Source: Aurantimonadaceae bacterium
Lineage (GTDB): Bacteria > Pseudomonadota > Alphaproteobacteria > Rhizobiales > Rhizobiaceae
Assembly: GCA_947474855.1 (NCBI GenBank)
Contig: CANJKV010000002.1
Coordinates: 20,292-84,291 of the forward strand
Length of the DNA stretch: 64,000 bases
Direction of reading: 5' to 3'
In this document: in pieces, positions 1-64,000 of the stretch
Layout: each line of letters opens with the position of its first letter
Position numbering within the stretch: the first letter of the stretch is position 1
The notes under the pieces: generated by a model
Seen by the model: the letters and a program-made list of their open reading frames with translations, nothing else
What the model was told of the DNA's origin: nothing
The model's database searches: none
Position numbers and translations under genes: made by a program

Positions 1-349
1 CGAGGACGGCCCGGACCGAAGGACGACGCACCAGGACGGTCGCTGCGAGCGGAAGCCCGACCGCGAGGATGCCGATGAGTGCCGACGCCGTGGTGATCCG
101 TGCGCCGTATCCGATCGGCAGGTCCGGCCTATAGCCGATCATGGCCATGAAGTGCGTCGTCCAGACGCCGAGGCCGGCAACGATGGCGGTTCCGATGAGC
201 CACTGGGTGCGGGTCGGCCCATTCGACGAAGCCGCTCGCTCGCGTAGGGCGGCGACTAGCCAGCCTGCGACGATGCAGATCACGAGTGCGGCGAGAACCG
301 TGGCGAGCGAGTGGTCTGCGGCCAATTGGGACAGGACGGAGAGGAACAT
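1..349 (-). CDS. MHYT-domain-like membrane sensor protein, N-terminal part (gene runs out of the window at position 1)
   Basis: The reverse frame is open from ATG (complement of 347-349) to the window edge. It translates to MFLSVLSQLAADHSLATVLAALVICIVAGW...GLGVWTTHFMAMIGY, i.e. hydrophobic TM segments plus a W-x-x-H-F-x-x-M motif like the MHYT signature. It is absent from the ORF track because no stop lies inside the window. Confidence 0.5.
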   Translation of the reverse strand, partial: MFLSVLSQLAADHSLATVLAALVICIVAGWLVAALRERAASSNGPTRTQWLIGTAIVAGLGVWTTHFMAMIGYRPDLPIGYGARITTASALIGILAVGLPLAATVLVRRPSVRAVL

Positions 350-620
350 GGCAACTAGCTTAGGTTGCGTCGCTTGAAGAATTGCGAAGCGATATGGTTA
401 GGGTGTTGTTACGCCCCGTCCTCGGCCGGCGCGGGGATCGTCGGCCACGCGCCGAATGCTTCCAGTTGGTCACCCCATGTCCACGCCCTGCCGAGCATCC
501 GCCATTCGAGCTGGCGGCGATCGATCGGGTCGCTTTCCGTTTCCGGTTGCCGCATGCGAAGAGAACCGTGGACGACCACGACGACATGTCCGACCATCCG
601 CGCCGTGCTCGCCCGCCTCG

Positions 621-1517
621 TCACCGGCGGTAGCGCAAAGCCTCGACGAGCACGTTGAAGGCGGGCGAGCTCTGGCGGCGGCTCGGGTAGAAGAGGTGGT
701 AGCCCGGGAATGGCGGGCACCAATCGGCGAGCACCTGGACGAGCCGTCCCTCGAGGAGATGGGGACGCGCCTGCTCCTCCGGCACGTAGGCGACGCCAAG
801 CCCGGCCAGCACGGCGCACAGCTTCGGCCTGGAGCTGTTGAAGACGAGCTGGCCGTCGACCCGGACCCTCAGCTCGCGTCCATCCTTCTCGAACTCCCAG
901 GCATAAAGGCCGCCGCGGGTCGGCAGGCGCAGGTTGATGCAGTTGTGCTCCAGAAGGTCCTGGGGCCGCTCGGGCCTGGCGCGCCCGGCGAAGTACGACG
1001 GGGCGGCGACGACGACCATGCTCATCTCCGGCCCGACCGGGACCGCGATCATGTCCTTGGCCACCTGCTCGCCGAGCCGGATGCCGGCGTCGAAGCGCTC
1101 GGCGACGATGTCCGTCAGCCCGAAGTCGGTGGTGACCTCGATCCTGATGTCGGGATAGTCCGGCAGGAGCCTCTCGAGGGCGGGCGAGAGGATCACGTCG
1201 ACCGCGTGCTCGTCGGCGGTGATGCGGATCGTGCCGGCCGGCTTGTCGCGGTACTCGCCGAGCAGCTCCATCTCCGCGACGATGCCCTCGTACAAGGGGC
1301 CGACCGTCCGGAGCAGACGCTCCCCGGCTTCCGTCGGCGACACGCTGCGGGTGGTCCGGGCGAGCAGGCGAACACCGAGCCGCGCCTCGAGCTGACGGAC
1401 GGTGTAGCTCAGCGTCGGCTGCGAAAGCCCGAGCTTGGCCGCCGCGCGCGTGAAGCTGCGCTCCTCCGCCACCGCCAGGAAAGCTCTCAGGTCGCTCAGA
1501 TCGTCCCGTCCATTCAT
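621..1517 (-). CDS. LysR-family transcriptional regulator
   Basis: The N-terminal HTH 'LRAFLAVAEERSFTRAAAKLGLSQPTLSYTVRQLEARLGVRLLARTTRSV' is a typical LysR signature, and the 298-aa length fits. It is divergent from the 1678 gene. Confidence 0.9.
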   Translation of the reverse strand: MNGRDDLSDLRAFLAVAEERSFTRAAAKLGLSQPTLSYTVRQLEARLGVRLLARTTRSVSPTEAGERLLRTVGPLYEGIVAEMELLGEYRDKPAGTIRITADEHAVDVILSPALERLLPDYPDIRIEVTTDFGLTDIVAERFDAGIRLGEQVAKDMIAVPVGPEMSMVVVAAPSYFAGRARPERPQDLLEHNCINLRLPTRGGLYAWEFEKDGRELRVRVDGQLVFNSSRPKLCAVLAGLGVAYVPEEQARPHLLEGRLVQVLADWCPPFPGYHLFYPSRRQSSPAFNVLVEALRYRR

Positions 1518-1540
1518 CGATGAGATCTATAACCTCGTGC

Positions 1541-1559
1541 GGATTGGCCTGTCTAATCC
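1541..1559. promoter_or_regulatory. Candidate LysR box (GGATT-N9-AATCC, contains T-N11-A)
   Basis: A perfect 5-bp inverted repeat, ggattggcctgtctaatcc, lies in the divergent LysR/CMD intergenic region. Confidence 0.35.
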
Positions 1560-1677
1560 ACGGAAGCCGCTCGACATAGCTTCTCACTAAGTCACCGCGG
1601 GGGCGTCTCCGGCGAAGTCGCGGGACTCTCCGCCAGGGTTTCCATCCGGAAACGGTCCCGTCGAAAGGTTCGAACCC

Positions 1678-2472
1678 ATGAAGCTCCTGTCCGCCTCGCT
1701 CCTCTCCTTCTCGCTCGGAACGGCCGCCATGGCACAAGAGACCACCACCTCGACGCTCTCCCTGCGGGGCACCTCCGCCGTCTCGGCGGCCGACGTCCAG
1801 GCGGTCTCGCCCGCCTTGGCTCGCTACGCGCAGGAGGACGTCGGCAGCCTATGGGAGCGCCCGCAGCTTTCCCGGCGCGACCGCAGCCTCGTGACCGTGT
1901 CGATCCTCGTCGCCCGCGACCAGACGACCGACCTTGCGCACTACCTGAACGTCGCCCTCGACAGCGGCGTCACGCCCGCCGAACTATCCGAGGCAGTCAC
2001 GCACTTGGCCTTCTACGCCGGCTGGTCGAACGCCATCGCCATCGCCGCCGTCGCCGTCGCAAGGCAAGTCTTCGCCGAGCGCGGCATCGACGCCGACACG
2101 CTGCCGGCGGCCTCGCCGGAACTGCGGCCGATCGACGAGCAGGGCGAGGCGACCCGGCGGGCAAGCGTCGAGCGGCTTCTCGGATCCGCGTCCCCCGGCC
2201 TCGATCAATTTACCACCGATCCTCTCTTCGCGGACGTCTGGCTGCGGCCGGACCTCACCCCGCGCGACCGCAGCCTCGTGACGATCACGTCGCTCATGGC
2301 CAACGGCCAGGTCGCCCAGCTTTCCGGTCACCTGAACCGGGCCTTGGACAACGGCTTGACGAAGGAGGAGGCCGGCGAGGTCGTCGCGCAGATCGCCTTC
2401 TATGCCGGCTGGCCGAACGCCTTCTCCGCCGGCCCCGTCGTCAAGGACGTCGTCGATAGCCGCCCGGACTGA
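1678..2472 (+). CDS. Carboxymuconolactone decarboxylase (AhpD-like) family protein, two CMD repeats, with signal peptide
   Basis: Two repeats match CMD family proteins: 'RRDRSLVTVSILVA...ELSEAVTHLAFYAGWSNA' and 'PRDRSLVTITSLMA...EAGEVVAQIAFYAGWPNA'. The N-terminus MKLLSASLLSFSLGTAAMAQE looks like a signal peptide. Confidence 0.8.
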   Translation: MKLLSASLLSFSLGTAAMAQETTTSTLSLRGTSAVSAADVQAVSPALARYAQEDVGSLWERPQLSRRDRSLVTVSILVARDQTTDLAHYLNVALDSGVTPAELSEAVTHLAFYAGWSNAIAIAAVAVARQVFAERGIDADTLPAASPELRPIDEQGEATRRASVERLLGSASPGLDQFTTDPLFADVWLRPDLTPRDRSLVTITSLMANGQVAQLSGHLNRALDNGLTKEEAGEVVAQIAFYAGWPNAFSAGPVVKDVVDSRPD

Positions 2473-2532
2473 GCCGACGCCCGGCCAACGAGCCCGCGCA
2501 TGCCTTCCTTCTCCATCACGACAGGACTCATC

Positions 2533-2997
2533 ATGAAGAACACGCTCATCGCCGCCACCCTCACGCTCGCCGGCGCGACCGCCTCAGGGGCGCAGGAGAT
2601 CCAGGTCTTCCCGAGCGGCTCGGCCGCCTCGACGATCGCTTCGCCGGAGAACTTCTCGGGCCACGTGGTCGTGGACGCCCTGGTGCCGCCGCCGATCGAA
2701 ACGCCTGCGGCGTCGGGCCTGGTATCCTTCGCCCCGGAGGCGCGTACCGCGTGGCACTCCCACCCGGCCGGCCAGATGCTGATCGTCACGGCCGGCCGGG
2801 GCTGGGTGCAGCGCGAGGGCGAGACACGCCAGGAGATCGCCGCCGGCGACGTGGTCTGGATCCCGGCAGGCGTGAAGCATTGGCACGGCGCGACAGACGT
2901 CAACGCGATGAGCCACATCGCCATCACCTACGTCCGCGACGGCAGGAACGCCGACTGGATGGAGCTCGTCACGGACGAACAATACGCCGACCGCTGA
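2533..2997 (+). CDS. Cupin-domain protein, secreted
   Basis: The cupin motifs 'WHSHPAGQMLIVTAGRGWVQ...GDVVWIPAGVKHWHGA' are present. The ATG at 2533 gives a signal-peptide-like start, MKNTLIAATLTLAGATASGAQE. The track ORF starts at 2500. Confidence 0.8.
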   Translation: MKNTLIAATLTLAGATASGAQEIQVFPSGSAASTIASPENFSGHVVVDALVPPPIETPAASGLVSFAPEARTAWHSHPAGQMLIVTAGRGWVQREGETRQEIAAGDVVWIPAGVKHWHGATDVNAMSHIAITYVRDGRNADWMELVTDEQYADR

Positions 2998-3551
2998 CCC
3001 AAAGCTCGGCGACGGACGGCCTTGCCTCCGCTCGCACGCGACACGCTCGACTCCTCCGCGGTCGCCGACCTCGCCACTTGCGGCAAGCGAGGCCATTCCC
3101 TGAAAGAGGGTCAGTGTCGCCTATCGCCGTGCGGATCGACCGGGGAAGCCTCCGGGAAGCGTCACGTACCGGGGGGTTCGCCGATGGCGGTCACCCCGCC
3201 GGCGTGGCCGTTTCCATGTCAGCGGCCACTCAGGAACAGGAACGCTAGCCGATGGAGTTCCACGCGGCCGCCGGTCCGGCACTCCGCAAGCCGATCGACG
3301 GCATCGAGTTCCGGCTCGGCGCTCCTCGAGCGCCATGGCGACGGTTGCGCCGACTGGTCCTGGCATCGAGACGGCTCGCGTCACGGCGAGCCGTCGACGT
3401 GCGGTCGAAGGACGTGGAAGAAGGACGCTCGTCCGCTGACGTAGTCTCCGAGCGACGGCAGGCGGTGCTCGAAGGATAGGCTTGCCCCCTTCGGAGGACA
3501 TGGCCGAAGAGGCGCCGACAGACGAGCCGAGGAGCGCGCTAGCCGGGCTGG

Positions 3552-4463
3552 TCACGGCGCGTGACCGAGGGCGGAGGCGAACGTCGGCTCCTCCACCACA
3601 TGGAGCCGTCCGCCGTTCCGGCGGATCTCCATGGCCTTCAGGATCTTCGTTCCCTCGCTTGAATGGACCCAGTCCCGCGATCCGGATGCGGCTACGACGA
3701 GGTAGTCCGTCTGCTTGCAGACGGTGTTCTTCCAGGCGCCGCCCCGTTCCGTCACCAGCGCCGCCACGACCTTGCGCGGACCGATCGAGAACTTGCCGGT
3801 CAGCACGAACATGCGCTCGGGAAACACCACGCCTTCAGGATCGCGGAGGGCGCCGTCGACGACGCCGACGTTGCCGTAGGTCGCAAGGCCGGTGTCGGTG
3901 CAGCTGTCTCCCACGAGACGCGAGATCCATCCGCAGATGTCGCCCGCCTCCTCGTCCGTGATCCGGCCGTCCACGATGGAACGGCGAGCGGCCCATTCGA
4001 GCGAGCGGACACGCCGATCCTCGAGCGCCTCGGGAGCCGCGGCGATCCTGGCGAGAAGCGTCTCCACCTCCGACGGCGTTATATGGTTGTCGCAGGCGAT
4101 GCCTGCGCAGAAGCCATAGAGCTCGTTCGTCGCGTCCTTCCTGTCACGCATCCGGAAATCGCGGCTTCGCTCGGCCTCGGCCCGCTCGACGATGCGGAAG
4201 ATCGCCTCCTGCCCGCCTTCGCCCCCCGCCCCAAGATCCTCGATCAGCTCCTCGGCTCCCTCGTCCTGGAAATTCTCGAGGAAGCGACCCGCCTCGGCGC
4301 GCAGCGGCCCGAACTCGAGAGTCTCGATCGACGAACTCGCCAGGACGCCCCTCAGGAAGCCTAGCCAGTAAGCGGTCGCCTTGCGTCGGTTGGCGTCGGC
4401 ATGGATCCGTCCGAGCGCCGCCCCCTCGTGCGGCAGTTCCCCCCGCTTCGCGACGATGGTCAT
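3552..4463 (-). CDS. TerB-like helical repeat / C-terminal BRCT-domain protein
   Basis: The C-terminus 'FVLTGKFSIGPRKVVAALVTERGGAWKNTVCKQTDYLVVAASGSRDWVHSSEGTKILKA' has a BRCT-like pattern. The middle has two 'ITPSEVETLL/ITDEEAGDICGWI' helical repeats reminiscent of TerB/DjlA-N. The ATG at 4463 is preceded by GGGGAGGGA. Confidence 0.6.
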   Translation of the reverse strand: MTIVAKRGELPHEGAALGRIHADANRRKATAYWLGFLRGVLASSSIETLEFGPLRAEAGRFLENFQDEGAEELIEDLGAGGEGGQEAIFRIVERAEAERSRDFRMRDRKDATNELYGFCAGIACDNHITPSEVETLLARIAAAPEALEDRRVRSLEWAARRSIVDGRITDEEAGDICGWISRLVGDSCTDTGLATYGNVGVVDGALRDPEGVVFPERMFVLTGKFSIGPRKVVAALVTERGGAWKNTVCKQTDYLVVAASGSRDWVHSSEGTKILKAMEIRRNGGRLHVVEEPTFASALGHAP

Positions 4464-4820
4464 GACGTCCCTCCCCTCGCCGGAGAACCTCTGCGCGCCC
4501 ATGCCTGGGACACGCGCGAAGGGTCTCGTCTCACGGGACATCATGGCGTGACGAACGTGCCACCAACGTGACTCGCACCATCCTGCCGCGATGGCCTTCG
4601 TCCCGTCCTGGCCAAGCGGCGGACGAGGGCGATCGACGTTTCGCCCTCCCCGATCCGGCGCGGCCGTCCCTGCAGGCCACCGGGCCGAAGGACGACGCCG
4701 CCCCGCGAAGTCCTTGGTGTCTCGGTGTAGCGGATCCGTGCGACCCTCGACTTCGGCCGATCGTACCGGACGCGGTCGCCGCCACGAGGCGGCCCGACCT
4801 CGTCCGCTCCGCCTCCGATC

Positions 4821-5642
4821 TCAAGCCGACCGGAGGTCGAGCGGCACGACCAGGTCGGCGACGAAGTTCGGGTTCTCGACCTCCAGCCTCATGGATCTTC
4901 CGAAACCGAGCTCCTGGATGTAGCCGCGAGGATTGGCCAGGATGCGGGTGTCGCCGACGCCATAATCCCTCTGCTCGTGGACATGACCGTGGATCCACAG
5001 CGGCGGCCTGAAGCGTTCCATGACGTGCGAGAGGTCCGAGGCGTAGGCTGCGTCGAGGGTTTCGGTCACCCGCCCGGTTCGGAGCGAGCGCCGGTGAGGT
5101 GCGTGATGGGTGACCACGACGGTCGGTCCGGCGAAGGGGATCGACAGGAGCGTTTCCAGAGCGCGTCGCTGGAGATGATGACGCTCGACCGTCTCGGCCG
5201 GAGACGCCCTGCGCGTGCCTCCCGCCACGCGGATCTTCCGATAGTCCCTCATCCAGGCCCGAGCCTCCCCCTTGGCCGCATGCGCCATCGCTTCGCCTCC
5301 GATGCGGAAGTCGGTCCACAACGTGGCACCGACGAACCGCACGCCTGCGACAACGACGGCATCGCCATCGAGGATGTGGACATCGTCCGGCGCGAGGGCG
5401 CGAGCCTTGCCGATCTCGGCATCGAGTGAGGCTCCGTAGAAGCAGTGGTTCCCGGCGACGCAGACGATCGGCATCGGGATCTTCGCCTTGCGCTCGCGCA
5501 GCCAGTTCATCGATCTCGAGAGCCTGCCTCCGAAATCGCCCGCGATCACGAGGACGTCGGCCGCGATGCCGATCGGAAACGCGAACTCCCGCACGTCGCG
5601 GTGGATGTCGCTCATCACCCAAAGCCTCGCGGAGAGGTTCAT
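4821..5642 (-). CDS. Calcineurin-like metallophosphoesterase
   Basis: The MPE motifs are present: 'VMSDIHRD', 'VIAGDFG', 'CVAGNHCFY', 'VVVTHHAP', 'WIHGHVH'. The start ATG overlaps the upstream stop (ATGA at 5639-5642). The upstream part of the 483-aa track ORF is Arg-rich shadow. Confidence 0.8.
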   Translation of the reverse strand: MNLSARLWVMSDIHRDVREFAFPIGIAADVLVIAGDFGGRLSRSMNWLRERKAKIPMPIVCVAGNHCFYGASLDAEIGKARALAPDDVHILDGDAVVVAGVRFVGATLWTDFRIGGEAMAHAAKGEARAWMRDYRKIRVAGGTRRASPAETVERHHLQRRALETLLSIPFAGPTVVVTHHAPHRRSLRTGRVTETLDAAYASDLSHVMERFRPPLWIHGHVHEQRDYGVGDTRILANPRGYIQELGFGRSMRLEVENPNFVADLVVPLDLRSA

Positions 5643-6334
5643 GGCGTCCCTCCGCCGGGTCCCTGCCCGGTCAACTGCTCGAGGATCCTGTCGGTCTCCT
5701 CGCCCATCGCCCTTGCCGCCGCGTCCGCCACGGCATCGGCGGCCCATGCCGGCAGCAGCCTCTCGGCTGTCTCCACCAGGCCGCGGGCCTTTCCATCCAG
5801 CCGACGCGCGAACGCCTCGGCCGCAGGCGATCGCGCCGCCGACATCCTCGCCTGCACCTCGGCCAGCGAGACCGGCCTCATGGCCCAGGCGTCGACGCCG
5901 ACGTCGCACGCGCGACCGGTCGCCGGGACACGCCCGTGCACGTGGCCGTAGAGATGGATCGCGCCCCTGTGTAGATGCGGCCAGGAGGCCATCGGATAGT
6001 GACAGAGGGACATGCGCTGCCCCTCGATCACGACGTGCGCGATGTCGCGCACGGAGGCCCAGGGCAGCTCGAGCGTCGCTTCGGCATCGTGGTTGCCGGC
6101 GATCAGGTGCTTCTCGCCTTGAAGGCGGTCGAAGAGCTTTCTCAGGTCGCCCTTCATCCGGTAGGCGAAGTCGCCGAGGTGGAAGACGATGTCGCCGGGG
6201 CCGACGACGGCGTTCCATGCCTGCGTCAACGCCAGATTCATGGCGTGGACATCCTCGAACGGTCTGGCGCAATGCCGGATGACGTTGGCGTGGCCGAAGT
6301 GGGTGTCGGCCGTGAAGAACGTGGCCATCGTCAT
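5639..6334 (-). CDS. Metallophosphoesterase (small, phage-type/YfcE-like)
   Basis: Motifs 'FFTADTHFGH', 'FHLGDFAY', 'IAGNHD' and 'HLYGHVHG' are present. There is an ATGA overlap with the upstream 61-aa ORF at 6331-6334. Confidence 0.85.
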   Translation of the reverse strand: MTMATFFTADTHFGHANVIRHCARPFEDVHAMNLALTQAWNAVVGPGDIVFHLGDFAYRMKGDLRKLFDRLQGEKHLIAGNHDAEATLELPWASVRDIAHVVIEGQRMSLCHYPMASWPHLHRGAIHLYGHVHGRVPATGRACDVGVDAWAMRPVSLAEVQARMSAARSPAAEAFARRLDGKARGLVETAERLLPAWAADAVADAAARAMGEETDRILEQLTGQGPGGGTP

Positions 6335-6516
6335 ACCCCCTTCAGACGGCTGACCACGAGGCGTATGGCCACTAGGCCCAGGATGCGCCTTTCGTCAGCG
6401 GTGAGCTGGCTCCAGATCTCGGCCGCCTGGCGGACCAGTTCCTGCCTCGGCATGCCCTCCTCGGCCTCGATGCGTTCGAGGCGGTTCGTCGTGGCGCGGT
6501 CGAGGATCACGATCAC
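6331..6516 (-). CDS. Small (61 aa) hypothetical protein, possibly ribbon-helix-helix-like
   Basis: A GTG start overlaps the ATPase stop (GTGA at 6513-6516), and the stop overlaps the next start. The translation is VIVILDRATTNRLERIEAEEGMPRQELVRQAAEIWSQL.... It sits in the tail of a 606-aa shadow ORF. Confidence 0.45.
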   Translation of the reverse strand: MIVILDRATTNRLERIEAEEGMPRQELVRQAAEIWSQLTADERRILGLVAIRLVVSRLKGV

Positions 6517-8117
6517 TGCCTCGCCTCCAGCACTTCCCTCGTCTCGATCAGCGCCTCGACCGCCCGCCGGAGCCGCCGGAGCGATCCCCCGCCCCACGCC
6601 TCGGCGACGATCTCCATCTCGTCCGGAGCGAGCGGCGGCACGAAGCCTTGCTCGTCGCGTTCGCGGGCGAGATCGTCGACGATCCTGCGGACCAGCGTGC
6701 CGACGTGCTCGGGACCGGGGTCGGGCATCTCGATGACGTCGAAGCGGTCGAGCAGGGGAGCCGAAAGCTGCAGGGTGTTCGCGGTGGCGACGAAGTTCAC
6801 CGACGACAGGTCGATCTGCATGTCCAGGCCGACCTCGAGGTAGGCCTCCGCCGTGTGCCTCTCGAGCATCGGAAGCAGGCAGTCCTCGAGCCGCCCGTGG
6901 TTGCGGCTCGTCCCCGCCTTCTCGATCTCGTCGAGCACGACGAGCGGGTTGGCGATGCCCGTTCGGCGGATCGCCTCGCCCGGCGCCGAAAGTCCGGCGG
7001 ACGCCCATCGCGAGGCGGTGCCGCCGAAGCTGTTGTCGGAAGCTCCGCCGCAGGGATAGACGGTCGGTTCGAGCCCGAGCAGCCTGCCCATCGTCGTCGC
7101 CAACGCCGTCTTGCCCGATCCAGGCCGACCGACGAGGAGGGTCGGCTTCAGCCGGATCGTCGCCCCGAGCCGCTGACGCCCGAGCATCCTGCCGACGACC
7201 TGCGCCGCATGCGGCCATTCGGCGACCAGGGCGGAGAAGACGCCGTCCGGCATCGCACGCAGTGGCAGCGGCTTGCCGACGATCCCCTCGCAGGCCTTGA
7301 ACAGCTCCTTCGACGCGGAGCCCGGCCTGACCGCCCGCCGCAGCACGACCTTCGCCGGCGCAGGTGCGGTCAGGTCCTCGGATCCCTCCCGTCCCGATCC
7401 CGGATCGAGGTCTTCCCCCTGCGCGCCGTCGTCGTCGGCCACCGGCTTGGACAGGCCCGCGAGCTTCGAGGTCGGCGCGGACTCCGCCGGCGACGCGAAG
7501 AGGTCGATCCCGTGATATCGCCCCTCCTCCGCCAGACGGTCCAGCATCCGGGCGAACTGCCCCTCCGCCTCCACCCCCTGCGCGAGCTCGACCTCGAGTA
7601 CCTCCATCGCCAGGTAGCCCGCCCGGGTGGCCATCTCCGCGATCCCTCGGACGACACGCCTCTCCTGTGCGGTGCGCGTCCACTCGCGCAGCGGCGTCGA
7701 GCCGGCTCCATGGGTCCAGGCGAGCGCGAGCGGGGCCTGCCCGGCCAGCCCTCGGATGTCGTTCAGCCATTCGGGCCGGACGGACGCGGCCAGGGCGTAG
7801 ATCATGCGGCGCAGGTGGTCGTCGGCATCGACGTCGGCACCGAGCTGCGCGTCGGGCAGCCTGCCGAGCAGCGTCGGGTCGCCGGAGAGGACGAAGAGAT
7901 CGGCGATCTCGAGGACGGGATCGCAAGAGCCGACGAGGCGCAGCTTCTTCGCCCAGAGGGCGACGTCCTCGCGCAGGCTCTCGCCGTAGAGACAGCTTCC
8001 CATCGCGATCTGGCGCGCCGAGGGCCAGACGTTGCGGACCGCCGCCTCCTTGGAGGCTCTCCGGATGGCGTCGACGACGTCGCGGACGTTCCCGCCCGAA
8101 TCGGGGATGTATGGCAT
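6513..8117 (-). CDS. AAA+ ATPase with Lon-type ATPase module, no protease domain; about 330-aa unknown N-terminal region
   Basis: Walker A is 'LVGRPGSGKTAL' and Walker B is 'LVVLDEIEKAG'. The stretch 'LLPMLE...DLSSVNFVATANTLQLSAPLLDRFDVIEMPDP' closely follows the Lon AAA+ pattern. Confidence 0.85.
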   Translation of the reverse strand: MPYIPDSGGNVRDVVDAIRRASKEAAVRNVWPSARQIAMGSCLYGESLREDVALWAKKLRLVGSCDPVLEIADLFVLSGDPTLLGRLPDAQLGADVDADDHLRRMIYALAASVRPEWLNDIRGLAGQAPLALAWTHGAGSTPLREWTRTAQERRVVRGIAEMATRAGYLAMEVLEVELAQGVEAEGQFARMLDRLAEEGRYHGIDLFASPAESAPTSKLAGLSKPVADDDGAQGEDLDPGSGREGSEDLTAPAPAKVVLRRAVRPGSASKELFKACEGIVGKPLPLRAMPDGVFSALVAEWPHAAQVVGRMLGRQRLGATIRLKPTLLVGRPGSGKTALATTMGRLLGLEPTVYPCGGASDNSFGGTASRWASAGLSAPGEAIRRTGIANPLVVLDEIEKAGTSRNHGRLEDCLLPMLERHTAEAYLEVGLDMQIDLSSVNFVATANTLQLSAPLLDRFDVIEMPDPGPEHVGTLVRRIVDDLARERDEQGFVPPLAPDEMEIVAEAWGGGSLRRLRRAVEALIETREVLEARQ

Positions 8118-8200
8118 GCACAGGCCTCTCTGCCTTCGCGGCCCGGCCCATGCCGGCTCCGCTTCTGCATCCCTTCTACCGCATGTACGCTACGAAGCCG

Positions 8201-8455
8201 TCAACTTATCGGCGACGATTCGAGCGATCGGGCGGCCATGATCCACAAGACGTTGTCTTCCGGACGGGAGTCCATCTCCCGCGACAGCCGCTCGATGGTG
8301 TCGACGGCGGCCGCCAGCTGCTTCAGCAGCTCGGGCCGCATCGCGGCCTTGCCCGCGCACATGCGCTCGGCCGTACGCTGGGCGATCCCGAACAGCTCGA
8401 CCAGAGCCGTCACGGGGTTGCCTGGCAGGCGGGCGATGAGGGCATCCTGATCCAT
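8201..8455 (-). CDS. Small HTH protein (Cro/CII-like), 84 aa
   Basis: An internal ATG at 8455 gives MDQDALIARLPGNPVTALVELFGIAQRTAERMCAGK..., a helix-turn-helix-like segment. It lies 84 bp upstream of the ATPase on the same strand. Confidence 0.45.
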   Translation of the reverse strand: MDQDALIARLPGNPVTALVELFGIAQRTAERMCAGKAAMRPELLKQLAAAVDTIERLSREMDSRPEDNVLWIMAARSLESSPIS

Positions 8456-9438
8456 GACTTCTGGATAGGGAGTATTCCTGACGAATTCGGAAAGAAGTGG
8501 CCGCCACGGAGATGCGGCTCGGGAGCCACAAGCGTCTCGCCGGAGGCTGACGAGCCGCAAGCCGCAAGAGGGATCCAAGGCCGCTGCGCGCAACAGCCAG
8601 CTTCCGCGCCGCTGTCCGCCGGGCGTACCGCGATATGCCTGCCGAGCTCCTTCTCGGCCTCGGTCCGACGCCCCCTCCGCGCCGACGCGGCGTTAACCCT
8701 ATCCGCTCCGAATTCCCGCTTCCCCATTGCGCTCGCCATTTCGACTTTCGAGATTACGAAAAGTCGACCGCCATCCCATTCCAGCCGGAGGCCGCGCCAA
8801 GATGCTGCAGCAGGACGCTTCCCTCGCGACACCATACCGGACGCGGTGCCACGCTGCCCAGGGCGCGCTCGGCACCGAGCGCCGGATCTCGTTCCAGATC
8901 AAGTCGTCCGGGTCAGGCTCGCTCGTTCCCACGGGAAGGCACGCCGAGACAACCCGTGTCCCGCGACCGGCAGAAGACCACGTCCGCTCGCGGCTGGACG
9001 ATCGTTCGCGAGCGTCTTCCGACTTCGTCGGAGAGCCGCCGCGGAGCCAGCGAGAGATCCCCGGCCAGGCAGGCTCCGCCAAGCAGATCCCGGTGAACCT
9101 CCTTCACTTCCTGGAAGCGTTGGCAGCCATCCGGGCGAGGGCTGTCCTCCGACGCGACGACGGCTCCGACCGCCCTTAGTGTGAGGATTTGATCATAAAA
9201 CGACAATGACCGACATTTCATGCCCTCTTCTGTGGTTTTTTGCCAATATGACGCATTATGTCAAAACCACACACCGCTCGTGCGGGAGAAAGACGTTTGA
9301 GGGGCAGCGTTCCAGCATGCGTCTCCCGCCGGGCAGCGCGAAAGAAGCCAGCTGGGCGGCGATCCCCGTCGCAGAGGGCCACCATGACGCCGCTCAAGCC
9401 GGCCGTCACGCTTCCGTTCGGTTCAGAAGGCTCCCCTG

Positions 9439-11841
9439 ATGGCAAGCAGCACTGACGGTCCAAGCTTCAGCGCGGCGCTGGCGTTCGTGCAGTTCGAGAT
9501 GGCACCGCGTTCGAGCGTCCAGGACAATGGCGCGCCGGCCGGAAAGAAACCGCCGCGCGTCTATGGGTATGCGCGATATTCGACAGAAGGCCAACTGGAG
9601 TCCAGTATCGATCGACAGATCGGCGCCATCGATGGACTGACTACACGCCTGGAACTGCCCAAGGCGACGATGTTCATAGACAGGGGCATTTCGGGCGCTC
9701 ATACGAAGCGACAGGATCTACAGGCCCTCCTTGCCGAGCTCGAGAAGTACCCCGGGTCCATCTTGATCGTCGAGTCGGGAGACAGGCTCTTCAGAAGCCT
9801 GCCGGCCTTCGCGGACATATATCAGCGCCTTCACGCGTCTCGAACGCAGCTCTTCGATGCCCACGGGGAGATCCCCGACATCATGGCTCCGATTCAGGCG
9901 ATCGTGGCGGCGGAGGAACGCAAGCGCATCAACAACAGGCTCGGCTCAGGAAGGCGTCGCGCCGCACTCGAGGGCAAGGCGATGGGGCCGACGCCCTTCG
10001 GCTATCGAAAGACTCCCTTCGGACGATTCGAGCCCGACCCGGAAACCGCGCCTTTGGTGGTCGAGCTCTTCGAGGAGCGCGCACGGGGAAGATCGATCCT
10101 CGAACTCGTCAGGAAGCTCTCCAGCGATGGCGTCCGCTCTCCTGGAGACAATGGTGGGTGGTCCGAGCCCACCCTGGCTCGCCTCCTCATGAACCCGATC
10201 TACGTCGGCGTCCGACGGAGCAAGTTTTCGCCCAATGGACTGATCCCAATTCCCGAGCTGGGCATCGTCGATCTCGAGACCTTCTCCAAGATTCAGTCCA
10301 ATAAGAAGAAAAATATCGAATACCATCAAGGTCGAAAGAACTACGAGCTTCGCGGCAACAGGGAACGCTACCTGCTGAGCGGACGCGTCGCCTGCCCGTC
10401 CTGCGGCACCTCGATGCGCCACAGGCATGGCCGCTTCCGCTGCGAGTCACGCCGACAAGGCTGGGGATGCAGTTCCAGCACCGGCTTCTGGGCTGTCGGC
10501 CTCGAGCTACGTGTCCTCGAGGGCATCGCCGAGATCGTGGGAGAGGCGTTCCAGGACGTCTATGCCGGCCTTCTCGAGACCGCGTTCGTCAAGGAAAACC
10601 AGCGGATCGAGGCCCAGCGAAGGGAGTTGACCCGGCAACTCGAGGAAGTCACTCGCGAGCACGAGAATGGACTTAACTTCGCCTTCAAGCACGCTGGCGT
10701 CATGCGGGAGATCGAAGAGCGGCTCGCGGCAAGCTTCGACCGTATCGAGGAGCTGCGGAATGCGTTGGCTTGCCTTCCCTCCTCCCGCGCCTTGGTGACG
10801 CTGGAGGAGACTAGCTTGGCCACGCTGGCGCAGGACCTTGAAAGCCTGCGAGACCGGATGCCGCTTCGATTCTCGAATCCAGATGACCGAGACATGCTGC
10901 TCATGATTCAGCGGCTCGTCGAGCGAGTTCATCCCAGCGTCGGAAGCGATGGCGGCATCTGCGTCAGGATCGTGTACGAACTGGGTCCGGCCTTCGGCAT
11001 AGCCTCGCACAAGATAGAGCGGAGTTTCACATACGGCGCTTCGGAAGATAGCGGGGGCATCAACGCTCGCAAGCGCGCCTCTGCGATCCACGCCGTTCGC
11101 AAGGAGGAACTGACGCTCAGCGACGCCGAATACGCATCGATCGATCGTGATCCGCGGATCGTCCTGGCGCTTCCCAACCAGACGAACCGTCGGATCATCT
11201 TGGATACTCTCGTGATCTCCGCCTCCTGCGCCACGAGCGTGGGAAAGGCTTCCGACGTCCTGAGCCTTCCCGTCGTCGCCATCCGCGACCAACTCGCCTT
11301 TCGCCGGAACGTCGCGGCATGCACGGCCTTGGCGGAAGCACTGGCCGAGCTTCGCCCCGACAGGAAGCATGATTTTTCTCGACTTGCTGTCAAGCAGAAG
11401 ACCGAGCGGTATCTTCGTAGCCGGTGCGAAGCCGTAGGACACCCTTTCCTGAGCCTGTCCGTCTGCTCCTATCGGGAAGCAGCCGGCGGCTACGGGCTGA
11501 CCGATCAAGAATGGGAGGTCGTAATCGGGCGCGTGACGGATCGATTTGGCAGCCCCTCCACCCGGAGCACTCTCCGCTCCGACATCGGCCATATCATTCA
11601 CGCGATAGCGGAGGACTGCCCATTCAACGATATACCGTTGCTGAAAAGCTCCGGGGCTGTGGATCTTCGCGTCAGACGAATGATCAGAAGCGGAGTCTTC
11701 TCGGAAATTACGAGATCCCTCCTTCTCTTCGAGCGTAAAACTCTCGACGTAGAAGCTGAAATTCCTGACGTCCCGGTCATGAATTACGCACCAAGGGGGA
11801 CAGGCAGCAGGTCACGGAAGACCAATACCGGAATCATCTGA
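9439..11841 (+). CDS. Large serine recombinase (resolvase/invertase N-domain + recombinase domain + zinc ribbon, long C-terminal extension)
   Basis: 'YGYARYSTEGQLESSIDRQ' carries the catalytic Ser motif. 'ILIVESGDRLFRS', 'GPTPFGYRK' and 'CPSCGTSMRHRHGRFRCESR' (zinc ribbon) are also present. The true start may be an internal Met. Confidence 0.9.
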   Translation: MASSTDGPSFSAALAFVQFEMAPRSSVQDNGAPAGKKPPRVYGYARYSTEGQLESSIDRQIGAIDGLTTRLELPKATMFIDRGISGAHTKRQDLQALLAELEKYPGSILIVESGDRLFRSLPAFADIYQRLHASRTQLFDAHGEIPDIMAPIQAIVAAEERKRINNRLGSGRRRAALEGKAMGPTPFGYRKTPFGRFEPDPETAPLVVELFEERARGRSILELVRKLSSDGVRSPGDNGGWSEPTLARLLMNPIYVGVRRSKFSPNGLIPIPELGIVDLETFSKIQSNKKKNIEYHQGRKNYELRGNRERYLLSGRVACPSCGTSMRHRHGRFRCESRRQGWGCSSSTGFWAVGLELRVLEGIAEIVGEAFQDVYAGLLETAFVKENQRIEAQRRELTRQLEEVTREHENGLNFAFKHAGVMREIEERLAASFDRIEELRNALACLPSSRALVTLEETSLATLAQDLESLRDRMPLRFSNPDDRDMLLMIQRLVERVHPSVGSDGGICVRIVYELGPAFGIASHKIERSFTYGASEDSGGINARKRASAIHAVRKEELTLSDAEYASIDRDPRIVLALPNQTNRRIILDTLVISASCATSVGKASDVLSLPVVAIRDQLAFRRNVAACTALAEALAELRPDRKHDFSRLAVKQKTERYLRSRCEAVGHPFLSLSVCSYREAAGGYGLTDQEWEVVIGRVTDRFGSPSTRSTLRSDIGHIIHAIAEDCPFNDIPLLKSSGAVDLRVRRMIRSGVFSEITRSLLLFERKTLDVEAEIPDVPVMNYAPRGTGSRSRKTNTGII

Positions 11842-11959
11842 ATGAACGGCCCTGGTGTATTGAGAAGGGACGATACGATCACTTCTCTCCAAAGGTTTCC
11901 GGATGACGATCGCACCCTTCCAATCGCCTGAGCCGCTCAAGCCCGCTGGCGCGCACCAT

Positions 11960-12145
11960 TGTCCTGCCGGCCGGGCTGCTCCGACACGCATCCTACTCGC
12001 TCCTCGCTCGAGCACGCCCTGAAAGCTATCGCCCGGCGAGATAGGCTGCGGCTCGGGCATGACATGCTGGCGTCGGCAACGCAGCAACCAGGCGTCGAGG
12101 ACAGAATCCAGAAGGCGTTTTTGGAACGTCTCGGGCGTCAAGAGG
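11960..12145 (+). pseudogene. IS5-family (IS427-group) orfA remnant
   Basis: The DNA 'gagataggctgcggctcgggcatgacatgctggcg' parallels 'gagatgggctgcggctcgggcatgacgtgttggcg' of the intact IS at 51.1 kb. The frame is broken. Confidence 0.5.
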
Positions 12146-12150
12146 CCACC

Positions 12151-12405
12151 GATCCCATGGACAGCCTCGACGTTCATCTTCACCCCTACGTCGCCAAGCG
12201 TCGCCTCACCAACGACCGCCAAGCCTTTCTGGAGATGGTGCGGCGGGTGAGCGACGCCCTGCCTGTCCGGCTCCTATACGAGCCGGCAGGCGCCCACCGT
12301 TGCGCCATCGAGCGCTTCTGCCTTGCGACCGGCTTCACGATCGCCAAGGTCGATCCGCGCTTGGTTAGGCGCGTTGCCGAGAGGGGTCGGAACCCAGGCC
12401 AAGAC
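12151..12405 (+). pseudogene. IS110-family transposase N-terminal fragment
   Basis: 'LDVHLHPYVAKRRLTNDRQAFLEMVRRVSDALPVRLLYEPAGAHRCAIERFCLATGFTIAKVDPRLVRRVAE' resembles the DEDD N-domain of IS110 transposases. There is no C-terminal domain. Confidence 0.45.
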
Positions 12406-12640
12406 CCATGCCGTCCATGCCACCCTGCTCGCCTGCATCGTCGCCATACTGGAGCCTCCCTTCAAGCCTCCAGCACCAGCATTCGGGAGGCAAAGGACCT
12501 TCTATCGCCCGTCACACCCTGCAAGCTCACGAATTCTCTGGCAGCCCATCATGATCGAAACGATCATCACATCGCTTGTCGACCGCCGAACCCAAATCAA
12601 TCAAGCAGAGGCGATGCGAACCTGCTTATCGCCGATGCTC

Positions 12641-13816
12641 CTATACATCTATCATGATCCGCCCGCGCTGAACGCCAAGAACTATCGGATCATCACCATG
12701 CCTGACGACAGACATGGGGTCCCCTTGTACGACCTCTTCGGAGTGAAGCGCCCGTCTGATCTCTCTGCCGTCATACACCAGAAGCGACTGTCCTGCCTCG
12801 CCTCGCCATCTCTGCACTATCGCTATCACCCGCTCGCCCCATTTGCCGAAATCCCTCTCTCCCCCGACGAGCGCGCAGAATGCCTCTCTTGCCTCGAACA
12901 TATCTCGTCGCTGCAGGATCTTCAGCGGAAGCGAGATGTTCCCATCGACTGTCAGATAGCCCCTCTCCCCTGTTGCCCGCACGAACGGCACCGTTACGGT
13001 AGGTCCTTGTATTTGATGCGATCGCGCTAGATGATCCCAGAATGTTGGAGACTCATCCCGGCCTTCGAAAGAATAACTTGACGACGACGTATAGTTCGAG
13101 CGCCGAGCAGCAATGTCAGACTCGACCTTCGCTTCGGAAGTGGACTTCGCAGACGACCGGCTGAAGATCAACTTCGTCAAGTCGGCATCGAAATGCACGG
13201 CGTAGAGCGCGACCTTTTCCGGAGGTATCGGGCGTCTGCCATTTTCATGCGCGATGTAACTGGAGATCGACCAAGAGAATGTCCGCGCCGCGTCTGATGC
13301 CGACTTGAACCCCGCCTCCATTCTACGTAGCCGCAACCAAGTTGCGATCGCGCTCATCGACATGTCCGGATCAGAAATGGTGCGCAGGGCTTCCTCGACT
13401 CTCTTGGACTTCTGTTCGGCATCGGTCTCAACCGTTCCCTCGACGAGATATCGGTAGCTGACTCCGAAAGCCTTGGCTGCTCCTTCGATCAGCTTCGTCG
13501 AGGCGTTCCTCTCGCCAGCCTCTGCAGCGCGATAGGTGGACTCTGGGACGCCGATGCGATCGATTATCTCTGACACCGTCAGGTGGCCGGCGGCGAAGCG
13601 CGCCGAGCGAAGGCGCTTCGGCAGCTCCAGGTTCTTCAATGGAGGATTGTTCTTTTTCACGTCGGCTCGCACTCGATCGGAGATCCATCGGCCCACCTTT
13701 CCGGTTTTTCGATCGACTGGGAAGACGGCTTGCTCCGCGCCATCTCCGGAGACCGGTTCATGGCTGCCGCTCGATCTGACACGATTCTCGGGATGGAACT
13801 CGGAACGCTTCGTCAT
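12641..13816 (-). CDS. Phage-repressor-like regulator with two XRE-type HTH domains and a C-terminal beta-rich domain
   Basis: There are two HTH segments ('LTVSEIIDRIGVPESTYRAAEAGERN' and 'FKSASDAARTFSWSISSYIAHENGRR'). The C-terminal about 120 aa has an S24/LexA-like layout but no clear Ser/Lys dyad. Confidence 0.7.
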   Translation of the reverse strand: MTKRSEFHPENRVRSSGSHEPVSGDGAEQAVFPVDRKTGKVGRWISDRVRADVKKNNPPLKNLELPKRLRSARFAAGHLTVSEIIDRIGVPESTYRAAEAGERNASTKLIEGAAKAFGVSYRYLVEGTVETDAEQKSKRVEEALRTISDPDMSMSAIATWLRLRRMEAGFKSASDAARTFSWSISSYIAHENGRRPIPPEKVALYAVHFDADLTKLIFSRSSAKSTSEAKVESDIAARRSNYTSSSSYSFEGRDESPTFWDHLARSHQIQGPTVTVPFVRATGERGYLTVDGNISLPLKILQRRDMFEAREAFCALVGGERDFGKWGERVIAIVQRWRGEAGQSLLVYDGREIRRALHSEEVVQGDPMSVVRHGDDPIVLGVQRGRIMIDV

Positions 13817-14000
13817 GAATCGTTAGGCGAAGGGCGGACGGCGATCGAGCCGGTTCTGCCTAGAGACAGACGCGGGCTGCAGCCGCTTGGATGTCGATCG
13901 CCGTTCATAAGGGCGCTCTTCCGAACTTTACGTGCAGCGGTCGGACCTCCCCAGGTCGGGCGACGCATGTGGGGTTCGGTCACGAGCCCGAGGTGCCGCG

Positions 14001-15577
14001 ATGTCCCGCCGCCTTGTTCCTTTCGTTCCGGATGCCATCGAGGTTCTCGACGTCTTCAGCGACCTGGACCGGATCGTGATCCGCGCCCGCGCGAAGTGCG
14101 GGAGCGGCCCGCTCCCTTGTCCGACCTGCCCCGGCAGAATGCGCGCTCATCCTGCACCTTTCTCTGCGCCGCTTCCCGTGCCGCAATCCGGCCTGCTCCA
14201 GGCAGACCTTCTGCGAGCCCATCGCCACCGTCGCTCAGCCCTTCGCCCGTCGGGGCGACACCCAGCGCCATCTCGGGCTTGCCCACGGCGGCGAGGCCGG
14301 CGAACGTTTGTCGCGGCGCAGCGGCCTTCCTGCGAGCGCCGACACGCTGCTGCGCCTCGTGCGGGCGGACCCGGGCATCGGAGTGCCGACCGTCTCGCCT
14401 CGGGTCTGGGGCATCGACGAGGTGGCTCGGCGCCACGGACGGCGCTTCGGCGCGATCCTCGTTGACCTGGAAGAGAACGCCGTTCTCGATCGAATGCCGG
14501 ACCGCGCTGCCAAGACGCCGTCTGCCTGGCTGAGGGCGCATTCCGGCATCGAGATCATTGCACGCGACCGCGTCGGAGCGCCCGATGCCCCGCAGGTGAT
14601 CCGCCGGTAGCACCTGCTCTGCGACGTGACCGCCGCCTTCCAGACGGTCGTCGCCGGCCAACACCGTAAGATCGGATCGATCGCCGCTGCGTTGCGCGAT
14701 GCCGTAGAATAGGATGCCTACCGGCAAGCCACAGCCGAGCGCTCTACAACCGGCTGCCAAGCGCCGGAGCTAGGCGCGCCACGTGCGCCGAGCCGCCACC
14801 TATGCCGAGATGGAGCGGCTCCTGGACGCCGGCAGCGGCCAGACAGAGGTTTGTCGCACTCTCGGCCCTGATCGCAGAACCGCCCGTCGCTGGATCCGGC
14901 GAAAGGGGCCGCCACGCTGGGCGACGCCCAAGCGCGCCACCGCCATCGATCCTTTCCGCGATCATCTCGAGCGACGCTGGCAGGAGGGTTGCCGTGACGG
15001 GGCGAAGCTTGCCCGCGAATGTGAGCGGCCGGGGTGGCCGACGTTCATCCTCGCGTTGTTCGAGTATGGGCAACGCGCCGGCGGCGCGAGGGCGCCGAGC
15101 GCCTCGACGCGGACCGATCCGGGACCGGCTGGAGAGCGCCGTCCACGAGGCGCACCGCACGGCTCCTGCAAGGCGATGTCGAGGCGCTCGCCCCGCCAGA
15201 CCGAACCGTCGTCGAGCATCTGCGACGAAGGATCCCCGACATGTGCGCCGCCGCGGATATCGTCAGCGCGTAGCCGAGCTCCTGCGCCGACGCTCGTGGG
15301 AGAACCTGGCTGGCTGTTCAAAGATGCCGCCGGCAGGTCCCCGACCCGGTTCGCTGCCGCGCTTCACCGCGACAGGGTCGCGCTCGCCGCAGCGATCGAA
15401 CCGCCTTGGACGACCATCTCCGTCCAGGGCCAGATCAGCCACCTCGATTCGATCAAGAGGAAGATGTTCGGCAGAGCCGGCTTTGACCTCCTGCCCCACC
15501 GCGTTCTCGCACCCTTCATGACGCGCTCCAGCAGCCGCCCCGCCCCATGGCATAACAGCCGCCGAGCATCGTTGTAG
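14001..15577 (+). pseudogene. ISL3-family transposase, multiply frameshifted
   Basis: ISL3-like segments occur in three different frames: 'LVPFVPDAIEVLDV...CPTCPGRMRAH', 'VWGIDEVARRHGRRFGAILVDLEENAVLDRMPDRAAKTPSAWLRAHSGIEIIARDR' and 'ISVQGQISHLDSIKRKMFGRAGFDLLPHRVL'. Confidence 0.75.
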
Positions 15578-15584
15578 AAAATCG

Positions 15585-15634
15585 GCTCACCGGTGCATTG
15601 ATCAACATCAACGCACCGGTGAGCTTCATTTTTA
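15585..15634 (+). terminator. Rho-independent terminator-like hairpin
   Basis: A 12-bp perfect stem, gctcaccggtgc...gcaccggtgagc, is followed by ttcattttta. Confidence 0.4.
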
Positions 15635-15880
15635 TAACATCTATTCTCCCAGTCACGAGGCCGATGATGAGCATCAGACAACCATGACGAAGGCGATTGT
15701 CCGGGAAGTGCTCCGCCCAGCGGCCGAGCCTGCGAGTCGCGTCGGCAATCGCCTTGGAACGCATGCCTCGCCACAGAGGAGAGCCGCGACCACGGCCTTT
15801 CATTCGAACCTTCATCCACTCAGAAGCACGTCCTCAGGCCTCCGCCAGAGCGATCCTTCAGCCCGTCACAGGAGTTCCTC

Positions 15881-16417
15881 TTGCAAGCTCTAGTCCTCGC
15901 CGTCCGGCCCGCACGCGTCACCAGCTACGCGATCGTGCAAGGCACCGCAGTCTACGACGCCGATTCCTGGCACCTGCTGGCGGAGGTGAAAACCACGGGT
16001 CCTAGGGCAACGCCGGCCGATCGCTTGGTGCCCTTGATGGAACGTCGGCTGGGGGACGTCATCGAAGGGTTCGCGCTCACCTATCCCCTGGACGCCATAG
16101 TCATCGGACTGGCCGACGATCCGGCATGTGGGGCGGAAGCGGATGCCCTGTGCGGCGCGGTCGAGCGAGCCGCCCTCCGGGCAAGCACGTGGTATCGGAT
16201 GGTGGCGGCCGAGCTCTGGCGTGAGGAGCTCGCCGATCGCCACGATCTTACCGACGTCGTCGCCGCAGCGCGAGCCGTGAGCGGCTCGTGGAAACGATCG
16301 AGAGCGAAGATCGACTCTCGGGAAGCCGCCGAGGCGGTCATGATGGGAGTCCACGCCTCTGGGCATCTTGGGATACCATGTCTCGATGCCATGCCGGACG
16401 GCGAATGTCCGGACTGA
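15881..16417 (+). CDS. Hypothetical protein (weak RNase-H/RuvC-like layout)
   Basis: This is a 178-aa ORF of non-Arg-rich composition. 'LVLAVRPARVTSYAIVQG...DAIVIGLAD' loosely recalls RuvC strands, but no catalytic Asp is evident. Confidence 0.35.
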   Translation: MQALVLAVRPARVTSYAIVQGTAVYDADSWHLLAEVKTTGPRATPADRLVPLMERRLGDVIEGFALTYPLDAIVIGLADDPACGAEADALCGAVERAALRASTWYRMVAAELWREELADRHDLTDVVAAARAVSGSWKRSRAKIDSREAAEAVMMGVHASGHLGIPCLDAMPDGECPD

Positions 16418-17668
16418 AGTCTTCGGGTCGCTCATGCACCCCGAGGCTGGCTCTCTTCGGGCCGGGACGGAGTCCGCCTTGCCCTCTGCCGATGAGCCGA
16501 CCGCGGAACGTCGGAACTCCGCTGGATCGAATCGAGCATGGAGGCAGGCTGTCGTCGAGTTTCCTGCCATCGGAGGCGCGCTCGCTTCCACGTCCCTTCT
16601 CGACGGACGGCGCTGACCAAACTCCGTGCGGCCGATGCCTCCCACCGGACATCGCGAGCCCTGCGGCGGGGAGAAGATCGGCCTGCCACACGGGAGGACG
16701 GACATGCCATAGGAGTGCGGCGAGCCTGCCGGTCCGATGCCGAAGGCAAGTCTGCGTGGAAAGTCGGGAATGCATGGGCCGACAACCGCGGCCGTCCGCC
16801 AGGGCACGGGTCATCCCGCCCGAACGGTCTCCTCGAGGCGGATCCTTGCCTCGGGAACGCATTTCGTGGCCGCGGCGGGCGCGAGCGCGAGCAGCAGGCC
16901 GGCCATGGAAGCCAAGCTTCGCTCCGGGGCAGCCAGGAGATGCATCCACGGGTGGGACGGCTATGATAGCTGTAAACAGCAGGAACCGCTTCCTGCGGAC
17001 GAGGTGATCGGCTCCCGCGGAGACCCAGGCGGTCAGCGGCTGCGCTTCCCTTCGCGACCGGGAGTTCCTGACGTGGAGGACCGGCCAGACGGTCGCCCAG
17101 CAGAACTGCGCCGGGCGTGCGCATAGATTCTCGCGCACCAGCCAAATTGCGTTGGCGGCACCATCACGGTCGGATTCCAGCGGTCCGATCGCGTCACCCA
17201 TCCGCAGCAGCGGATGCAGCGCCGCGACGTCGGGAGCCGCGAGCCTTCCGGCGACGACCGGGTCGACCGCGTCGACGGTGTCGAGAGCCCGTGCCATCGT
17301 GGCTCCGACGCGAGGTCGACGCCCGACGCGTGCCAAGCGGCCGTGGGCGTCGTCGCTTTTCCGACCGCCGGCATCTGCGCCGCGAGACGACGAGGGTGCG
17401 GCCCTCCCGCTGGGCATCGCGTCCATGTCCATGGTGAACTGTCGAGCATGCCCATCAGGCGAGGTCGCGGTGCAGCCTCGACGAGCACCTCGGCGCACGT
17501 CCTTGCTGGGAGCCGTCCGTCACGCTCGTGTCACGTGCTGAATGGGATCGCGTGTTCGACCTCGGCAGCGACAGGTTGACCGCGAGGTCGAGCCTCGACC
17601 TTCGCGCCGGCTCTACCCCGCGATCATCTCACCGGCAGGACGACACACCTCTCCGAGGAAACATATTC

Positions 17669-18670
17669 ATGACCAAGAAGATCAGCATCTTCAACAACAA
17701 GGGCGGCGTGGGCAAGACCACCTACATGTATCATGTAGCCCACCTGCTCGCTCGCGGCGGGCTGACGGTCCTGATGGTCGATTGCGACAGCCAATGCAAT
17801 CTCACGGCATATGCCTTGTCCGACGGTCGGATACGCAGGTCCTGGGGAGAGGACGGCAACAGCATCTACCAGAACATCCTTCCCGTCTATCAGACGACGG
17901 GCGACATCAGGCAGAGAGCACCGACGAGAGTCTCTGACGACTACGACCTGTTTCTCGTTCCGGGCGACCTGCGGCTGAGCAACTTCGAGGATCTCCTTGG
18001 CGACACCTGGAACTCCGCACGCGGCGGCTCCGAGCCCGCCATACGCGCCCAGGCGGCGATCCACAGGTACATCGAGTTCGCGGCCGAGCGGATAGGGGCG
18101 GACCTGGTGCTGATCGACCTCGGTCCGAACCTCGGGGCGCTCAATCGAGCCATCCTGGCGTCCAGCGACTACTTCATCATGCCCGTCGCGCCCGACCTGT
18201 TCTCGATCCAGGGGACGCAGAACCTGGGGAGGAAGCTCGTGGCATGGAGGCGCGAATGGGACCAGTGCAACAACGCCCGGGACCCGGGACCGCTTTCGGT
18301 GCCGACGGGACGTCCGACATACCTCGGCTACGTCATCCAGATGCATAACCAACGATCCTCCGCACCGAACAACATGACGGCCGGGTGGCGGATCTATGGG
18401 TCGAGGATCGAACCGGCGATCCAGGAAAACATCGTGAGGCTGCTTTCACCCGGAGATCAGGTGATCACCTGGGAGGACGGGAACTATCTCCTGGGACAGA
18501 TCCCGAACCTCCATAGCCTGATCCCGTATTCGCTGCGCGCCCGCAAACCCGTGTTCGACTGCACCCATGCCGACGGCCTGCGCGGAGATCACATCGCTCG
18601 TGCCCGCACGTCGGCGGTTCACTTCCAGGAGATCGTCGCGACGCTGCAGGAGGTGTCGACTTGGCCTTGA
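17669..18670 (+). CDS. ParA/MinD-family P-loop ATPase (orphan)
   Basis: 'KISIFNNKGGVGKTTYMYHVAHLLARGGLTVLMVDCDSQCNLT' carries the deviant Walker A, and 'LVLIDLGPNLG' and 'DYFIMPVAPDLFS' are present. The start is set at the ATG at 17669. Confidence 0.85.
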   Translation: MTKKISIFNNKGGVGKTTYMYHVAHLLARGGLTVLMVDCDSQCNLTAYALSDGRIRRSWGEDGNSIYQNILPVYQTTGDIRQRAPTRVSDDYDLFLVPGDLRLSNFEDLLGDTWNSARGGSEPAIRAQAAIHRYIEFAAERIGADLVLIDLGPNLGALNRAILASSDYFIMPVAPDLFSIQGTQNLGRKLVAWRREWDQCNNARDPGPLSVPTGRPTYLGYVIQMHNQRSSAPNNMTAGWRIYGSRIEPAIQENIVRLLSPGDQVITWEDGNYLLGQIPNLHSLIPYSLRARKPVFDCTHADGLRGDHIARARTSAVHFQEIVATLQEVSTWP

Positions 18671-19131
18671 CAGCTCGCCGCAGGTGAAGGGACCGGGCGC
18701 CGTGGCATGTCGCCCCTCGACCCAGCCGATGGCCCCCTTCCGCGAGCGTTCGACCATCACGGGGTTCCGGCGGCGATCTCCCGTCTCGATCCAGCCGGCG
18801 GCGGCGGCATCGCCCCTCGCGCAGAACGACAAGGCAACGGCCCCTCCACGGCCGTCGAAGGGTCGCCTGTGACGAAGCGGCCGGTTCATGAGTCCGGACT
18901 TCGCGTTTTCCCCTTGCCACAAGGGCGTCGGCCATCGTCGCGAAAGGCACGTTCCGGAGGGATCGCGGCTACGCTCCGCCTCACGTCGTGGCCGGCAGGG
19001 AGAAGAGGCTCCGCGACTTTCCCGTTTCGCTTTTCCGGACAGCGCCGGCGGCAACGAGACCGGTTGCCAGCAAGGCGTGGAACGATCTCGCCACCAAAAT
19101 CTTCATTGCATATCAGGTATCATGGTGCTAC

Positions 19132-19476
19132 ATGAGTGGGACTAGACCCGCTAACCCCGCACACTCCCCCGAGATGGTCGCCCGATTGGCTCGCGAGAGG
19201 AAGGTCGAATTTTTGTGGGGAGTGCTTCAGGATATTCTCGGCTTTGGCTTGGACCGAGAGGACATATGTGAGTGGTTCGAGGGCTTCGAAGCACATATCG
19301 CACGTCATGACTGCTTCTTCCGCAAGGCGGAGGCGACCCGAAGATATCCTCCCGGCACGATTTCCGACTATTACCAAGCCCGTGTCGACATGTGCCGCGG
19401 AATGATATTCGTGAAGTTCACGATCTATCGGGGAAAGCTTGTGGTCACCTCGTTCAAGGACCTCGACAATGGTTGA
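19132..19476 (+). CDS. Small hypothetical protein (possible toxin partner of the downstream MqsA-like gene)
   Basis: The ORF is 114 aa from the ATG at 19132. It overlaps the next gene by 8 nt. The C-terminal 'MIFVKFTIYRGKLVVTSFK' beta-hairpin resembles small TA toxins. No family was recognised. Confidence 0.5.
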   Translation: MSGTRPANPAHSPEMVARLARERKVEFLWGVLQDILGFGLDREDICEWFEGFEAHIARHDCFFRKAEATRRYPPGTISDYYQARVDMCRGMIFVKFTIYRGKLVVTSFKDLDNG

Positions 19477-20566
19477 TTCCACGATCTTCTGCCTTGAGTG
19501 CGGAAGCGACGACGTGTTCCATGAACGCGGCCGCGTCGTCGTGGAGATCAAGGGACGTCGCGTGACGGTAGAGGACGATTGTCACGTCAGATGCCGCCAG
19601 TGCGACTCGATCAGCTATCCCGGCGTGATGGCAGACGAGCATATGACAGCCGTCTCCGCCCGGCTGCGGCAGGAAGACGGCCTGCTTTCCGTAGCAGAGC
19701 TCAAGGAAATCCGACTTCGCTACGGTCTCCTTCAGGAGGAAATGGAGGCCCTCATCGGTAGTGGTCCCAAGACGTGGGTCCGCTGGGAGCGTGGACGGAT
19801 CACTCCCTCTCCGGCCTATGACCGGGCGATCCGACGCATCGCCGAGGACCCTCGGTTTCTAAGGAGGCTCATGCTCGAGCGCGGCATCGACAATCCGACC
19901 GCTTTCGGCGTCATCGAGGACGCCTTCGAGCGCGAGGTCAGGGATGTCAGCCGTGAGATGTCCATCCTTGTCGACGGTAGGGACCGGAACGAGGTCGAGG
20001 CGATCGTGGCGACGGCCCTATCAAGAAGCGACGAACTGCGGAACGACCTCTTTCGGGTCCGCAAGGCCGAGGTCGACGTTGAATCGACCATCGCTCGGGC
20101 CATGACCAGGATACCAGTCGACGTCGAGGGGCTTGCGAGGGACTTGGGCATGCCCGTGGTACGCGACCCACGCATGTCACGGCAATCGTCTGGGAGCATC
20201 ATGCGGGAAGCGATTCCCAGCGGTGCATCCGGCTACCGCATCACGGTGAACGGCAGCGAAGCGCACAATCGTCAGCGCTTCACCATAGCACACGAGATTG
20301 CGCATCTTTTACTGCACCGGAACCGGATCGGGGACGGTATCACGGAACAGGTCCTGCATCGTTCGTTCGACAGCAACGACGTCATCGAACGGGAGGCCAA
20401 CAGCAAGGCCGCCGAGATCCTGATGCCGGAAAGCTTCGTGAGGGACGAGTTCCAGCGCGACCGCGATCCCGATTCCCTAGCCCGCCGTTTCAAGGTCTCT
20501 TCTGAAGCCATGGGATGGCGTCTATACAATCTTGGCTTGGTCCACAGCAAGCCTCGACGACAATAG
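19469..20566 (+). CDS. Fusion of MqsA/YgiT-type zinc-ribbon-HTH antitoxin domain with ImmA/IrrE (COG2856) metallopeptidase domain
   Basis: 'CLECGS...(30 aa)...CRQCDS' is followed by 'LSVAELKEIRLRYGLLQEEMEALIGSGPKTWVRWERGRITPS', the MqsA pattern. The C-terminal 'FTIAHEIAHLLLH...EREANSKAAEILMP' carries the HExxH of ImmA/IrrE. Confidence 0.85.
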   Translation: MVDSTIFCLECGSDDVFHERGRVVVEIKGRRVTVEDDCHVRCRQCDSISYPGVMADEHMTAVSARLRQEDGLLSVAELKEIRLRYGLLQEEMEALIGSGPKTWVRWERGRITPSPAYDRAIRRIAEDPRFLRRLMLERGIDNPTAFGVIEDAFEREVRDVSREMSILVDGRDRNEVEAIVATALSRSDELRNDLFRVRKAEVDVESTIARAMTRIPVDVEGLARDLGMPVVRDPRMSRQSSGSIMREAIPSGASGYRITVNGSEAHNRQRFTIAHEIAHLLLHRNRIGDGITEQVLHRSFDSNDVIEREANSKAAEILMPESFVRDEFQRDRDPDSLARRFKVSSEAMGWRLYNLGLVHSKPRRQ

Positions 20567-20714
20567 GAGCATTCCTTATCTTCCTTCGAAGCAAGTATAT
20601 CAGCGGGAAGGCGGATCAACCTCTCTCTTGCCCTCCATCTCACTCCTGAATGGCTTGTCAGGCACCCGAGCCATACCTCACCGATTGAGCATATTTCCTG
20701 GAAAGCATATCAGC

Positions 20715-22103
20715 ATGTCTTTCTCCGCAAGCGTCTACGAGGCATGCAAGGTCTCGCCGCGCATCTTCGTCATGCATCCAGGATATAAGAGGACTAATTT
20801 CTACGCGCAGCAGTTACGTGCCCTGGCTTTGGTCAGGGAAATGGTAGCGAGCGGCGATCTTTCCGATGATGCGCCCAGCCTGATCGTGGTCGGTGGCGGC
20901 GTCGCTGGCCTGACCGCAGCCGCCGCGGCACTGACCGCCCGAGCGATGGTAACGCTGATCGAACGCGTCGGCTATCTTGCCGAATACAAGGAGGCGGCAC
21001 ACCGCGAGCTCCATCCCAACCTTATCGCTTGGCCGTTTCAGGTTCCCAAGGCGATGACGACCCTGCCTTTTCTCAATTGGGCATGCGGCCCGGCAGACCG
21101 GGTTGCCGACGACCTTACACGACAATGGCAAAAGGACTTCGCAAGGCATGCATCCGCCGTGAAAGACACGGTGACGGAGCTTGTCGAGACAAAGGACAAG
21201 GTGGAGGTTATCTGCCAACATGGTCAGTCGCGCGTAGCGGACATCGTGCTAATGGCGGTTGGCTGGGAACGCGAGCGGATCGGCGGCAAGTCGATTGGCC
21301 CCAACTACTGGCGTCCACAGCCCTTTGACGACGGCGAGATTGTCGTCAGCGGCTCCGGAGACGGAGGCCTTATCGACCTAGCCTACCAGACCTACGGGCA
21401 AAAGACGGTGTCGGTGTCTCGCATGCTCGCATACATCCTGGAGCGCAAGCCTCATCGAGACTGGATAAGGAAGGCAGAGGAGGCGGCGCTGAAGAGCATG
21501 GCCGAGGCCGGCGACCAAGCACAGCGCGATGCCGCTTTCGAGCAACTGCAGGTCTTCTACGACAAGCTGACGATGGAGGACGAGGACTCGCGACTTTTGG
21601 CCACCTACAGACGGCCGCAGCCGCTCAAGGCACGACTGATCCACGAAAATCGGACGGCGTTCTCGCCCTTCGCCGCACCGATCAACAAGGTCCTGCTTTC
21701 GACGCTGACGAAGCCGCCTGCCGAGGCGGCTCGGCTCGAAAGAGGAACGGTGACCCTCTCATCCGAGGACAAGCTCGTGAAGGCTTCCACCGGAGCTCCA
21801 GAGGAGCTCGACGATAGGCGGATCATAATCCGTCACGGTGCGGCCCCGGCTGCCCTACAAGGCTCGCTCCTCAGCGACAAGCATAAGGACATGCTGGCGC
21901 AAGTTCCCATTGGGAACCTAGCTCAGGTCGTACCGGACGAATACGACTACGAGTTCTTCACGAAACAGCCCGCAAGGCCGATCGCCCCCCTCCCCATTCT
22001 ACCACCCCGACCTATTCTACGAGCGGGCGCAACAGCAGGTCGAAAGGATGGTGAGATACATCTGCGGCGACAACGAGACCTTCACGCTTTCTCGCGAGAA
22101 TGA
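20715..22103 (+). CDS. Two-dinucleotide-binding-domain flavoprotein (FAD/NAD(P)-dependent oxidoreductase); the C-terminus probably continues in another frame to 22233
   Basis: 'SLIVVGGGVAGLTAAAAAL' and a second 'IVVSGSGDGGLIDL' are Rossmann motifs. After the C-run at 21985-21990 the protein-like sequence switches frame ('PFYHPDLFYERAQQQVERMVRYICGDNETF...' ends at 22233). Confidence 0.7.
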   Translation: MSFSASVYEACKVSPRIFVMHPGYKRTNFYAQQLRALALVREMVASGDLSDDAPSLIVVGGGVAGLTAAAAALTARAMVTLIERVGYLAEYKEAAHRELHPNLIAWPFQVPKAMTTLPFLNWACGPADRVADDLTRQWQKDFARHASAVKDTVTELVETKDKVEVICQHGQSRVADIVLMAVGWERERIGGKSIGPNYWRPQPFDDGEIVVSGSGDGGLIDLAYQTYGQKTVSVSRMLAYILERKPHRDWIRKAEEAALKSMAEAGDQAQRDAAFEQLQVFYDKLTMEDEDSRLLATYRRPQPLKARLIHENRTAFSPFAAPINKVLLSTLTKPPAEAARLERGTVTLSSEDKLVKASTGAPEELDDRRIIIRHGAAPAALQGSLLSDKHKDMLAQVPIGNLAQVVPDEYDYEFFTKQPARPIAPLPILPPRPILRAGATAGRKDGEIHLRRQRDLHAFSRE

Positions 22104-22240
22104 CCGAACGTGGAAAGTGTCGACCTCGATACCCGAGGAAAGGCGAGACTTGGCGCCCATATTTCCTTTAGAGGTGGGCAAGTGCAAGGTAGAACTAACA
22201 GACTCATCTGCAAAATTCGAACTCCTCGCGTGAGATTGCG

Positions 22241-22954
22241 ATGATCAATGTAGATCAAATATCCGCAGGCAACAATGTCTACGTCGATGACGCGCAAGGG
22301 AATTCTGTCAAAATCAAGCTCATGGCACTCGCCAGATCGGACAAGTTAAAGAATCCGGTGGCGCTGGCGTGGATGGGAGGACGATCGATACCACCGGATG
22401 CCGACGTGTTTCTATCCGGCTCGCGCAGTTCCATTGGGCAGACGCGCTCCCTAGGAACGCTATCCGAGAGGGCGAAGGACTTCGGCTCCCTCATATGCCT
22501 GATCGAATTCGAGAGGACTGAAAGCGCGACGATTTCCGAGAGGACGGCTGCGGCCAAGGTTTCCCGCGATATAAGTCGTCCTGCGTTCGGTCATGGAAGG
22601 GTCCGCGTCAGCCGCGTCGCCTCTCCCGATGACAAGCCGAAGCGAACGAGAAGAAAGCATAACCAGGAAGCTACGTCCTCCGGGCAAAAGGGGTTCGTTA
22701 CGGGCGACATAGTAAATCCGGTGATTGTCGCCAAGGGAGGAGATGTCCGGCTGGAACGCGCAGCTGTTGTGCGGGGCAAGAGCGGACGAACCTTCGGCCG
22801 GGACGGCGACGGTGGCACCCCCGTCATCTCGACGAAAGGACGGGGTCTGGTCGGGTTCATTGTCGCCAAGGGGCCAGACAGGACCTTGATCCTCCCGGCA
22901 GACGAACTCGTTCGGAAACTCGGCATGCAGTTCCTGACAGTCACAGAGCCTTAG
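22241..22954 (+). CDS. Hypothetical protein with degenerate trypsin-like C-terminal segment
   Basis: 'GRDGDGGTPVISTKGRGLVGFIVAKG' mirrors the GDSGGP...G.vvGi motif of chymotrypsin-fold proteases, but with Gly in place of the nucleophile Ser. It lies 7 nt after the upstream stop. Confidence 0.55.
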   Translation: MINVDQISAGNNVYVDDAQGNSVKIKLMALARSDKLKNPVALAWMGGRSIPPDADVFLSGSRSSIGQTRSLGTLSERAKDFGSLICLIEFERTESATISERTAAAKVSRDISRPAFGHGRVRVSRVASPDDKPKRTRRKHNQEATSSGQKGFVTGDIVNPVIVAKGGDVRLERAAVVRGKSGRTFGRDGDGGTPVISTKGRGLVGFIVAKGPDRTLILPADELVRKLGMQFLTVTEP

Positions 22955-22963
22955 AGCCTCTGA

Positions 22964-23961
22964 TGCTCTGTTGAAACGTTCATGGAGCTTCCTGAGCGAG
23001 GAGCATGAGGTTGTGGGAGATGACGCTTAGAAGGAGTTCGCGGGACTGCGAAGCGGGCTTGCGGGCGGTCAGAGCTGAACCGAGGCGGCGCTTATGCTGG
23101 CTGAAGCCGCTCTCGACGTGCCAACGCTGGTTGTAGAGGGGTTTTGGGAAACGATGACGCATGGCTCGCCGATAGGGCGTTTTGGGCCAGCGCCGCCCCG
23201 TGTTGCGCCGGTTGAGGCGGATGAGCGTGCGGGCAACACCAAACTCCTCGCGGCAGAGGCGGTGGTTGTGCTCGGCGTCGTAGCCGGCATCGCCGAGCAC
23301 AGTGTGCAAAGGGACGTGCTCGGCGGCCTGACACACGGCGGGGATGAAGTCGGGCGAGTCCTGGCTGGGGCCAAGGCCCGGCACGGCTGCGAGGATGAAG
23401 TGGGATCGGGTATGCTGGACCACGGTGAGCTTGGGCCAGAGGCGCTGGCGATGGCCTTTGCGCTTTCGTCCCCGGCCTCGCCGATGACCGAAGTGAGCGC
23501 TGATGTGCCGCGTTTCCAGTCCGGTCGCATCCACCGCGGCCACGGGCGCGAGATCAATCAGGCCAAAGGCGCGGGCTCGTTCGACAGCGGTTGCCTGGAT
23601 GTCACCGAAAGCCCCTTTTTCTCGGCATCCGCCAGAATGCGGCGCGAGGCGTAGGCCAGCGTCGAATAGTGCGGCACCTTGGAAAGGCCGAGGGTTTGTC
23701 GCAGCTCGCTCCACTCGCCCACCAGCGTCACCACGCCCCGGTAGTCCGTGCGTAGGAACTGGCGCAGGACGAGAAGAGCGAAGAGCTGCGGTTGGGTGTA
23801 ATCCTTGCGCGACTATCGGCTGCCGTAGGCCGGCAGCGCGGACCGGCCCGCCATCAAGGCCTCCCGCGCTACTCGAACCGCGGACTTCGAAAGCTGCCGC
23901 ATCGCCGCCTCCCGTCAAAGAGGACGAAACCAGCCAGCCGAGCTGGGGTTTCAACAGAGCA
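22964..23961. mobile_element. IS5-family (IS903-group-like) insertion sequence with 14-bp terminal inverted repeats and 9-bp target duplication
   Basis: The inverted repeats are tgctctgttgaaac (22964-22977) and gtttcaacagagca (23948-23961). They are flanked by direct repeats agcctctga (22955-22963 and 23962-23970). Confidence 0.7.
22980..23902 (-). pseudogene. DDE transposase of the IS at 22964-23961, with an in-frame TAG and a frameshift
   Basis: The N-terminal part 'MRQLSKSAVRVAREALMAGRSALPAYGSR*SRKDYTQPQLFALLVLRQFL...' is in one frame. The DDE part '...HTVLGDAGYDAEHNHRL...YNQRWHVESGFSQHKRRLG...' is in another. Confidence 0.75.
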
Positions 23962-24012
23962 AGCCTCTGACAAAACCACTTTGCGACGAAGCGCCAAGTG
24001 ATGAGGGTGTAG
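23962..24012 (-). repeat. Terminal remnant (about 50 bp) of an IS427-group IS5 element, split by the IS903-like insertion
   Basis: 'agcctctgacaaaaccactttgcgacgaagcgccaagtgatgaggg' matches the right end and transposase C-terminus (LITWRFVAKWFC*) of the intact copy at 51.7 kb. Confidence 0.6.
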
Positions 24013-24090
24013 ACGGCCACTGTCTCGCGCTTGGGCGTCGCGGTCTGGGAGGGCTGCGACGCCCTTCTTTGTTCAGGAAGGGCATGAACG

Positions 24091-24215
24091 AAAAACGCCT
24101 GCCAGTGGGAGGACTGGCAGGCGCTGAAATGTGCCCGTTGGCTGGGAGGAGGATGCCTCGGGGCGGCTCGCATTGGGCTAATGGGAGGAGGAACCCGCCG
24201 CGAACAGTGGAATAT
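24091..24215 (-). ncRNA. CCUCCUCCC-motif sRNA (alpha-r14 / 'cuckoo' / CcsR-like), copy 1
   Basis: The reverse strand reads ...gcggcggguuCCUCCUCCCauuagcc...gaggcauCCUCCUCCCagcc...gccugccagUCCUCCCacuggcaggcguuuuu. That is two CCUCCUCCC loops plus a terminator hairpin with a U-run. Confidence 0.55.
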
Positions 24216-24787
24216 TCGTAACTGACGCCGGTACGATGCCGAAACGCTGATTTTGCATGGCAGCAATGCGGGCTGGGCGTTGGCCCTGCCGTAGGAGGTA
24301 GGCTGCCAACTCCGTGCTCAGAACCCTTGAACCGTGGCACCATGGTTCTGAGGGCCGACGGTCAGATGCCCGATCGCCAATCATCGAACCTAAGGGTGTG
24401 TCTCAGTGGAGGTTGGTGCCTCCTCGGGCGCGAATAAGCATGGAAGACGGGGTCTGACTCATCTTCGGTGCAGTTTGGCTGTTGGAATGGCGGTTTTGCC
24501 GGAGGCCTTCCATGCCATGCCGTCTCTCCCTATCGTCGCTTGTTCCCGCTGGGATCGTCGTTGACAGCTAGGATGTGTCGGACGAAGCGTTGATGGTGAC
24601 GGTATCGTCCCGCGCATCGACGGCGGCTTGTCCCTTCTGCTCTCGTCCCTCGCATAGGATCCACAGCCGCTACGATCGTCACCTCGACGATCTGCCATCG
24701 TCTGGTCGTGCCGTCCTGGCTCCGGCGATGCGTCGGCTCGTGATGCGATCGTGACAGCCGGGCGGGCCCTTGTCCGCTTCGAGCGCC

Positions 24788-26260
24788 TCATATGTCTCGG
24801 GCAAGCCTCGCAATCACGTCCATCGCGTCGCCCAGCCTTTTCCGGGAGGCGGTGGCCCAGCGTTCGGGAGCGCCGCGCCTGCAGAGGACGACGGCGACCA
24901 AGGGCGCGATCGAGGGCGAGATCCCGAAGCCTGCGACGAGGGCGGATGCGATACCGGCGACCCGCTCGCTTCCAGCCCGCCCGCAGGCAGCGTGAAGCCG
25001 CTCACGATCGACCTCGTCGGCCTCGCAGGCCTCGGACATCAATCCATCCGCGCTACGCTCCAAGCGAGTGACGAGCCCCGCGCCAAGGCGGCAGAGACCT
25101 GGAATGACCTTGCCAGAGAACGAGATCGGCACCGCACAGACGGATGCGAGGCCGGGATCGAGACGCATGGCCTCCGCTCGCAGACCGATTTCCGTGAGCA
25201 GGGCATCCTCGGAGTAGCTCAGGGCCTGCGCCGGCGGAAAGGCTCCCAGCGAGGAGCGGCCAAGTGGGCTCGGCTCGCCCCGCTCGCCCGCAGGTTCGTC
25301 CCATCGATCGAGCAAGGAGGCGTTCGAGGGATCGCAGACGGCGTTGCCCAGGCGCCGAGCAATTCGCCCAAAGCCGACATCCGTCGGATGGACCTCGTCC
25401 CACCACTCGTCGCCTCCGATCTCCCGGCGGCAGTCGACGACGACGAACCGTTGCCGTAGCGACGGATCGTCTACAAGCCGCTCGAGCGCCGCGTGGTAGG
25501 TGTCGATCAGACGGCGCGTGACGCGGCGCTGAGCCTCGTGCCCGGCGATGCCCGAGGATGCGAGCGGAACTCCGAGCCAACGGCCTCCTCTCGGCACGGG
25601 ATAGGTGTAGGAGTGGCAGATCACGCGACCCGCTCCGCCATCGAGGGCGTCGATCGCGACGCGACGGCAGTTCTCGATCAGCCGGGAAAGGAGACCGCCG
25701 CTGTCGGCGCCATCCCGCCCGCGTTCCGTCACGAGGTCGTCCGTCCCCTCCTCCAGGCCGGCCGCGAGCATTTCGTCCGCACCGTTGCTCAGGATGACCG
25801 CATCCGGCCGGTCGGCGGCCACCGCCTTCAGGAGGGCCTGCCGGACCATAGCATCGCCGAGGCTACCGTTCACCCCTACGCAGTCGACGGCGAAGCGGCG
25901 GGAAAGGTGTTCGACGAGATCGGTGACAAGGAACGGGAACCTCACCCAGGAGTCGCCCTGTGCGACGAGTCTCGGCCCCTTCCACGTCCGTATCCGGCGC
26001 TGATAGCGGCAGCTCCGCCTCCAGTCGAAGAGCCTTTCCAGCGAGCACAGGGCGAGGAGGCTGGCCTCGTCGCAGTCCTCGACGGTCGCGGGATCGACGA
26101 CGACGCGTGGCCGGAAAGCCGTACTGCCGACGCGATCGAGCCGCAGGTATGGCCGGATTCGCGAGTCCGGCACCCACGGATCGAGCAGCATCCGCTCGAG
26201 CTCGCTCGCCCGGATGCGGACGACGCCCAGACCCGCCTCACCTAATCCTTCGGGATTCAT
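24788..26260 (-). CDS. SGNH/GDSL-like hydrolase domain protein with long C-terminal extension
   Basis: 'RLVAQGDSWVRFPF' is GDS block I and 'WWDEVHPT' is the DxxH block V. The alternative GTG start at 26296 adds 12 aa. Confidence 0.65.
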   Translation of the reverse strand: MNPEGLGEAGLGVVRIRASELERMLLDPWVPDSRIRPYLRLDRVGSTAFRPRVVVDPATVEDCDEASLLALCSLERLFDWRRSCRYQRRIRTWKGPRLVAQGDSWVRFPFLVTDLVEHLSRRFAVDCVGVNGSLGDAMVRQALLKAVAADRPDAVILSNGADEMLAAGLEEGTDDLVTERGRDGADSGGLLSRLIENCRRVAIDALDGGAGRVICHSYTYPVPRGGRWLGVPLASSGIAGHEAQRRVTRRLIDTYHAALERLVDDPSLRQRFVVVDCRREIGGDEWWDEVHPTDVGFGRIARRLGNAVCDPSNASLLDRWDEPAGERGEPSPLGRSSLGAFPPAQALSYSEDALLTEIGLRAEAMRLDPGLASVCAVPISFSGKVIPGLCRLGAGLVTRLERSADGLMSEACEADEVDRERLHAACGRAGSERVAGIASALVAGFGISPSIAPLVAVVLCRRGAPERWATASRKRLGDAMDVIARLARDI

Positions 26261-26435
26261 GCTCCGCTCGTGGCTCCCTGATAGGTTCCGACGCACGTGG
26301 AACGGCCGTCGCGGGAGCCCGAGACCTCAGCCGGCGGGCGGGCTCCAGACCTCTTCGGCTCGAATCCGCGCCGTCCCTGCCATGCGAGGCGTCACCGCCG
26401 CGTGACACCTCAGCGCCATCGCCCGGGCACCTGGA

Positions 26436-27173
26436 CTACGGTATCCCGCGCCGCGTGGCCTCGACGATCCGTGCATGGGAGCGCTTCCAGGAGGGCGTCT
26501 CCGACAACGTCCACGGCGCGGCGAGCTCCCCTCTCTCGTCCGGCATCGCCGCCAGGGCCCGCACGAGGAGGAGAGCGTCGATTCGCTTCAGGCCGATGCG
26601 GCTTCGACGCACGACGTCCAGGAGGCTGGCCTGCCGCGAGACTCCCAAGTCCGACCGTTCGAGGATCGCCCGCCATGTCCGGTCCTTGAAGAAGGTCTTC
26701 CTCGCCACCCGAAGCAGATCGGCGGCCTCCGAACGATCGAGGAGCCCCCCAGCGAGCAGCGCGTCCACCTGGGCCTCGCAATCCACGAGAGCCTCGGTCA
26801 GCGGCACGAAGCCTAGCTCGGCCGGCCCGTGGAGCTGGGCGACTGCGGCGTCGTCGTCGAGTTCGCCCTCGACGTAGCGCCTCGCGATCTCGCCGACCGC
26901 GACCATGCCGAACTCGTGGCACTCGGCTGCCCTGAGCGCTCCGAGCGACGCGGCGCCGAGCACCGCCACGCCCTGCGAGAGCGCATGGAGGATCTCCTTG
27001 TGCCAGACGGCGGCGACGGTCTCGAAGAGGCCGTCCACCAAGCCGACGACGTTCGCTCCCTGGAGGACGGCAGCCAGGATGTCGCCCTGCGCCGCGGGAG
27101 GACGCCTTTCGATGCCGGGGGGCAACCCGTCGAGGCCATGGAGGCTCGGCCCCGCGAAGAGGACCTTCGTCAA
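26436..27173 (-). CDS. TfuA-like protein
   Basis: 'VLFAGPSLHG...PPAAQGDILAAV...VVGLVDGLFETVAAVWHKEILHALSQGVAVLGAASLGALRAAECHEFGMVAVGEI' matches the TfuA family pattern. The proposed TTG start overlaps the YcaO stop (TTGA at 27170-27173). The upstream part of the 516-aa track ORF is shadow. Confidence 0.8.
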   Translation of the reverse strand: MTKVLFAGPSLHGLDGLPPGIERRPPAAQGDILAAVLQGANVVGLVDGLFETVAAVWHKEILHALSQGVAVLGAASLGALRAAECHEFGMVAVGEIARRYVEGELDDDAAVAQLHGPAELGFVPLTEALVDCEAQVDALLAGGLLDRSEAADLLRVARKTFFKDRTWRAILERSDLGVSRQASLLDVVRRSRIGLKRIDALLLVRALAAMPDERGELAAPWTLSETPSWKRSHARIVEATRRGIP

Positions 27174-28369
27174 AGCCGCAACATCGCGCCCATGGCGCGA
27201 GAGCCAGGCCGCCAATGGCGGTTGGAGGGACGATCCTCGAGCTGCGGGGCGAACACCCGGACCACGTTGACGCCGGCGGCCGCTCCCCCGAGTTCCACGA
27301 CGGGCACGTCCGAGATGCCGACGCGCCGAAGATGCCCGGCGACAGCGGACAGCAGTTCGGCCGGGGCCGTGGCGAGCGGTCCGCATGCGTCGCGAGGCGC
27401 CGCCCTCCCCTGGGCCGCGACGAGAGACGAATAGATGCCGAGGCCCGGTCGAAGCGGCTCGCGGTACTCGGCGGGGTCGAGGTCGTCGCGGGCCCCGGAT
27501 ATGTTGGTCACGCGGGTCTGGGCCGCTTCCGTGATGGCGCGGACGGCGGCATGCGACGCAACGGGATGGCAGCCGGTGCCGGCCGCGAGGTCGAACTGGG
27601 CCCGCACCTCCCGACCTCGGTCGCGCAGGACCGCCTGGATCACGGGGATGCCGATGTCCGTCGTCAGGTCGAAGAGCCGCAGCTCGACCCCTGCCTCCCA
27701 GATCCGGTCGGCCAGCGCATCCACGCTCTCGTCCTCGAACGAGGCTGGATCGACCATCAACTGTTCCAGATCGTCCCACGACCTGAAGGCATGCAGCGTC
27801 GCCGCGTCGCGCTCGACGAGTTCGCAGACGGCATGCAGCACCGCTTCGTCCAGGTCGTTGCCCGAGGCGAGACCGTTGGAGGATCGCGACATCCCTCCGA
27901 AGACGTAGCCCGTATGGTCCAGTCGGGCCGCCTCGAGCGGCACCCAGACGGCGTCGCCGCCGAGGAGTTGCCTGCCCTCCAGCCAAGCGAGTTCGTCGCC
28001 ATCGGGCAACGACGCGCCCGCGGGCATGAGACGGACCGGATCGTGGACGCGCGCGCCCTCGGCCACGAGTGCGCTCCTCGTGGCGAGGCGCGTCACACGC
28101 TCCGGATGCTCGGCGATGGCGAACTCGACGGCCTCCATGACGGCGGAGGCCATGGCGAAGTCGTCGTCGATCCCCTTGCCCTGGTTCACCGCCAGGGTCA
28201 GCGAATTGGGACGCATCGCCGCCCAGACCGGGATGCCGATCCTGTCGAGGCCGGTCTGTCTAGCGAGACGGGTGATCCCGAAGGCACCGAAACGAGGCCG
28301 CATGCGGCGGACGGTTTCCGCCGGTTCGCGGATCCGTCCGCCGCGTGGCAGTCTCCGCGTCCCGCTCAC
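27170..28369 (-). CDS. YcaO-like ATP-dependent amide-activating enzyme
   Basis: 'GIPVWAAMRPNSLTLAVNQGKG', 'SSNGLASGNDLDEAVLHAVCELVERDA' and 'ISGARDDL' are typical YcaO blocks. The GTG start overlaps the upstream stop (GTGA). Confidence 0.9.
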   Translation of the reverse strand: MSGTRRLPRGGRIREPAETVRRMRPRFGAFGITRLARQTGLDRIGIPVWAAMRPNSLTLAVNQGKGIDDDFAMASAVMEAVEFAIAEHPERVTRLATRSALVAEGARVHDPVRLMPAGASLPDGDELAWLEGRQLLGGDAVWVPLEAARLDHTGYVFGGMSRSSNGLASGNDLDEAVLHAVCELVERDAATLHAFRSWDDLEQLMVDPASFEDESVDALADRIWEAGVELRLFDLTTDIGIPVIQAVLRDRGREVRAQFDLAAGTGCHPVASHAAVRAITEAAQTRVTNISGARDDLDPAEYREPLRPGLGIYSSLVAAQGRAAPRDACGPLATAPAELLSAVAGHLRRVGISDVPVVELGGAAAGVNVVRVFAPQLEDRPSNRHWRPGSRAMGAMLRL

Positions 28370-28605
28370 CCGTTCTCGGAGAATTGCCGGCTCGTGAGGT
28401 CCGCCACCGTGGGAACGGCCACGGCGACGTCGACGTCCTTCACGACGGAGAAGCCGTTCTTGCGCATGTTCTCGACGGTCTTGGCCGTTCCCTGATCGAT
28501 CCCGCCGGCATCACCGCTTGAATACGGCTGCACGGTTCCCTTGTCGGTGTCCACGACCCAAAGCTGCTGCTGGTCGCCCCGGTGGCCGATTACGAAGATC
28601 GTCAT
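28366..28605 (-). CDS. 79-aa ORF translationally coupled to YcaO (candidate substrate/precursor or partner protein)
   Basis: The ATG at 28605 is preceded by GGAGAAGG. The stop overlaps the YcaO start. The sequence is MTIFVIGHRGDQQQLWVVDTDKGTVQPYSSGDAGGIDQGTAKTVENMRKNGFSVVKDVDVAVAVPTVADLTSRQFSENG. It is hidden in the tail of a 598-aa shadow ORF. Confidence 0.6.
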   Translation of the reverse strand: MTIFVIGHRGDQQQLWVVDTDKGTVQPYSSGDAGGIDQGTAKTVENMRKNGFSVVKDVDVAVAVPTVADLTSRQFSENG

Positions 28606-28619
28606 GCCTTCTCCTGTCC

Positions 28620-30635
28620 TTACCTGAAGCCGGCTTCGCTGAGCGCACCGGCATAGTGGGCAACGTGATCCTTCGACCGCAGCGGGATCGTGGCGATCCA
28701 GTCGTCGATGCGGAAGTTGGGTTGGTCCTCGAGGGCTCTCGCGACGTAGAAGGCCGCTTCCTTCCGCCGGCCGCTTCGCGCGAGGCAGGCCGCCGTCAGC
28801 CTGTTCGCCGGTCCGCGTCGCTTCATACGCTCCAGGTGCGACAGGGCGCCCTCGTAGTCGTCGAGGAAGAACAGCGCGCCCGCCGCCGTCCAGAGATAAT
28901 CGTCCGGCGGGATCGGGTTGAGCTCGATGGCCTTCTCGATGCGCCCGAGCGCCGGCAGCATGTCGGAGCAGTGCGTCAGGGCGTTGGCGTGGTCGGCGAG
29001 GATGTCGGCGTGGTGAGGAGCAAGACGCTCGGCTCGCGTCAGTCCGTCGACGGCATCGTCGAGCCCGCCGAGAAACAGGGTGGCGCTCGCGAGTTCCCGC
29101 ACCGCCTCGCCGCTGAACGGATCCACCTCGACGGCACGGGTCGCGATCCGCCGCGCCTCCAGGAGTGGCTCGCGGTCGGTCCGGGAGAGAAGCAGCCATT
29201 CGAGGGTGAACGTCCTCGCGATCCCGTTCAGAGCCGGCACGAATTCGGGCGCCCGTTCTGCGGCCTGCGCGAACGCCTTCCGCGCCCTCCTGAGATCCGG
29301 AAGGTCGAGGACCTGAAGATGCGAGCGCCCTCTGAGATACAGATGATAGGCATCCGGTTGCCGCGCCGACTCGAAGCGTGCCAGTTCCATGCGCTCGACA
29401 CGATCCGCAAGCGCGGTCACGATCGACCGCGACAGCAGGCGATGATGCTCCCCCGGATCGCCCGCCCGCAGATCGAACTCCTCGCCCCAGAGCGTCACCC
29501 GATCGACCATACGCACGAGCCTGACGACGAGGCGCGCCCCGCCGCCGAAGCTGCGCACGCTCGTCTCCGCGACGTAGCGTGCGCCGAACAGGTCCTTCGG
29601 AGGGTTCTCGCGCGAAAGCTGCCGGGTCGTATGCGGCGCGATGACCGCGATCGATCTCAGCCGGCACAGGCCGAGCACGACGTCCTCGACCAACGCTTCG
29701 GCCAGGTCGACATGCGCGTCCTCGACTCCGGCGCGCACGGGCATGAGGACGCACAGCTTGGGAATGGACGGGGGCTGGCGAGCCTCCGGCTCCGGCTGGC
29801 TCGCGACTTGCGCTGCGCTCCGGGGAACGTCCGCTTCGGTCGCCGACGCGATCGTCCGCCCGAGCTCCGACAGCAAGCCAGCCGTCCTCCCGTCCGGGCT
29901 GGTTCCGAGTTCGGCCTCGAAGCGGCATCGCATCTCGGCGAAGACGGCCTGCGCCGCCGCGATGCCATGCCCCTTGGCCCTCAGGCCGATCAACGAACGC
30001 CAGGCATCCTCGCGATAGGGGTCGACGTCGAGAAGGCGCCGGAGCGCCGTCTCGCCGTCCACGCCGCCGACCGTCGCCGCTCCCGCGAGCACCAGGTCGC
30101 CGTAGCGCTCCCGGAGGCGGACGCGCTGCGCCCTGATCCAGGCGTCGAGTGCCTCGCCACATCCCGAGACACCCTCCAGCAGATCGCCACGGTAGAGTTT
30201 CACGAGCCTCGCGAGCTCGCTGCCGGTCCGAGGCGCCTCGAGCTCGTCGAGCGTCGCGAGATCGACCTCGAGGTCGGGAGCGGCCGCGACCAACCGCACC
30301 TCGGTCCGGGAGATGGACAGGATGTCGACCCCGAATTCGGTCTGGCGATCATGTATCCGCGACAGGAGCTGGCGGAGGTTGGCCAGGGCGCCGGCCTGCC
30401 CCGCATCCTCGTACATCGAGGTCGCGAGCCACGAACGGGACGCCCGCCGGCCGACCGAGAGCTGCAGAACGGCGGCAAGGACGAACGCCTTCTGCGGCAG
30501 GGCCGTCGAGATGCCGTCCCCGCCGCGATGCAGGGCCGGAGCGCCGAGAAGAAGGAGGAGATCCCGTCCGTCACCCATGTCGTCTTCTGCGTCGTCCTCA
30601 AGCTTTCGCAAGCAACGTCTATCAACGGCCCGCAA
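28620..30635 (-). CDS. SARP-type regulator: OmpR/PhoB-like winged helix + BTAD + C-terminal TPR region
   Basis: 'LLLLGAPALHRGG...ALPQKAFVLAAVLQL...RSWLATSMYED' is the winged helix. 'LVKLYRGDLLEG...DAWIRAQRVRLRERY...DPYREDAWRSLIGLRAKGHGIAAAQAVFAEMRCRFEAELGTSP' is the BTAD. TPR-like repeats sit at the C-terminus. It ends 14 nt before the 79-aa ORF. Confidence 0.8.
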   Translation of the reverse strand: MRAVDRRCLRKLEDDAEDDMGDGRDLLLLLGAPALHRGGDGISTALPQKAFVLAAVLQLSVGRRASRSWLATSMYEDAGQAGALANLRQLLSRIHDRQTEFGVDILSISRTEVRLVAAAPDLEVDLATLDELEAPRTGSELARLVKLYRGDLLEGVSGCGEALDAWIRAQRVRLRERYGDLVLAGAATVGGVDGETALRRLLDVDPYREDAWRSLIGLRAKGHGIAAAQAVFAEMRCRFEAELGTSPDGRTAGLLSELGRTIASATEADVPRSAAQVASQPEPEARQPPSIPKLCVLMPVRAGVEDAHVDLAEALVEDVVLGLCRLRSIAVIAPHTTRQLSRENPPKDLFGARYVAETSVRSFGGGARLVVRLVRMVDRVTLWGEEFDLRAGDPGEHHRLLSRSIVTALADRVERMELARFESARQPDAYHLYLRGRSHLQVLDLPDLRRARKAFAQAAERAPEFVPALNGIARTFTLEWLLLSRTDREPLLEARRIATRAVEVDPFSGEAVRELASATLFLGGLDDAVDGLTRAERLAPHHADILADHANALTHCSDMLPALGRIEKAIELNPIPPDDYLWTAAGALFFLDDYEGALSHLERMKRRGPANRLTAACLARSGRRKEAAFYVARALEDQPNFRIDDWIATIPLRSKDHVAHYAGALSEAGFR

Positions 30636-30705
30636 CCCGTCAATCCGGCGCCCGGTCGCCTGTCACGCTTTCGTCACGCTGGAGCGGCCGCCGTCTTGTT
30701 CGCCG

Positions 30706-31650
30706 TCAGGGCTTCGGCCCCGATGCCCGCATTGGGGCGGCACGCGAAAGGACCTGGAACCAGAATGGAGCGCCGAGGCTGACTGCGAGACCCGTCAGCA
30801 GCCAGCCCAGTAGCTTCAGCAGGCCTTCCTCGCGCAGCAGGGACCAGGCGGCGCTTCCGCATCGCCGGACGATCGCCGCCTCCCCGGACTGGGCCACCAG
30901 ACAGTCGAAGCCGATCGGAAGGCCTTCCGACTGCAGACGGAGAAGGTCGCGCGCCACTGCCGAGGTTTCCGGATCGCTCGCGGCCGGCGCCGGAACCAGG
31001 TCGCCTTCCGCTTGGATCCGGTCGGAGATCTCCTCCGCGGCGGAGCGAAGTCCCGGCGAGTTCCAGAAGCTTCGGACGAGTTGGACGGAATCGACGTTGC
31101 CGAGCGCCGCGACGAGGACGCCCAGCACGAACAGACGCTTCCGGGCGTAAGCCTGGTACCATCCGGAGACGCGGTCCATGCTGGAAGAATACCAGGCCTC
31201 GATGCCCTTGATCATGGCGTCGTAGTCGGCGCCGGCGACGTCGACGATCGGCCGGAGCGCCTGCGCGACCACGGGGTGATCCAGGGAGATGGCCTCGAGC
31301 GACGCCTTGAGCGATGCCGCGTCTCCCGTCCGGGCGTCGGCCACGCCGGCGAGGCGTCCCCGCGCGACGACGACGTCCGCGAGAGCGCGCGCGAAGGATC
31401 CGGGATCCAGGTAGGAAGGCGGGCGTCCCTTGGCCACGTCGTCGCGGTAGAGGGCGCCCACGAGAGGATGCTGCATGACACGCCTGAAGATCGGCTGATC
31501 CGGCAGGAGATGGCGGATGCCTCGCTTCAGGAAGGTACCGCGGGTCCCGCGCCGCGAGGCGATCCATTCGTTCACCCCGCTCACGAAGGTGCAGAGCAGG
31601 AAGTAGACGACGGCCATGGACAGCGCCGTCTCGAGAAGGCGGAAGATCAC
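30706..31650 (-). CDS. Hypothetical integral membrane protein
   Basis: There are hydrophobic helices at the N-terminus (AVVYFLLCTFVSGV), in the middle (LFVLGVLVAALG) and at the C-terminus (LLGWLLTGLAVSLGAPFWF). The start overlaps the upstream stop by 4 nt. Confidence 0.7.
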   Translation of the reverse strand: MIFRLLETALSMAVVYFLLCTFVSGVNEWIASRRGTRGTFLKRGIRHLLPDQPIFRRVMQHPLVGALYRDDVAKGRPPSYLDPGSFARALADVVVARGRLAGVADARTGDAASLKASLEAISLDHPVVAQALRPIVDVAGADYDAMIKGIEAWYSSSMDRVSGWYQAYARKRLFVLGVLVAALGNVDSVQLVRSFWNSPGLRSAAEEISDRIQAEGDLVPAPAASDPETSAVARDLLRLQSEGLPIGFDCLVAQSGEAAIVRRCGSAAWSLLREEGLLKLLGWLLTGLAVSLGAPFWFQVLSRAAPMRASGPKP

Positions 31651-32966
31651 GAAGTCCTCCCCTGGGCGATCCTGAAGTCCCTCGCCGAAGGGATGGGCTG
31701 GCGTCCCACGTCGGCGCGTCCGGCCACGGCGAGGTTGCGGGGCCTGTAGTTCCTATCCACGTCCCACTTGAGCCTTGCCGAAGGATCGACGACCTGGGCG
31801 ATCCCGTCGCTCTCGACGAGCATCCTGCGGTAGTGCCGCCCGCCGGCGAACGCCTTAGCCTTGGCATATATGCCGCCCAGGAACTCGCCGTAGGAGTCTC
31901 GAACGGGAGACAGGTACTCGTTGCCGTCGAGCTTGAACTCCGGCGGCGGACTATCGGCGAAGGGGGGAACCTGACGGTCGCGGCGGAACACCAGTCCGAG
32001 TTCCGCGGCGGCGTTCGCCATCCAGAACAAGGGCGCCTCGCAGAGGAGGTCGTCGTCGTACCCTCCGCCGACGTTGGCATGCGCGCCGGGAAACCAGCGT
32101 TGCTCGACCCGGGTCCATAGCCCCCGATCCGGGGCGGTCCACAACGTGGCTTCGTAGTCGGCGCGGTGTTCGTCGATGGCGACCGCATGATACGCGTTCT
32201 CCACCACGCGCCCGAGCTTGGTGTCGTGGAACTCGAACCTTCCTCGACCGAAGGGCAGGGTCGCGCTTCCGAGCCAGGGAAGCCCAAGTGCGCCGACCGT
32301 GTCCCAGACTCCGACGAAGGCGATCTTGACCGTGAGGGCGGATCGCGCCCGGAACCCGGCCCAATCGGCCTGGTTCCGCGCCGGTCCGTGGGCCGGGTCG
32401 GCCTTTCTCCGGTATAGCTCCCACGCCTCAGCGATCTCGGGAGTGCTTCGGTCCAGAGGACGACCGCGCAACTCGGGCCTGCGCTCCCAGACCTTGTTCC
32501 TGTCGACGATGCCGACGCGGTTGATCATGCCGGCCAGGCTTCTGGCGGTGAAGGCGCCGCGGCTGAAGCCGAAGAGGAAGACGAGATCTCCTCGCGAGAA
32601 CGTCTCCTCCCGTTCGGCCGATGTGGGCTCGTAGGAGTCGTAGGGTCCGGAAGCGTCCGGGCGCGGCGCGCCAGGAAGGTAGGTGTTGACCAGCCAGCAA
32701 TAGCCCTCGAGCACGTTCCGTCCAAGGCCGAGACCGAGGGCTCCTCCGCGGATCCGGGTTCCCCATTCGGTTCCGACGCCCTGGTCGTAGAAGGTCAGCT
32801 GATCGGGGCATTGCGTGTCGACCGACGCCAGGACCCTATACAGACGCGACACGTTCGTCTGGCTTTCGAGACTGTTCCAGGTTCCGTCGAAGCAGAGCGC
32901 AAGGCGGCGGCAGCCGTCCGGCAGGGGAATGTAGTCGAGCTTGGCCTTCTCCGCGGTCATGGTCAT
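31647..32966 (-). CDS. DUF2235 (T6SS Tle1-like) alpha/beta hydrolase
   Basis: 'RLALCFDGTWNS', 'YDQGVGT' and 'FLFGFSRGAFTARSLAGMI' (the GxSxG nucleophile elbow) are present. The start is set at the ATG at 32966 (MTMTAEKAK). Confidence 0.85.
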   Translation of the reverse strand: MTMTAEKAKLDYIPLPDGCRRLALCFDGTWNSLESQTNVSRLYRVLASVDTQCPDQLTFYDQGVGTEWGTRIRGGALGLGLGRNVLEGYCWLVNTYLPGAPRPDASGPYDSYEPTSAEREETFSRGDLVFLFGFSRGAFTARSLAGMINRVGIVDRNKVWERRPELRGRPLDRSTPEIAEAWELYRRKADPAHGPARNQADWAGFRARSALTVKIAFVGVWDTVGALGLPWLGSATLPFGRGRFEFHDTKLGRVVENAYHAVAIDEHRADYEATLWTAPDRGLWTRVEQRWFPGAHANVGGGYDDDLLCEAPLFWMANAAAELGLVFRRDRQVPPFADSPPPEFKLDGNEYLSPVRDSYGEFLGGIYAKAKAFAGGRHYRRMLVESDGIAQVVDPSARLKWDVDRNYRPRNLAVAGRADVGRQPIPSARDFRIAQGRTS

Positions 32967-33222
32967 GGCCGATCGATCGATGTTCGAGGATTGGAAAGCG
33001 GCATCGGAGCGGAGAGAACAGCCGCGGCGAAGGCCACGGCCGCCGCGGGATGGAGACAGGGACCTCGACGTCGCAACTCCGATCGAAGCCTTCCGGTCGT
33101 CTCGTCGCTCGAACGTAAGACGGGACGGAAAGTCCGCGATGGTCGCGCGGTCAGGGGGCTCCGACGTCCGGGCTCGCGCCGGGAGCGAGGCGAGAAGCTC
33201 GTCGCCCCTGCACCGCCTGGCT

Positions 33223-34074
33223 TCAGCAGAAATCCAGGTATCCGAGCAAGCCGGACATCCTGACCTTTCGCGTCGATCGCCGGAACACGCCGTAGCCGTC
33301 GCGGGAACCACCGTTGTTCGTGTTGCCCTCGATCGTGACGATCCTGTCGCCCTGGACCTTCTGGACGATCCCGGCGTGTCCCTTGCCGCCTCCCGTGTCG
33401 AAGAGAAAGACCATGCCCGGCTTGATCGCGGCGGGCTGCGCCTCGGGAGGCGTCAGGATCCTGGCGGTACCTCTGTTCCTCATCTGCCACAAGGCGTGGA
33501 CCCCGGCGGTCCTGGGCAAGGGAGACTCGTCGCCGAGAACCTTGGCCGCTTCCAGGAACACCCACTGGATGAAGCAGATGCACCAGGGAAAGCTGCCGTT
33601 GCCCGGATTGAGGCCCGACGCCCTGATGTATTCGTCGACTTCCGGTCCCCGGTTCGATCCCCTGGGCTCCTCCATCACGCCGATCTGCGACGCGGCGACG
33701 GAAACCACAAGGGAACGCAGGTCCACCTCCCGGTCGACCACCGCCTCGTCGCCAGCCGTATCGCCGAAGAGGGATCCCCAGGTCTTTCGCCCGACCTGAC
33801 CGTCGACCTCGAGCTCCTCGCCCTGGGCGTCCAGGTGCCTGGCCTGGAAGAGGCGGACGGCATTCTCCGTCGCTTCCCCGAAGTCGCCGTCCACGACGAG
33901 GTTCGAGTTCATGGCCTGGTTCAGGCGAGCCTGGATCGCCCTCACCGCATCCGAGTCCATCTGGCCACGGGCGATGATCGCTCCGGGATAGGGCCGAGGT
34001 CGACGTGGCGCCGACCGTTGCGGATCAAGACTGACGACTACGCCGGGCTTGGCATCGACTGCGATGTTGGACAT
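33223..34074 (-). CDS. Peptidoglycan-binding domain + CHAP amidase/peptidase
   Basis: 'AVRAIQARLN...VVDGDFGEATENAVRLFQ...VDGQVGRKTW' is PG_binding_1-like. 'GSFPWCICFIQWV...KGHAGIVQKV...IEGNTN' is the CHAP Cys/His pattern. The ATG at 34074 is preceded by GGAGGAG. Confidence 0.85.
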   Translation of the reverse strand: MSNIAVDAKPGVVVSLDPQRSAPRRPRPYPGAIIARGQMDSDAVRAIQARLNQAMNSNLVVDGDFGEATENAVRLFQARHLDAQGEELEVDGQVGRKTWGSLFGDTAGDEAVVDREVDLRSLVVSVAASQIGVMEEPRGSNRGPEVDEYIRASGLNPGNGSFPWCICFIQWVFLEAAKVLGDESPLPRTAGVHALWQMRNRGTARILTPPEAQPAAIKPGMVFLFDTGGGKGHAGIVQKVQGDRIVTIEGNTNNGGSRDGYGVFRRSTRKVRMSGLLGYLDFC

Positions 34075-35305
34075 TGTCCGCTCCTCCGTTCGAACGTGAC
34101 CTGGCTTCCCTAACGAGACCTCGCGCTTGGCGTCTCGACCTGCATCCTCGGCCGCCAGGCGGCCGCAAGCACACGGTCCCGCATACCGAACACGCGACTC
34201 CGACTGCGGCAGCGTCCCTCGAACACGGGCCGACCTGCCGATCGAAAATCGTCGACCCGTCAAGACACCTCGAGCGCGAGCCTTGAGAACGCCAGGCTCG
34301 AAGCAAGCAGTCCAAGTGCCGGCATCTTGGAACCACAGCCTGCGTGACAGATGCGTGACGTAGGGTCATGCAAGCATCTCGGTGAACGATCCCTGCCCTT
34401 CGACAGTCGGCCTCCTTGGCCGATGACAATCCCGAGGGACGACGAAGCGGCACCGTCGTCTCGACTCGCCTTCCGCACGATCGCCAGACGTCGACTACGT
34501 TCGGCACGCGCGTCGCCGCTCGCGCCGGACCGCGGCACGGACGTTCTTGCGGCGATCGAACGAAGCCTGCCGATCGCGGATGGAGCGCCGCGCATCCGAC
34601 GGGGATCGCGTCGCTTCGGTCGGACGGCCTCCCGCACGCAAGGTCCCGAGGCGTCGACCTTGCCGGTAGATATCGGCCTAGGCCCTGCCGCAGCCTGGCT
34701 TCGATCGACGGGTCGAGCGTTCGACGGGATCGTTTCACGGCGACCGGCCGCTTGGCCGATCGACGGCCGGCGCCCGTCACGTCCGCGTCACGTGTCATCG
34801 CGGATATCGCCCCCGAGGGTGTCATGGCCTTTCGCAGGCGCAGGAGAGGCATGGTCGATCACGACGGATCATCGATCGCTGGGGGGAGGCCCAGCCACGA
34901 TGCCGGCATCGGGAGAGTGATGGGGACGGTCACGTTTCACGACCAGGCGGTCGACGCTCGCACCGTGGCTTGTTGGCTGGAAGTCGCCCCGGGACCGCCG
35001 TCGTCGAGCCGTTCGGCCCGGATCGGCTTCCTGGCGGTCCGTGGCCTCGCGACGCCGTATCGAGCACACCGTCCAGGAAGATCTCCGTTCAGGTCCGAAG
35101 GCCGACGCGGCTTCCTCCATGCGTCGCCGGAGGCCGGCGTCGCACCGCCCCAACGGTCGAAGCGGCACGAAGGCCCCACTGCCAGGGAAAGCCAGGGACC
35201 GGTTCGGGCGCAACTTGCCTCTCCTGCGATGGGCGTTGTATTGCGCCCGGGCCTCGTCGCATCCCGCCCGAGACTTCGGTCGGACGCCCTTGCGAGGCAG
35301 ACGCA

Positions 35306-36445
35306 ATGAGGTCGACGATGAACAAGCTCGGCCTCACGCTGATCTCCGGCATCATGGGCTGGAACGATCCGAACGTCGCTGCCCGGGAGTACGCGTGGCT
35401 CTTGCTGATGGCGGCGGTCAAGTACGATGGCTACAGCGACTTCCGCGCCGGATCGCGCTTCGTCGAGAGCTTGGCCACGTGGTTGAAGCAATTCGATCCT
35501 GGCGACAGGCAGACGGCCTACGACTTCGTCAAGCACAGGCTGGTCTACATCTCCGCCGCGGAGATGCAGAGGATCATCGAGGCGTTCGTTCCCGAGACGG
35601 TCACGCCCCGGCTCCGCCGCCTAGCCGCGGCGCAGGTCGGCATCGCCCCGGACCAGGTCTGGGGGAGCGCCGCGGGAGCGACCGCCTTCCGGCGACTCCT
35701 TCGCCGTTCCCTGTTCGTCGGGCTAAGCGACGGCAGCCGCGTCGATATCCTGCGGCGGGCGAACGCAGGTCTGCTGTCGCAGGAACAGATCGTCCCCATG
35801 ATGAACATCGACGCAAGGAAATGGGACGAGCTCGGCAAGGAGCTGCGCGACATCCAGGGTCCCGACGCCCGCTTCGAGCACGTCTACCTCATCGACGACT
35901 TCACGGCGTCGGGCACCACGTTCATCCGGCAGGTGAACGGCGACTGGAAGGGCAAGCTCAAGAAGTTCAACGACCTCGTCGCGACGGCTCGGGACGCCGC
36001 ACGTGCGTCGGGCGCCGGTTTCGCCATCGCGGAGGACTACACGGTGCACATCCATCACCATGTCTCGACCACGCAAGCGAGGGCGGCGCTGTTGCGCCGC
36101 GTGGAACAGGCCCGGGCGGAGTGGCCCGAACGCGACTTCGGAGAGGTCACGGTCAGCGAGGGGCTTCTTCTACCGGGAACGATGCGTCTGCGGCAATCGA
36201 CCGACGCCGCCATGCTCGCGCTCTGCGACAAGTACTACGATCACGAGCTCTACGAGCGCCTGAAGAAGCATTGCGACGAGGCGGGACAGACCGACATGAA
36301 GCGAGGCTATGCCAACTGCGCCCTTCCCCTCGTGCTCGAACACAACACCCCCAACAACAGCATCCCGCTGCTCTGGGCGGAGACCGGCGGCAAGCAAGGA
36401 CATGCCATGACGCCGCTGTTTCGCCGGCGGGACCGGCACGGCTGA
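35306..36445 (+). CDS. Phosphoribosyltransferase-domain protein with helical N-terminal extension
   Basis: The PRPP-binding loop is 'FEHVYLIDDFTASGTTFIRQ'. An alternative ATG at 35318 has a better GAGG spacing. The upstream part of the 491-aa track ORF is shadow. Confidence 0.8.
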   Translation: MRSTMNKLGLTLISGIMGWNDPNVAAREYAWLLLMAAVKYDGYSDFRAGSRFVESLATWLKQFDPGDRQTAYDFVKHRLVYISAAEMQRIIEAFVPETVTPRLRRLAAAQVGIAPDQVWGSAAGATAFRRLLRRSLFVGLSDGSRVDILRRANAGLLSQEQIVPMMNIDARKWDELGKELRDIQGPDARFEHVYLIDDFTASGTTFIRQVNGDWKGKLKKFNDLVATARDAARASGAGFAIAEDYTVHIHHHVSTTQARAALLRRVEQARAEWPERDFGEVTVSEGLLLPGTMRLRQSTDAAMLALCDKYYDHELYERLKKHCDEAGQTDMKRGYANCALPLVLEHNTPNNSIPLLWAETGGKQGHAMTPLFRRRDRHG

Positions 36446-36449
36446 GTCC

Positions 36450-38360
36450 ATGGCCAATCCCTTCCTTCAACGGGCGACGGAATACATCCGCGACGAGACG
36501 GCCTTCCTGGCCGTCGTCAGCCCGCAGCCGCTGACCACCTTCCTCACGAAGCACCCGCGCAGGGACGACCTGTTCCGGCTGCCCGTCCGCATCCTCGGAT
36601 CGCCGGGCAGCGGCAAGACGATGCTCGCCACGCTGGCGGAGTTCCGCCTCGTCGAGGCGATCCTGCGCGACCAGTCGAACGACGCGAACCGCGAGCTCGC
36701 CGCCGCGCTGGCCGATGCAGGCTTCCTTCGCGATGGGCGCCCCCGCATCGCCGCGGTGCGGGTTCCCATGGAGTCCGAATACCGCGACTTCTGGGAATTG
36801 CCCTACGAGGACGCGGTCAAGACGAAGCTGGCGATGTGGCTCGTCCAGGCGCGCACGATGCTGGCCCTCCTGCGGGGTCTCACCGCCAACGGCACACGCG
36901 ACCTCGACGACATCCGCTTCGTCGCGCGCGACGCCTCGGAAGCTCAGCTCGAGCAGATCGGCGGACTGAGCGCGGCCGGCATCCGCGATCGGGCACTCCA
37001 GGTCCAGCGCGCGATCTACTCCATCGGGGCGAGCCTCCTGCCGCCCAGGATCGAGGATCTACCGCCCGAGGCGACGGAACCCTACCAGCCCTTCGACAGC
37101 ATACGCGAGATCGAGATCATCTGGAACGGCGAACCTATCGAGGTGTCTCCGCTGGTGATGCTCGACGACGTCCATGCTCTTCATCCGGATCAGTTCGAAC
37201 AGATGTTCGGCGCGATGGCCCGCCGGGAAATCAGGTTCGGGCGATGGATGATGATGCGGCTCGACGCGTTGAGCCCGAAGGCGGTCTTCCGGTCGGCCGA
37301 GGCACTCGAGACGCACAATCTCAAGCCGGATCGCGACTTCATCAACGTCTTCATGCAGCGTCAGGCGGACCGGGCGAGCGAGAGGCGCCAGTTCCGGACG
37401 ATCGCGAACGACATGGCGAACAGATACCTGCCGCTCGTCAAGGCTCTGCGCGACCGGAACCAGACGCGGTTCGGAAGGCTGGTTCCCGACGAGCCGCCTC
37501 GGCTGACGGACGCGCGACGCAAGCAGCTTCGGTCGACCGTCGAGAAGGATCAGCGCAGGCTCGAGATCGGCCGAGGACGCCGGGAAGCCATCGAGCAGCT
37601 CGTATCCGCCTACTTCGCCGGCAAGGAGGGAGGCGACAAGGAGCCGGAAGTGGAGCTGGCGATGTGCCGGATCCTCATGCATCGGTATGCCAAGCGGGTA
37701 GCCCATCTCGAGCCGACGCTCTTCGAGGACATGGATCCCGATCCGAAGGTCCCCTTGAAGGCGGATGCCGACGTGGCCGATGCCGCCCGCCTTTTCCTGA
37801 ACGAGGAATTCGGACGCCCCTTCCACTACGGCATGAACGACCTGTGCGATGCCAGCAACGAGAACGCCGAGCTGTTCCTGCAGCTCTGCGGCGCCCTCGT
37901 GGCACGGATGGAGGCGCGGGTGGTGCAGGGCAAGTCGCCGGCCCTGCCGGCCGCGGTTCAGCAGACCGTTTTGAAGGAAACGGCGGCGGCGATCATGAAC
38001 GGCTGGTCTTTCCCGTTCGCCAAGCGGATCAGGACGCTGATCGCAGGCATCGGACAAGATTGCCGCGCGACCTCCCTGGTGCCGAACGCCCGCCTGGGGG
38101 CCGGAGCGAACGCCATCGGCGTTCCGCAAGCCGAGATCCGCGACCTCCTGGCTTCGAAGGACGACCTCGCGCTCGTCCTGAAGTACGCCGTTGCCTATGG
38201 CGCACTCGACGTTCAGATGAACTATGGCCAGGGCAACAAGATCTGGTGCCTGATCGAGTTGAGTGGCCTCGCCTGCCTCGCTCATGGCCTCACCTTCAAG
38301 AGAAGCGGATTCCTCGAGCGCGATCTTTCCTACGTGCGCGAATTGGTTGGACTGACGTGA
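36450..38360 (+). CDS. P-loop NTPase (636 aa), family not recognised
   Basis: Walker A is 'RILGSPGSGKTMLA' and the Walker-B-like stretch is 'PLVMLDDVHAL'. It starts 4 nt after the PRTase stop. Confidence 0.8.
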   Translation: MANPFLQRATEYIRDETAFLAVVSPQPLTTFLTKHPRRDDLFRLPVRILGSPGSGKTMLATLAEFRLVEAILRDQSNDANRELAAALADAGFLRDGRPRIAAVRVPMESEYRDFWELPYEDAVKTKLAMWLVQARTMLALLRGLTANGTRDLDDIRFVARDASEAQLEQIGGLSAAGIRDRALQVQRAIYSIGASLLPPRIEDLPPEATEPYQPFDSIREIEIIWNGEPIEVSPLVMLDDVHALHPDQFEQMFGAMARREIRFGRWMMMRLDALSPKAVFRSAEALETHNLKPDRDFINVFMQRQADRASERRQFRTIANDMANRYLPLVKALRDRNQTRFGRLVPDEPPRLTDARRKQLRSTVEKDQRRLEIGRGRREAIEQLVSAYFAGKEGGDKEPEVELAMCRILMHRYAKRVAHLEPTLFEDMDPDPKVPLKADADVADAARLFLNEEFGRPFHYGMNDLCDASNENAELFLQLCGALVARMEARVVQGKSPALPAAVQQTVLKETAAAIMNGWSFPFAKRIRTLIAGIGQDCRATSLVPNARLGAGANAIGVPQAEIRDLLASKDDLALVLKYAVAYGALDVQMNYGQGNKIWCLIELSGLACLAHGLTFKRSGFLERDLSYVRELVGLT

Positions 38361-39526
38361 CGCGGACGCATTGGGACAACTGCATCGCCCACTTCGACCA
38401 GGCCGTCGAGACGTTCGTCGGCGAATACTTCGGGAACAAGGACAGGAGATGCCTCCTAGTCGCCGCGGCAGGTTTCGATCCGAGATCCCGTCGCATCGCC
38501 GAACTTCTAGCGGATCAGATGGGCGATCGGCTCCAGGCCTTCTTCGTGCGCGAAGAGCGCGGACGGCCGGATACCGGCCTCGCCGCCGCGGCCGACGCGA
38601 ACGAGACGAGGCTGCGGTCCCTGGTTCCAGACTGCAAGGTCGTGCGCATCGACGTGTTCGGCGACGACGGTGCTCCGGTCGGAGGACCGCGGATGGCAAG
38701 GCTCGTCTCGGATCTTGTCCTGCCCCCGGAAATCACGGACGTGGTGCTCGACATGACGGCGTTCTCCGTCGGAATCGCGTTTCCGGCAGCCAGGATCCTG
38801 CTCGAAGGTTGCGAGAGGAACGGTCGACGTTCCTTCCACGTCATGGTCTCCTCCAATCCGGAGCTGGAAAGCAGGATCGTGGCCGAGCATGGCGGCCGCC
38901 CCATGGCGGTCCGAGGCTTCGCAGGAACGGACATCCTGTCCGAAACGCTCGACGTCGCCAGGATGTGGATCCCGCAGCTCGCTCCCGGCAACGCCTCGGT
39001 CTCGGCCCTGGACCAGATCGGCCGGTCCCTGGGTCAGTGCTACAAGATCTGTCCCGCCCTCCCCTTCCCGTCGCGGGATCCGAGGCGGTCCGACGCCCTC
39101 GTCGCCGAGTACGGGAAAGCCCTGGTCGACGAGTGGCAGGTCGATCCACGCGATCTCGTCCATCTCTCGGAACGCAATCCGCTCGACAGCTACCGCACGC
39201 TCTCGACGCTTGCCCGCCGCTACCGGAAGGCGGTCGAGAACGTCTTCGCTCCGGTCATCGTCGTTTCGCCGATGGGTGGCAGGGTCATGGCGATCGGCGC
39301 GTTCATGGCGGCCATCGAGCACGGGCTGGCGGTGAGCTACGTCGAGACGGTGAGATACGAGTTCGACGCGTCCGGACCGTTCGACGACGAGCCGCCGGAT
39401 ACCTTGCTGCATGTTCTGCTGTCGGGACCGGCATACGGCGACTACGACGACGCGATCGACGAGCTGACGGCGGCTGGTCCGCCCTGGGCGTCGGGGAACG
39501 GAACGGCCGCCGGGGAAAGGACTTGA
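38357..39526 (+). CDS. Hypothetical protein (389 aa), Rossmann-like; possible ligand-sensor domain
   Basis: The GTG start overlaps the NTPase stop (GTGA at 38357-38360). 'RCLLVAAAGFDPRS' and 'DVVLDMTAFSVGIAF' have a beta-strand/loop layout. This is the last third of an 896-aa track ORF whose first two-thirds is shadow. Confidence 0.7.
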   Translation: MTRTHWDNCIAHFDQAVETFVGEYFGNKDRRCLLVAAAGFDPRSRRIAELLADQMGDRLQAFFVREERGRPDTGLAAAADANETRLRSLVPDCKVVRIDVFGDDGAPVGGPRMARLVSDLVLPPEITDVVLDMTAFSVGIAFPAARILLEGCERNGRRSFHVMVSSNPELESRIVAEHGGRPMAVRGFAGTDILSETLDVARMWIPQLAPGNASVSALDQIGRSLGQCYKICPALPFPSRDPRRSDALVAEYGKALVDEWQVDPRDLVHLSERNPLDSYRTLSTLARRYRKAVENVFAPVIVVSPMGGRVMAIGAFMAAIEHGLAVSYVETVRYEFDASGPFDDEPPDTLLHVLLSGPAYGDYDDAIDELTAAGPPWASGNGTAAGERT

Positions 39527-39548
39527 CCATCGGCGGAACGAGCACGAG

Positions 39549-41522
39549 GTGGAGATGACGACCTTCTCGGAGAAGCTCTCCGGGTTGCCGGCGACCGTCG
39601 CGCTGGCCGCCGGAGCGGACCACTCGGACCTCGCGGCCGCCTTCCGCGACTCCGCGGGGCGGCCCGTGCTCGCCGTCGGCTCCGGCGGCTCGGCCATCGT
39701 CGCGGAGTACCTCGCGCGCTGCCGCGAGACGCTACGGTCGGGCTCGACGCGCACGGTCACGCCGATGGAGCTGGTGCTCGGCACCGAGGACCTGACCGGA
39801 GCGGACGTGTGGCTGTTCAGCGCCGGAGCCGAGAATCCCGACCTGCGCGCCGCGGTCCATGCCGCGCAGGCGCGTCGCGCCCGACGCATCCGTCTCGTGA
39901 CCAGGCGAGTCGATGCAGCCGAGGCCCTGGGACTGGCGCGCAGACCGCACGCATCCGTCCACGTCGTTCCGGTGGCGGTCCAGAAGGACGGCTTCCTCGC
40001 GACGCATTCGCTGGTGGGCTCGGTCGCCGCGCTTCTGCTGGCCTCCGACGTCGTCTCGGACGATCCCATCGGCGGGGTGGCCGCGGCGTTCGCGGCCGCG
40101 GTCGACGCGTCGGTCGCGGAAAGGCGTCGCCTCGAACTCCACGAGACCTTCTCGAGCCTGGATCGGAACGACACCCTGCTGGTCCTGTTCGACCCGCAGC
40201 TGTCGTGCGTCGCGACGCTGATCGAGACCTCGGCGTGGGAGGCGGCGATCTGTTCGGTGCAACGCGTCGACTTCCGCAACTTCGCCCACGGCCGCCACAC
40301 CTGGATCCATCATCGATCGGACCGGACCATGGTGCTGGCGTTGACCGGCCACGAGACCCGCGACACGTGGCGATCGATCGACGACCTTCTTCCGGCGGGA
40401 GTGCGCCGGACGTCGATGGACCTCGGCGGCGGCGGACGCCTCGACAACGCGAAGGCGATCGTGGAAGGCCTCGCGGTCGTCGAGGCCTTGGGTCTGGCAG
40501 CGAGGATCGATCCCGGAAGACCCGGCATCGGGGAGTTCGGCCGCTCCATCTACGAGGACGACGCCCTTCTCGGGCTCTCGCGCAGGCTCGACGGAGCCAC
40601 TCGCCAGAAGCGCACCGCCTCGCTCGCCCGGGACGAGCCCGCCACCGACCAGACCGGGATCCACGACGCCGGAGCTGCCCGGCTGGAACGCCTCGCCGAA
40701 GCCGCGGTGGGAGGCGTCGTGTTCGACTACGACGGCACGCTGGTCTCGACGCCCGACCGCTTCGATCCGCCCCGGGCGGCGCTGGTCGCGGAACTCGTCA
40801 GGCTACACGGACTGGGAGTGCGCCTGGCCGTGGCGACGGGGCGCGGCGGGTCGGCGGGGGAGGCGTTGCGGGAGGTCCTGCCGACCGAAGCCCACCCCGA
40901 CGTGCTGATCGGCTACTACAACGGCGCCTACCTGCGACCGCTCGCGGTCGACATCCGCTCGGCGCCGGCGCCCGCCGACCCGGCGATCGCGGAGACCGCG
41001 GGCTGGCTAGCAGCGCGGCCGGACCTCTTCAGGCGTGCATTCGAGCCGGCACGGCACCGGATGCAGATCACCATCGAGCGCGAGGACCTCGCCGACTGGG
41101 AGTCGTTCGGCCGGGAGATCGACGCCTGCGGGAGCGTCCGCTCGGGCTCCGTCAGGGTGACGCGATCCGGGCACAGCGTCGACATCGTCCTCGCCGCCGC
41201 CTCGAAGCTCGCGGTGGTGGAAGCGATCGCCGCGCAGCTTCCCGCCGGCTCGACCGTCCTGCGGATCGGCGACAGCGGCTCGCGACAAGGCAACGACAAC
41301 GAACTGCTCTCCCACGCCTACGGCATCAGCGTCGGAGAGGTCTGCGGCCGTCGCGATGGCTGCTGGTCCCTTTTCGGGGAGGAACTCACCGGCCCCGAGG
41401 CGGTTCTCAGGCTCCTTAAAGCCCTGCGTCCAGATGCGGCCGGCGTCGTGCGTGTGGATATCGTCTCGCTGGGCATCGACAGGACGCACGAATCGGGTAC
41501 GAATGGCGAACATGGCACCTGA
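39549..41522 (+). CDS. SIS (phosphosugar isomerase/binding) domain fused to HAD-IIB-like phosphatase
   Basis: The SIS part shows 'VLAVGSGGSAIVAEYLA' and 'DVWLFSAGAENPDLRAAVHAA...IRLVT'. The HAD part shows 'VVFDYDGTLVS' (motif I), 'LAVATGRG' and 'SKLAVV...LRIGDSGSRQGNDNELL' (motifs III/IV). Confidence 0.8.
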   Translation: MEMTTFSEKLSGLPATVALAAGADHSDLAAAFRDSAGRPVLAVGSGGSAIVAEYLARCRETLRSGSTRTVTPMELVLGTEDLTGADVWLFSAGAENPDLRAAVHAAQARRARRIRLVTRRVDAAEALGLARRPHASVHVVPVAVQKDGFLATHSLVGSVAALLLASDVVSDDPIGGVAAAFAAAVDASVAERRRLELHETFSSLDRNDTLLVLFDPQLSCVATLIETSAWEAAICSVQRVDFRNFAHGRHTWIHHRSDRTMVLALTGHETRDTWRSIDDLLPAGVRRTSMDLGGGGRLDNAKAIVEGLAVVEALGLAARIDPGRPGIGEFGRSIYEDDALLGLSRRLDGATRQKRTASLARDEPATDQTGIHDAGAARLERLAEAAVGGVVFDYDGTLVSTPDRFDPPRAALVAELVRLHGLGVRLAVATGRGGSAGEALREVLPTEAHPDVLIGYYNGAYLRPLAVDIRSAPAPADPAIAETAGWLAARPDLFRRAFEPARHRMQITIEREDLADWESFGREIDACGSVRSGSVRVTRSGHSVDIVLAAASKLAVVEAIAAQLPAGSTVLRIGDSGSRQGNDNELLSHAYGISVGEVCGRRDGCWSLFGEELTGPEAVLRLLKALRPDAAGVVRVDIVSLGIDRTHESGTNGEHGT

Positions 41523-42432
41523 TCGATCCGTCTCCTTCGACGTCGTCGGCACCGGCTTCACGGTGCTCGACCGCATCTACGCGGACGGCGACCTCGCCGG
41601 CGAGGCACTGGGCGGATCGTGCGGCAACGTGCTGCTCTCGCTGGCCATGCTTCAGCGGCAGGTGGCGCCGGTCCTCCTGCTCGGCATGGATCCGACGGGC
41701 GAACGGCTGGTGGGAGAATTCAGGCAAGCCGGGGCGGATGTGCGATACATCAATCGCCGTGGCGACGTCAGGTCGCCGGTGCTGACCCAGGATCTCGACA
41801 CGAGCTCGGGGCGACACAGCTTCAGCTTCGTCTGCCGCGAGACCCAGGTCCGCTTTCCGGCATATCAACCCATCCGCGACGACGACGTCGCGGCCGCCGA
41901 ACATGCCCTCAAAGCCTGCTCCGTCTTCTATGCGGACCGGCTTTCGCCGGCCGTGCTGCGTGCCATGGGACAAGCCCGATCGGCGGGGGCGATCGTGTAT
42001 TTCGAGCCGTCCGTGGATGACGACCCCCTGTTCGACGACGCCCTTCAGCTAGCGACGATCCTGAAATACTCGTCCGATCGCCTAGGTGACGAAAAGCGCG
42101 AAGCGATCGCGCAAAGCGGCGTCATCTCGATCGTCACCCATGGCGCAGAGGGACTAGAGATCCGGCGGAAGAGCAGCGGCTTGCGATGCGAAGCGGCGCC
42201 GGCAGGCCGCGTGACCGACGCTTGCGGGTCGGGCGACATGGTAAGTGTCGGGCTGATCGACTGGCTGCTGTCCCACGCCCGGGGCCGCCGCGACCTGTCT
42301 CCGGCAGACGTGCGGGAGGGCGTAAGGGCCGGCCAGCGCCTCGCCGCGGCCAATTGTGCCTTTGCCGGCGCGCGAGGACTGTTCCATCATCGGGGAGCGG
42401 CGCACGCCCGCCGTATCCTGTCGTCCCACTGA
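41511..42432 (+). CDS. PfkB-family sugar/nucleoside kinase
   Basis: 'VVGTGFTVLDRIY...LGGSCGNV' is PfkB signature 1-like and 'VTDACGSGDMVSVGL' is the D-x-x-G-x-G-D signature 2. It overlaps the upstream gene by 12 nt. Confidence 0.85.
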
Positions 42433-42441
42433 CACGCGCCG

Positions 42442-42936
42442 TCACTCGGCGGCGAGAAGCTCGCGGACAGGCACTCCGGCGCCTCCGAGTTCGCTTCGGA
42501 GCTCCATGAGCAACGTGCCGAGCATGTTGCGCCCCGTTCCGTTGACCTCACCCCAAAGTCGGTTGACCTCGTTATCGACGGTGGCCGCCTCCACCAGACG
42601 GGCTTCTCCCGTGGAGAGCAGCAGATCCCGCAGGTCACCGTGCTGCTCGAACTTGGCGTGCAGCACGCGCCGCATGCGGTCGAACTTCGTACGCGACCAG
42701 CCGGGCGCGACGTCCCAGTAATAGAGTCCATGCGCCGCCATGGCGAGCAGCGCAGGCGTGGGGGCGCTCATCAGCCATGACCTGACCGCAGGCTTTCGAG
42801 CTTTTCCCGCCTGATAGGCATGCTCGCTGGTCGCGAAGATTTCTCCCTCGAATTCGATAGGCCGGCGATAGAGGTTGCTGAACGCACCGTAGGGCTTCTC
42901 GCTAGCGCGATAGAAGCGGATCTCGTCTACCGGCAT
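42442..42936 (-). CDS. NADAR (YbiA/DUF1768) family protein
   Basis: 'FYRASEKPYGAFSNLYRRPIEFEGEIFATSEHAYQAGK...' and 'LVEAATVDNEVNRLWG' are typical NADAR blocks. It is convergent with the PfkB gene; the two stops are 9 nt apart. Confidence 0.85.
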   Translation of the reverse strand: MPVDEIRFYRASEKPYGAFSNLYRRPIEFEGEIFATSEHAYQAGKARKPAVRSWLMSAPTPALLAMAAHGLYYWDVAPGWSRTKFDRMRRVLHAKFEQHGDLRDLLLSTGEARLVEAATVDNEVNRLWGEVNGTGRNMLGTLLMELRSELGGAGVPVRELLAAE

Positions 42937-42985
42937 GGCTCGCTCCGACTTGCAAACTCTCTTGCGATGCTACATGCATATTTGC

Positions 42986-43333
42986 ATGAAATCAACGGCG
43001 AACGCCCTTGCGGAGATCAAGGCTCGGTTAGCCTCCGCATACAAGGAGGGAGGCCTCTCCCAGGCCGAGATAGCTCGCTTGGCAGGGGTAGACCCAAGTC
43101 AGGTGAGCCGCATCTGCCGCGGGCAATTTAAGAGAGCCAGTCCCAGTGTCATGCAAATTTGCAATGTTCTTGGAATCCGTGGCGACATCCTTGTCGAGCC
43201 CGGCACGGAGTCGGGTGGTTCCTGGGCACGGATGCTGGCGAGCCTACGCGAGCTATGGGACGAAACGCCGGAAGGCGCCGATAGCATCCTCCGGATGCTA
43301 GATGCCGTCGCTGCGTTGCGACGCGCTCAGTGA
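42986..43333 (+). CDS. XRE-type HTH regulator
   Basis: 'LSQAEIARLAGVDPSQVSRICRGQ' is an HTH. It is divergent from NADAR. The start is set at the ATG at 42986 (MKSTANAL). Confidence 0.7.
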   Translation: MKSTANALAEIKARLASAYKEGGLSQAEIARLAGVDPSQVSRICRGQFKRASPSVMQICNVLGIRGDILVEPGTESGGSWARMLASLRELWDETPEGADSILRMLDAVAALRRAQ

Positions 43334-43666
43334 AGTGACGCGTCGGCCGACGACCGGATGCTCGGCCGAGGCGCGGTACTGCCACGGCACACCGATCTCC
43401 TTCGGCTCGGTGGCGAACCTGTCCTCGACCCGCCTTCACCGTTACGAATCTTCCGCCGGACGGAGAGGTGATGACGACGAGCGATCTTCAAGGTCAGGAA
43501 CCGGCGCGACATCTGGGTGCGGATCGGCGCGCTGCTTCGACGCCGATCGGCATGGCAATCTATCGATGGCGCTGACATGACGCTGGTCGTCCTGCATTGC
43601 CGATCGATGCCTATGGGAGCTTCTGCTGGCCCTTGGTCGACCAGATTACCGGCATCAGCCGGAATT

Positions 43667-45412
43667 TCAGGCGCTCAGACGCTCGAAGCCAGCCTCATCA
43701 TCGGGACGGCGCGTCTCGGCCGCCTTAGCGTTTCGCAACGACGCGCGTGCCGGAGAAGACGATACGCTTGCGAAGTCGGCAGCCCGTTCCTGCTGGTTTT
43801 TGATGCCGATCCCGATCGGGCCGGTCGCGGACCGGGCCAATGACATCATCGAGGATGCCGGCACGTTTGTCGTAGTCACCGCGGCTGTCCGCGAAAGCGT
43901 TTCGTTGAGCTTGAAGAAGGCCGTGAGTTCATTGAGCGAGACGGCCTCACCGGCGAGTGCCTCGGCGGTCGCGGTCATTTCGGTGGCGGCACCGGCGTTG
44001 GCCTGCGTCACTTGATCGAGCTGCACCACGGACTGGTTGATCTGCTCGATGCCGATCGACTGCTCCCGGCACGCTGCCGAGATCTCCGAAACTAGTTCAC
44101 TGGTGCGCTGGATGTCCGGGAGCAGGCTCTCGAACTCTCGACCTGCTTCCTCTGAAATCGCGAGTGTCTCGCCTGACAGCGCACCGATTTCGGCCGCAGC
44201 CTGCTGCGAGCGCTCGGCGAGCTTGCGGACCTCAGAGGCAACGACGGCAAAGCCCTTGCCGTGCGCACCAGCGCGTGCCGCCTCGATGGCCGCATTGAGA
44301 GCCAGCAGGTCGGTCTGGCGGGCGATCTCCCGGACCACGCGCACCTTCTCGGTGATCGACCGCATAGCCTCCAGCGATCCGGCAATGGCCACCTGGCTGC
44401 GTCCAGCGCTCTGGGCTGCCGTGGCAGCGATCTTCTCGGCCTGAGCGGCATTCTCGGCGTTCTGCCGAACGTTGGCGGTCATCTCTTGGATTGCGGCCGA
44501 TGTTTCCTCGGAAGCCGCCGCCTGCTCGGTGGAGCCCGACGACAGCTGCTCGGCGGTGGCCGCCGACTGGCGCGAACCCGATGCTACCTGCGCCGCGGAT
44601 CCCAGCACGTCCGCGACGATCCCATTCAGCTTCAACCGCATCTGGCACAGGTCGGTCAAGAGCGTGCCGATCTCGTCCGTGCGGTCATGGATGATACGGT
44701 GCGTAAGGTCGCCGTTGCCGATGCGGTGCACGTTTTCCGAAACGCGGCCGATGCCCCGCGTGAGGTTCAGGCTGACGATGGTGGCCAGGCTTCCACCGAG
44801 CAGAAGCGCTGCAGCGGCAATGCCGAGCGCGAGATTAAACGTGCGTCCATGTTCCGCCCGGGCGTCCTGCAAAAACGTGGCGGCGCGCTGCGTCGCCCTC
44901 TCCATCAAAGCCTCACCCATCTGCGAGAGAGCCAGCGCCGCGGGCTTCTGCTGCTGCTCAATGAAAGCTAGAGCCTTGCCGCCATTCGCCGTTTCACCGA
45001 TTTTCGCCGCCGCACCCAAGGTGAGGGCCTCATCCGCCAGCGCACGGTAGGCCTGCAGGGACGAAAGAAGGTCCGCCGTCTCCGCCTTGCCGCTCTCGAT
45101 TTTCACGGCCCCGAGGTAGCGCGTCGTCGCTGCCTCAACAGCCGTCCAGGCTGCCGCATACTCGCGCTCGAGCGCAGCTAGCTGTCCAGTTTCGGTGGTC
45201 GTAACCGACTGCCGGATGGTGCGCCGGATGATCTCGAGGTTCTGGGCGATCCCAGCGGCGCCCTGGACCTGCTCGAACGGCCGCTCCGCAAAGGCGACCA
45301 GCCTAGTGTTGCTGTCGATCAGCGCTTTCTCGCCGACCACCCCCATCACTCCGGTCATGAGCAGGAGCGCACCGAAGCTCATCGCGAGCTTCATCTTTAT
45401 GGTCAACCGCAT
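43667..45412 (-). CDS. Methyl-accepting chemotaxis protein
   Basis: There is an N-terminal TM segment, a HAMP region and the highly conserved signalling hairpin '[42 protein letters not shown]'. Confidence 0.9.
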
Positions 45413-45781
45413 TCGTAATCCGTCAAAGTGATCGTCTGGAATGACGATGTCGCGCCGCTCACATGCGCTCTGGCGCACTGAATTGAAGGGTCCGCAGGAT
45501 CCAGCACAATGGAAATACAAGAGCAGGATGCATAAACTTTTAACGCGCAGACAATGATTACTTCAGGTAGCAGTTACAATCGCGTCGCATCGTCAAGGCA
45601 CCAGCAAATCGCTTCCGCAAGACAAAGCTGGAGCAGCGACCAGTAAGATGATGCGAGCTTCCAGCGGATGATTGTCAGGACCTCTGATGCCTACCCGCCA
45701 GAGGAACGTATGACCAAGAACAGGATGGCCACGCATCTGCTCCAACGTGGCCTCGTCGCCGGGCGCCAATTTGAGACCTGG

Positions 45782-46200
45782 CTAGGCAACGGTCTCTTTG
45801 AGGGCTATGAGGAAGTAGTCGGGCTTTCGGTTGTAGCAGGTGGCAAGGCCGCGCATCTGCCTGATGCGGCTGAAGAAGCGCTCGACGAGGTTGCGCTGGC
45901 AGTAGACCCAGCGGCTGAAGGTGAAGATGCCCTTGCTCGTCGAGCGCGGCGGGGTGTTGGCCCAGGTGCCCCGCGCAGCCAAGAAGGACCGGATGCCGTC
46001 GGTGTCGTAGGCCTTGTCCGCGATCACGGTTCCGCCGGGCGCAACAGTGTCGAGGAGCTTGGTTGCGACTGGTGCGTCGCCGACTCGACCGGCGGTGAGT
46101 TAGAGAAGCAGCGGCCGACCTGCGGCGTCCACCAGGGCGTGGATCTTGGTGGTCGGGCCGCCTCTTGAACGTCCCATGCAAGAATCGGCCGCCCCCTTCT
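45782..46200 (-). pseudogene. IS5-family (IS427-group) transposase orfB fragment, 5'-truncated with an internal stop
   Basis: 'GRSRGGPTTKIHALVDAAGRPLLL*LTAGRVGDAPVATKLLD...VIADKAYDTDGIRSFL...NLVERFFSRIRQMRGLATCYNRKPDYF' is recognisable. No orfA lies upstream. Confidence 0.7.
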
Positions 46201-46415
46201 TACCCGCCGTGCCATACTGATACACAATCAACCGAACCTCATGGCCCGGCGCCGTCAGCTCGCATCAAGAAAAAGAACCGCCCATCCGCAACCGACGCTT
46301 CGCTGTCGTTCATGGCTGAGCTTCTTGCTCCTGCAAGCCTCGATTGGCGCACGGTCTGATAGGGAGAGGCACGTGTCGCCGATGGCGACAAGAAAGCGGA
46401 CACGATCGTCCACTT

Positions 46416-46444
46416 GACAATCGGACAGGAGTGTCCAGATTGTC
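46416..46444. promoter_or_regulatory. Candidate TetR operator palindrome overlapping a TTGACA -35
   Basis: gacaatcggaca-ggag-tgtccagattgtc is a near-perfect inverted repeat immediately upstream of the tetR start. A ttgaca lies at 46414-46419. Confidence 0.45.
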
Positions 46445-46447
46445 GCC

Positions 46448-47011
46448 ATGCTCAAGCTTCGTACCGATGCCGCCCAGAACCGGGCCGACATCCTGTTCGC
46501 CGCCGACAGGGTCTTCGTCGAACACGGCGTCACCGCCCCGCTCGACCTCGTCTGCAAGGAAGCGGGCGTCGGGCGCGCCACGCTCTACCGCAACTTTCCC
46601 GACCGCCACGCCCTCCTCGTCGCCCTCCTGGAGGGCTCCATCGACGAGATGGAGGAGAAGGCAGTGTCGCTCGGCGAGGCGACGGATGCCCTCTTCGAAC
46701 TCCTGCAATTTCAGGCCGAGCACATCAGCGCCCGGGCCTCGCTCGCCGACTACTGGCGCGTCGTGGACCGGGAAGCCCCCGAAATCCGCCATGCGCGCGA
46801 GCGCATCCAGACGATCGTCCAACCCCATCTCAAGCGGGCGGCAAGCGCCGGCCTCTGCCGCGACGACCTCACCGCCGAGGACATCTCACTCCTGATCAGC
46901 ATGCTCGGGGCGGCGCTGCGGGGCCGCACGCCCGAGGAGCGCTCCAGGCTTGGACTTCGCGCGCTCGACCTCCTGGTGGAGGGCCTCGGGCCACGGGCGC
47001 CGCGCCCGTGA
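46448..47011 (+). CDS. TetR-family transcriptional regulator
   Basis: 'RADILFAADRVFVEHGVTAPLDLVCKEAGVGRATLYRNFPDRHALL' is the TetR HTH. Confidence 0.9.
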   Translation: MLKLRTDAAQNRADILFAADRVFVEHGVTAPLDLVCKEAGVGRATLYRNFPDRHALLVALLEGSIDEMEEKAVSLGEATDALFELLQFQAEHISARASLADYWRVVDREAPEIRHARERIQTIVQPHLKRAASAGLCRDDLTAEDISLLISMLGAALRGRTPEERSRLGLRALDLLVEGLGPRAPRP

Positions 47012-48675
47012 GCCAGCCCGTCTATCTCGAGCCGCCGCCGAACTGGACGCCCGAGGAGCGCCCGACGCTCCCGGGCTCGCCGGGCACTCCCTACCACCGG
47101 CCCATCGTGCGAGCGGCCTACGCGGCTGTCGGCGTGCTTGTCGGCATCACCGGCGGACTCGGCAGCGCGCTCGTCTCGGCCAACCTGCCGCAGATCCAGG
47201 GTGAACTCGGCCTCACCCCATCCGAAGGCGCTTGGCTCCCGGCCGTCTACGTGATGGTCAACGTCTCGTCGAACCTCGTCCTGTTCAAGGCGCGTCAGCA
47301 GTACGGCATCCGCCGCTTCGCCGAGATCGGGATGCTCGCCTACGTGCTGGTCACGCTCCTGCACGTCCTCGCCGACGATTATTCGACGGCCCTCTTCGCC
47401 CGCGCCGTCAGCGGCTTCGCCGCCGCCCCCATGAGCTCGCTCGGACTCTACTACGTTCTGCAAGCCTTTCCGAAAGCCAAGATGGGCGCCGGCCTGTGCA
47501 TCGGCCTGACGCTCGCGCAGCTTGCCACGCCGCTCGCCTGGCTCGCCTCGCCCGCACTTCTCGACATCGGCGACTGGCGTGGGCTCTACCTCTTCGAGCT
47601 CGGCATGGCTCTCTGCTGCATGGCGGCGGTCGTCGTCCTGAAGCTGCCGCCGGGCATGCGCATCCGCGTCATCGAACCGCTCGACTTCGTGACCTTCCTG
47701 CTCGTGGCGCCTGCCGTGGCGCTCGTCGGCGCGGTCCTGGCGCAGGGGCGGATCCAGTGGTGGCCCGACCAGCCTTGGATGGCTTGGGCGCTGGTCGCGG
47801 CCTTCCTCCTCTTCCTTCTCGCCGGCTTCGTCGAGCATCACCGCGAGCAGCCGCTCATCCAGACCCGCTGGCTCGGCAGCGCCGATGTGGCGCGTTTCAT
47901 GCTCGGGGCGCTCGGCATCCGCCTTCTCCTGTCCGAGCAAACATTTGCCGCCACGGGTCTGATGCGCACGCTCGGCATGGGGCCGGACCAGCTCGGAGGC
48001 CTCTACGCCGTCATGATGGCGGGAACGCTCGCCGGCGCCGTCCTCGCGGCCCTCCTGTTCGATCCGAAGCGCCTGACGGGACTCGTGATCGCCTCCGTCG
48101 TCCTGATCGTCCTCGGCGGGCTCCTCGACAAGGAGGCGACGAGCCTCACCCGCCCGCACGACCTTCTCGCCAGCCAGTTCCTCGTATCCTGCGCGGCCGG
48201 CATGTTCATGGGACCGCTTCTCATCCAGGCGTTCATCCCCGTTCTGATGAAGGGCACGGACTACGTGATCACCTTCGTCATCCTGTTTTCCGTGTCGCAG
48301 AGCATGGGCGGGCTTCTCGGCCCCGCCATCTACGGCACGTTCCAGCAATACCGCGAGCACGAGTACTCCGCCCAGATCGTCGCCCGCGTCGACCCGACGG
48401 ACCCGGTCGTGGCCCAGCGCCTTCAGCTCCAAGGCCAGGTCTACGCGCGGGTGGTGACAGACCCGGCCCTGCGCAGCGCGCAGGGCGTGGCGCTCCTGTC
48501 GCAGAGCGCCACCCGCGAGGCGAGCGTGCGCGCCTACAACGACGTCGTCGTCCTCAACACGATCCTGGCGCTCGCCTTTCTGGCGTGGTCGCTCCTCGGC
48601 GCGCTGGCCGCCGGCGCGAGGAGGCGAGCCGCGGCCCGGACGACGGCTGCGCCCGCAGCACAAGGAGCGGCCTGA
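47008..48675 (+). CDS. MFS efflux transporter (EmrB/DHA2-like, many TM segments)
   Basis: The GTG start overlaps the tetR stop (GTGA). The protein is a long hydrophobic multi-TM protein located between tetR and the HlyD gene. Confidence 0.85.
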   Translation: MSQPVYLEPPPNWTPEERPTLPGSPGTPYHRPIVRAAYAAVGVLVGITGGLGSALVSANLPQIQGELGLTPSEGAWLPAVYVMVNVSSNLVLFKARQQYGIRRFAEIGMLAYVLVTLLHVLADDYSTALFARAVSGFAAAPMSSLGLYYVLQAFPKAKMGAGLCIGLTLAQLATPLAWLASPALLDIGDWRGLYLFELGMALCCMAAVVVLKLPPGMRIRVIEPLDFVTFLLVAPAVALVGAVLAQGRIQWWPDQPWMAWALVAAFLLFLLAGFVEHHREQPLIQTRWLGSADVARFMLGALGIRLLLSEQTFAATGLMRTLGMGPDQLGGLYAVMMAGTLAGAVLAALLFDPKRLTGLVIASVVLIVLGGLLDKEATSLTRPHDLLASQFLVSCAAGMFMGPLLIQAFIPVLMKGTDYVITFVILFSVSQSMGGLLGPAIYGTFQQYREHEYSAQIVARVDPTDPVVAQRLQLQGQVYARVVTDPALRSAQGVALLSQSATREASVRAYNDVVVLNTILALAFLAWSLLGALAAGARRRAAARTTAAPAAQGAA

Positions 48676-48680
48676 CCCTC

Positions 48681-50024
48681 ATGGACGCCATGAACAGACG
48701 CATCGATGACGAGCCAATAGCCGACGAGACGGGCGAAGAGGCTCGCGAGGCGGCGGCAGAGCGGAACCTGATGCCCGCAGAGGACCCGAAGACCCTCGCC
48801 ACCGACGCCGCCCCGCTGGAAGCCCGCCAGGCCGCGCCGGCCGCGCCGGGCAGCTATGCGCCCACGGTCACGCAGGCGCCCCTGCCTCCACCCCAGCCCG
48901 ATGCAGGCCCGCCAAAGAAGCTGAAGCCGAAGCTTTCCACGGTTCTCCTGATGATTGTCTTCGCGCTCGTCGGTGTCGGCGTCATCCTCTACGCCTGGCG
49001 CCTGCCGCCCTTCGCGACCACGCTCGTCACTACCGAGAACAGCTACGTGCGCGGGCAGATCACCGTTCTTTCGCCGCAGGTGAACGGCTACGTCGCCGAC
49101 GTTCTCGTTCACGACTACCAAATGGTGAGGGCGGGCGACCCCCTCGTGCGCATCGACGAGCGCATCTACGCCCAGCAACTCGAGCAGGCGCAAGCCGGCC
49201 GCGAGGAGGCCATCGCCAACCTCGCCAACGCCGACCAGACGACGGCTCAGAACCGCGCCGAGATCGCGGCGCGGCAGGCCGATCTCTTCCAGGCGCGTGC
49301 CGAGCTCGAGCGCGCCCGAGCTGACCGCGAGCGGGCCGCCACCCTTGCCCGCCAAGGTCTCAAGACGCGGGCCGAGGACGACCAGGTGGAGGCGACGTTG
49401 CGCTCGGCGCAGGCTGGCGTGAAGCGGGCAGAGGCGGCGATCGTCATCGCCGAGGAAACGCTGCGCGGGACCGAAGTGTCACGCAAGGGCCTGGAGGCGG
49501 CGGTGCGCACGGCGGACGCTCAGGTCCATCTGGCGGAGATCAACCTCGCCAACACGGTGATCCGCGCGCCGCGCGACGGGCAGGTGAGTGAGGCGAGCGT
49601 GCGGCCGGGACAGTACGTGTCGGCGGGCTCGCAACTGATGTTCCTGGTTCCCGACGCGCTCTGGGTGGTGGCGAACTTCAAGGAAACGCAGACCCACTAT
49701 GTCGGCGTCGGGCAGCGGGCTACCTTCACGGTCGACGCGCTCGGCGGCCGGCGCTTCACCGGGATGGTGGTTGATCTCGCGCCGGCGACGGGCTCGGAGT
49801 TCAGCGTTCTTCGGGCGGACAACGCCAGCGGCAACTTCACCAAGGTCGTCCAGCGCTTGCCGGTGCGCATCGCGATCGATCCAGGCCAGGCGGAGGCCGA
49901 GCGGCTGCGCCCCGGCCTGTCGGTCGTCGCCGAGGTCGACACCAGCAACCTCGCGCCAGAGCCGACCAACTGGCTGGCCGAGTTCAAGCTGCCGGAGACG
50001 ATTAGGGCATGGATCGTGTCCTGA
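48681..50024 (+). CDS. HlyD/EmrA-family membrane fusion protein
   Basis: There is a single N-terminal TM segment, 'VRGQITVLSPQVNGYVADVLVHDYQMVRAGDPLVRID', a coiled-coil stretch, 'IRAPRDGQVSE' and 'NFTKVVQRLPVRI'. Confidence 0.9.
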   Translation: MDAMNRRIDDEPIADETGEEAREAAAERNLMPAEDPKTLATDAAPLEARQAAPAAPGSYAPTVTQAPLPPPQPDAGPPKKLKPKLSTVLLMIVFALVGVGVILYAWRLPPFATTLVTTENSYVRGQITVLSPQVNGYVADVLVHDYQMVRAGDPLVRIDERIYAQQLEQAQAGREEAIANLANADQTTAQNRAEIAARQADLFQARAELERARADRERAATLARQGLKTRAEDDQVEATLRSAQAGVKRAEAAIVIAEETLRGTEVSRKGLEAAVRTADAQVHLAEINLANTVIRAPRDGQVSEASVRPGQYVSAGSQLMFLVPDALWVVANFKETQTHYVGVGQRATFTVDALGGRRFTGMVVDLAPATGSEFSVLRADNASGNFTKVVQRLPVRIAIDPGQAEAERLRPGLSVVAEVDTSNLAPEPTNWLAEFKLPETIRAWIVS

Positions 50025-50216
50025 AGGGATCGGCTCACACACCGCGAGCCTGTTGGCGTCACGCCGTGCCTACAAGGCCCCTGCATGTCGGAGGACGCCA
50101 CATAGAATGTTCTGTCGCCCTCGCGCTCCCCATGCGATGTGCATGGCAGATCCAGCACACGCTGAGGCGAGTTGCGCAAGCGAGTTCGGATGTCGCGTCT
50201 CGCAAGCATACAGCCA

Positions 50217-50345
50217 AAAGAAAAACGCCCGCCGGGAAAGGACTGGCAGGCGCTGAAATTGTTCCCCTTGGCTGGAAGGAGGATGCCTCAGGGCGTTTCG
50301 CATTGGGCTAAGAGGAGGAGAATCCCGCCGCGAGTAGTGAGATAT
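50217..50345 (-). ncRNA. CCUCCUCCC-motif sRNA (alpha-r14 / 'cuckoo' / CcsR-like), copy 2 (diverged)
   Basis: It aligns over its whole length with 24091-24215 (roughly four-fifths identical by eye). The loops read CUCCUCCUC and CCUCCUUCC. The terminator is gccugcc...ggcgggcguuuuu. Confidence 0.5.
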
Positions 50346-50495
50346 TTCTACGCCAATCTTGTGCGGCCTCGAAGAATACTTCGCATGACAGCATCGCCAG
50401 CGTGGCAGATCTCCGCGCGATTTCGTCGGCCGGACTGTGGGAACGCTCATCGCTCGTTCGACTTCCTACCGGACAGACGATCAGGAGGGTGTCAT

Positions 50496-50702
50496 GTGAA
50501 CATACCGGGACAGCAGCCCGGTCAGGACCTGCCCGAGCCGACCATCCCTGGGCAGACCGGTGACGACGCGGTCGGCATTCCCGACGGCGTTCCGGGCGTT
50601 GGAAACGACATGCCGACGAAGCCGCTCGACCCGAACCCGGCGAACGAGCCGGACCCGACTACGCCATCACCCGCAATCCCGGGCGTCCCTGGCAATCTCT
50701 AG
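50496..50702 (+). CDS. Small proline-rich hypothetical protein (68 aa)
   Basis: A GTG lies 6 nt after AGGAGGG. The sequence has low-complexity P/G/D-rich composition, so coding status is uncertain. Confidence 0.3.
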   Translation: MNIPGQQPGQDLPEPTIPGQTGDDAVGIPDGVPGVGNDMPTKPLDPNPANEPDPTTPSPAIPGVPGNL

Positions 50703-50798
50703 CCGATCGACTCTGAGTGTCTCTCCGAGTGTAGGCACTTTCGAAATTCGCCTTTTCGCTCTGGTCTGTGACCCTCAAGGAACTGGGATGGATACCCG

Positions 50799-50918
50799 AT
50801 GGCGACACCAACGCAGAAGGCCAAAGGCATCCGCTGGCTCTACATCGCAGTCGCCCTGATCGTCGTGCTCGGCTTGGCCTACTGGCTGACGAGCTCCAAC
50901 TCAGCACCAACCGTCTAA
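50799..50918 (+). CDS. 39-aa single-TM mini-ORF whose TAA stop is the IS target site
   Basis: The sequence is MATPTQKAKGIRWLYIAVALIVVLGLAYWLTSSNSAPTV*. The ORF is below the track's size cut-off, and its composition is membrane-helix-like. Confidence 0.3.
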   Translation: MATPTQKAKGIRWLYIAVALIVVLGLAYWLTSSNSAPTV

Positions 50919-51769
50919 GAGCGTCTAACAAAACGTCGGTTTGCGCGTTGTGAGGGGATGGCACGCCCTCTTCTTCCTGACGGTCTCTGGACCGCGATCG
51001 AACCGCTTCTGCCGCCTGAGCCGCCCAAGCCCAACGGCGGACGCCCTCGCGTGTCGGACCGGGCGGCCCTGACCGGCATACTGTTCGTGCTGCGCTCGGG
51101 AACGCCATGGGAGCTTCTGCCGCGCGAGATGGGCTGCGGCTCGGGCATGACGTGTTGGCGCCGACTGCGCGATTGGCAGGAGGCAGGTGTCTGGGACAGG
51201 CTCCAAAAGGTGCTGCTGGATCGTCTCGGCCGACGCAACGCCATCAACTTCAGCCGCGCCGCGCTCGACAGCGCCTCGATCGCGGCCAAAAAGGGGGCGC
51301 GCAGACGGGGCCGAACCCGACGGATCGCGCCAAGCCCGGTACCAAGCGCCACATTATCACCGACGCGCAAGGCATCCCGCTCGCGGTGAGGCTGACGGGC
51401 GCCAACGTCCACGACAGCCGCATGATCGAGGAGATGGTCGATGCCGTGCCTGCCATCCGCCAGTGCTGGGGGCCACCTCGCCGCCGCCCGGCCAAGCTCC
51501 ATGCCGACAAGGCCTACGACCATCGCCGCTGCCGGCAGGCGCTGACCGTCCGCCACATCCAGCACCGCATCGCCCGGCGCGGCATCGAGAGCAGCCAGCG
51601 CCTGGGACGCCACAGGTGGGTGGTCGAGCGCAGCCTCGCTTGGCTGGCCCAGTTCCGACGGCTCGCCATCCGCTACGAACGCCGGGCCGACATCCACCTC
51701 GCACTCACCACCCTTGCAGCCGCCCTCATCACTTGGCGCTTCGTCGCAAAATGGTTCTGTTAGAAGCTC
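50919..51769 (+). mobile_element. Intact IS5-family (IS427-group) insertion sequence
   Basis: The ends are imperfect inverted repeats, gagcgtctaacaaaac... and ...gttctgttagaagctc. TAA is present on both flanks (50916-50918 and 51770-51772). It contains the two-frame transposase. Confidence 0.8.
50958..51763 (+). CDS. IS5-family transposase, orfA/orfB joined by a -1 frameshift at the A5G5 run (about 51287-51296)
   Basis: orfA is 'MARPLLPDGLWTAIEPLLPPEPPKPNGGRPRVSDRAALTGILFVLRSGTPWELLP...IAAKKG'. orfB is 'KKGGAQTGPNPTDRAKPGTKRHIITDAQGIPLAV...LHADKAYD...RWVVERSLAWLAQFRRLAIRYERR...LITWRFVAKWFC'. Confidence 0.85.
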
Positions 51770-52657
51770 TAAGTGCCCCCGAGATCACCCCCGGTGGCCA
51801 CGACCACAAACTGAGCAGGCGCTGGGACGCTCAGCCAGACAACAACTCTCCCGCTATTTTGCGCCGCCTTCAGTTGCATGCAAGCGGCCATCGTAAGGTC
51901 CTGGAAGGATACGCCCCGGCAGGGTCAGGCCATGACCCATGAAGCATTCTCTTTGCGTCGCGGAGCCGCGGCTTCCGCCGATCCGGCCGAAACGAAGCCG
52001 CAGCGCGGCATTCGCTGCAGAGGTCATGGTCACGGGATGTGGGCCGAAGCCCGGCGAGGTGCATGGGAGGTGGAAGGCATGCTCGACGAAGAGCCTGGGC
52101 TTCTGATTCGACGCGTTGACGGCTGAAGCTGACGATGTTGTCGCGTGGAGGCAGCATCGATGCAAGGTATAGATGAACCTAAAGTGCATGTCGCGTTCAT
52201 CAACCTTCAAATATTTGACCCGCATTTCAAGACTCTCCGTCTCCAGACCTCTAGGTTTTGAGCATCTTCAGGTATCGTGAGCGAGATCAGGCTTTCTTTT
52301 CGCGACTGCCGGTTGACCTATGCTTTATGTCGAAGCCATAGAAGAGCTTGGATCACGTTAGCAAGGCCTCGCGCGATGCTCGAGATCACGGGCCTTGGTT
52401 GCGCTGTTGATCGGCAACGGATATCGGCCGATGCGAGGTCGATATCCTTAGCGTGTTACCACGCCGATCGGCGTCGAAGCTGTAAGCCGATCCACAGACA
52501 TCCCGCATCGGTGTTTTTCTGAACGCATGCTTGCAGGAGTGGCTCGCGGCACCTGGAGGCTTTTCTCCAACAAGCGGATAGGCAGAGCCTCCTGTCGGCC
52601 ATGTCGCCGATCGGGCCGGTGGTTCCGTCATCTGGGCTGCCGAGATCAGCCCGACGA

Positions 52658-53047
52658 TCAGCTCTGGATCTGAGCGGCGATGCCGTTGAGGGCCTTGATG
52701 ATCTGATCCGGAGGATAGGGCTTGGAGAAGAACAGGCCATTCTCCGGCATGTCGTCCTTGCCGACCTTCACCCGGCCCGACGTCACGAGGATCGTGACCG
52801 GCGGCCAGCGATCACGCACGGCGCGGGCGAGCTTCAGCCCGTCCATCGTGCCCGGCATCTCCACATCCGTGAACAGGACGCGGATGTCGGGATGACGCTC
52901 CATGAGGCGGATGGCCTCGTCTGCGTTCTTGGCCTCGTATGTTGTGAAGCCTGCCTCCTCGCACAGGTCGACAGCCTCGGCACGGACGAGTGCGTCGTCC
53001 TCGACGACCAAGACGGCGTAGCGGGCGGGGTTGAAGGACTGACCCAT
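52658..53047 (-). CDS. Single-domain response regulator (receiver)
   Basis: 'VLVVEDDALVR', 'VLFTDVEMPGTMDG' and 'ILVTSG...FSKPY' are present. Confidence 0.9.
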   Translation of the reverse strand: MGQSFNPARYAVLVVEDDALVRAEAVDLCEEAGFTTYEAKNADEAIRLMERHPDIRVLFTDVEMPGTMDGLKLARAVRDRWPPVTILVTSGRVKVGKDDMPENGLFFSKPYPPDQIIKALNGIAAQIQS

Positions 53048-53064
53048 GGAAGACCTTGTGAACC

Positions 53065-54897
53065 TCAGGCCGCGACCGGAGCGCTGTGGGAGGCGCTCGT
53101 CAGCGTGAACTCGATCCCGGACGGGTTAAAATCGATGACGCCGCTCCCGTCGAAGTAGGAGGCGACGATCCGCTCGATCAGTTTCGATCCGAAGCCGCGG
53201 CTGCGCGGCTGCGCAACAACGGGGCCGCCCGTTTCGATCCAGCGGAACGTAAACGTGCCGTCCACGACGCCCCAGGACATGGCGACACGACCCGTCTCGT
53301 TCGAGAGGGCGCCATACTTTGCCGCGTTGGTCGCCAGCTCGTGAATGGCGAGCGACAGTCCGAGCGCCTGCTGGCCTGTCAGGATCATCGACGGACCGGA
53401 CCAGGTGACGCGCTCGTCCGCGACGTGGTGGGGGCTGATCGCCGCCTCCACGACCTCCCGGATATCGGCTCCGGTGAAGTTCGAGCGCGTCAGGATGTCC
53501 TGAGCCCGGCCGAGCGCGGTGAGCCGTTGAGAGACCACCAGACGCCCTTCTTCCATCGACACGGCCTGGCGCAGCGTCTGGGAGGTGATGGCCTGCACCA
53601 TGGCGAAGGCGTTCTTCATCCGGTGGGCCAGCTCCTGCGCCAGAACCGCCCGCGCCTCCTCGGACGCCTTCAGGGGCGTGATGTCCCGGGAAACGGACAG
53701 GATGCGCTCGGGCTTTCCGTCCGCGCCCATGATCGGCGACACCTGAACGTCCCAGTAGCGTCGGTTGCCCTTCATCGTGTCGGCGTAGCCCTGAAACGCC
53801 GCCGAGCGCCCCGCTTTCGCCGCGGCGACGGCTTCGAGGGCCTCGAGGTTGCCCTCCCCCTGCCAGAAGTCCGGCCAGGGGCATCCCGCGACATCGTTGA
53901 AGTCCGAGACCTCCATCACCCGCATACCGCCCTCGCTCATGAAGACGAGCTTGGCATCGAGGTCGAGAACCTTGATGCAGTCGGTAGAGGAGGCGAGCAC
54001 GCTGCGCAGGAACTGCTCGCTCTCGCGCAGGCTCTCCACGGCACGGTCCCGCTCCGCCTCGATGGCGCGGCGTTCCTCGATGTCGATCAGGACGCCGGGA
54101 AAGCTCATGGGCGTGCCGTCGGGTGCGTGATCCACGCGGCCGTTGGCCTCGAGCCAGTAGTAGTTCCCGTCCGCGCGCCGCGTGCGGTACTGGTGCACAT
54201 AGGCGCCGCCCCGCGCGACTGCCTCGTTGATCGCCTTCGCCAAGCCGGCTTGGTCGTCGGGATGAACGGTGGCGACGATCTGGGCGAGCGGGATGCCCTC
54301 GCGCCCCAAGGCGGGATCGAGACCGAAGGCTTTGGCAAACGGCTCGTCGACGGTGAACTGATCCTTGGTCAGGTCCCAGAACCAGGTGCCGATGATGGCG
54401 CCGGCTGCTAGAGCCAATTGGACACGCTGAACGTTGGCCCGCGCGACGGCCTCGCTGGCGAGCAGCGCCGCCTCCGCGCTCTTGCGATGCGTCACGTCGT
54501 TGAAGAAGATCGCGATACGCCGATCGGCGGGGTCCCCGACACGGGTGGCGCGAACGTCGAACCATCGATTGAACGCCTCGGCGTAATTCTCGAAGTTCGC
54601 CGGCTCCCCCGTCGAGGCGACGCGACCATACGTCTCGAACCAGAAGGGGTCGAGGTTGGGGGCGAACTCGGTCACCCACTTGCCGTGCAGATCGACGCCT
54701 GCCTGACGTTCGAAGGCGGGATTGGCTTCGAGAAAGCGGTAGTCCACCGGACGGCTGCCCTCGAAGCGCACCTCCACGATCGCGAAAGCCGTATCGTCCG
54801 TGTCGAGGATCGTTCGGAAGCGTTCGTCCGACGCCCGCAGTCGGATGACCTCGGCTTCGAGTTCCTCGCGCGATAGCGCTGCGATTCCCTGGTTCAA
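53065..54897 (-). CDS. Multi-PAS sensor histidine kinase of the HWE/HisKA_2 type
   Basis: Several PAS-like repeats are followed by 'LAQELAHRMKNAFAMVQAITSQTLR' (the H-box of the HWE family) and 'AIHELATNAAKYGALS...GFGSKLIER'. Confidence 0.9.
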   Translation of the reverse strand: MNQGIAALSREELEAEVIRLRASDERFRTILDTDDTAFAIVEVRFEGSRPVDYRFLEANPAFERQAGVDLHGKWVTEFAPNLDPFWFETYGRVASTGEPANFENYAEAFNRWFDVRATRVGDPADRRIAIFFNDVTHRKSAEAALLASEAVARANVQRVQLALAAGAIIGTWFWDLTKDQFTVDEPFAKAFGLDPALGREGIPLAQIVATVHPDDQAGLAKAINEAVARGGAYVHQYRTRRADGNYYWLEANGRVDHAPDGTPMSFPGVLIDIEERRAIEAERDRAVESLRESEQFLRSVLASSTDCIKVLDLDAKLVFMSEGGMRVMEVSDFNDVAGCPWPDFWQGEGNLEALEAVAAAKAGRSAAFQGYADTMKGNRRYWDVQVSPIMGADGKPERILSVSRDITPLKASEEARAVLAQELAHRMKNAFAMVQAITSQTLRQAVSMEEGRLVVSQRLTALGRAQDILTRSNFTGADIREVVEAAISPHHVADERVTWSGPSMILTGQQALGLSLAIHELATNAAKYGALSNETGRVAMSWGVVDGTFTFRWIETGGPVVAQPRSRGFGSKLIERIVASYFDGSGVIDFNPSGIEFTLTSASHSAPVAA

Positions 54898-55346
54898 ATG
54901 ACGGCTTCTCTCACTGCTGCGGTCACAGGGTCCTCACGCGACAGGGCGCGCTGACGAGGATGGGCATCGAACGCACAAGCGGGGCCGAAAGCCGCTGCGC
55001 CGCCCGATGTCCGTTTTCGTCGCCCCTGGCAAGACGACGATCGGTTTTGTCTCTGGCTAACGATACCTAGCTCGAGAGCGCGAAAGTTCCACGGCTAAGG
55101 GGAGCCGGACGGCCAACTAGTTGCTCGCCCTGGCCTCTTCGGTTGCAGTTCGGCACCCCTCGCCCGACCGGGCTCAGCTTGTTCCTGCCTGCCGGCTGCG
55201 CGGTATCGGGCCACGCCGGCTATCCATTGGAGCACCAGCATATGGCCGGTTGCCGAACAGAGCCTTGGCTGCAAGGAAGCGCTTCCGCGACGGAGCCGGC
55301 TCGGTCGAGCCAGCCGGGCTTCGAGCAGTCGAGAGGTCGGTGCGGC

Positions 55347-55589
55347 ATGTACGTTCGTCGGTTCGAGCTTGCCCATCAGCGCGACAGCCCGGGTTCGGGT
55401 CCCGTCAACCTGGACCTCCGTGTCCTCAAGTTGATCGCCAACGGAGAGAGCTACGACGAGGCCGCCAGCATCCTCCAATTGGCGCCGGCTCGCATCCACG
55501 AAGCGATGGCTCGCATGCGCGAGGATTTCGGCGCTCACACCAACGAGCATGCCGTGGCCATCACGATCCGCTCCGGTCTCCTCGGCTAG
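55347..55589 (+). CDS. Small LuxR-type HTH protein
   Basis: 'DLRVLKLIANGESYDEAASILQLAPARIHEAMARMREDFGAHTNEHAVAITIRSGLL' is a LuxR/GerE C-terminal HTH. The start choice is uncertain. Confidence 0.55.
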   Translation: MYVRRFELAHQRDSPGSGPVNLDLRVLKLIANGESYDEAASILQLAPARIHEAMARMREDFGAHTNEHAVAITIRSGLLG

Positions 55590-55678
55590 ACGGCAGCCAC
55601 CACGCACGTCGCGGACAGGTGGAGCCAAGTCCCGCCGAGGTTTCGGATGGTGTCCTCTCCGATCGTTCGGCTTTCTAA

Positions 55679-55915
55679 GAGCACCTAACGAAGCCACTTC
55701 GCGACGAAGCGCTATGAAACAAGGGCCACGGCAGTGCTGGTGAGCGCGACGTGGATGCCGGTCAGGGTCACCCGGTCCGCAACACGGAGATGTCCGCCCT
55801 TGAGCTTGGGCAATTCGGGCGGCACAAGCGGTTCGATCGCGGCCCAGAGACCGTCCGGAAGAAGAGGGCGTGCCATCCTCTCACAACGTGCTAGCCGACT
55901 TTTTGTTAGGGGCTC
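55679..55915 (-). mobile_element. Internally deleted (MITE-like) derivative of the IS427-group element
   Basis: This 237-bp element retains both IS ends in inverted orientation: gagcacctaacgaagccacttcgcgacgaagcgc ... ggcgtgccatcctctcacaacgtgctagccgactttttgttaggggctc. It encodes only the first about 50 aa of orfA. Confidence 0.6.
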
Positions 55916-55964
55916 TCGAAGAAATCGTTTGCTGAAGGCGCCTCAGCCCACGCAATTGGCATCG

Positions 55965-56486
55965 CTATTGGGCAAACCAATATACAACACGACTGCTATT
56001 CTGCACATTCACGAGATGCCAAATGAATGATGCGGCAATCAACAACCATGGCACACCGGCTATAGCTGCTGCCACAACTGATACGCCACCTTCGAAACGC
56101 AGCATTTCCTCGCGATAATCCCGGCGAGACTTTAGATCATTGACCTGCTTAGCAGCATGCGCTACGTAAATCGGCTTCGCCATGACAGCGAGAATAAAAA
56201 TGTAATTATCCAAATCCCAGCCGAATAAGAGCGCGATTGACAAGGGTATCGCTACCGACAACACCGCTGCCAAGTACATTTTTCTGTACGCGAACCATGC
56301 GAAGCTGAAAATAAAGGCACCCCATGACCACGTGAACCAAACTGATCTTCCGCCATAAGCAGCGCGATGCGCACCATGAGCCGCTCGGCGGAAACGTTCC
56401 GCATTCGGCCCTATGAACAGACGCACCTCTTCAAGGCTTATATTCTCCCATACGTTGCGGCCATTCTTAAGAATTCGATCAAACAA
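55965..56486 (-). CDS. DUF2628-like membrane protein
   Basis: 'WFTWSWGAFIFSFAWFAYRKMYLAAV' matches the DUF2628 core. The gene is visibly AT-rich. Confidence 0.65.
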   Translation of the reverse strand: MFDRILKNGRNVWENISLEEVRLFIGPNAERFRRAAHGAHRAAYGGRSVWFTWSWGAFIFSFAWFAYRKMYLAAVLSVAIPLSIALLFGWDLDNYIFILAVMAKPIYVAHAAKQVNDLKSRRDYREEMLRFEGGVSVVAAAIAGVPWLLIAASFIWHLVNVQNSSRVVYWFAQ

Positions 56487-56594
56487 TTTTCACACCGGAT
56501 CAGAACAGCGATCCAGTCGATGTACTACAAACCTCGTGAGGATCCCGTTGAGTTGGCAGATCAAAATACCCTGAAAGATGTGGCGGATTTCTAA

Positions 56595-56935
56595 GGGCCT
56601 TTAACAAAACCGCTTTGCGACGAAACGCCATTTGATGAGGGCTGCTGCGAGGGTGGTGAGTGCGAGGTGGATGTCGGCTCGGCGCTCGTAGCGGATGGCG
56701 AGCCGTCGGAACTGGGCCAGTCAGGCGAGGCTGCGCTCGACCACCCACCTGTGGCGACCGAGGCGCTGGCTGCTCTCGATGCCGCGCCGAGCGATGCGGT
56801 ACTGGATGTGGCGCCTGGTCAGCACCTGCCGGCAGCGGCGGTGGTCGTAGGCCTTGTCGGCGTGCAGCTTGGCCGGGCGGCGGCGCCGTGGTCCCCAGCA
56901 CTGGCGGATGGCGGGCACGGCATCGAGGTCGGCGA
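56595..56935 (-). pseudogene. 5'-truncated IS427-group transposase orfB with an internal TGA
   Basis: 'LADLDAVPAIRQCWGPRRRRPAKLHADKAYDHRRCRQVLTRRHIQYRIARRGIESSQRLGRHRWVVERSLA*LAQFRRLAIRYERRADIHLALTTLAAALIKWRFVAKRFC*' is recognisable. The IS end gggcctttaacaaaaccgctttgcg follows ctaa. Confidence 0.75.
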
Positions 56936-56951
56936 GCTTTGGAGCGCGGGT

Positions 56952-57134
56952 ATGCGATGTCCGTGCGGCTGTGGCGACGTATTGGAGATGGCGCTTATCA
57001 AAGAGGCGCGGCCGCGATGGTCTCTCGAAGTAGACGAGCGTGGCCGGGCATCTCCGTCACCATCGGTATGGCGCAAGACGGGCTGCGGCTCATGCTTCTG
57101 GTTGCATCGGGGCCGAATTCGGTGGTGCGACTAG
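56952..57134 (+). pseudogene. Cys-rich small protein fragment (CPCGCG...CGSCFW; DUF6527-like), apparently N-terminally truncated by the IS fragment
   Basis: The sequence is MRCPCGCGDVLEMALIKEARPRWSLEVDERGRASPSPSVWRKTGCGSCFWLHRGRIRWCD. It begins directly at the IS remnant boundary. The family assignment is from memory only. Confidence 0.35.
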
Positions 57135-57289
57135 CGCGTGTGGCGGCACCTGCTTCCAGGTGTCGCCTCCATATACTCTGACGATCCACCGACGATCGAA
57201 ACGGCAGGCCCTCGGATTTCATGGGCGCGCTAGAAGCGGCCGAAATGGGCGCAGAGCAGCCTGCTCAGCGAAAGCTGAAACGGTATCAG

Positions 57290-58894
57290 TCAGGTTGCGG
57301 CGGCTTTGTCGCGACGCCCCTTGCGAGCCTTGCTCAGCCTGCCAACTCCAATCTCCGCACTATTCAACTCGTAAACGGGCATCCTTACGATCTCGCCATA
57401 CATGGTGGCCACGTCGAACTCGCCGTAATTCCCACCTTCAGAACGGGGCACATGGCCCTGGATGGCATCAAGAACGTCGGGCGCGATCCGTGTCCGCCGG
57501 CCTACCGTCTTGAACCGGTGCCGCCAGCCATGGAACGGGTCGACCCGCGGATCGTCGAGCCCAATGGATCGAGCCCATCGTGTCAGACGCTCGCCGAGCT
57601 TCTTGAAGGGCGGTGTCGCCCGCTCCGGGCTTCCCTTGAGTAGGGGCTCGTAGAACAACGGACCGACCTTGGACTTCCGGACGAAATCCAAGAAGCCCTG
57701 TTCCTTCAGGTGCGGATGAAGCGGCACGAGGCGGTAGCGGCCGGTTTTCACGGTGCCTGCCTCCGGCGTGATACGCAGGACGGCGATATCTCCCTCGAAG
57801 ACGATGTCCTCCTTGCGGATCTGCGTGAGTTCGTTGAGGCGCGCTCCGGTGTAGGCGCACAGCCAAGGCACCCAACGCCGCGCCGCCGCATGCTTCGGCC
57901 CAAGCTTGGCCGAGGGCGACTCGAGCGAGGCGGCGAGAACGAGGGCAGCCTCCTTGTCATCGAGGCTCCGGCTGCGCTCCACCACGGACTTGGCGACCTT
58001 GATCCGAAATCCCGAGGCGACGTTAGTCACGAGCCGCCGCTCGCCGACCAGCCAGCTCATCAGCGCCTTGAGAGCTGCGAGATGCACGTCGCGGATAGTC
58101 CGGTCGGAGCGCCCGCCGCTGCGCAGCGCCGAGATCCAACCTGACACGTCTCTGCTGGACACTCGTGACAGATCGTCGTGGCCGACCTGCGTCTCCAGGG
58201 TCTTCAGCGCCAAGCCCCATCGCTTCTGCGTCGACCTCGCCAGCTTCGCTGCCGCCGAGTAGGCTTCGAACTCCTGCGAGATCCGCAAGGAGTCCTTCGA
58301 GGCCGGCCGGCTGGCCAGCCCATCCGGGAGGACATCGGCCAAAGGCGGGAAGCGAAGAGCGGCAGGGTCCGGCGAGTAGTCGCCAAGCACCATCATCTTG
58401 ACCCCTGTGTCGGTCGCATCGAAGACAGCCCGAGCGACGGCGAGATCGAAGGCACCCTGATAGGTCGGGTCGAGACGAATGCCGCGATTGTCGCAGAACG
58501 CGTCGATCTCCGGGCCGTAGGCGTCGCGAAACGCCTCATGGGCTCGCGCGTCGTTAGACGCCCCGACGAAGTTGCGAGACGCGGCTCCGATGAAGCCGTC
58601 GAAGAAGAAAGAGGCGCGCCCTTCCTCATGCTCGCGGACGATGGCCCGGTAGAACTCGCCGGCTAGTGCGTGCATCTGCTTGGCCGAGGGTCGGAAGTAC
58701 CCAGCCCTAAGATTTCGCCACCGCGCCTCGATCTCGGCGAGCGCCTCGGCGTGGAGCCTGCGCGCCTCGGAGACGTCCTTCGTGCCGAGCGAGCGCTTGA
58801 TCGCCGGGCGTCCGACCAGCGCGACCAGATCGGCCGGCACGCGCTTGCGCAGGTAGTAGACCCCCGTCTTCGGGTGCTTTTCAGGTCGGGCCAT
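57290..58894 (-). CDS. Tyrosine recombinase / phage-type integrase
   Basis: The N-terminus is 'MARPEKHPKTGVYYLRKRVPADL'. The catalytic region shows 'TGARLNELTQIRKEDI', 'HGWRHRFKTVGR', 'AIQGH' and 'NYGEF'. The gene ends its 5' side 103 bp from the tRNA-Ser 3' end. Confidence 0.9.
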   Translation of the reverse strand: MARPEKHPKTGVYYLRKRVPADLVALVGRPAIKRSLGTKDVSEARRLHAEALAEIEARWRNLRAGYFRPSAKQMHALAGEFYRAIVREHEEGRASFFFDGFIGAASRNFVGASNDARAHEAFRDAYGPEIDAFCDNRGIRLDPTYQGAFDLAVARAVFDATDTGVKMMVLGDYSPDPAALRFPPLADVLPDGLASRPASKDSLRISQEFEAYSAAAKLARSTQKRWGLALKTLETQVGHDDLSRVSSRDVSGWISALRSGGRSDRTIRDVHLAALKALMSWLVGERRLVTNVASGFRIKVAKSVVERSRSLDDKEAALVLAASLESPSAKLGPKHAAARRWVPWLCAYTGARLNELTQIRKEDIVFEGDIAVLRITPEAGTVKTGRYRLVPLHPHLKEQGFLDFVRKSKVGPLFYEPLLKGSPERATPPFKKLGERLTRWARSIGLDDPRVDPFHGWRHRFKTVGRRTRIAPDVLDAIQGHVPRSEGGNYGEFDVATMYGEIVRMPVYELNSAEIGVGRLSKARKGRRDKAAAT

Positions 58895-58996
58895 CCGCAG
58901 GACCATCTGTGTACCACCGTTGTGTACCACCACGGCGATTACAAAAGCCTTGCGGCGCAGGACTTACCTGCGTCTAGAAGGGTTTAGGGATCCAAA

Positions 58997-59086
58997 TGGC
59001 GGAGAGGGAGGGATTTGAACCCCCGATACGGTTGCCCGTATGCCGCATTTCGAGTGCGGTGCATTCAACCACTCTGCCACCTCTCC
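58997..59086 (-). tRNA. tRNA-Ser (anticodon CGA), type II with long variable arm, CCA encoded
   Basis: The reverse strand reads GGAGAGGTGGCAGAGTGGTTGAATGCACCGCACTCGAAATGCGGCATACGGGCAACCGTATCGGGGGTTCAAATCCCTCCCTCTCCGCCA. The anticodon stem is CCGCA/TGCGG with loop CUCGAAA, and a TPsiC loop TTCAAAT is present. Confidence 0.9.
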
Positions 59087-59382
59087 GTCGAGGTGCGGCT
59101 TCTGCGAACGCGCGCCTCGGCGCGAAAGGCCGGGCGGCGGGCGGAAGACGCGATGGGCGCGCCCGGTGGTGTCGGGTGTCTCGCGCGCCGTCTCCTTATC
59201 AAAGGGGTGGCGGCGCGCACAAGAGCCAAAATCGCGCGACGTGAGCTCGCGGCCCTGGCACGCGGCGTTCCGTCGTCAGACTGGCGTAAAGTTCGCGGCC
59301 CTCTCGCCCGCCGGCGCCAGATCTTGCCGCCTCGCCGGGCGCAGATCGGCTCGGTTCGGACGGAACGGCACCGGTCGACAGC

Positions 59383-59772
59383 TCAGAGGCGCGAGATCTC
59401 GACGCGCGCGACGCCCGAGCTGATCATGCCGATCGACTTCGCGGCGGCTTGGCTGAGGTCGATGACCCGCCCGTGGGCATACGGGCCTCGGTCGTTGATG
59501 CGCACGATCACCGAGCGACCGTTGTTGCGGTTGGTGACGCGAACCTTGGTGCCGAAGGGCAGCGAGCGGTGGGCGGCGGTCATCGCGTTCATGTTGAAGC
59601 GCTCGCCATTGGCGGTCTTCCGGCCGTGGAACTGCTTTCCGTAATAGGAAGCGGAACCGGAGAGCCCGGCGCGCGTTTCAGCTGCAGCCGACCCGTGTCC
59701 GCCGCCGAAACCGGCGAGGAGGGCACAGGAGAAAAGGGCTGCGGAGAGCGCGGCTTTGGGCAGGATCGTCAT
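59383..59772 (-). CDS. RlpA-like (DPBB) lytic transglycosylase family lipoprotein/secreted protein
   Basis: '[60 protein letters not shown]' is the RlpA double-psi beta-barrel. The ATG at 59772 gives a signal-peptide-like start. Confidence 0.85.
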
Positions 59773-60209
59773 TCGGTCGTCCGTTGGTCCGTTGCGGGGC
59801 ATGCGGTGACCGGCTTCCTGATCGTTGTCCGTGGCGTCGGCGTGGAGCACCCGTGGCCAAAACAAGGTCATTTCGGGGCGACTGGCGTTGCGCGCAAGCT
59901 CCTGCCAGACCAGAGAAATTTTGATCGACAGCACAGTCGGGCTCGACTTGGCCCTGTCTCGCCCGCGGGTGATGGCACCGGGCGATGCTTGCGGGGCTGA
60001 TCTGCAAGGCCCGCGTTCTCGACTTGAACGAGCATCCGGCGCTCTTCTACGATGCTGATGCTCCCGTGCGCATCCTTCGGTCAGATGATCATAAGGGCGC
60101 CGCGCCCTTCCCCTCCGGGGCTCTCCGGCCTAAGCTCGTTCCCGTCGCATCGGCGGGGAGGCCGGCGCGTCGGGAGGAGCGTGAGGTGGTTCCAGTCGAC
60201 CGCGCCGCG

Positions 60210-61430
60210 ATGCGGCTGCACGAGGGCGGCGTCGCGACGCTGACCTATCGCGGCCGCGATCCGGACGATCTGGCGATGGCCGCCGCGCGCCTCGTCGACG
60301 GCGGCGCCTACGCGCTCGTTCTCGCCTTCTTCGATGCCGCGCTCGATGCCGCCCGGCTCGCGGCGGCGCTCGCCCGGGCCTTGCCCGAGGTGCCCGTCCA
60401 GCTCGGCTGCTCGACGGCGGGCGAGATCGGCCCCTTCGGCTATCTCGACGGCGGAGCGGTGCTTCTGTTCTTTCCGGCCGACCGCTTCCAGGCCGTGGCA
60501 GGCGTCGCCGAGAACGCGGCGCAGGGTGGGCTCGAAAAGGGCGCGGCGCTCGCCGAGGAGCTGCAGGCCCGGCTCGCTGCGACGCCCCCGCCCGTTCCGG
60601 CCGAGCATCCCGACGATGCGCCCCCGTCCCCTCCCTGGTCACCGCTCGCGCTCTGCTTCCTCGACGGGCTGTCCAACGACGAGGAGGCGGTGCTGTCCGC
60701 CTTCGACGCCCGGCTCGGCGGCATGCCGCTCGTCGGCGGCTCGGCCGGCGACGGCGAGGCCTTCGGACAGACCCGCATCCTTTTCAACGGGCAGGTCCAT
60801 GCCGGCGCCGCGGCGCTCTGCCTCCTTCGCACCAACCTGCCCTTCCGCATCTTCAAGTCCGATCATTTCCGCCCGACCGAAACCCACCTCGTCGTGACCG
60901 AATGCGACGCCCAGGCCCGCCTCGTCGGCGAGCTGAACGGCGCGCCGGCGGCGCAGGAATACGCCACCGTCCTCGGCCTCGACCCGGACGGACTCGATCG
61001 CCTGTCCTTCGCGGCCTATCCCGTGGTGGTGAAGGTCGGGAGCGAGCATTTCTGCCGCTCGATCCGCCGCCTGGAGCCGGAAGGGCTGTCCTTCTTCTGC
61101 GCCGTCGACACGGGGCTCGTCCTGACGCTCGCCGAGCCGCTGGACATGGCGGAGTCGATGAGCGCCGTCCTGTCGCGGTGCCGCGACGATCTCGGCGGGA
61201 TCGACTTCGTGCTCGGCTTCGATTGCGTGCTGCGGCGCGTGGAGGCCGAGCAGCGCCAGTTCGGCCGGCGCATCGCCGACGTGTTCGAGCGCTTCGACGT
61301 CTTCGGCTTCACGACCTATGGCGAGCAGTTCCGCGCCATGCACCTCAACCAGACCTTCACGGGCGTCGCCTTCGGACGGCCCGCCCCGGCGCCGGCGGCT
61401 GCCCGGCCGCTGGCGGTCGCCGCGGAATGA
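60210..61430 (+). CDS. FIST-domain sensor protein
   Basis: 'LGCSTAGEIGPFGY...GGAVLLFF' is FIST_N-like and 'LVGGSAGDGEAFGQTRILFNG' plus 'FGFTTYGEQF' are FIST_C-like. The start is set at the ATG at 60210. The stop overlaps the kinase start (ATGA). Confidence 0.8.
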   Translation: MRLHEGGVATLTYRGRDPDDLAMAAARLVDGGAYALVLAFFDAALDAARLAAALARALPEVPVQLGCSTAGEIGPFGYLDGGAVLLFFPADRFQAVAGVAENAAQGGLEKGAALAEELQARLAATPPPVPAEHPDDAPPSPPWSPLALCFLDGLSNDEEAVLSAFDARLGGMPLVGGSAGDGEAFGQTRILFNGQVHAGAAALCLLRTNLPFRIFKSDHFRPTETHLVVTECDAQARLVGELNGAPAAQEYATVLGLDPDGLDRLSFAAYPVVVKVGSEHFCRSIRRLEPEGLSFFCAVDTGLVLTLAEPLDMAESMSAVLSRCRDDLGGIDFVLGFDCVLRRVEAEQRQFGRRIADVFERFDVFGFTTYGEQFRAMHLNQTFTGVAFGRPAPAPAAARPLAVAAE

Positions 61431-62833
61431 GCGGGCGGGCCGACGAGACGCAGGCGCGGGGCGTCCTCCTGGGAACGCTCGGACGCGTCGGCGACGGCGC
61501 GCCGCGCGAGCGCTCGGCGGAGGAGGTGCGCCGGCTCGAAGCCGTCAACGCCGCGCTGATCCGCCGCGTCGAGCGGATGACGGACACGCAGTCCGGCGCC
61601 TTTTCCTTGTTCCAGACCGCGCTCCACCTCGAGGCCCAGGTGCGCAGCCGCACCGCGGAACTGTCGCAGGCGCTGTGCCGCGTCGAGCAGACGAGCCGCG
61701 AGAACCTTGCCGCGCGCGAGGCGGCCGATCGCGCCAACCGCTCCAAGACGCGCTTCCTCGCCGCCGCCGGCCACGACATCCTCCAGCCGCTCAGCGCCGC
61801 CCGCCTGTCCTTGTCCACCATCGAGGCGCCGAACGCCGATCCGGCCGCGCGCCGGCGCGGGCTCGACACGATCGCGGCGGCGCTCGACACGATGGAGGAG
61901 CTGATCGCCAGCGTCCTCGACATGGCGCGCATCGACGCGGGCGCGGTGCGGCCGGAATTCGCCGCCGTGCCGCTGCGCGCGCTTCTCGAGGCCGTCGCGC
62001 GCGCCTTCGCGCCGCTCGCGGCCCGCAAGGGCCTCGTCTTGCGCGTCGCGGGCGCACCGACGATCCTCGGGACGAGCGATCCCGCCCTCCTGCGGCGCAT
62101 CCTCGCCAACCTCGCTTCCAACGCCATCCGCTACACGCGAAGGGGCGGCGTTCTCCTGTCAGTGCGCCGGCGCGGCGCCCACGCCGTTCTCGAGGTGCGC
62201 GACACCGGCATCGGCGTGCCGGCCGACCAGCACGAGCTGATCTTCGAGGAATTCCATCGCGGATGCGCCGTCGGGCTCGACGCCGGCACCGCGGCGGCGG
62301 GGCTCGGCCTCGGCCTGTCGATCGTCCGGCGGCTCGCCGACGCGCTGGAGCACCCGCTCGACCTGCGCTCGGTGGAAGGGCGGGGCAGCGCCTTCCGCAT
62401 CCTCGTGCCCCGCACGGATCCTCTGCCCGCCGGCTTCGACGCGCCGCCCGCCGGCCGGGAGCCGCTTGCCGGCGCGCGCGTCCTTCTTCTCGGCGAGGGA
62501 GAGGCCATCGCCGCGGCCGGGGCGCTCTTCGCGCGCTGGGGCTGCCGCGTCGCGCGCGAGCCGGCCGGCGGGCGGCCGGCCTCGGCGGAAACGAGCACCG
62601 ACCTCGTCGTTCTCGGCGGCGGCGAGGCAGGCGGGCCGATCGGCGAGGCGGGGGCGCTTCGCGCGCTGGAGCGCCTGCGCGCCGCTTTCGGCCGTCCGGT
62701 GCCGGCGATCCTCCTGGTGCCGCGGCGCGAGGGGCACGAGCCCGGCGCGCCGCGCCCCGAGGCCTGCGAGCGGCTCGGCATTCCCGTCAAGCCGGCGGCG
62801 CTGCGGGCTCTGGCCGCCCACCTCCTCAGGTGA
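61427..62833 (+). CDS. Sensor histidine kinase (HisKA + HATPase_c) with degenerate C-terminal receiver-like domain
   Basis: 'RFLAAAGHDILQPLSA' is the H-box, 'LASNAIRYT' the N-box, 'VRDTGIGVP' the G1 box and 'GLGLGLSIV' the G2 box. Confidence 0.85.
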   Translation: MSGRADETQARGVLLGTLGRVGDGAPRERSAEEVRRLEAVNAALIRRVERMTDTQSGAFSLFQTALHLEAQVRSRTAELSQALCRVEQTSRENLAAREAADRANRSKTRFLAAAGHDILQPLSAARLSLSTIEAPNADPAARRRGLDTIAAALDTMEELIASVLDMARIDAGAVRPEFAAVPLRALLEAVARAFAPLAARKGLVLRVAGAPTILGTSDPALLRRILANLASNAIRYTRRGGVLLSVRRRGAHAVLEVRDTGIGVPADQHELIFEEFHRGCAVGLDAGTAAAGLGLGLSIVRRLADALEHPLDLRSVEGRGSAFRILVPRTDPLPAGFDAPPAGREPLAGARVLLLGEGEAIAAAGALFARWGCRVAREPAGGRPASAETSTDLVVLGGGEAGGPIGEAGALRALERLRAAFGRPVPAILLVPRREGHEPGAPRPEACERLGIPVKPAALRALAAHLLR

Positions 62834-63553
62834 TCAGGCGGCCGTCGGGCCCGCCCCCGCCCCCGCCCCCGCCTCGGCGAGCGCCATGATCTCCTTGTCG
62901 AGGCGGGCGGTCTCGACCACGGCCTGGGTCCGGCTGATGACGCCGAGCTTCCTCAGGATCTCGGACACGTGCGCCTTCACCGTCGTTTCCCCGACGCCGA
63001 GCTCGAAGGCGATCTGCTTGTTGAGGAGGCCCTGGCGGATCATGCCGAGAACCCGCAGCTGCTGGGGCGTCAGGCTGGCGAGCCGCGCTTCGAGGCCGCT
63101 CCCCACGGCGCCGGGATCGGCGGCGGCCGACGGCGACAGGGCCGCGATGTCGGCTTCGAGGCCGTCGGCGAGGTGGACCGCGCCGGCGAGGACGTCGGCG
63201 ATGGCGCGGGCGAGACCCGCCCGGTCGGCGGATTTCGGCACGAAGCCGGACACGCCGTAGGACAGCGCCTGGCGCGCCACGCGCGGGTCGCTCTGCGCCG
63301 AGACGACGAGGATCGGCAGGCTGGGAAAGCGGCTTCGCAGCGTCGTGACGCCTTCGAAGCCGGAGATGCCCGGCATGGACAGGTCGAGAAGGGCGAGATC
63401 GAAGTCCTCCCCGCCCTTCTCGCGCAGGATCGCCGCGGCCTCCTCGATGCCCGCCGCCTCGCGGATGTCCGGTTCGGGATCGACGGCCTCGATCGCGCCG
63501 CGCAGCGCCTCGCGAAACAGCGGGTGATCGTCGACGATCAGGAAACGGTTCAT
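62834..63553 (-). CDS. NarL/FixJ-type response regulator (receiver + LuxR HTH)
   Basis: 'FLIVDDHPLFREAL', 'LALLDLSMPG' and 'LTPQQLRVLGMIRQGLLNKQIAFELGVGETTVKAHVSEILRKLGV' are present. Confidence 0.9.
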   Translation of the reverse strand: MNRFLIVDDHPLFREALRGAIEAVDPEPDIREAAGIEEAAAILREKGGEDFDLALLDLSMPGISGFEGVTTLRSRFPSLPILVVSAQSDPRVARQALSYGVSGFVPKSADRAGLARAIADVLAGAVHLADGLEADIAALSPSAAADPGAVGSGLEARLASLTPQQLRVLGMIRQGLLNKQIAFELGVGETTVKAHVSEILRKLGVISRTQAVVETARLDKEIMALAEAGAGAGAGPTAA

Positions 63554-63641
63554 GGGCGCTGCACCCCTCCCGAAGGCGCGGATCGATGCGCGACCTTAGA
63601 AAGGCTCCAGGCCATTCGCAATCGGGCCGAAGCCCGCCGGC

Positions 63642-64000
63642 TCAGCCCGCCCCGCCGCGCCCGCCATGGACCGAGGACCAGGTCACGGGATCGGACAGGA
63701 AGCTCTCGACGATCGCGAGGGTTTCGGGCGGAAAGCTCTTCTGCGCCTTGGCGACGGCGAGAACGTCGTGCCAGGTGACGAGCGAGTGGAGGCTGAGGCC
63801 GGCCTTGGCGAGCTCCTCCGCGACGCCCGGAAAGACGCCGTAGAAGAAGATCACGAAGGTGTGGTCGACTGTGGCGCCCGCCTCGCGCAGCGCTTCGGCG
63901 AAGCCGACCTTCGAGCCGCCGTCGGTGGCGAGATCCTCGACGAGAAGGACGCGCGCGCCCTCCTTGAGATCGCCCTCGATGCGGGCGTTGCGGCCGAAGC
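63642..64000 (-). CDS. pyrE: Orotate phosphoribosyltransferase, C-terminal part (gene starts beyond the window end)
   Basis: The reverse frame reads '...[57 protein letters not shown]...', which contains the type-I PRTase loop of OPRTases. It is open to the window edge. Confidence 0.8.

Follow-up and report, generated by a model that had tools for sequence, protein, structure and literature searches.

Which molecule do the YcaO–TfuA enzyme pairs of Proteobacteria act on? The substrates of TfuA-associated YcaO proteins in this phylum have been flagged as unknown since at least 2015 (PMC4603692). In a 2021 survey the number of such clusters in Proteobacteria exceeded one thousand, with over 500 in Rhizobium alone, and none has a known product (PMC8120280). 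Here we analysed a ycaO–tfuA locus in a stretch of 64,000 nt from an Aurantimonadaceae bacterium (contig CANJKV010000002.1; ‘the window’ below). We describe a cassette that is widespread in soil and plant alphaproteobacteria and whose small ORF is the likely precursor of a sulfur-modified peptide.

Organization of the cassette

Read directly from the minus strand, the genes follow in the order SARP/TPR regulator, 79-aa small ORF, ycaO and tfuA (Table 1). An earlier note on this DNA had described three ORFs chained through 4-nt overlaps, and both overlaps are indeed present on the minus strand: GTGA (28369–28366), in which the small-ORF stop codon is overlapped by the GTG start of ycaO, and TTGA (27173–27170), in which the ycaO stop codon is overlapped by the TTG start of tfuA. 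The ribosome-binding site that the note placed ahead of the 79-aa ORF was found as well. Only 14 nt separate the stop codon of the regulator gene (TAA, 28622–28620) from the small-ORF ATG further downstream, so that the head-to-tail series comprises four genes, not three. A single transcript probably covers all four, with coupled translation. A consensus scan for promoters and terminators of the locus gave nothing useful.

Table 1. Features of the cassette in window coordinates
Feature	Position	Strand	Description
Direct repeat AGCGTGAC-N3-AGCGTGAC	30662..30680	-	11-nt period; about 85–100 nt upstream of the regulator ATG; candidate SARP site
SARP-type activator gene, 652 aa from ATG 30578	28620..30578	-	Predicted winged helix and BTAD, middle domain, C-terminal TPR
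Small-ORF ribosome-binding site GGAGAAGG	28607..28614	-	Within the 14 nt between the regulator stop codon and the ATG, one base before the latter; sequence reading
Small ORF, 79 aa	28366..28605	-	MTIFVIGHRG...TSRQFSENG; ATG 28605–28603, TGA 28368–28366
Small ORF residues 1–64, proposed leader/recognition region	28414..28605	-	Two conserved blocks and a variable linker
Small ORF residues 65–79 PTVADLTSRQFSENG, proposed core peptide	28369..28413	-	Motif D-x-[ST]-x-R-x-[FLH]-S-x-[DN]-G
Small-ORF stop codon	28366..28368	-	Within the GTGA overlap with the ycaO start; sequence reading
ycaO, 399 aa, GTG start	27170..28369	-	Predicted ATP-dependent backbone-amide activating enzyme, TfuA-associated type (homology)
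tfuA, 245 aa, TTG start	26436..27173	-	Predicted partner protein supplying sulfide equivalents (homology)

The small ORF is a protein-coding gene

As the earlier note had observed, the 79-aa ORF is hidden in a mechanical list of ORFs, where it is merged into the tail of a 598-aa frame (28366–30162) overlapping the regulator gene. Long spurious ORFs are frequent at 66% GC, and the 79-codon frame could in principle be such a chance open frame, the tail of a shadow ORF. The probability of this reading is negligible, and the conservation evidence refutes it. The GC content by codon position (0.62/0.41/0.85) resembles that of the neighbouring genes. In comparison with the Antarcticirhabdus orthologue, dN/dS is 0.15 for the small ORF, 0.29 for YcaO and 0.26 for TfuA; the small ORF is under purifying selection, stronger than that on either enzyme. 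A stop codon located six codons upstream of the same ATG in this orthologue fixes the start of the small ORF. The ATG, the stop codon and the ribosome-binding site are all conserved, and homologues occur in at least four genera, every time within the same cassette.

No model of the small-ORF family is present in Pfam or NCBIfam. A word-indexed protein search with the single small-ORF sequence returned the sequence itself and one relative (77%) only; the family is detectable solely by locus-based HMM searches and by the full HMMER scan. The latter produced 16 matches at E-values up to 1e-3, one of which, a repeat-rich surface protein of 1010 aa (P0136), was rejected as a false positive. A profile search with the family yielded 26 matches, all unnamed or labelled ‘hypothetical protein’. 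The family is thus unannotated, and is found with YcaO–TfuA in Antarcticirhabdus, Aureimonas, Devosia and Phyllobacterium.

YcaO and TfuA enzymes

The YcaO protein matches the entire Pfam YcaO profile (PF02624, positions 1–325 of 325; 209 bits versus a cut-off of 25.7, E-value 1.3e-61), and the acidic residues of its MEAxE and CELVERD blocks are invariant among 29 homologues. The GTG at 28369 is the sole start codon upstream of the conserved N-terminal block. The closest relative (73% identity) comes from Antarcticirhabdus; the nearest solved one is the thioamide-forming MJ1094 of M. jannaschii (6PE3/6PEU, 2.4e-29). TfuA matches Pfam PF07812 (133.7 bits versus a cut-off of 30, E-value 3.5e-39) and, over residues 5–210, the solved TfuA 6XP8 (8.7e-28). 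Its orthologue in an Antarcticirhabdus locus (L009) starts at the same position with the codon GTG.

The earlier note had considered its reading vulnerable if the YcaO came from a clade with a substrate encoded elsewhere. This turned out not to be so for either clade with a demonstrated remote substrate. The model NF040716 for the uL16/S12-associated E. coli type (571 positions; the window protein has 399 aa) gave 15.3 bits at a cut-off of 700, and the model for McrA-glycine YcaO, TIGR03266, gave 195.8 bits at a cut-off of 365; likewise, TfuA scored 153.7 bits with the McrA-related model NF033432, whose cut-off is 235.2. The E. coli-type enzyme modifies the ribosomal protein uL16, which it recognizes in folded form, and TfuA is never encoded nearby (PMC13063428), whereas the window YcaO adjoins TfuA; both enzymes are proteobacterial, and the thioamide installed there is expected here as well.

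Roles of TfuA and ThiS in sulfide delivery have been described (PMC13063428), and thioamides are the product of every characterized YcaO–TfuA pair (PMC8120280, PMC6511847). By homology, therefore, the window pair would be expected to thioamidate its substrate. One could argue that the small ORF is a substrate of other chemistry, with TfuA in some other role: an oxazoline or methyloxazoline formed from Ser/Thr, or an amidine. The presence of Ser and Thr in the proposed core (T66, T71, S72 and S76) makes oxazoline formation chemically possible, the YcaO has a sub-threshold match to the SagD-type azole model TIGR03604 (110.7 bits versus 219), and stand-alone YcaO proteins make amidines (PMC8442711). 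However, the neighbours that were scanned with Pfam or are conserved include neither an E1-like/Ocin-ThiF partner nor a dehydrogenase, translation of tfuA is coupled to that of ycaO, and both the nearest solved YcaO and the characterized pairs form thioamides. We regard another chemistry as very improbable and retain thioamidation as the predicted reaction.

Linkage of the four genes in related loci

The ycaO and tfuA genes are adjacent and co-directional with a 4-nt overlap, and the pair is conserved in 80 of 80 related genome loci. In sampling that started from YcaO, a SARP homologue adjoins YcaO–TfuA in all genome loci with enough flanking sequence (75/75). The gap before YcaO holds an open frame of 45 codons or more in all loci with upstream sequence but one (L011 of Aureimonas); most of these gap frames are candidate precursor ORFs. 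Small ORFs of the window class were observed in Antarcticirhabdus, Aureimonas, about 15 Devosia loci and one uncultured alphaproteobacterium. Strains that carry the cassette and can be cultivated include Antarcticirhabdus aurantiaca R10, Aureimonas sp. Leaf427 and Phyllobacterium sp. YR620.

Sampling that started from the small ORF gave the same gene arrangement in Phyllobacterium genomes. A scan of metagenomes with the Phyllobacterium-type subgroup pattern detected nine loci: in all eight whose flanks are informative, the SARP gene lies upstream and/or YcaO–TfuA downstream, and no counter-example to small-ORF linkage was found among the nine. The metagenome scan with the window-subgroup pattern had no matches. 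Conservation of the small ORF beside YcaO–TfuA, which the earlier note had proposed to look for in relatives, is therefore seen from both directions of sampling. In a neighbour-joining tree of YcaO the loci group by small-ORF class. The linkage and the tracking of YcaO clades by small-ORF classes lend comparative support to the note's suggestion that the 79-aa product is the likely substrate.

Clustering of neighbour ORFs over 82 loci revealed no conserved protease, exporter/transporter, immunity gene or tailoring enzyme. A fourth ‘conserved’ neighbour cluster proved to be an antisense shadow ORF of ycaO. Window neighbours include a weak GDSL-like ORF, a Tle1-like lipase, a CHAP protein and proteins of unknown type, none of them conserved in the related loci. 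The GDSL-like ORF (502 aa, 24788–26296), located downstream of tfuA, has a single partial homologue in the related loci and was excluded from the cassette for this reason. The minimal conserved unit consists of the four genes only.

Proposed leader and core regions of the small protein

Two blocks of the small protein are conserved: residues 1–27 (IFVIG..LWVVDT.KGTVQP) and 48–64 (R..G.SVVKDVDVAVAV). Mean pairwise identity among 22 family members is 0.41 in the first block, 0.14 in the linker (residues 28–47), 0.40 in the second block and 0.19 in the tail. The locus thus has the features of leader-plus-core YcaO–TfuA RiPP systems, namely a linked precursor, conserved leader blocks and a variable tail; we infer the exact leader/core boundary. 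No cysteine is present in the translated sequence, in agreement with the earlier description of the product as not Cys-rich; azol(in)e-forming TOMM cyclodehydratases go with Cys/Ser/Thr-rich cores.

The window protein itself carries no tandem repeat and has a single core. Its C-terminus ends exactly at [DN]-G, which is the repeat junction in multi-core relatives. Core-equivalent tandem units in relatives are DGRSDASDRAFSF (7–8 copies), GVDVAVAATARSDAASHQLYRD (about 7 copies) and ..SERAHSAGP... Two tail copies are present in each of P0130 and L030, about seven behind one leader in L023, and seven to eight behind one leader in the Phyllobacterium loci L089, L090 and L094; tail repeats in L097 are imperfect. 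In all, the C-terminal segment alone is multiplied, 2–8 times, behind a single N-terminal domain, which favours a leader-plus-core precursor over a small modified protein.

The latter had been a secondary suggestion of the earlier note, according to which the product could be a small modified protein rather than a leader–core peptide; the tail multiplication does not favour it. The product would then be thioamidated and left uncleaved, an intact small protein comparable with the substrates McrA and uL16. The conserved region is long, the cassette has no conserved protease or exporter, YcaO enzymes acting on folded proteins exist (PMC13063428), and structure prediction places three strands (3–8, 11–19 and 24–27) and a helix (38–49) within the first 50 residues. 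The leader of about 64 residues, possibly folded, is also compatible with an intact protein. Still, the AF2 model has a mean pLDDT of 60 (low confidence), too low for claiming a stable fold, and a Foldseek search of the PDB with it gave no match better than an E-value of 0.9; given both, no fold was assigned, neither RRE/PqqD-like nor beta-grasp. No other part varies as much or is as poorly ordered as the tail (residues 65–79 are predicted to be disordered, with pLDDT below 50), and its multiplication in several lineages follows the pattern usually shown by excised core peptides, thiovarsolins among them. We consider the intact protein unlikely, though it is the strongest of the alternatives, and keep the leader-plus-core precursor.

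Small-ORF classes differ in their leaders. The class-A leader HMM had no significant match among the leaders of other classes (best E-value 7.3), and hhalign between leader classes gave a weak in-register match (E-value 0.0017, probability 15%). With a resemblance this weak, a common origin of all small-ORF classes is unproven.

We also considered whether the small ORF could encode a sulfur carrier. Carriers of the ThiS/MoaD type require a conserved C-terminal Gly-Gly. The C-termini of the small proteins vary (..ENG, ..GNA, ..QFS, ..RKK, ..TSK and others) and have no conserved Gly-Gly; this variability, together with the repeat arrays in some members, led us to reject the idea.

Regulator gene and upstream direct repeat

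From its first in-frame start (30635) the regulator would be 671 aa long; in metagenome copies the called length is 652 aa. Pfam detects BTAD (1.6e-6) and TPR matches in the window protein. A profile built from 15 orthologues matches AfsR (8HVR, 1e-11) and EmbR (2FEZ, 7e-9) at positions 4–249 and TPR proteins at positions about 460–620. BTAD was found in 15 of 15 members, Pfam Trans_reg_C in one of 15. Judging from these profile matches, a winged helix appears to be followed by BTAD, the arrangement that defines a SARP.

SARPs bind heptamer repeats spaced 11 nt. The direct repeat upstream of the regulator gene is therefore a candidate for the site at which the SARP-type activator binds. Of 2000 shuffles, 27 contained an exact 7-mer repeated with a period of 11. 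The position of the repeat is kept in the orthologous Antarcticirhabdus regions (L009 and L001, GTCGTGAC-N3-GCGTGAC), where the flanks diverge. A second exact copy of the GCGTGAC repeat is located 3.7 kb away.

Two Aureimonas loci are rearranged: the order in L011 is YcaO–TfuA–SARP–small ORF, and in L010 the SARP–small ORF pair is inverted downstream. In both, the small ORF has remained with the SARP gene and not with ycaO, which could point to a regulatory role instead. The small-ORF product would then act on the SARP/TPR regulator as a partner or ligand, for example as signal or anti-activator, with the YcaO–TfuA substrate encoded elsewhere. That the small ORF stays at the 3′ end of the SARP gene where the pair has moved agrees with such a role, and TPR domains often bind peptides. 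However, the small ORF is found within 3 kb of YcaO–TfuA in all cases, its classes track YcaO clades, the repeated-core architecture suits the precursor of a modified peptide, and the YcaO falls below the curated models of both known remote-substrate clades. We therefore give this role a low probability, slightly below that of the intact protein, and hold to the small ORF as substrate. The two ideas are compatible, as the modified peptide itself could be the ligand.

Their combination would make the cassette a self-contained peptide-signalling module instead of an antibiotic pathway, in which one or more thioamidated fragments of the precursor are the ligand of the SARP TPR domain and the operon is activated via the GCGTGAC repeats; the activator would perhaps also switch on neighbouring genes carrying the same repeat. 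Compatible with such a module are the constant linkage of the regulator, the movement of the small ORF with the regulator gene, the lack of a conserved exporter, protease or immunity gene, and the distant repeat copy. We regard it as doubtful, a little more so than a purely regulatory small ORF. If true, it would amount to RRNPP-like peptide sensing in alphaproteobacteria, using a backbone-modified peptide.

Proposed pathway

In the reading that we consider fairly probable, the cassette makes a sulfur-modified peptide: the small ORF provides the precursor, YcaO–TfuA thioamidates the core and the SARP protein activates expression. We infer the substrate status, the thioamide chemistry and its site, the sulfur source, the processing and the regulation alike. 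The 79-aa product would be a ribosomal precursor peptide with a leader or recognition region of about residues 1–64 and, as the core, the variable and probably disordered tail of about residues 65–79. YcaO would use ATP to activate a backbone amide oxygen within the core, and TfuA would deliver sulfide to form one or more thioamides; the probable source of this sulfide is a thiocarboxylated ThiS-like carrier whose gene lies elsewhere. As the cassette conserves neither a protease nor an exporter, host peptidases would probably cut the precursor down to a short thioamidated fragment that resists proteases, a route also proposed for thiovarsolins. The SARP-type protein would activate the operon, possibly via the direct repeats upstream of its own gene. 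A secreted bioactive peptide would usually come with a protease, an exporter and an immunity gene, and the cassette has none of these.

Comparison with known systems

The closest characterized analogue of the cassette, in architecture only, is the thiovarsolin system of Streptomyces varsoviensis. It has a precursor, a YcaO and a TfuA (VarA, VarY and VarT), as the cassette does, and deletion of varA, varY or varT abolishes thiovarsolin production (PMC6511847). In both precursor families the number of cores ranges from one to several in tandem (1–5 in thiovarsolin, 1–8 in window relatives), and an Arg is present within the repeated core (APR and [DES]-R-x-x-S, respectively). Neither system has a dedicated protease; host peptidases are presumed to set thiovarsolins free as short thioamide peptides that withstand proteases. 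On the other hand, the precursors have no detectable sequence similarity, and the window peptide, with its single core, lacks APR/GPR. The window leader is much longer and comprises two conserved blocks, and the cassette always includes a SARP/TPR regulator gene. The heme-oxygenase-like enzyme, ATP-grasp ligase, amidinotransferase and MFS exporter of the var cluster are not conserved here, and the hosts are an actinobacterium and an alphaproteobacterium.

The ‘TfuA-related’ clusters that Malit et al. reported in 2021 from Rhizobium, Agrobacterium, Devosia and Aureimonas are of the same cassette type (PMC8120280). Two entries are shared with our set: Aureimonas sp. AU12 (NZ_BBWH01000024, our L010) and Devosia insulae (NZ_LAJE02000165, our L024). 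The legend of their Figure S3 gives the order TfuA, YcaO, hypothetical protein and SARP family regulator, and RefSeq labels the genes of the Rhizobium version as BTAD regulator, hypothetical protein, YcaO-like and TfuA-like. In the accessible part of that survey no product is characterized, the window organism is absent from the tables, and there is no window-class precursor family, multi-core variant, invariable SARP linkage or match of small-ORF class with YcaO clade.

For both window enzymes, the McrA thioglycine system (6PE3/6PEU, 6XP8) provides the best-scoring curated models and solved structures, and the chemistry, ATP-dependent exchange of backbone O for S, is presumably the same. Its substrate differs, being a large enzyme encoded elsewhere with no adjacent small ORF, and the window proteins score far below the equivalog cut-offs. 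To our knowledge, no McrA gene is to be expected in alphaproteobacteria. Thioamitides (thioviridamide-like peptides) are marked by decarboxylase, kinase/lyase pair and methyltransferase genes and by a C-terminal core Cys. The window peptide has no Cys, and its locus has no conserved tailoring neighbours.

TfuA was first tied to a ribosomal peptide antibiotic at the trifolitoxin locus of Rhizobium (cited in PMC4603692). This host belongs to the same bacterial order as the window organism, a likeness drawn from the literature only. The original trifolitoxin TfuA is reportedly about 73 kDa in size, which might mean a YcaO–TfuA fusion.

Implications

A single small gene emerges from this analysis as the candidate for the substrate of a proteobacterial YcaO–TfuA pair, and the tandem-repeat relatives provide its likely core motif. 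With the four-gene minimal unit, the old question of the substrate is now directly testable. If the product does turn out to be a short thioamide peptide of plant-associated bacteria, it would be the first characterized thioamidated ribosomal peptide from Proteobacteria in the literature that we searched.

Organization of the cassette

Four genes abut tightly, head to tail, on the minus strand of the window, as read from the sequence and the ORF list: the gene of a SARP/TPR regulator, the small ORF, ycaO and tfuA. The earlier note had described the last three as chained by 4-nt overlaps, and direct reading of the sequence bears out every detail: the TGA of the small ORF overlaps the GTG start of ycaO (GTGA, 28369-28366) and the TGA of ycaO overlaps the TTG start of tfuA (TTGA, 27173-27170). 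The sole omission was the abutting upstream SARP gene, whose stop TAA (28622-28620) precedes the small-ORF ATG by 14 nt; the ribosome-binding site ascribed to the small ORF is present in this gap. The small ORF had also been described as hidden in the tail of a shadow ORF; indeed, the mechanical ORF list makes it visible only as the 79-codon end of a longer open frame (598 codons) that overlaps the SARP gene.

Coordinates of the cassette genes and associated features in the window and in related loci (L-numbers)
Feature	Sequence	Position	Strand	Remark
SARP/TPR gene, 652 aa	window	28620-30578	-	earliest in-frame start 30635, giving 671 aa
GGAGAAGG, ribosome-binding site of small ORF	window	28614-28607	-	inside 14-nt gap after SARP gene
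small ORF, 79 aa	window	28366-28605	-	read from sequence
ycaO, 399 aa	window	27170-28369	-	GTG start
tfuA, 245 aa	window	26436-27173	-	TTG start
Gly-rich linker, residues 31-37	window	~28497-28515		GD-AGG-ID
AGCGTGAC-N3-AGCGTGAC, 11-nt period	window	30680-30662	-	~85-100 nt upstream of SARP-gene ATG
GCGTGAC-N4-GCGTGAC, second exact copy	window	34342-34359	+	3.7 kb from first, near CHAP/Tle1-like block
same, 1-2 mismatches	window	26389-26406	+	
same, 1-2 mismatches	window	17519-17536	-	
same, 1-2 mismatches	window	34776-34793	-	
314-aa unknown ORF, Tle1-like phospholipase gene, peptidoglycan-binding/CHAP gene	window	30706-34263	-	directly upstream of cassette
PRTase-CE gene, 636-aa unknown ORF	window	34970-38360	+	divergent from Tle1/CHAP block
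low-GC stretches	window	~10000-14000, 18000-24000		
ParA-like ATPase gene	window	17528-18670		
sRNA ar14 match	window	24090-24208	-	
DDE transposase open frame	window	22980-24266		
YcaO; TfuA; SARP; small ORF	L011	4995-6206; 6206-6898; 7081-9039; 9060-9293		
small ORF	L010	7253-7023	-	
degenerate small-ORF copy	L010	4720-4914		just upstream of ycaO
second precursor gene	L089	7373-7840		
second precursor gene	L090	7340-7879		
second precursor gene	L094	432-932		
second precursor gene	L097	961-1533		
second precursor gene	L099	2537-2794		
gap ORF, ~41-48 aa	L056-L088, L092	~4610-4910		Rhizobium
outgroup cassette	L093	526-7273		Azospirillum ramasamyi plasmid

Enzymes and regulator

The ycaO product matches the whole Pfam YcaO model (1.3e-61) and the tfuA product the Pfam TfuA model (3.5e-39). 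Among solved structures, YcaO is nearest to the thioamide-forming enzyme of M. jannaschii (6PE3/6PEU, 2.4e-29) and TfuA to 6XP8 (8.7e-28). The best-scoring NCBIfam models for both enzymes are the McrA-thioglycine YcaO and TfuA equivalogs, whose cut-offs are missed by far (196 vs 365 and 154 vs 235, respectively), while the E. coli-type YcaO model gives the window YcaO 15 vs a cut-off of 700. The study that assigned E. coli YcaO to uL16 thioamidation reports that members of this clade never have tfuA nearby (PMC13063428). Together with the low model scores, this puts the window YcaO outside both clades for which a remote substrate has been demonstrated; the earlier note had named membership in such a clade as an outcome that would speak against its own proposal.

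Pfam identifies a BTAD domain and TPR repeats in the regulator. When a profile of 15 orthologues was used, positions 4-249 matched the winged helix and BTAD of AfsR and EmbR and the C-terminus matched TPR proteins; we read the protein as a probable SARP-type activator with a TPR domain.

The small ORF and its linkage to the cassette

The small ORF is a genuine gene. Its GC content by codon position (0.62/0.41/0.85) follows the same pattern as that of its neighbours, and its product has 77% amino-acid identity to the orthologue of Antarcticirhabdus aurantiaca R10, with dN/dS of 0.15 in this comparison (0.29 for YcaO and 0.26 for TfuA). The start is fixed because a stop codon is situated 6 codons upstream of the same ATG in the R10 orthologue. 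Several metagenome contigs encode an identical protein, flanked by the same neighbours. The protein, described earlier as not Cys-rich, is without any Cys, and no Pfam or NCBIfam model matched it.

A YcaO alignment located 80 genome loci, in Antarcticirhabdus, Aureimonas, Devosia, Rhizobium and other Hyphomicrobiales. In 80/80 tfuA is directly downstream of ycaO, and a SARP/TPR homologue is found in all 75 with enough flank. Apart from L011, every locus for which there is upstream sequence has an open frame 45 or more codons long in the SARP-ycaO gap (250-400 nt); we read most of these frames as candidate precursor ORFs. They split into several sequence classes. The window class (pattern M.IF.IG...LW.VD...TV.P ... 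R..G...K.VDVAVA ... R.F/L.S) was detected by HMM searches in Antarcticirhabdus, 4 Aureimonas loci, ~15 Devosia loci and 1 uncultured alphaproteobacterium. Across 1.8 billion representatives, a full HMMER scan yielded 16 matches (1 spurious); a profile search, run over 5.8 billion proteins, yielded 26, all unnamed or annotated as 'hypothetical protein' and several from Phyllobacterium.

Sampling that started from the small ORF found the gene order SARP, small ORF, second small ORF, YcaO, TfuA in Phyllobacterium genomes; the small-ORF pattern also picked out nine metagenome loci, and all eight whose flanks are informative have SARP just upstream and/or YcaO-TfuA downstream. Conservation of the small ORF beside YcaO-TfuA in relatives, proposed earlier as a check, holds in both sampling directions, neither of which found a family member outside the cassette. 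In a neighbour-joining tree of YcaO the loci group by small-ORF class; such a match of clade and class would be expected of an enzyme and its substrate.

Other classes differ in sequence. The gap ORF of the Rhizobium loci is of an unrelated-looking class ending HAL[KR]FR, and other Devosia clades have classes ending SRKF[FY]R[HQ] or starting MQITFPGPDG. A leader motif, h-x-h-x-D-x-x-T-G-K-x-E, may be common to all classes (a weak match, hhalign E 0.0017). The outgroup cassette has a 1057-aa adenylate/guanylate cyclase-domain protein in place of SARP, a 65-aa hypothetical ORF before YcaO-TfuA and a Crp/Fnr regulator gene after. In two Aureimonas genomes (L010 and L011) the SARP and small-ORF pair is relocated downstream of ycaO-tfuA, inverted in one, with the small ORF still adjoining the regulator-gene 3' end and not ycaO; L010 also has a degenerate copy immediately before ycaO.

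Proposed leader and core, and tandem repeats

Mean pairwise identity among 22 family members is 0.41 for residues 1-27, 0.14 for 28-47, 0.40 for 48-64 and 0.19 for 65-79. An AF2 model built on a shallow alignment reaches a mean pLDDT of just 60, with three strands and one helix within residues 3-49 and pLDDT <50 for residues 55-79; a Foldseek search with this model gave no match.

In some relatives the tail is repeated in tandem behind a single N-terminal region: ~7 copies of GVDVAVAATARSDAASHQLYRD in L023, 2 tail units in P0130 (a protein from the HMMER scan) and, in a different small-ORF class, 2 copies of G[VI]AAHVLYR[ED] in L030. The second precursor gene of Phyllobacterium-type loci, located between the first precursor and ycaO and having an N-terminal region of the same kind, carries 1-8 tandem core units, either DGRSDASDRAFSF (7-8 copies) or ..SERAHSAGP.. 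(imperfect copies in L097); L099 has a single core, and the repeat number differs among close relatives. The window tail and the repeat units align to one motif (D-L-T-S-R-Q-F-S-E-N-G in the window, D-A-S-D-R-A-F-S-F-D-G in Phyllobacterium-type loci and D-A-A-S-H-Q-L-Y-R-D-G in L023). The window protein has one unit, with no tandem repeat, and terminates precisely at [DN]-G, the repeat junction in relatives.

The earlier note had suggested an intact small modified protein. Because relatives multiply only the tail behind one N-terminal region, this reading is not favoured; the comparison of sequences favours a leader-plus-core precursor that would be cut to release short peptides.

The Gly-rich segment in the variable linker of the window subgroup (in close relatives, G[SA]GG[IVF]D) looks superficially like a double-glycine cleavage site. 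The family as a whole does not keep it, and there is no C39 peptidase gene nearby.

Proposed mechanism

Comparative genomics (linkage, the match of class and clade, and the repeated tails) supports the earlier proposal that the small-ORF product is the YcaO-TfuA substrate; for the chemistry we infer the following steps. YcaO, or YcaO and TfuA jointly, would recognise the conserved precursor regions. YcaO would activate a backbone amide in the tail in an ATP-dependent manner, and TfuA would supply sulfide from a thiocarboxylated carrier (a role summarised in PMC13063428), the outcome being a thioamide. Host peptidases would cut the peptide down to a resistant fragment. The same course, modification followed by host-peptidase trimming, has been proposed for the thiovarsolins, whose production is abolished by deletion of varA, varY or varT; that cluster is without a protease, and its precursor family has 1 to 5 repeats (PMC6511847).

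Candidate regulatory repeats

An exact 7-mer at the 11-nt period seen upstream of the SARP gene arose in 27 of 2000 shuffles, and the position of the repeat is kept in both Antarcticirhabdus-type sequences despite diverged flanks. SARP binding sites have the same 11-nt period, and with this matching spacing the AGCGTGAC repeat is a putative SARP binding site. Sites of the form GCGTGAC-N4-GCGTGAC, the copies with 1-2 mismatches included, number 5 vs 1.9 expected (5 were reached in 3/100 shuffles) and could be a small SARP regulon, or chance.

Genomic neighbours

Clustering of all neighbouring ORFs over related loci left only the SARP gene, ycaO and tfuA as conserved, with no conserved protease, exporter, immunity gene or extra tailoring enzyme. 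The window's own neighbours (a GDSL-like ORF, a 314-aa unknown, a Tle1-like lipase, a CHAP/peptidoglycan-binding protein and a PRTase-CE protein) are not common to related loci. The block at 30706-38360, with a Tle1-like match of 1.2e-69, looks like a set of genes for inter-bacterial conflict or defence, and other genera conserve none of these genes beside the cassette. The low-GC stretches (~0.60 vs ~0.68 elsewhere), with few high-GC3 ORFs, adjoin the ParA-like ATPase gene and the DDE transposase gene, and may be acquired DNA or a plasmid/island context. The match to the alphaproteobacterial Rfam sRNA ar14 (62.2 bits vs gathering 58.8) falls in the 5' part of the DDE transposase frame.

Relation to known cassettes

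Databases already contain such cassettes; the genes of the Rhizobium version carry the RefSeq annotations BTAD regulator, hypothetical protein, YcaO-like and TfuA-like. A 2021 survey of 'TfuA-related' clusters, in its accessible parts, includes two loci retrieved here, gives the order TfuA-YcaO-hypothetical-SARP in a supplementary figure legend and counts >1000 proteobacterial clusters, with the product known for none (PMC8120280). The window locus is thus a further case of a known cassette type. In the papers that could be searched, we found neither the precursor family nor its multi-core variants described, and no product reported. A small ORF beside YcaO-TfuA as substrate would be no surprise to a specialist; what is added here is a defined candidate substrate with a core motif, by which the long-standing question of the function of proteobacterial YcaO-TfuA pairs becomes directly testable with three genes.

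Follow-up and report, generated by a model that had tools for sequence, protein, structure and literature searches.

Do the five tightly packed genes found at positions 35306-42432 of the window (the whole 64,000-nucleotide stretch of DNA that was analysed) form a functional unit, and if so, is this unit a biosynthetic pathway or a system used in biological conflict? A sequence-only reading had described them as an operon combining a phosphoribosyltransferase (PRTase), a P-loop NTPase, an unknown protein, a SIS::HAD fusion and a PfkB kinase, with enzyme families reminiscent of heptose synthesis. In our study, we have evaluated this proposal by profile, structural and comparative genomic analyses.

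Gene content and extent of the cassette

All five open reading frames, g1 to g5, are located on the + strand in the same direction and tightly packed, as the sequence-only reading stated, and an independent gene caller predicted the same genes on public contigs containing the window sequence. The first gene, g1 (35306-36445, 379 aa; start at 35318 according to the gene caller), encodes a PRTase-CE phosphoribosyltransferase. It is followed by g2 (36450-38360, 636 aa), a P-loop NTPase assigned to the ORC-CDC6-like family; g3 (38357-39526, 389 aa, GTG start), a stand-alone protein assigned to the CARF6 family; g4 (39555-41522, 655 aa, or 657 aa from a GTG at 39549), a fusion of a double-SIS domain with a Cof-type HAD-IIB domain; and g5 (41503-42432, 309 aa), a PfkB-family (ribokinase-like) sugar kinase. 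The junctions consist of a 4-nt gap between g1 and g2, a GTGA overlap between g2 and g3, a gap of 28 nt between g3 and g4 (the 22 nt originally given if the GTG start is used), and an overlap between g4 and g5 of 20 nt (ATG at 41503) or 11 nt (ATG at 41512). The 12-nt overlap previously given for this last junction was a trivial slip, its implied start at 41511 being out of frame.

These genes are not chance reading frames, because each has hundreds of homologues and a conserved synteny. Every motif that had been quoted was found in the translations, and the catalytic parts of g1, g2, g4 and g5 are intact and invariant or nearly so among 65-75 homologues, some of them at 24-40 % identity: the PRPP loop DD..SG in g1; Walker A GxPGxGKT and Walker B DD in g2; the SIS GSGGS and HAD DxDGT/TGRG/K/GD...GND motifs in g4; and the GG and catalytic DxxGxGD motifs of PfkB in g5. 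Since the catalytic motifs are kept at such low identities, all six enzymes of the cassette are probably active.

The earlier proposal was right about the unit but not about its extent. The real unit is a seven-gene cassette of ~35.3-43.3 kb, in which the NADAR and HTH genes, previously taken for neighbours, are conserved parts. We compared 71 related genome loci, one per species, and judged synteny where the contig was long enough; almost all of them are alphaproteobacterial, and the seven-gene order recurs in nearly all. DNA similarity begins at g1 and stops at the NADAR/HTH genes, and the flanks are unrelated, differing in every species. Distant versions of the cassette in Betaproteobacteria and Actinobacteria keep the five families in shuffled order; those from Agrobacterium, Rathayibacter, Paenarthrobacter, Paraburkholderia, Sulfitobacter and Bradyrhizobium present them in at least five orders, and the B. 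gladioli version has four of the five families plus NADAR, with the PfkB gene absent within 9 kb. In every variant examined, the PRTase, ATPase and CARF genes are contiguous in that order, accompanied at shifting positions by the SIS::HAD and PfkB genes (except PfkB in B. gladioli). Co-occurrence is also strict among 72,556 plasmids: all 19 records with the CARF gene carry g1 and g4 as well, and only one or two further records have g1 or g4 without it. That the five genes recur together outside this genome, a check the sequence-only reading had proposed, is thus seen in nearly all of the 71 loci, the distant variants and the plasmids, and supports the view that they are a genuine co-inherited functional unit. 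Neither of the refuting outcomes named in that reading, when checked, overturned its idea.

The PRTase, ATPase and CARF6 families

The g1 protein matches Pfam PF24390 (PRTase-CE; E = 2.4e-22, 80.5 bits for a cut-off of 27 bits) and the PADLOC PRTase_III-A profiles (best E = 2e-15). Its N-terminal region is conserved, and its type I PRTase core contains the PRPP loop VYLIDDFTASGTTF. Across 70 homologues, DD and SG in this loop and a C-terminal EHNTPNN..RRDRHG motif are invariant. No sequence relative of g1 was found among solved structures. A distant PRTase-CE relative is located in an apparent Streptomyces phosphonate or natural-product cluster.

In g2, the Walker A (GSPGSGKT) and Walker B (VMLDD) motifs and the N-terminal peptide MANPF..RATE are invariant among homologues, and the C-terminal half is helical with beta-hairpins. 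The g2 of the window is below threshold for PF24389 (ORC-CDC6-like; E = 0.0057). This profile is matched by 14 of 25 g2 orthologues at E <= 1e-3 and, over its full length, by distant family members at 68-101 bits (cut-off 27 bits), which are tied to g2 by profile search (E = 1e-31 to 1e-204); on these matches we assign g2 to PF24389. Its AF2 model is poor (pLDDT 73), and a Foldseek search with it gave nothing significant; the fold was not confirmed.

The existence of g3 was confirmed; its description as an unknown Rossmann-like protein was not, as it matches PADLOC PDLC01910 'CARF6--CARF_CARF_CARF' over its full length (E = 8.4e-94), a family labelled there as triple-CARF. Weaker matches to the Csx1 and CARF1, 3, 4 and 8 profiles fall on residues ~250-340. 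Searches for a Pfam or NCBIfam family, a PDB sequence relative or, with hhalign, an internal repeat were negative. We classify g3 as a CARF6-family protein, an assignment taken from profile labels alone, and presume that it is a ligand sensor. Its family comprises 703 representatives at 50 % clustering; among the 150 matches listed, none is longer than ~390 aa, which indicates that these are not fused to another domain.

The PRTase/ATPase/CARF core is already catalogued computationally, and the term "undescribed" used for this system is therefore only partly true. Neither PADLOC v2 nor NCBIfam r20 contains a named system that the cassette as such matches, in agreement with what the letters alone had suggested. 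No signal-generating cyclase (Cas10, CD-NTase, SMODS) was found as part of the cassette; consequently, the usual CARF logic is incomplete, a point against the conflict reading.

The sugar-phosphate enzymes and biosynthetic alternatives

The sequence-only reading had started from the analogy with the GmhA/HldE/GmhB pathway. On a reading of this kind, the cassette would make a nucleotide-activated heptose or sugar feeding LPS, capsule or another glycan. The broad superfamilies (SIS, PfkB and HAD) agree with it, but the specific families do not. The N-terminal half of g4 (~aa 1-362) is a double-SIS domain resembling sugar-amine or ketose-phosphate isomerases and deglycases: with a good AF2 model (pLDDT 90, pTM 0.85), the best Foldseek PDB matches were the GlmS isomerase domain, NagB-II, AgaS-like proteins and the FraB deglycase (E = 2e-11 to 2e-8, target TM ~0.7), a type distinct from GmhA. 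The C-terminal half (~aa 385-640) is not GmhB but a Cof-type HAD-IIB phosphatase, matching Cof-type sugar phosphatases in profile searches and the NCBIfam Cof/HAD-IIB families. Invariant residues in g4 include GSGGS, E231, HGRH 247-250, DYDGT, TGRG, K553 and GD..GND. The kinase g5 matches PF00294 (E = 2.6e-18), is closest to fructokinases among both solved structures and NCBIfam models, and scores 22 bits against a cut-off of 345 bits for RfaE domain I. Nucleotidyltransferases and glycosyltransferases are absent from every locus examined. The heptose analogy is effectively refuted already.

Having a kinase together with a phosphatase looks futile unless their substrates, or the atoms they act on, differ; this counts against the conflict reading. 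One alternative, which we consider improbable, is a catabolic or salvage island that would handle an exogenous glycated amine (Amadori or opine-like) or an unusual nucleoside. Here the kinase and the double-SIS deglycase, joined by a phosphatase, would play the parts they have in frl/fra loci, PRTase and NADAR would salvage the base or ribose, and CARF and ATPase would be transcriptional or allosteric regulators. The FraB and NagB-II matches of g4, the PfkB gene adjoining the double-SIS gene as in the FrlD/FrlB layout of E. coli, the JGI name 'FrlB-like / Cof-like HAD' for g4 homologues, and the frequency of the cassette on rhizobial and Agrobacterium plasmids are all consistent with this. However, sequence comparisons with FrlB, FrlD and GlmS were not significant, no transporter or GntR/LacI-type regulator is conserved or present among the top flank families, every species has different flanks, and the libraries that otherwise list PRTase-CE, ORC-CDC6-like and CARF6 proteins are those of defence or CRISPR-accessory genes.

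We also give little chance to the biosynthesis of a secondary metabolite, such as a nucleoside-like or amino-sugar antibiotic or an antiviral nucleotide analogue, with CARF and ATPase as regulators and NADAR providing self-resistance. PRTase, HAD, kinase and isomerase would make a plausible toolkit for nucleoside analogues, and PRTase+HAD modules have been predicted in Ter clusters (Anantharaman 2012, as cited in PMC5512222). Moreover, the PRTase-CE homologue in Streptomyces lies with a PEP mutase, a dioxygenase and a methyltransferase, a setting that hints at conventional chemistry of small molecules and counts against a defence reading. On the other side, no exporter or further tailoring enzyme is conserved with the cassette, Ter genes were not found nearby, and, unlike natural-product clusters, the cassette is compact and stays the same in many orders.

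NADAR, mobility and the conflict reading

The NADAR (YbiA-type) N-glycosidase (42442-42936, - strand, 164 aa, convergent with g5) matches PF08719 (E = 4e-25), PDB 2b3w (E. coli YbiA, E = 8e-22) and TIGR02464 'riboflavin intermediates N-glycosidase' (86 bits, cut-off 73.7), described as cleaving phosphoribosylamino-pyrimidines. No other protein of the cassette is as well conserved: its identity is 67-88 % across nearly all 71 genome loci. Its position is fixed in the main clade and different in distant variants, several of which do not have it; hence, NADAR cannot be an essential antitoxin everywhere.

The Xre/RstR-type repressor (42986-43333, + strand, 115 aa from the ATG at 42986) matches Pfam HTH_3 (E = 5e-8) and, weakly, the NCBIfam RstR family. 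Gene calling gives its orthologues a length of 108-114 aa and places their start ~49 bp from that of NADAR, and GCATGAA around its start codon is conserved in the aligned intergenic regions; a longer frame from 42935 is probably not used. The divergent control region between both genes (42951-42986) contains two operator-like palindromes (consensus TGCAAATTTGCA) at a distance of 24 bp. The window has a degenerate version of the first (42951-42962); its second (TGCATATTTGCA, 42975-42986) shares bases with the ATG of the HTH gene, and a third copy lies inside this gene (43152-43163). Palindromes in the window alone are not significant (2 matches vs 0.54 expected); among 61 loci, 48 have at least one copy and 31 have two, at fixed positions relative to the NADAR start in the aligned loci. 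In 38 pairs the internal copy follows operator 2 at 177 bp; it encodes (V/M/L)Q(I/V)C. Conserved operators thus occur at the NADAR and HTH start codons, and none was found upstream of g1.

In many bacteria the cassette is carried on plasmids, transposons and conjugative elements, beside Tn7-like TniQ/TniB genes, ICE T4SS genes and integrases. Its defence or toxin-antitoxin neighbours include HEPN-MNT, RES, AbiH, type I RM, Pycsar/CBASS parts, Wadjet and SIR2. Its flanks contain neither LPS nor capsule genes. The location in accessory DNA rather than an LPS or capsule locus, as first described, is upheld. The label "IS-rich" is weakly borne out, by one weak DDE-transposase fragment within 10 kb, and the supposed lysis-type genes, which encode a CHAP hydrolase and a Tle1-like lipase, do not recur at any other locus and are unrelated to the cassette. 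In the window, the cassette is flanked by MCP, TetR/MFS/RND, Tle1-like and CHAP genes; this is no classical defence island, which counts against a defence reading.

Our preferred reading, to which we give somewhat less than an even chance, is that of a self-contained, horizontally mobile conflict cassette, of defence or addiction type, and not a biosynthetic or LPS pathway. What follows on its mechanism is inferred throughout: what each protein does, which acceptor and ligand are involved, which way the sugar branch runs, and any protection against phage. The CARF6 protein would bind a small ligand, and the P-loop ATPase would be a nucleotide-dependent switch or assembly platform. As output enzyme, the PRTase might transfer 5-phosphoribosyl from PRPP to a nitrogen, either amino or ring, on an acceptor such as a nucleotide or a base, free or within a nucleic acid. 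SIS::HAD and PfkB would phosphorylate, isomerise or deglycate, and dephosphorylate a sugar-amine or ketosamine phosphate, the compound being either the CARF ligand or an Amadori-rearranged product of the PRTase reaction. YbiA-type NADAR proteins hydrolyse ribosyl-N bonds to exocyclic amines; the NADAR of the cassette would therefore undo what the PRTase has made and serve as an antidote or off-switch. It presumably has a separate promoter, controlled by the Xre-type repressor bound to the conserved palindromes.

A narrower alternative, in our view unlikely, is an addiction module stabilising plasmids, ICEs and transposons, with phage defence secondary or absent: the PRTase would be the toxin, with ATPase and CARF as regulators, the sugar enzymes would detoxify side products, and NADAR would be the antitoxin, kept on by the HTH circuit. 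Mobile-element carriage, the conservation of NADAR with its own repressor-controlled promoter, the proven antitoxin activity of NADAR/YbiA proteins, the PRTase toxin ShosT and the decay of some copies (L070, L072) favour it. Nevertheless, NADAR is not nearby in several variants, seven genes far exceed what such a module needs, and the adjacent defence genes suit immunity equally; it also overlaps strongly with the conflict-cassette reading, and the two are not exclusive.

Regarding known systems, the conflict-cassette reading finds parallels for both its putative output enzyme and its antidote. PRTases are probable retron effectors (PMC9122126), and NADAR/YbiA antitoxins cleave ribosyl-guanine-N2 bonds (PMC11125620). 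The g1 PRTase may be likened to ShosT, a defence toxin dependent on its DD motif and on binding PRPP (PMC11961720, PMC12961424), in that its reaction would also drain PRPP.

Extent, distribution and surroundings of the cassette

Five genes on the forward strand encode, in order, a PRTase (35306/35318-36445, with two candidate starts), a P-loop NTPase (36450-38360), a CARF6 protein (38357-39526, with a GTG start and a GTGA overlap with the preceding gene), a SIS::HAD fusion (39555-41522) and a PfkB kinase (41503-42432). These calls over 35306-42432 agree with those of an independent gene caller on public contigs with identical sequence, and every motif quoted in the sequence-only reading was found in these ORFs. 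That reading had taken the GTG at 39549 as the start of the SIS::HAD gene, and its sole slip was a 12-nt overlap between the last two genes, where the in-frame starts give 20 or 11 nt.

A scan restricted to one genome per species identified 71 loci, nearly all of them alphaproteobacterial. In all contigs of sufficient length, the genes for PRTase, ATPase, CARF, SIS::HAD and PfkB follow one another in this order on one strand, with NADAR next on the opposite strand and the HTH gene last. Nucleotide similarity between loci runs from the start of the PRTase gene to the NADAR or HTH gene, which sets the limits of the cassette at approximately 35.3-43.3 kb. More distant CARF6 homologues (24-40 % identity) were found on plasmids of Agrobacterium, Shinella, Sulfitobacter, Bradyrhizobium, Paraburkholderia and Burkholderia gladioli, as well as in the actinobacteria Rathayibacter and Paenarthrobacter. 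The five-gene grouping proposed from the sequence recurs outside this genome, in nearly all of the 71 loci and in seven of eight distant loci, where all five families are retained and at least five gene orders occur; the B. gladioli locus has four of the five together with NADAR, and no PfkB gene within 9 kb. In every arrangement the PRTase, ATPase and CARF genes are contiguous in this order, and the SIS::HAD and PfkB genes shift position around this triplet; NADAR is present in some of the distant variants only, with varying position and orientation. The catalytic motifs of the six enzymes are intact at 24-40 % identity, so all six are probably active, as judged from this conservation.

Among 72,556 plasmids, the CARF gene was found in 19 records, the PRTase gene in 21 and the SIS::HAD gene in 20, and all 19 records with the CARF gene carry the other two. 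A phage origin of the cassette was rejected, since no homologue was found in 50,697 phage records or in IMG/VR.

Two further observations concern individual loci. In a Pseudomonadota MAG (L029, 4454-13077), the triplet is preceded by divergent NADAR and PfkB genes and followed by a convergent SIS::HAD gene; identity to the window proteins is about 31 % for SIS::HAD and PfkB and 52-59 % for the triplet, which suggests exchange of the sugar branch between clades. On the Aliirhizobium terrae plasmid (L070) and in two other loci (L072 and L057), tblastn coverage of the PRTase, CARF6 and SIS::HAD proteins is fragmentary (42-55 %), and a single match in L070 spans several short features annotated as 'hypothetical protein'; these three cassettes appear to be decaying into pseudogenes.

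The neighbours of the cassette differ between hosts. In Brucella pseudogrignonensis it is flanked by Tn7-like TniQ/TniB/transposase genes on the one hand and a cluster of cNMP-binding TIR, E2 and cyclase genes on the other; in Sphingomonas kyeonggiensis it lies within an ICE and adjoins a HEPN gene; in Erythrobacter an integrase and TniB adjoin it, and in Rathayibacter a SIR2 gene. A survey of 143 flank proteins from about 31 loci found HEPN, T4SS coupling protein, resolvase/recombinase, Polbeta NTase, AbiH, TniB, RES, DUF4238 and integrase as the commonest Pfam families, and PADLOC assigned flank proteins to type I RM, Pycsar cyclase, E2, Wadjet, MADS and AbiH. There are no glycosyltransferases among the 25 most frequent Pfam families of these proteins, nor any LPS, capsule or transporter families among the top flank families, in agreement with the sequence-only reading, which had placed the operon outside LPS and capsule loci. 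Its description of the surroundings as IS-rich was overstated, because a single IS remnant lies within 10 kb. Ter-family genes (TerD, TerB, TelA or similar) are absent from the top flank families and the annotated neighbours. We conclude that the cassette is real, widespread, mobile and conserved.

Some features of these surroundings are described here in their own right. Inside the Tn7-like element of B. pseudogrignonensis (L075/L076, 15000-21100), the genes that adjoin the cassette encode a cNMP-binding and CAP12/PCTIR TIR protein, an E2-like protein and a guanylate-cyclase-like protein; PADLOC labels these neighbours PycC and E2, and they constitute a cyclic-nucleotide defence system beside the cassette. 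In the window, three reverse-strand genes upstream of the cassette (30706-34263) encode a 314-aa protein, a Tle1-like (DUF2235) phospholipase and a PG_binding+CHAP peptidoglycan hydrolase, and look like an interbacterial toxin/effector cluster; their linkage to the cassette was rejected, since they are missing from all other loci. A YcaO gene and a BTAD-type regulator lie upstream, at about 28.3-30.7 kb, according to the gene calls of locus L001, and a short DDE transposase fragment (45782-46027, reverse strand) lies between a chemoreceptor gene and TetR/MFS/RND genes. Three stretches (9000-14000, 19000-23000 and 55000-58000) have a G+C content of 0.59-0.61, compared with 0.66-0.70 in the background, and were probably acquired as islands by horizontal transfer; the G+C content of the cassette, 0.65-0.71, is host-like.

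The PRTase, ATPase and CARF6 triplet

The PRTase matches the Pfam family PF24390 'PRTase-CE' with 80.5 bits (E = 2.4e-22; cut-off 27 bits), and its PRPP loop has the textbook form; its profile found no match at E <= 5 among solved structures, those of ShosT included. PADLOC labels it as a type III-A CRISPR accessory and, despite this label, no CRISPR-cas genes are present here.

The second protein is a P-loop NTPase that falls below the threshold for PF24389 'ORC-CDC6-like' (15.9 bits) in the window; 14 of its 25 orthologues match this family at E <= 1e-3, and more distant homologues, tied to it by profile search at E <= 1e-31, score 68-101 bits against the full-length profile (571 positions). 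Its AF2 model is poor, with a pLDDT below 50 in the P-loop region, and the matches obtained from this model with Foldseek were ORC/Cdc6 and NB-ARC proteins only, none of them significant. Its N-terminal peptide MANPF..RATE (residues 1-11; 36450-36482) is invariant in the 25 orthologues and has an AlphaFold pLDDT below 40; it may serve to dock the ATPase onto a partner protein.

The third protein had been read from the sequence as an unknown; the ORF is real and the protein is no longer without a family, given that it matches the PADLOC profile PDLC01910 'CARF6--CARF_CARF_CARF' over its full length (E = 8.4e-94) and is, by profile membership, a CARF6-family protein. Weak matches to Csx1 and other CARF profiles are confined to its last third, and a search for internal repeats, as a check on the three CARF domains of the profile name, detected none. 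At 50 % identity, the CARF6-type family falls into 703 clusters, and among the matches listed (150 members) the length reaches about 390 aa at most, so none of these 150 is fused to another domain. Neither as single sequences nor as profiles did the three triplet proteins or the SIS half of the SIS::HAD fusion show a significant relative in the PDB.

PF24389 and PF24390 are consecutive Pfam accessions, the former covers a whole 635-aa protein, and both look as if they had been modelled on this very operon type; with this evident derivation, the triplet is already represented by computationally defined families, in Pfam and in the CARF census behind PADLOC. What the cassette shares with these libraries is strong matches for the PRTase and the CARF6 protein and full-length PF24389 matches for relatives of the ATPase; the libraries hold families only, and neither sets out a system. 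The earlier statement that no named defence system corresponds to this gene combination was borne out, as PADLOC v2 has no system built on the triplet and NCBIfam r20 has no model for any of its three proteins. In the full-text literature searched, which did not cover the most relevant comparative-genomics papers, we found no description of the system and no text on SIS::HAD, PfkB, NADAR or HTH partners of the triplet. As far as our searches of databases and literature show, the core families of the cassette are thus already catalogued, and the cassette has been neither named as a system nor studied experimentally.

Sugar-phosphate enzymes, NADAR and its control region

The SIS::HAD fusion (39555-41522) has a confident AlphaFold model (pLDDT 90) in which the N-terminal 360 residues adopt a double-SIS fold. 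The top 50 Foldseek matches of this half (E = 2e-11 to 2e-8) are the GlmS isomerase domain, NagB-II glucosamine-6-P deaminases, AgaS-like isomerases and the deglycase FraB, enzymes that interconvert or cleave amino-sugar or ketosamine phosphates. An invariant Glu...His-Gly pair of the family, E231 and H247-G248, has the same 16-residue spacing as E488 and H504 of GlmS, which, together with the fold match, we take to be the counterparts of E231 and H247. The likeness to FraB lies at the level of the fold (Foldseek E = 2e-8), and comparisons of the SIS::HAD and PfkB proteins with E. coli FrlB, FrlD and GlmS by hhalign or BLASTP, including hhalign to FrlB and BLASTP of the kinase to FrlD, gave no significant similarity. 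The C-terminal half belongs to the Cof-type HAD-IIB sugar phosphatases, and its four HAD motifs are all invariant; the fifth protein (41503-42432) is a PfkB kinase whose nearest matches are fructokinases.

The combination of SIS, PfkB and HAD enzymes had been likened to the synthesis of nucleotide-activated heptose, and this analogy fails, since every defining feature that was tested (fold, kinase score, HAD type and flanks) came out against it. The SIS half is a double-SIS and not a GmhA-type single-SIS protein, the kinase scores 22 bits against TIGR02198 rfaE_dom_I, far from the 345-bit cut-off expected of an HldE/RfaE kinase, the phosphatase is of Cof type IIB and not a GmhB, and the cassette contains no nucleotidyltransferase.

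Downstream of the PfkB gene and convergent with it, the NADAR gene (42442-42936, reverse strand) encodes a YbiA-type protein (PF08719, E = 4e-25; PDB 2b3w, E = 8e-22) that exceeds the curated cut-off of TIGR02464, an N-glycosidase family acting on phosphoribosylamino-pyrimidines. It is the best conserved protein of the cassette, with 67-88 % identity and a presence in nearly all loci. The divergent HTH gene (42986-43333, forward strand) has its start set at 42986 by the gene calls of its orthologues and by a conserved GCATGAA start context, which leaves a 49-bp control region between both genes. The palindrome TGCAAATTTGCA occurs there as two operator-like copies 24 bp apart (42951-42986), the second overlapping the ATG of the HTH gene; at least one copy is present in the control region of 48 of the 61 loci and two in 31, at the same positions in the window and in the loci L004-L074 compared with it. 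Upstream of the PRTase gene the palindrome was found in one locus only; direct control of the five-gene operon through it was therefore rejected, and the predicted repressor appears to act on itself and on NADAR. A third copy lies inside the HTH gene (43152-43163), exactly 177 bp downstream, where its conservation may be driven by the protein, because it encodes the conserved peptide (V/M/L)Q(I/V)C; this copy may be either an operator involved in looping or merely a conserved peptide. A scan for promoters and terminators gave no signal above chance.

Proposed working and likeness to known systems

Type I PRTases use PRPP to form a 5-phosphoribosyl-N bond. Amadori rearrangement readily turns N-ribosylamines into ketosamine phosphates, and compounds of this class are the substrates of double-SIS enzymes of the GlmS, NagB-II, FrlB and FraB types; such an enzyme cooperates with a PfkB kinase in the frl and fra loci. 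YbiA/NADAR enzymes cleave ribosyl-N bonds to exocyclic amines, for example in guanine-N2-ADP-ribose (PMC11125620), and phosphoribosylamino-pyrimidines (TIGR02464 family) are another known example. By analogy, since enzymes of this type break ribosyl-N bonds, NADAR would be a natural eraser of the PRTase product. We propose that the CARF6 protein may act as a ligand sensor, the ORC/Cdc6-like ATPase as a switch and the PRTase as a PRPP-consuming effector, for which ShosT and retron PRTases are precedents (PMC11961720, PMC12961424, PMC9122126). The SIS::HAD and PfkB enzymes would then constitute a branch for the synthesis, editing or removal of the sugar-amine ligand or product, and NADAR would serve as an antidote or off-switch. 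A rival explanation is that the cassette works purely as an addiction module.

In a more specific version, which we consider unlikely, the cassette is an immune pathway that both makes and senses its own non-cyclic-nucleotide second messenger, a PRPP-derived phosphoribosylamine or an Amadori (ketosamine-phosphate) derivative of it, which the PRTase, kinase, double-SIS enzyme and HAD phosphatase would produce or edit, the triple-CARF protein would read and NADAR would erase. Bacterial immune signals would thereby gain a new chemical class, and CARF domains a new class of ligand.

A nucleoside-like natural-product pathway is another rival to the working proposed above, and it is kept in play by a 23 %-identical PRTase-CE relative within a Streptomyces cluster with PEP mutase. 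The relative is encoded on a plasmid of Streptomyces scopuliridis (L088, NZ_CP109092.1, 97466-98437), together with an inositol-monophosphatase-family protein, a phytanoyl-CoA dioxygenase, Pgi, a PEP mutase/isocitrate lyase family protein and an FkbM methyltransferase; this cluster contains no CARF or ATPase gene and looks like a phosphonate or natural-product cluster.

If the cassette is a defence system, it joins a CARF-type sensor to a PRPP-dependent effector without a cyclic-oligonucleotide synthase, having instead three sugar-phosphate enzymes and a ribosyl-N hydrolase, and it implies phosphoribosylation or ketosamine-phosphate chemistry, which would be new to bacterial immunity as signalling or effector chemistry. 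It would also offer a first genetic handle on the targets modified by PRTase effectors such as ShosT and retron PRTases, on a PRTase as natural partner of YbiA proteins, a widespread branch of NADAR, and on the function of a CARF family without a CRISPR link. The small size of the cassette (8 kb), its conservation and its ease of cloning make these questions open to direct tests.

Among known systems, ShosTA is a mobile defence system whose toxic output is the PRPP-binding PRTase ShosT, with an essential acidic DD motif and an acceptor that is not known (PMC11961720, PMC12961424). The cassette shares with it a predicted PRPP-binding PRTase in a mobile setting; however, this PRTase lacks the N-terminal pyrophosphatase domain of ShosT and has no detectable sequence similarity to the solved ShosT structures, and its partners are an ATPase, a CARF protein, sugar enzymes and NADAR, whereas that of ShosT is the DprA-like ShosA. 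Within the cassette, PADLOC found no match to ShosT or ShosA and Pfam no DprA-like gene. In DarT1-NADAR and YarT-YbiA, a NADAR/YbiA hydrolase strips the modification made by the transferase coupled to it (PMC11125620). The cassette resembles them in the genetic coupling of a YbiA/NADAR hydrolase to an enzyme type that forms ribosyl-N bonds, although their transferase is an NAD+-dependent ADP-ribosyltransferase and here it is a PRPP-dependent PRTase; profile searches found no ART domain in any cassette protein, and NADAR is here convergent and apparently under its own repressor.

The likeness to the frl and fra loci lies in the pairing of a double-SIS fold with a PfkB kinase, with FraB, NagB-II and GlmS as the best structural matches; here, in contrast, the double-SIS is fused to an HAD phosphatase and the surroundings are those of mobile elements. 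A catabolic island for an Amadori compound or a nucleoside is a further rival explanation, and against it stands the lack of a conserved transporter or regulator, since neither a transporter nor a GntR-type regulator is found in the conserved cassette or the top flank families.

RtcR combines a CARF domain with AAA+ and HTH domains. With it and with the CARF signalling of type III CRISPR and CBASS-style systems, the cassette has in common a putative CARF-family sensor, an ATPase and an enzymatic output. No signal synthase (Cas10, CD-NTase or SMODS) is present among the seven cassette proteins, and the only cyclase among the flank families listed is a Pycsar cyclase, in one flank protein. In the cassette, unlike in these systems, the sensor, ATPase and effector are separate proteins, and sugar-phosphate enzymes take the place of ring nucleases. 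The cassette may best be placed with CARF- and PRTase-type conflict systems, among which its sugar-phosphate and NADAR component is unusual.
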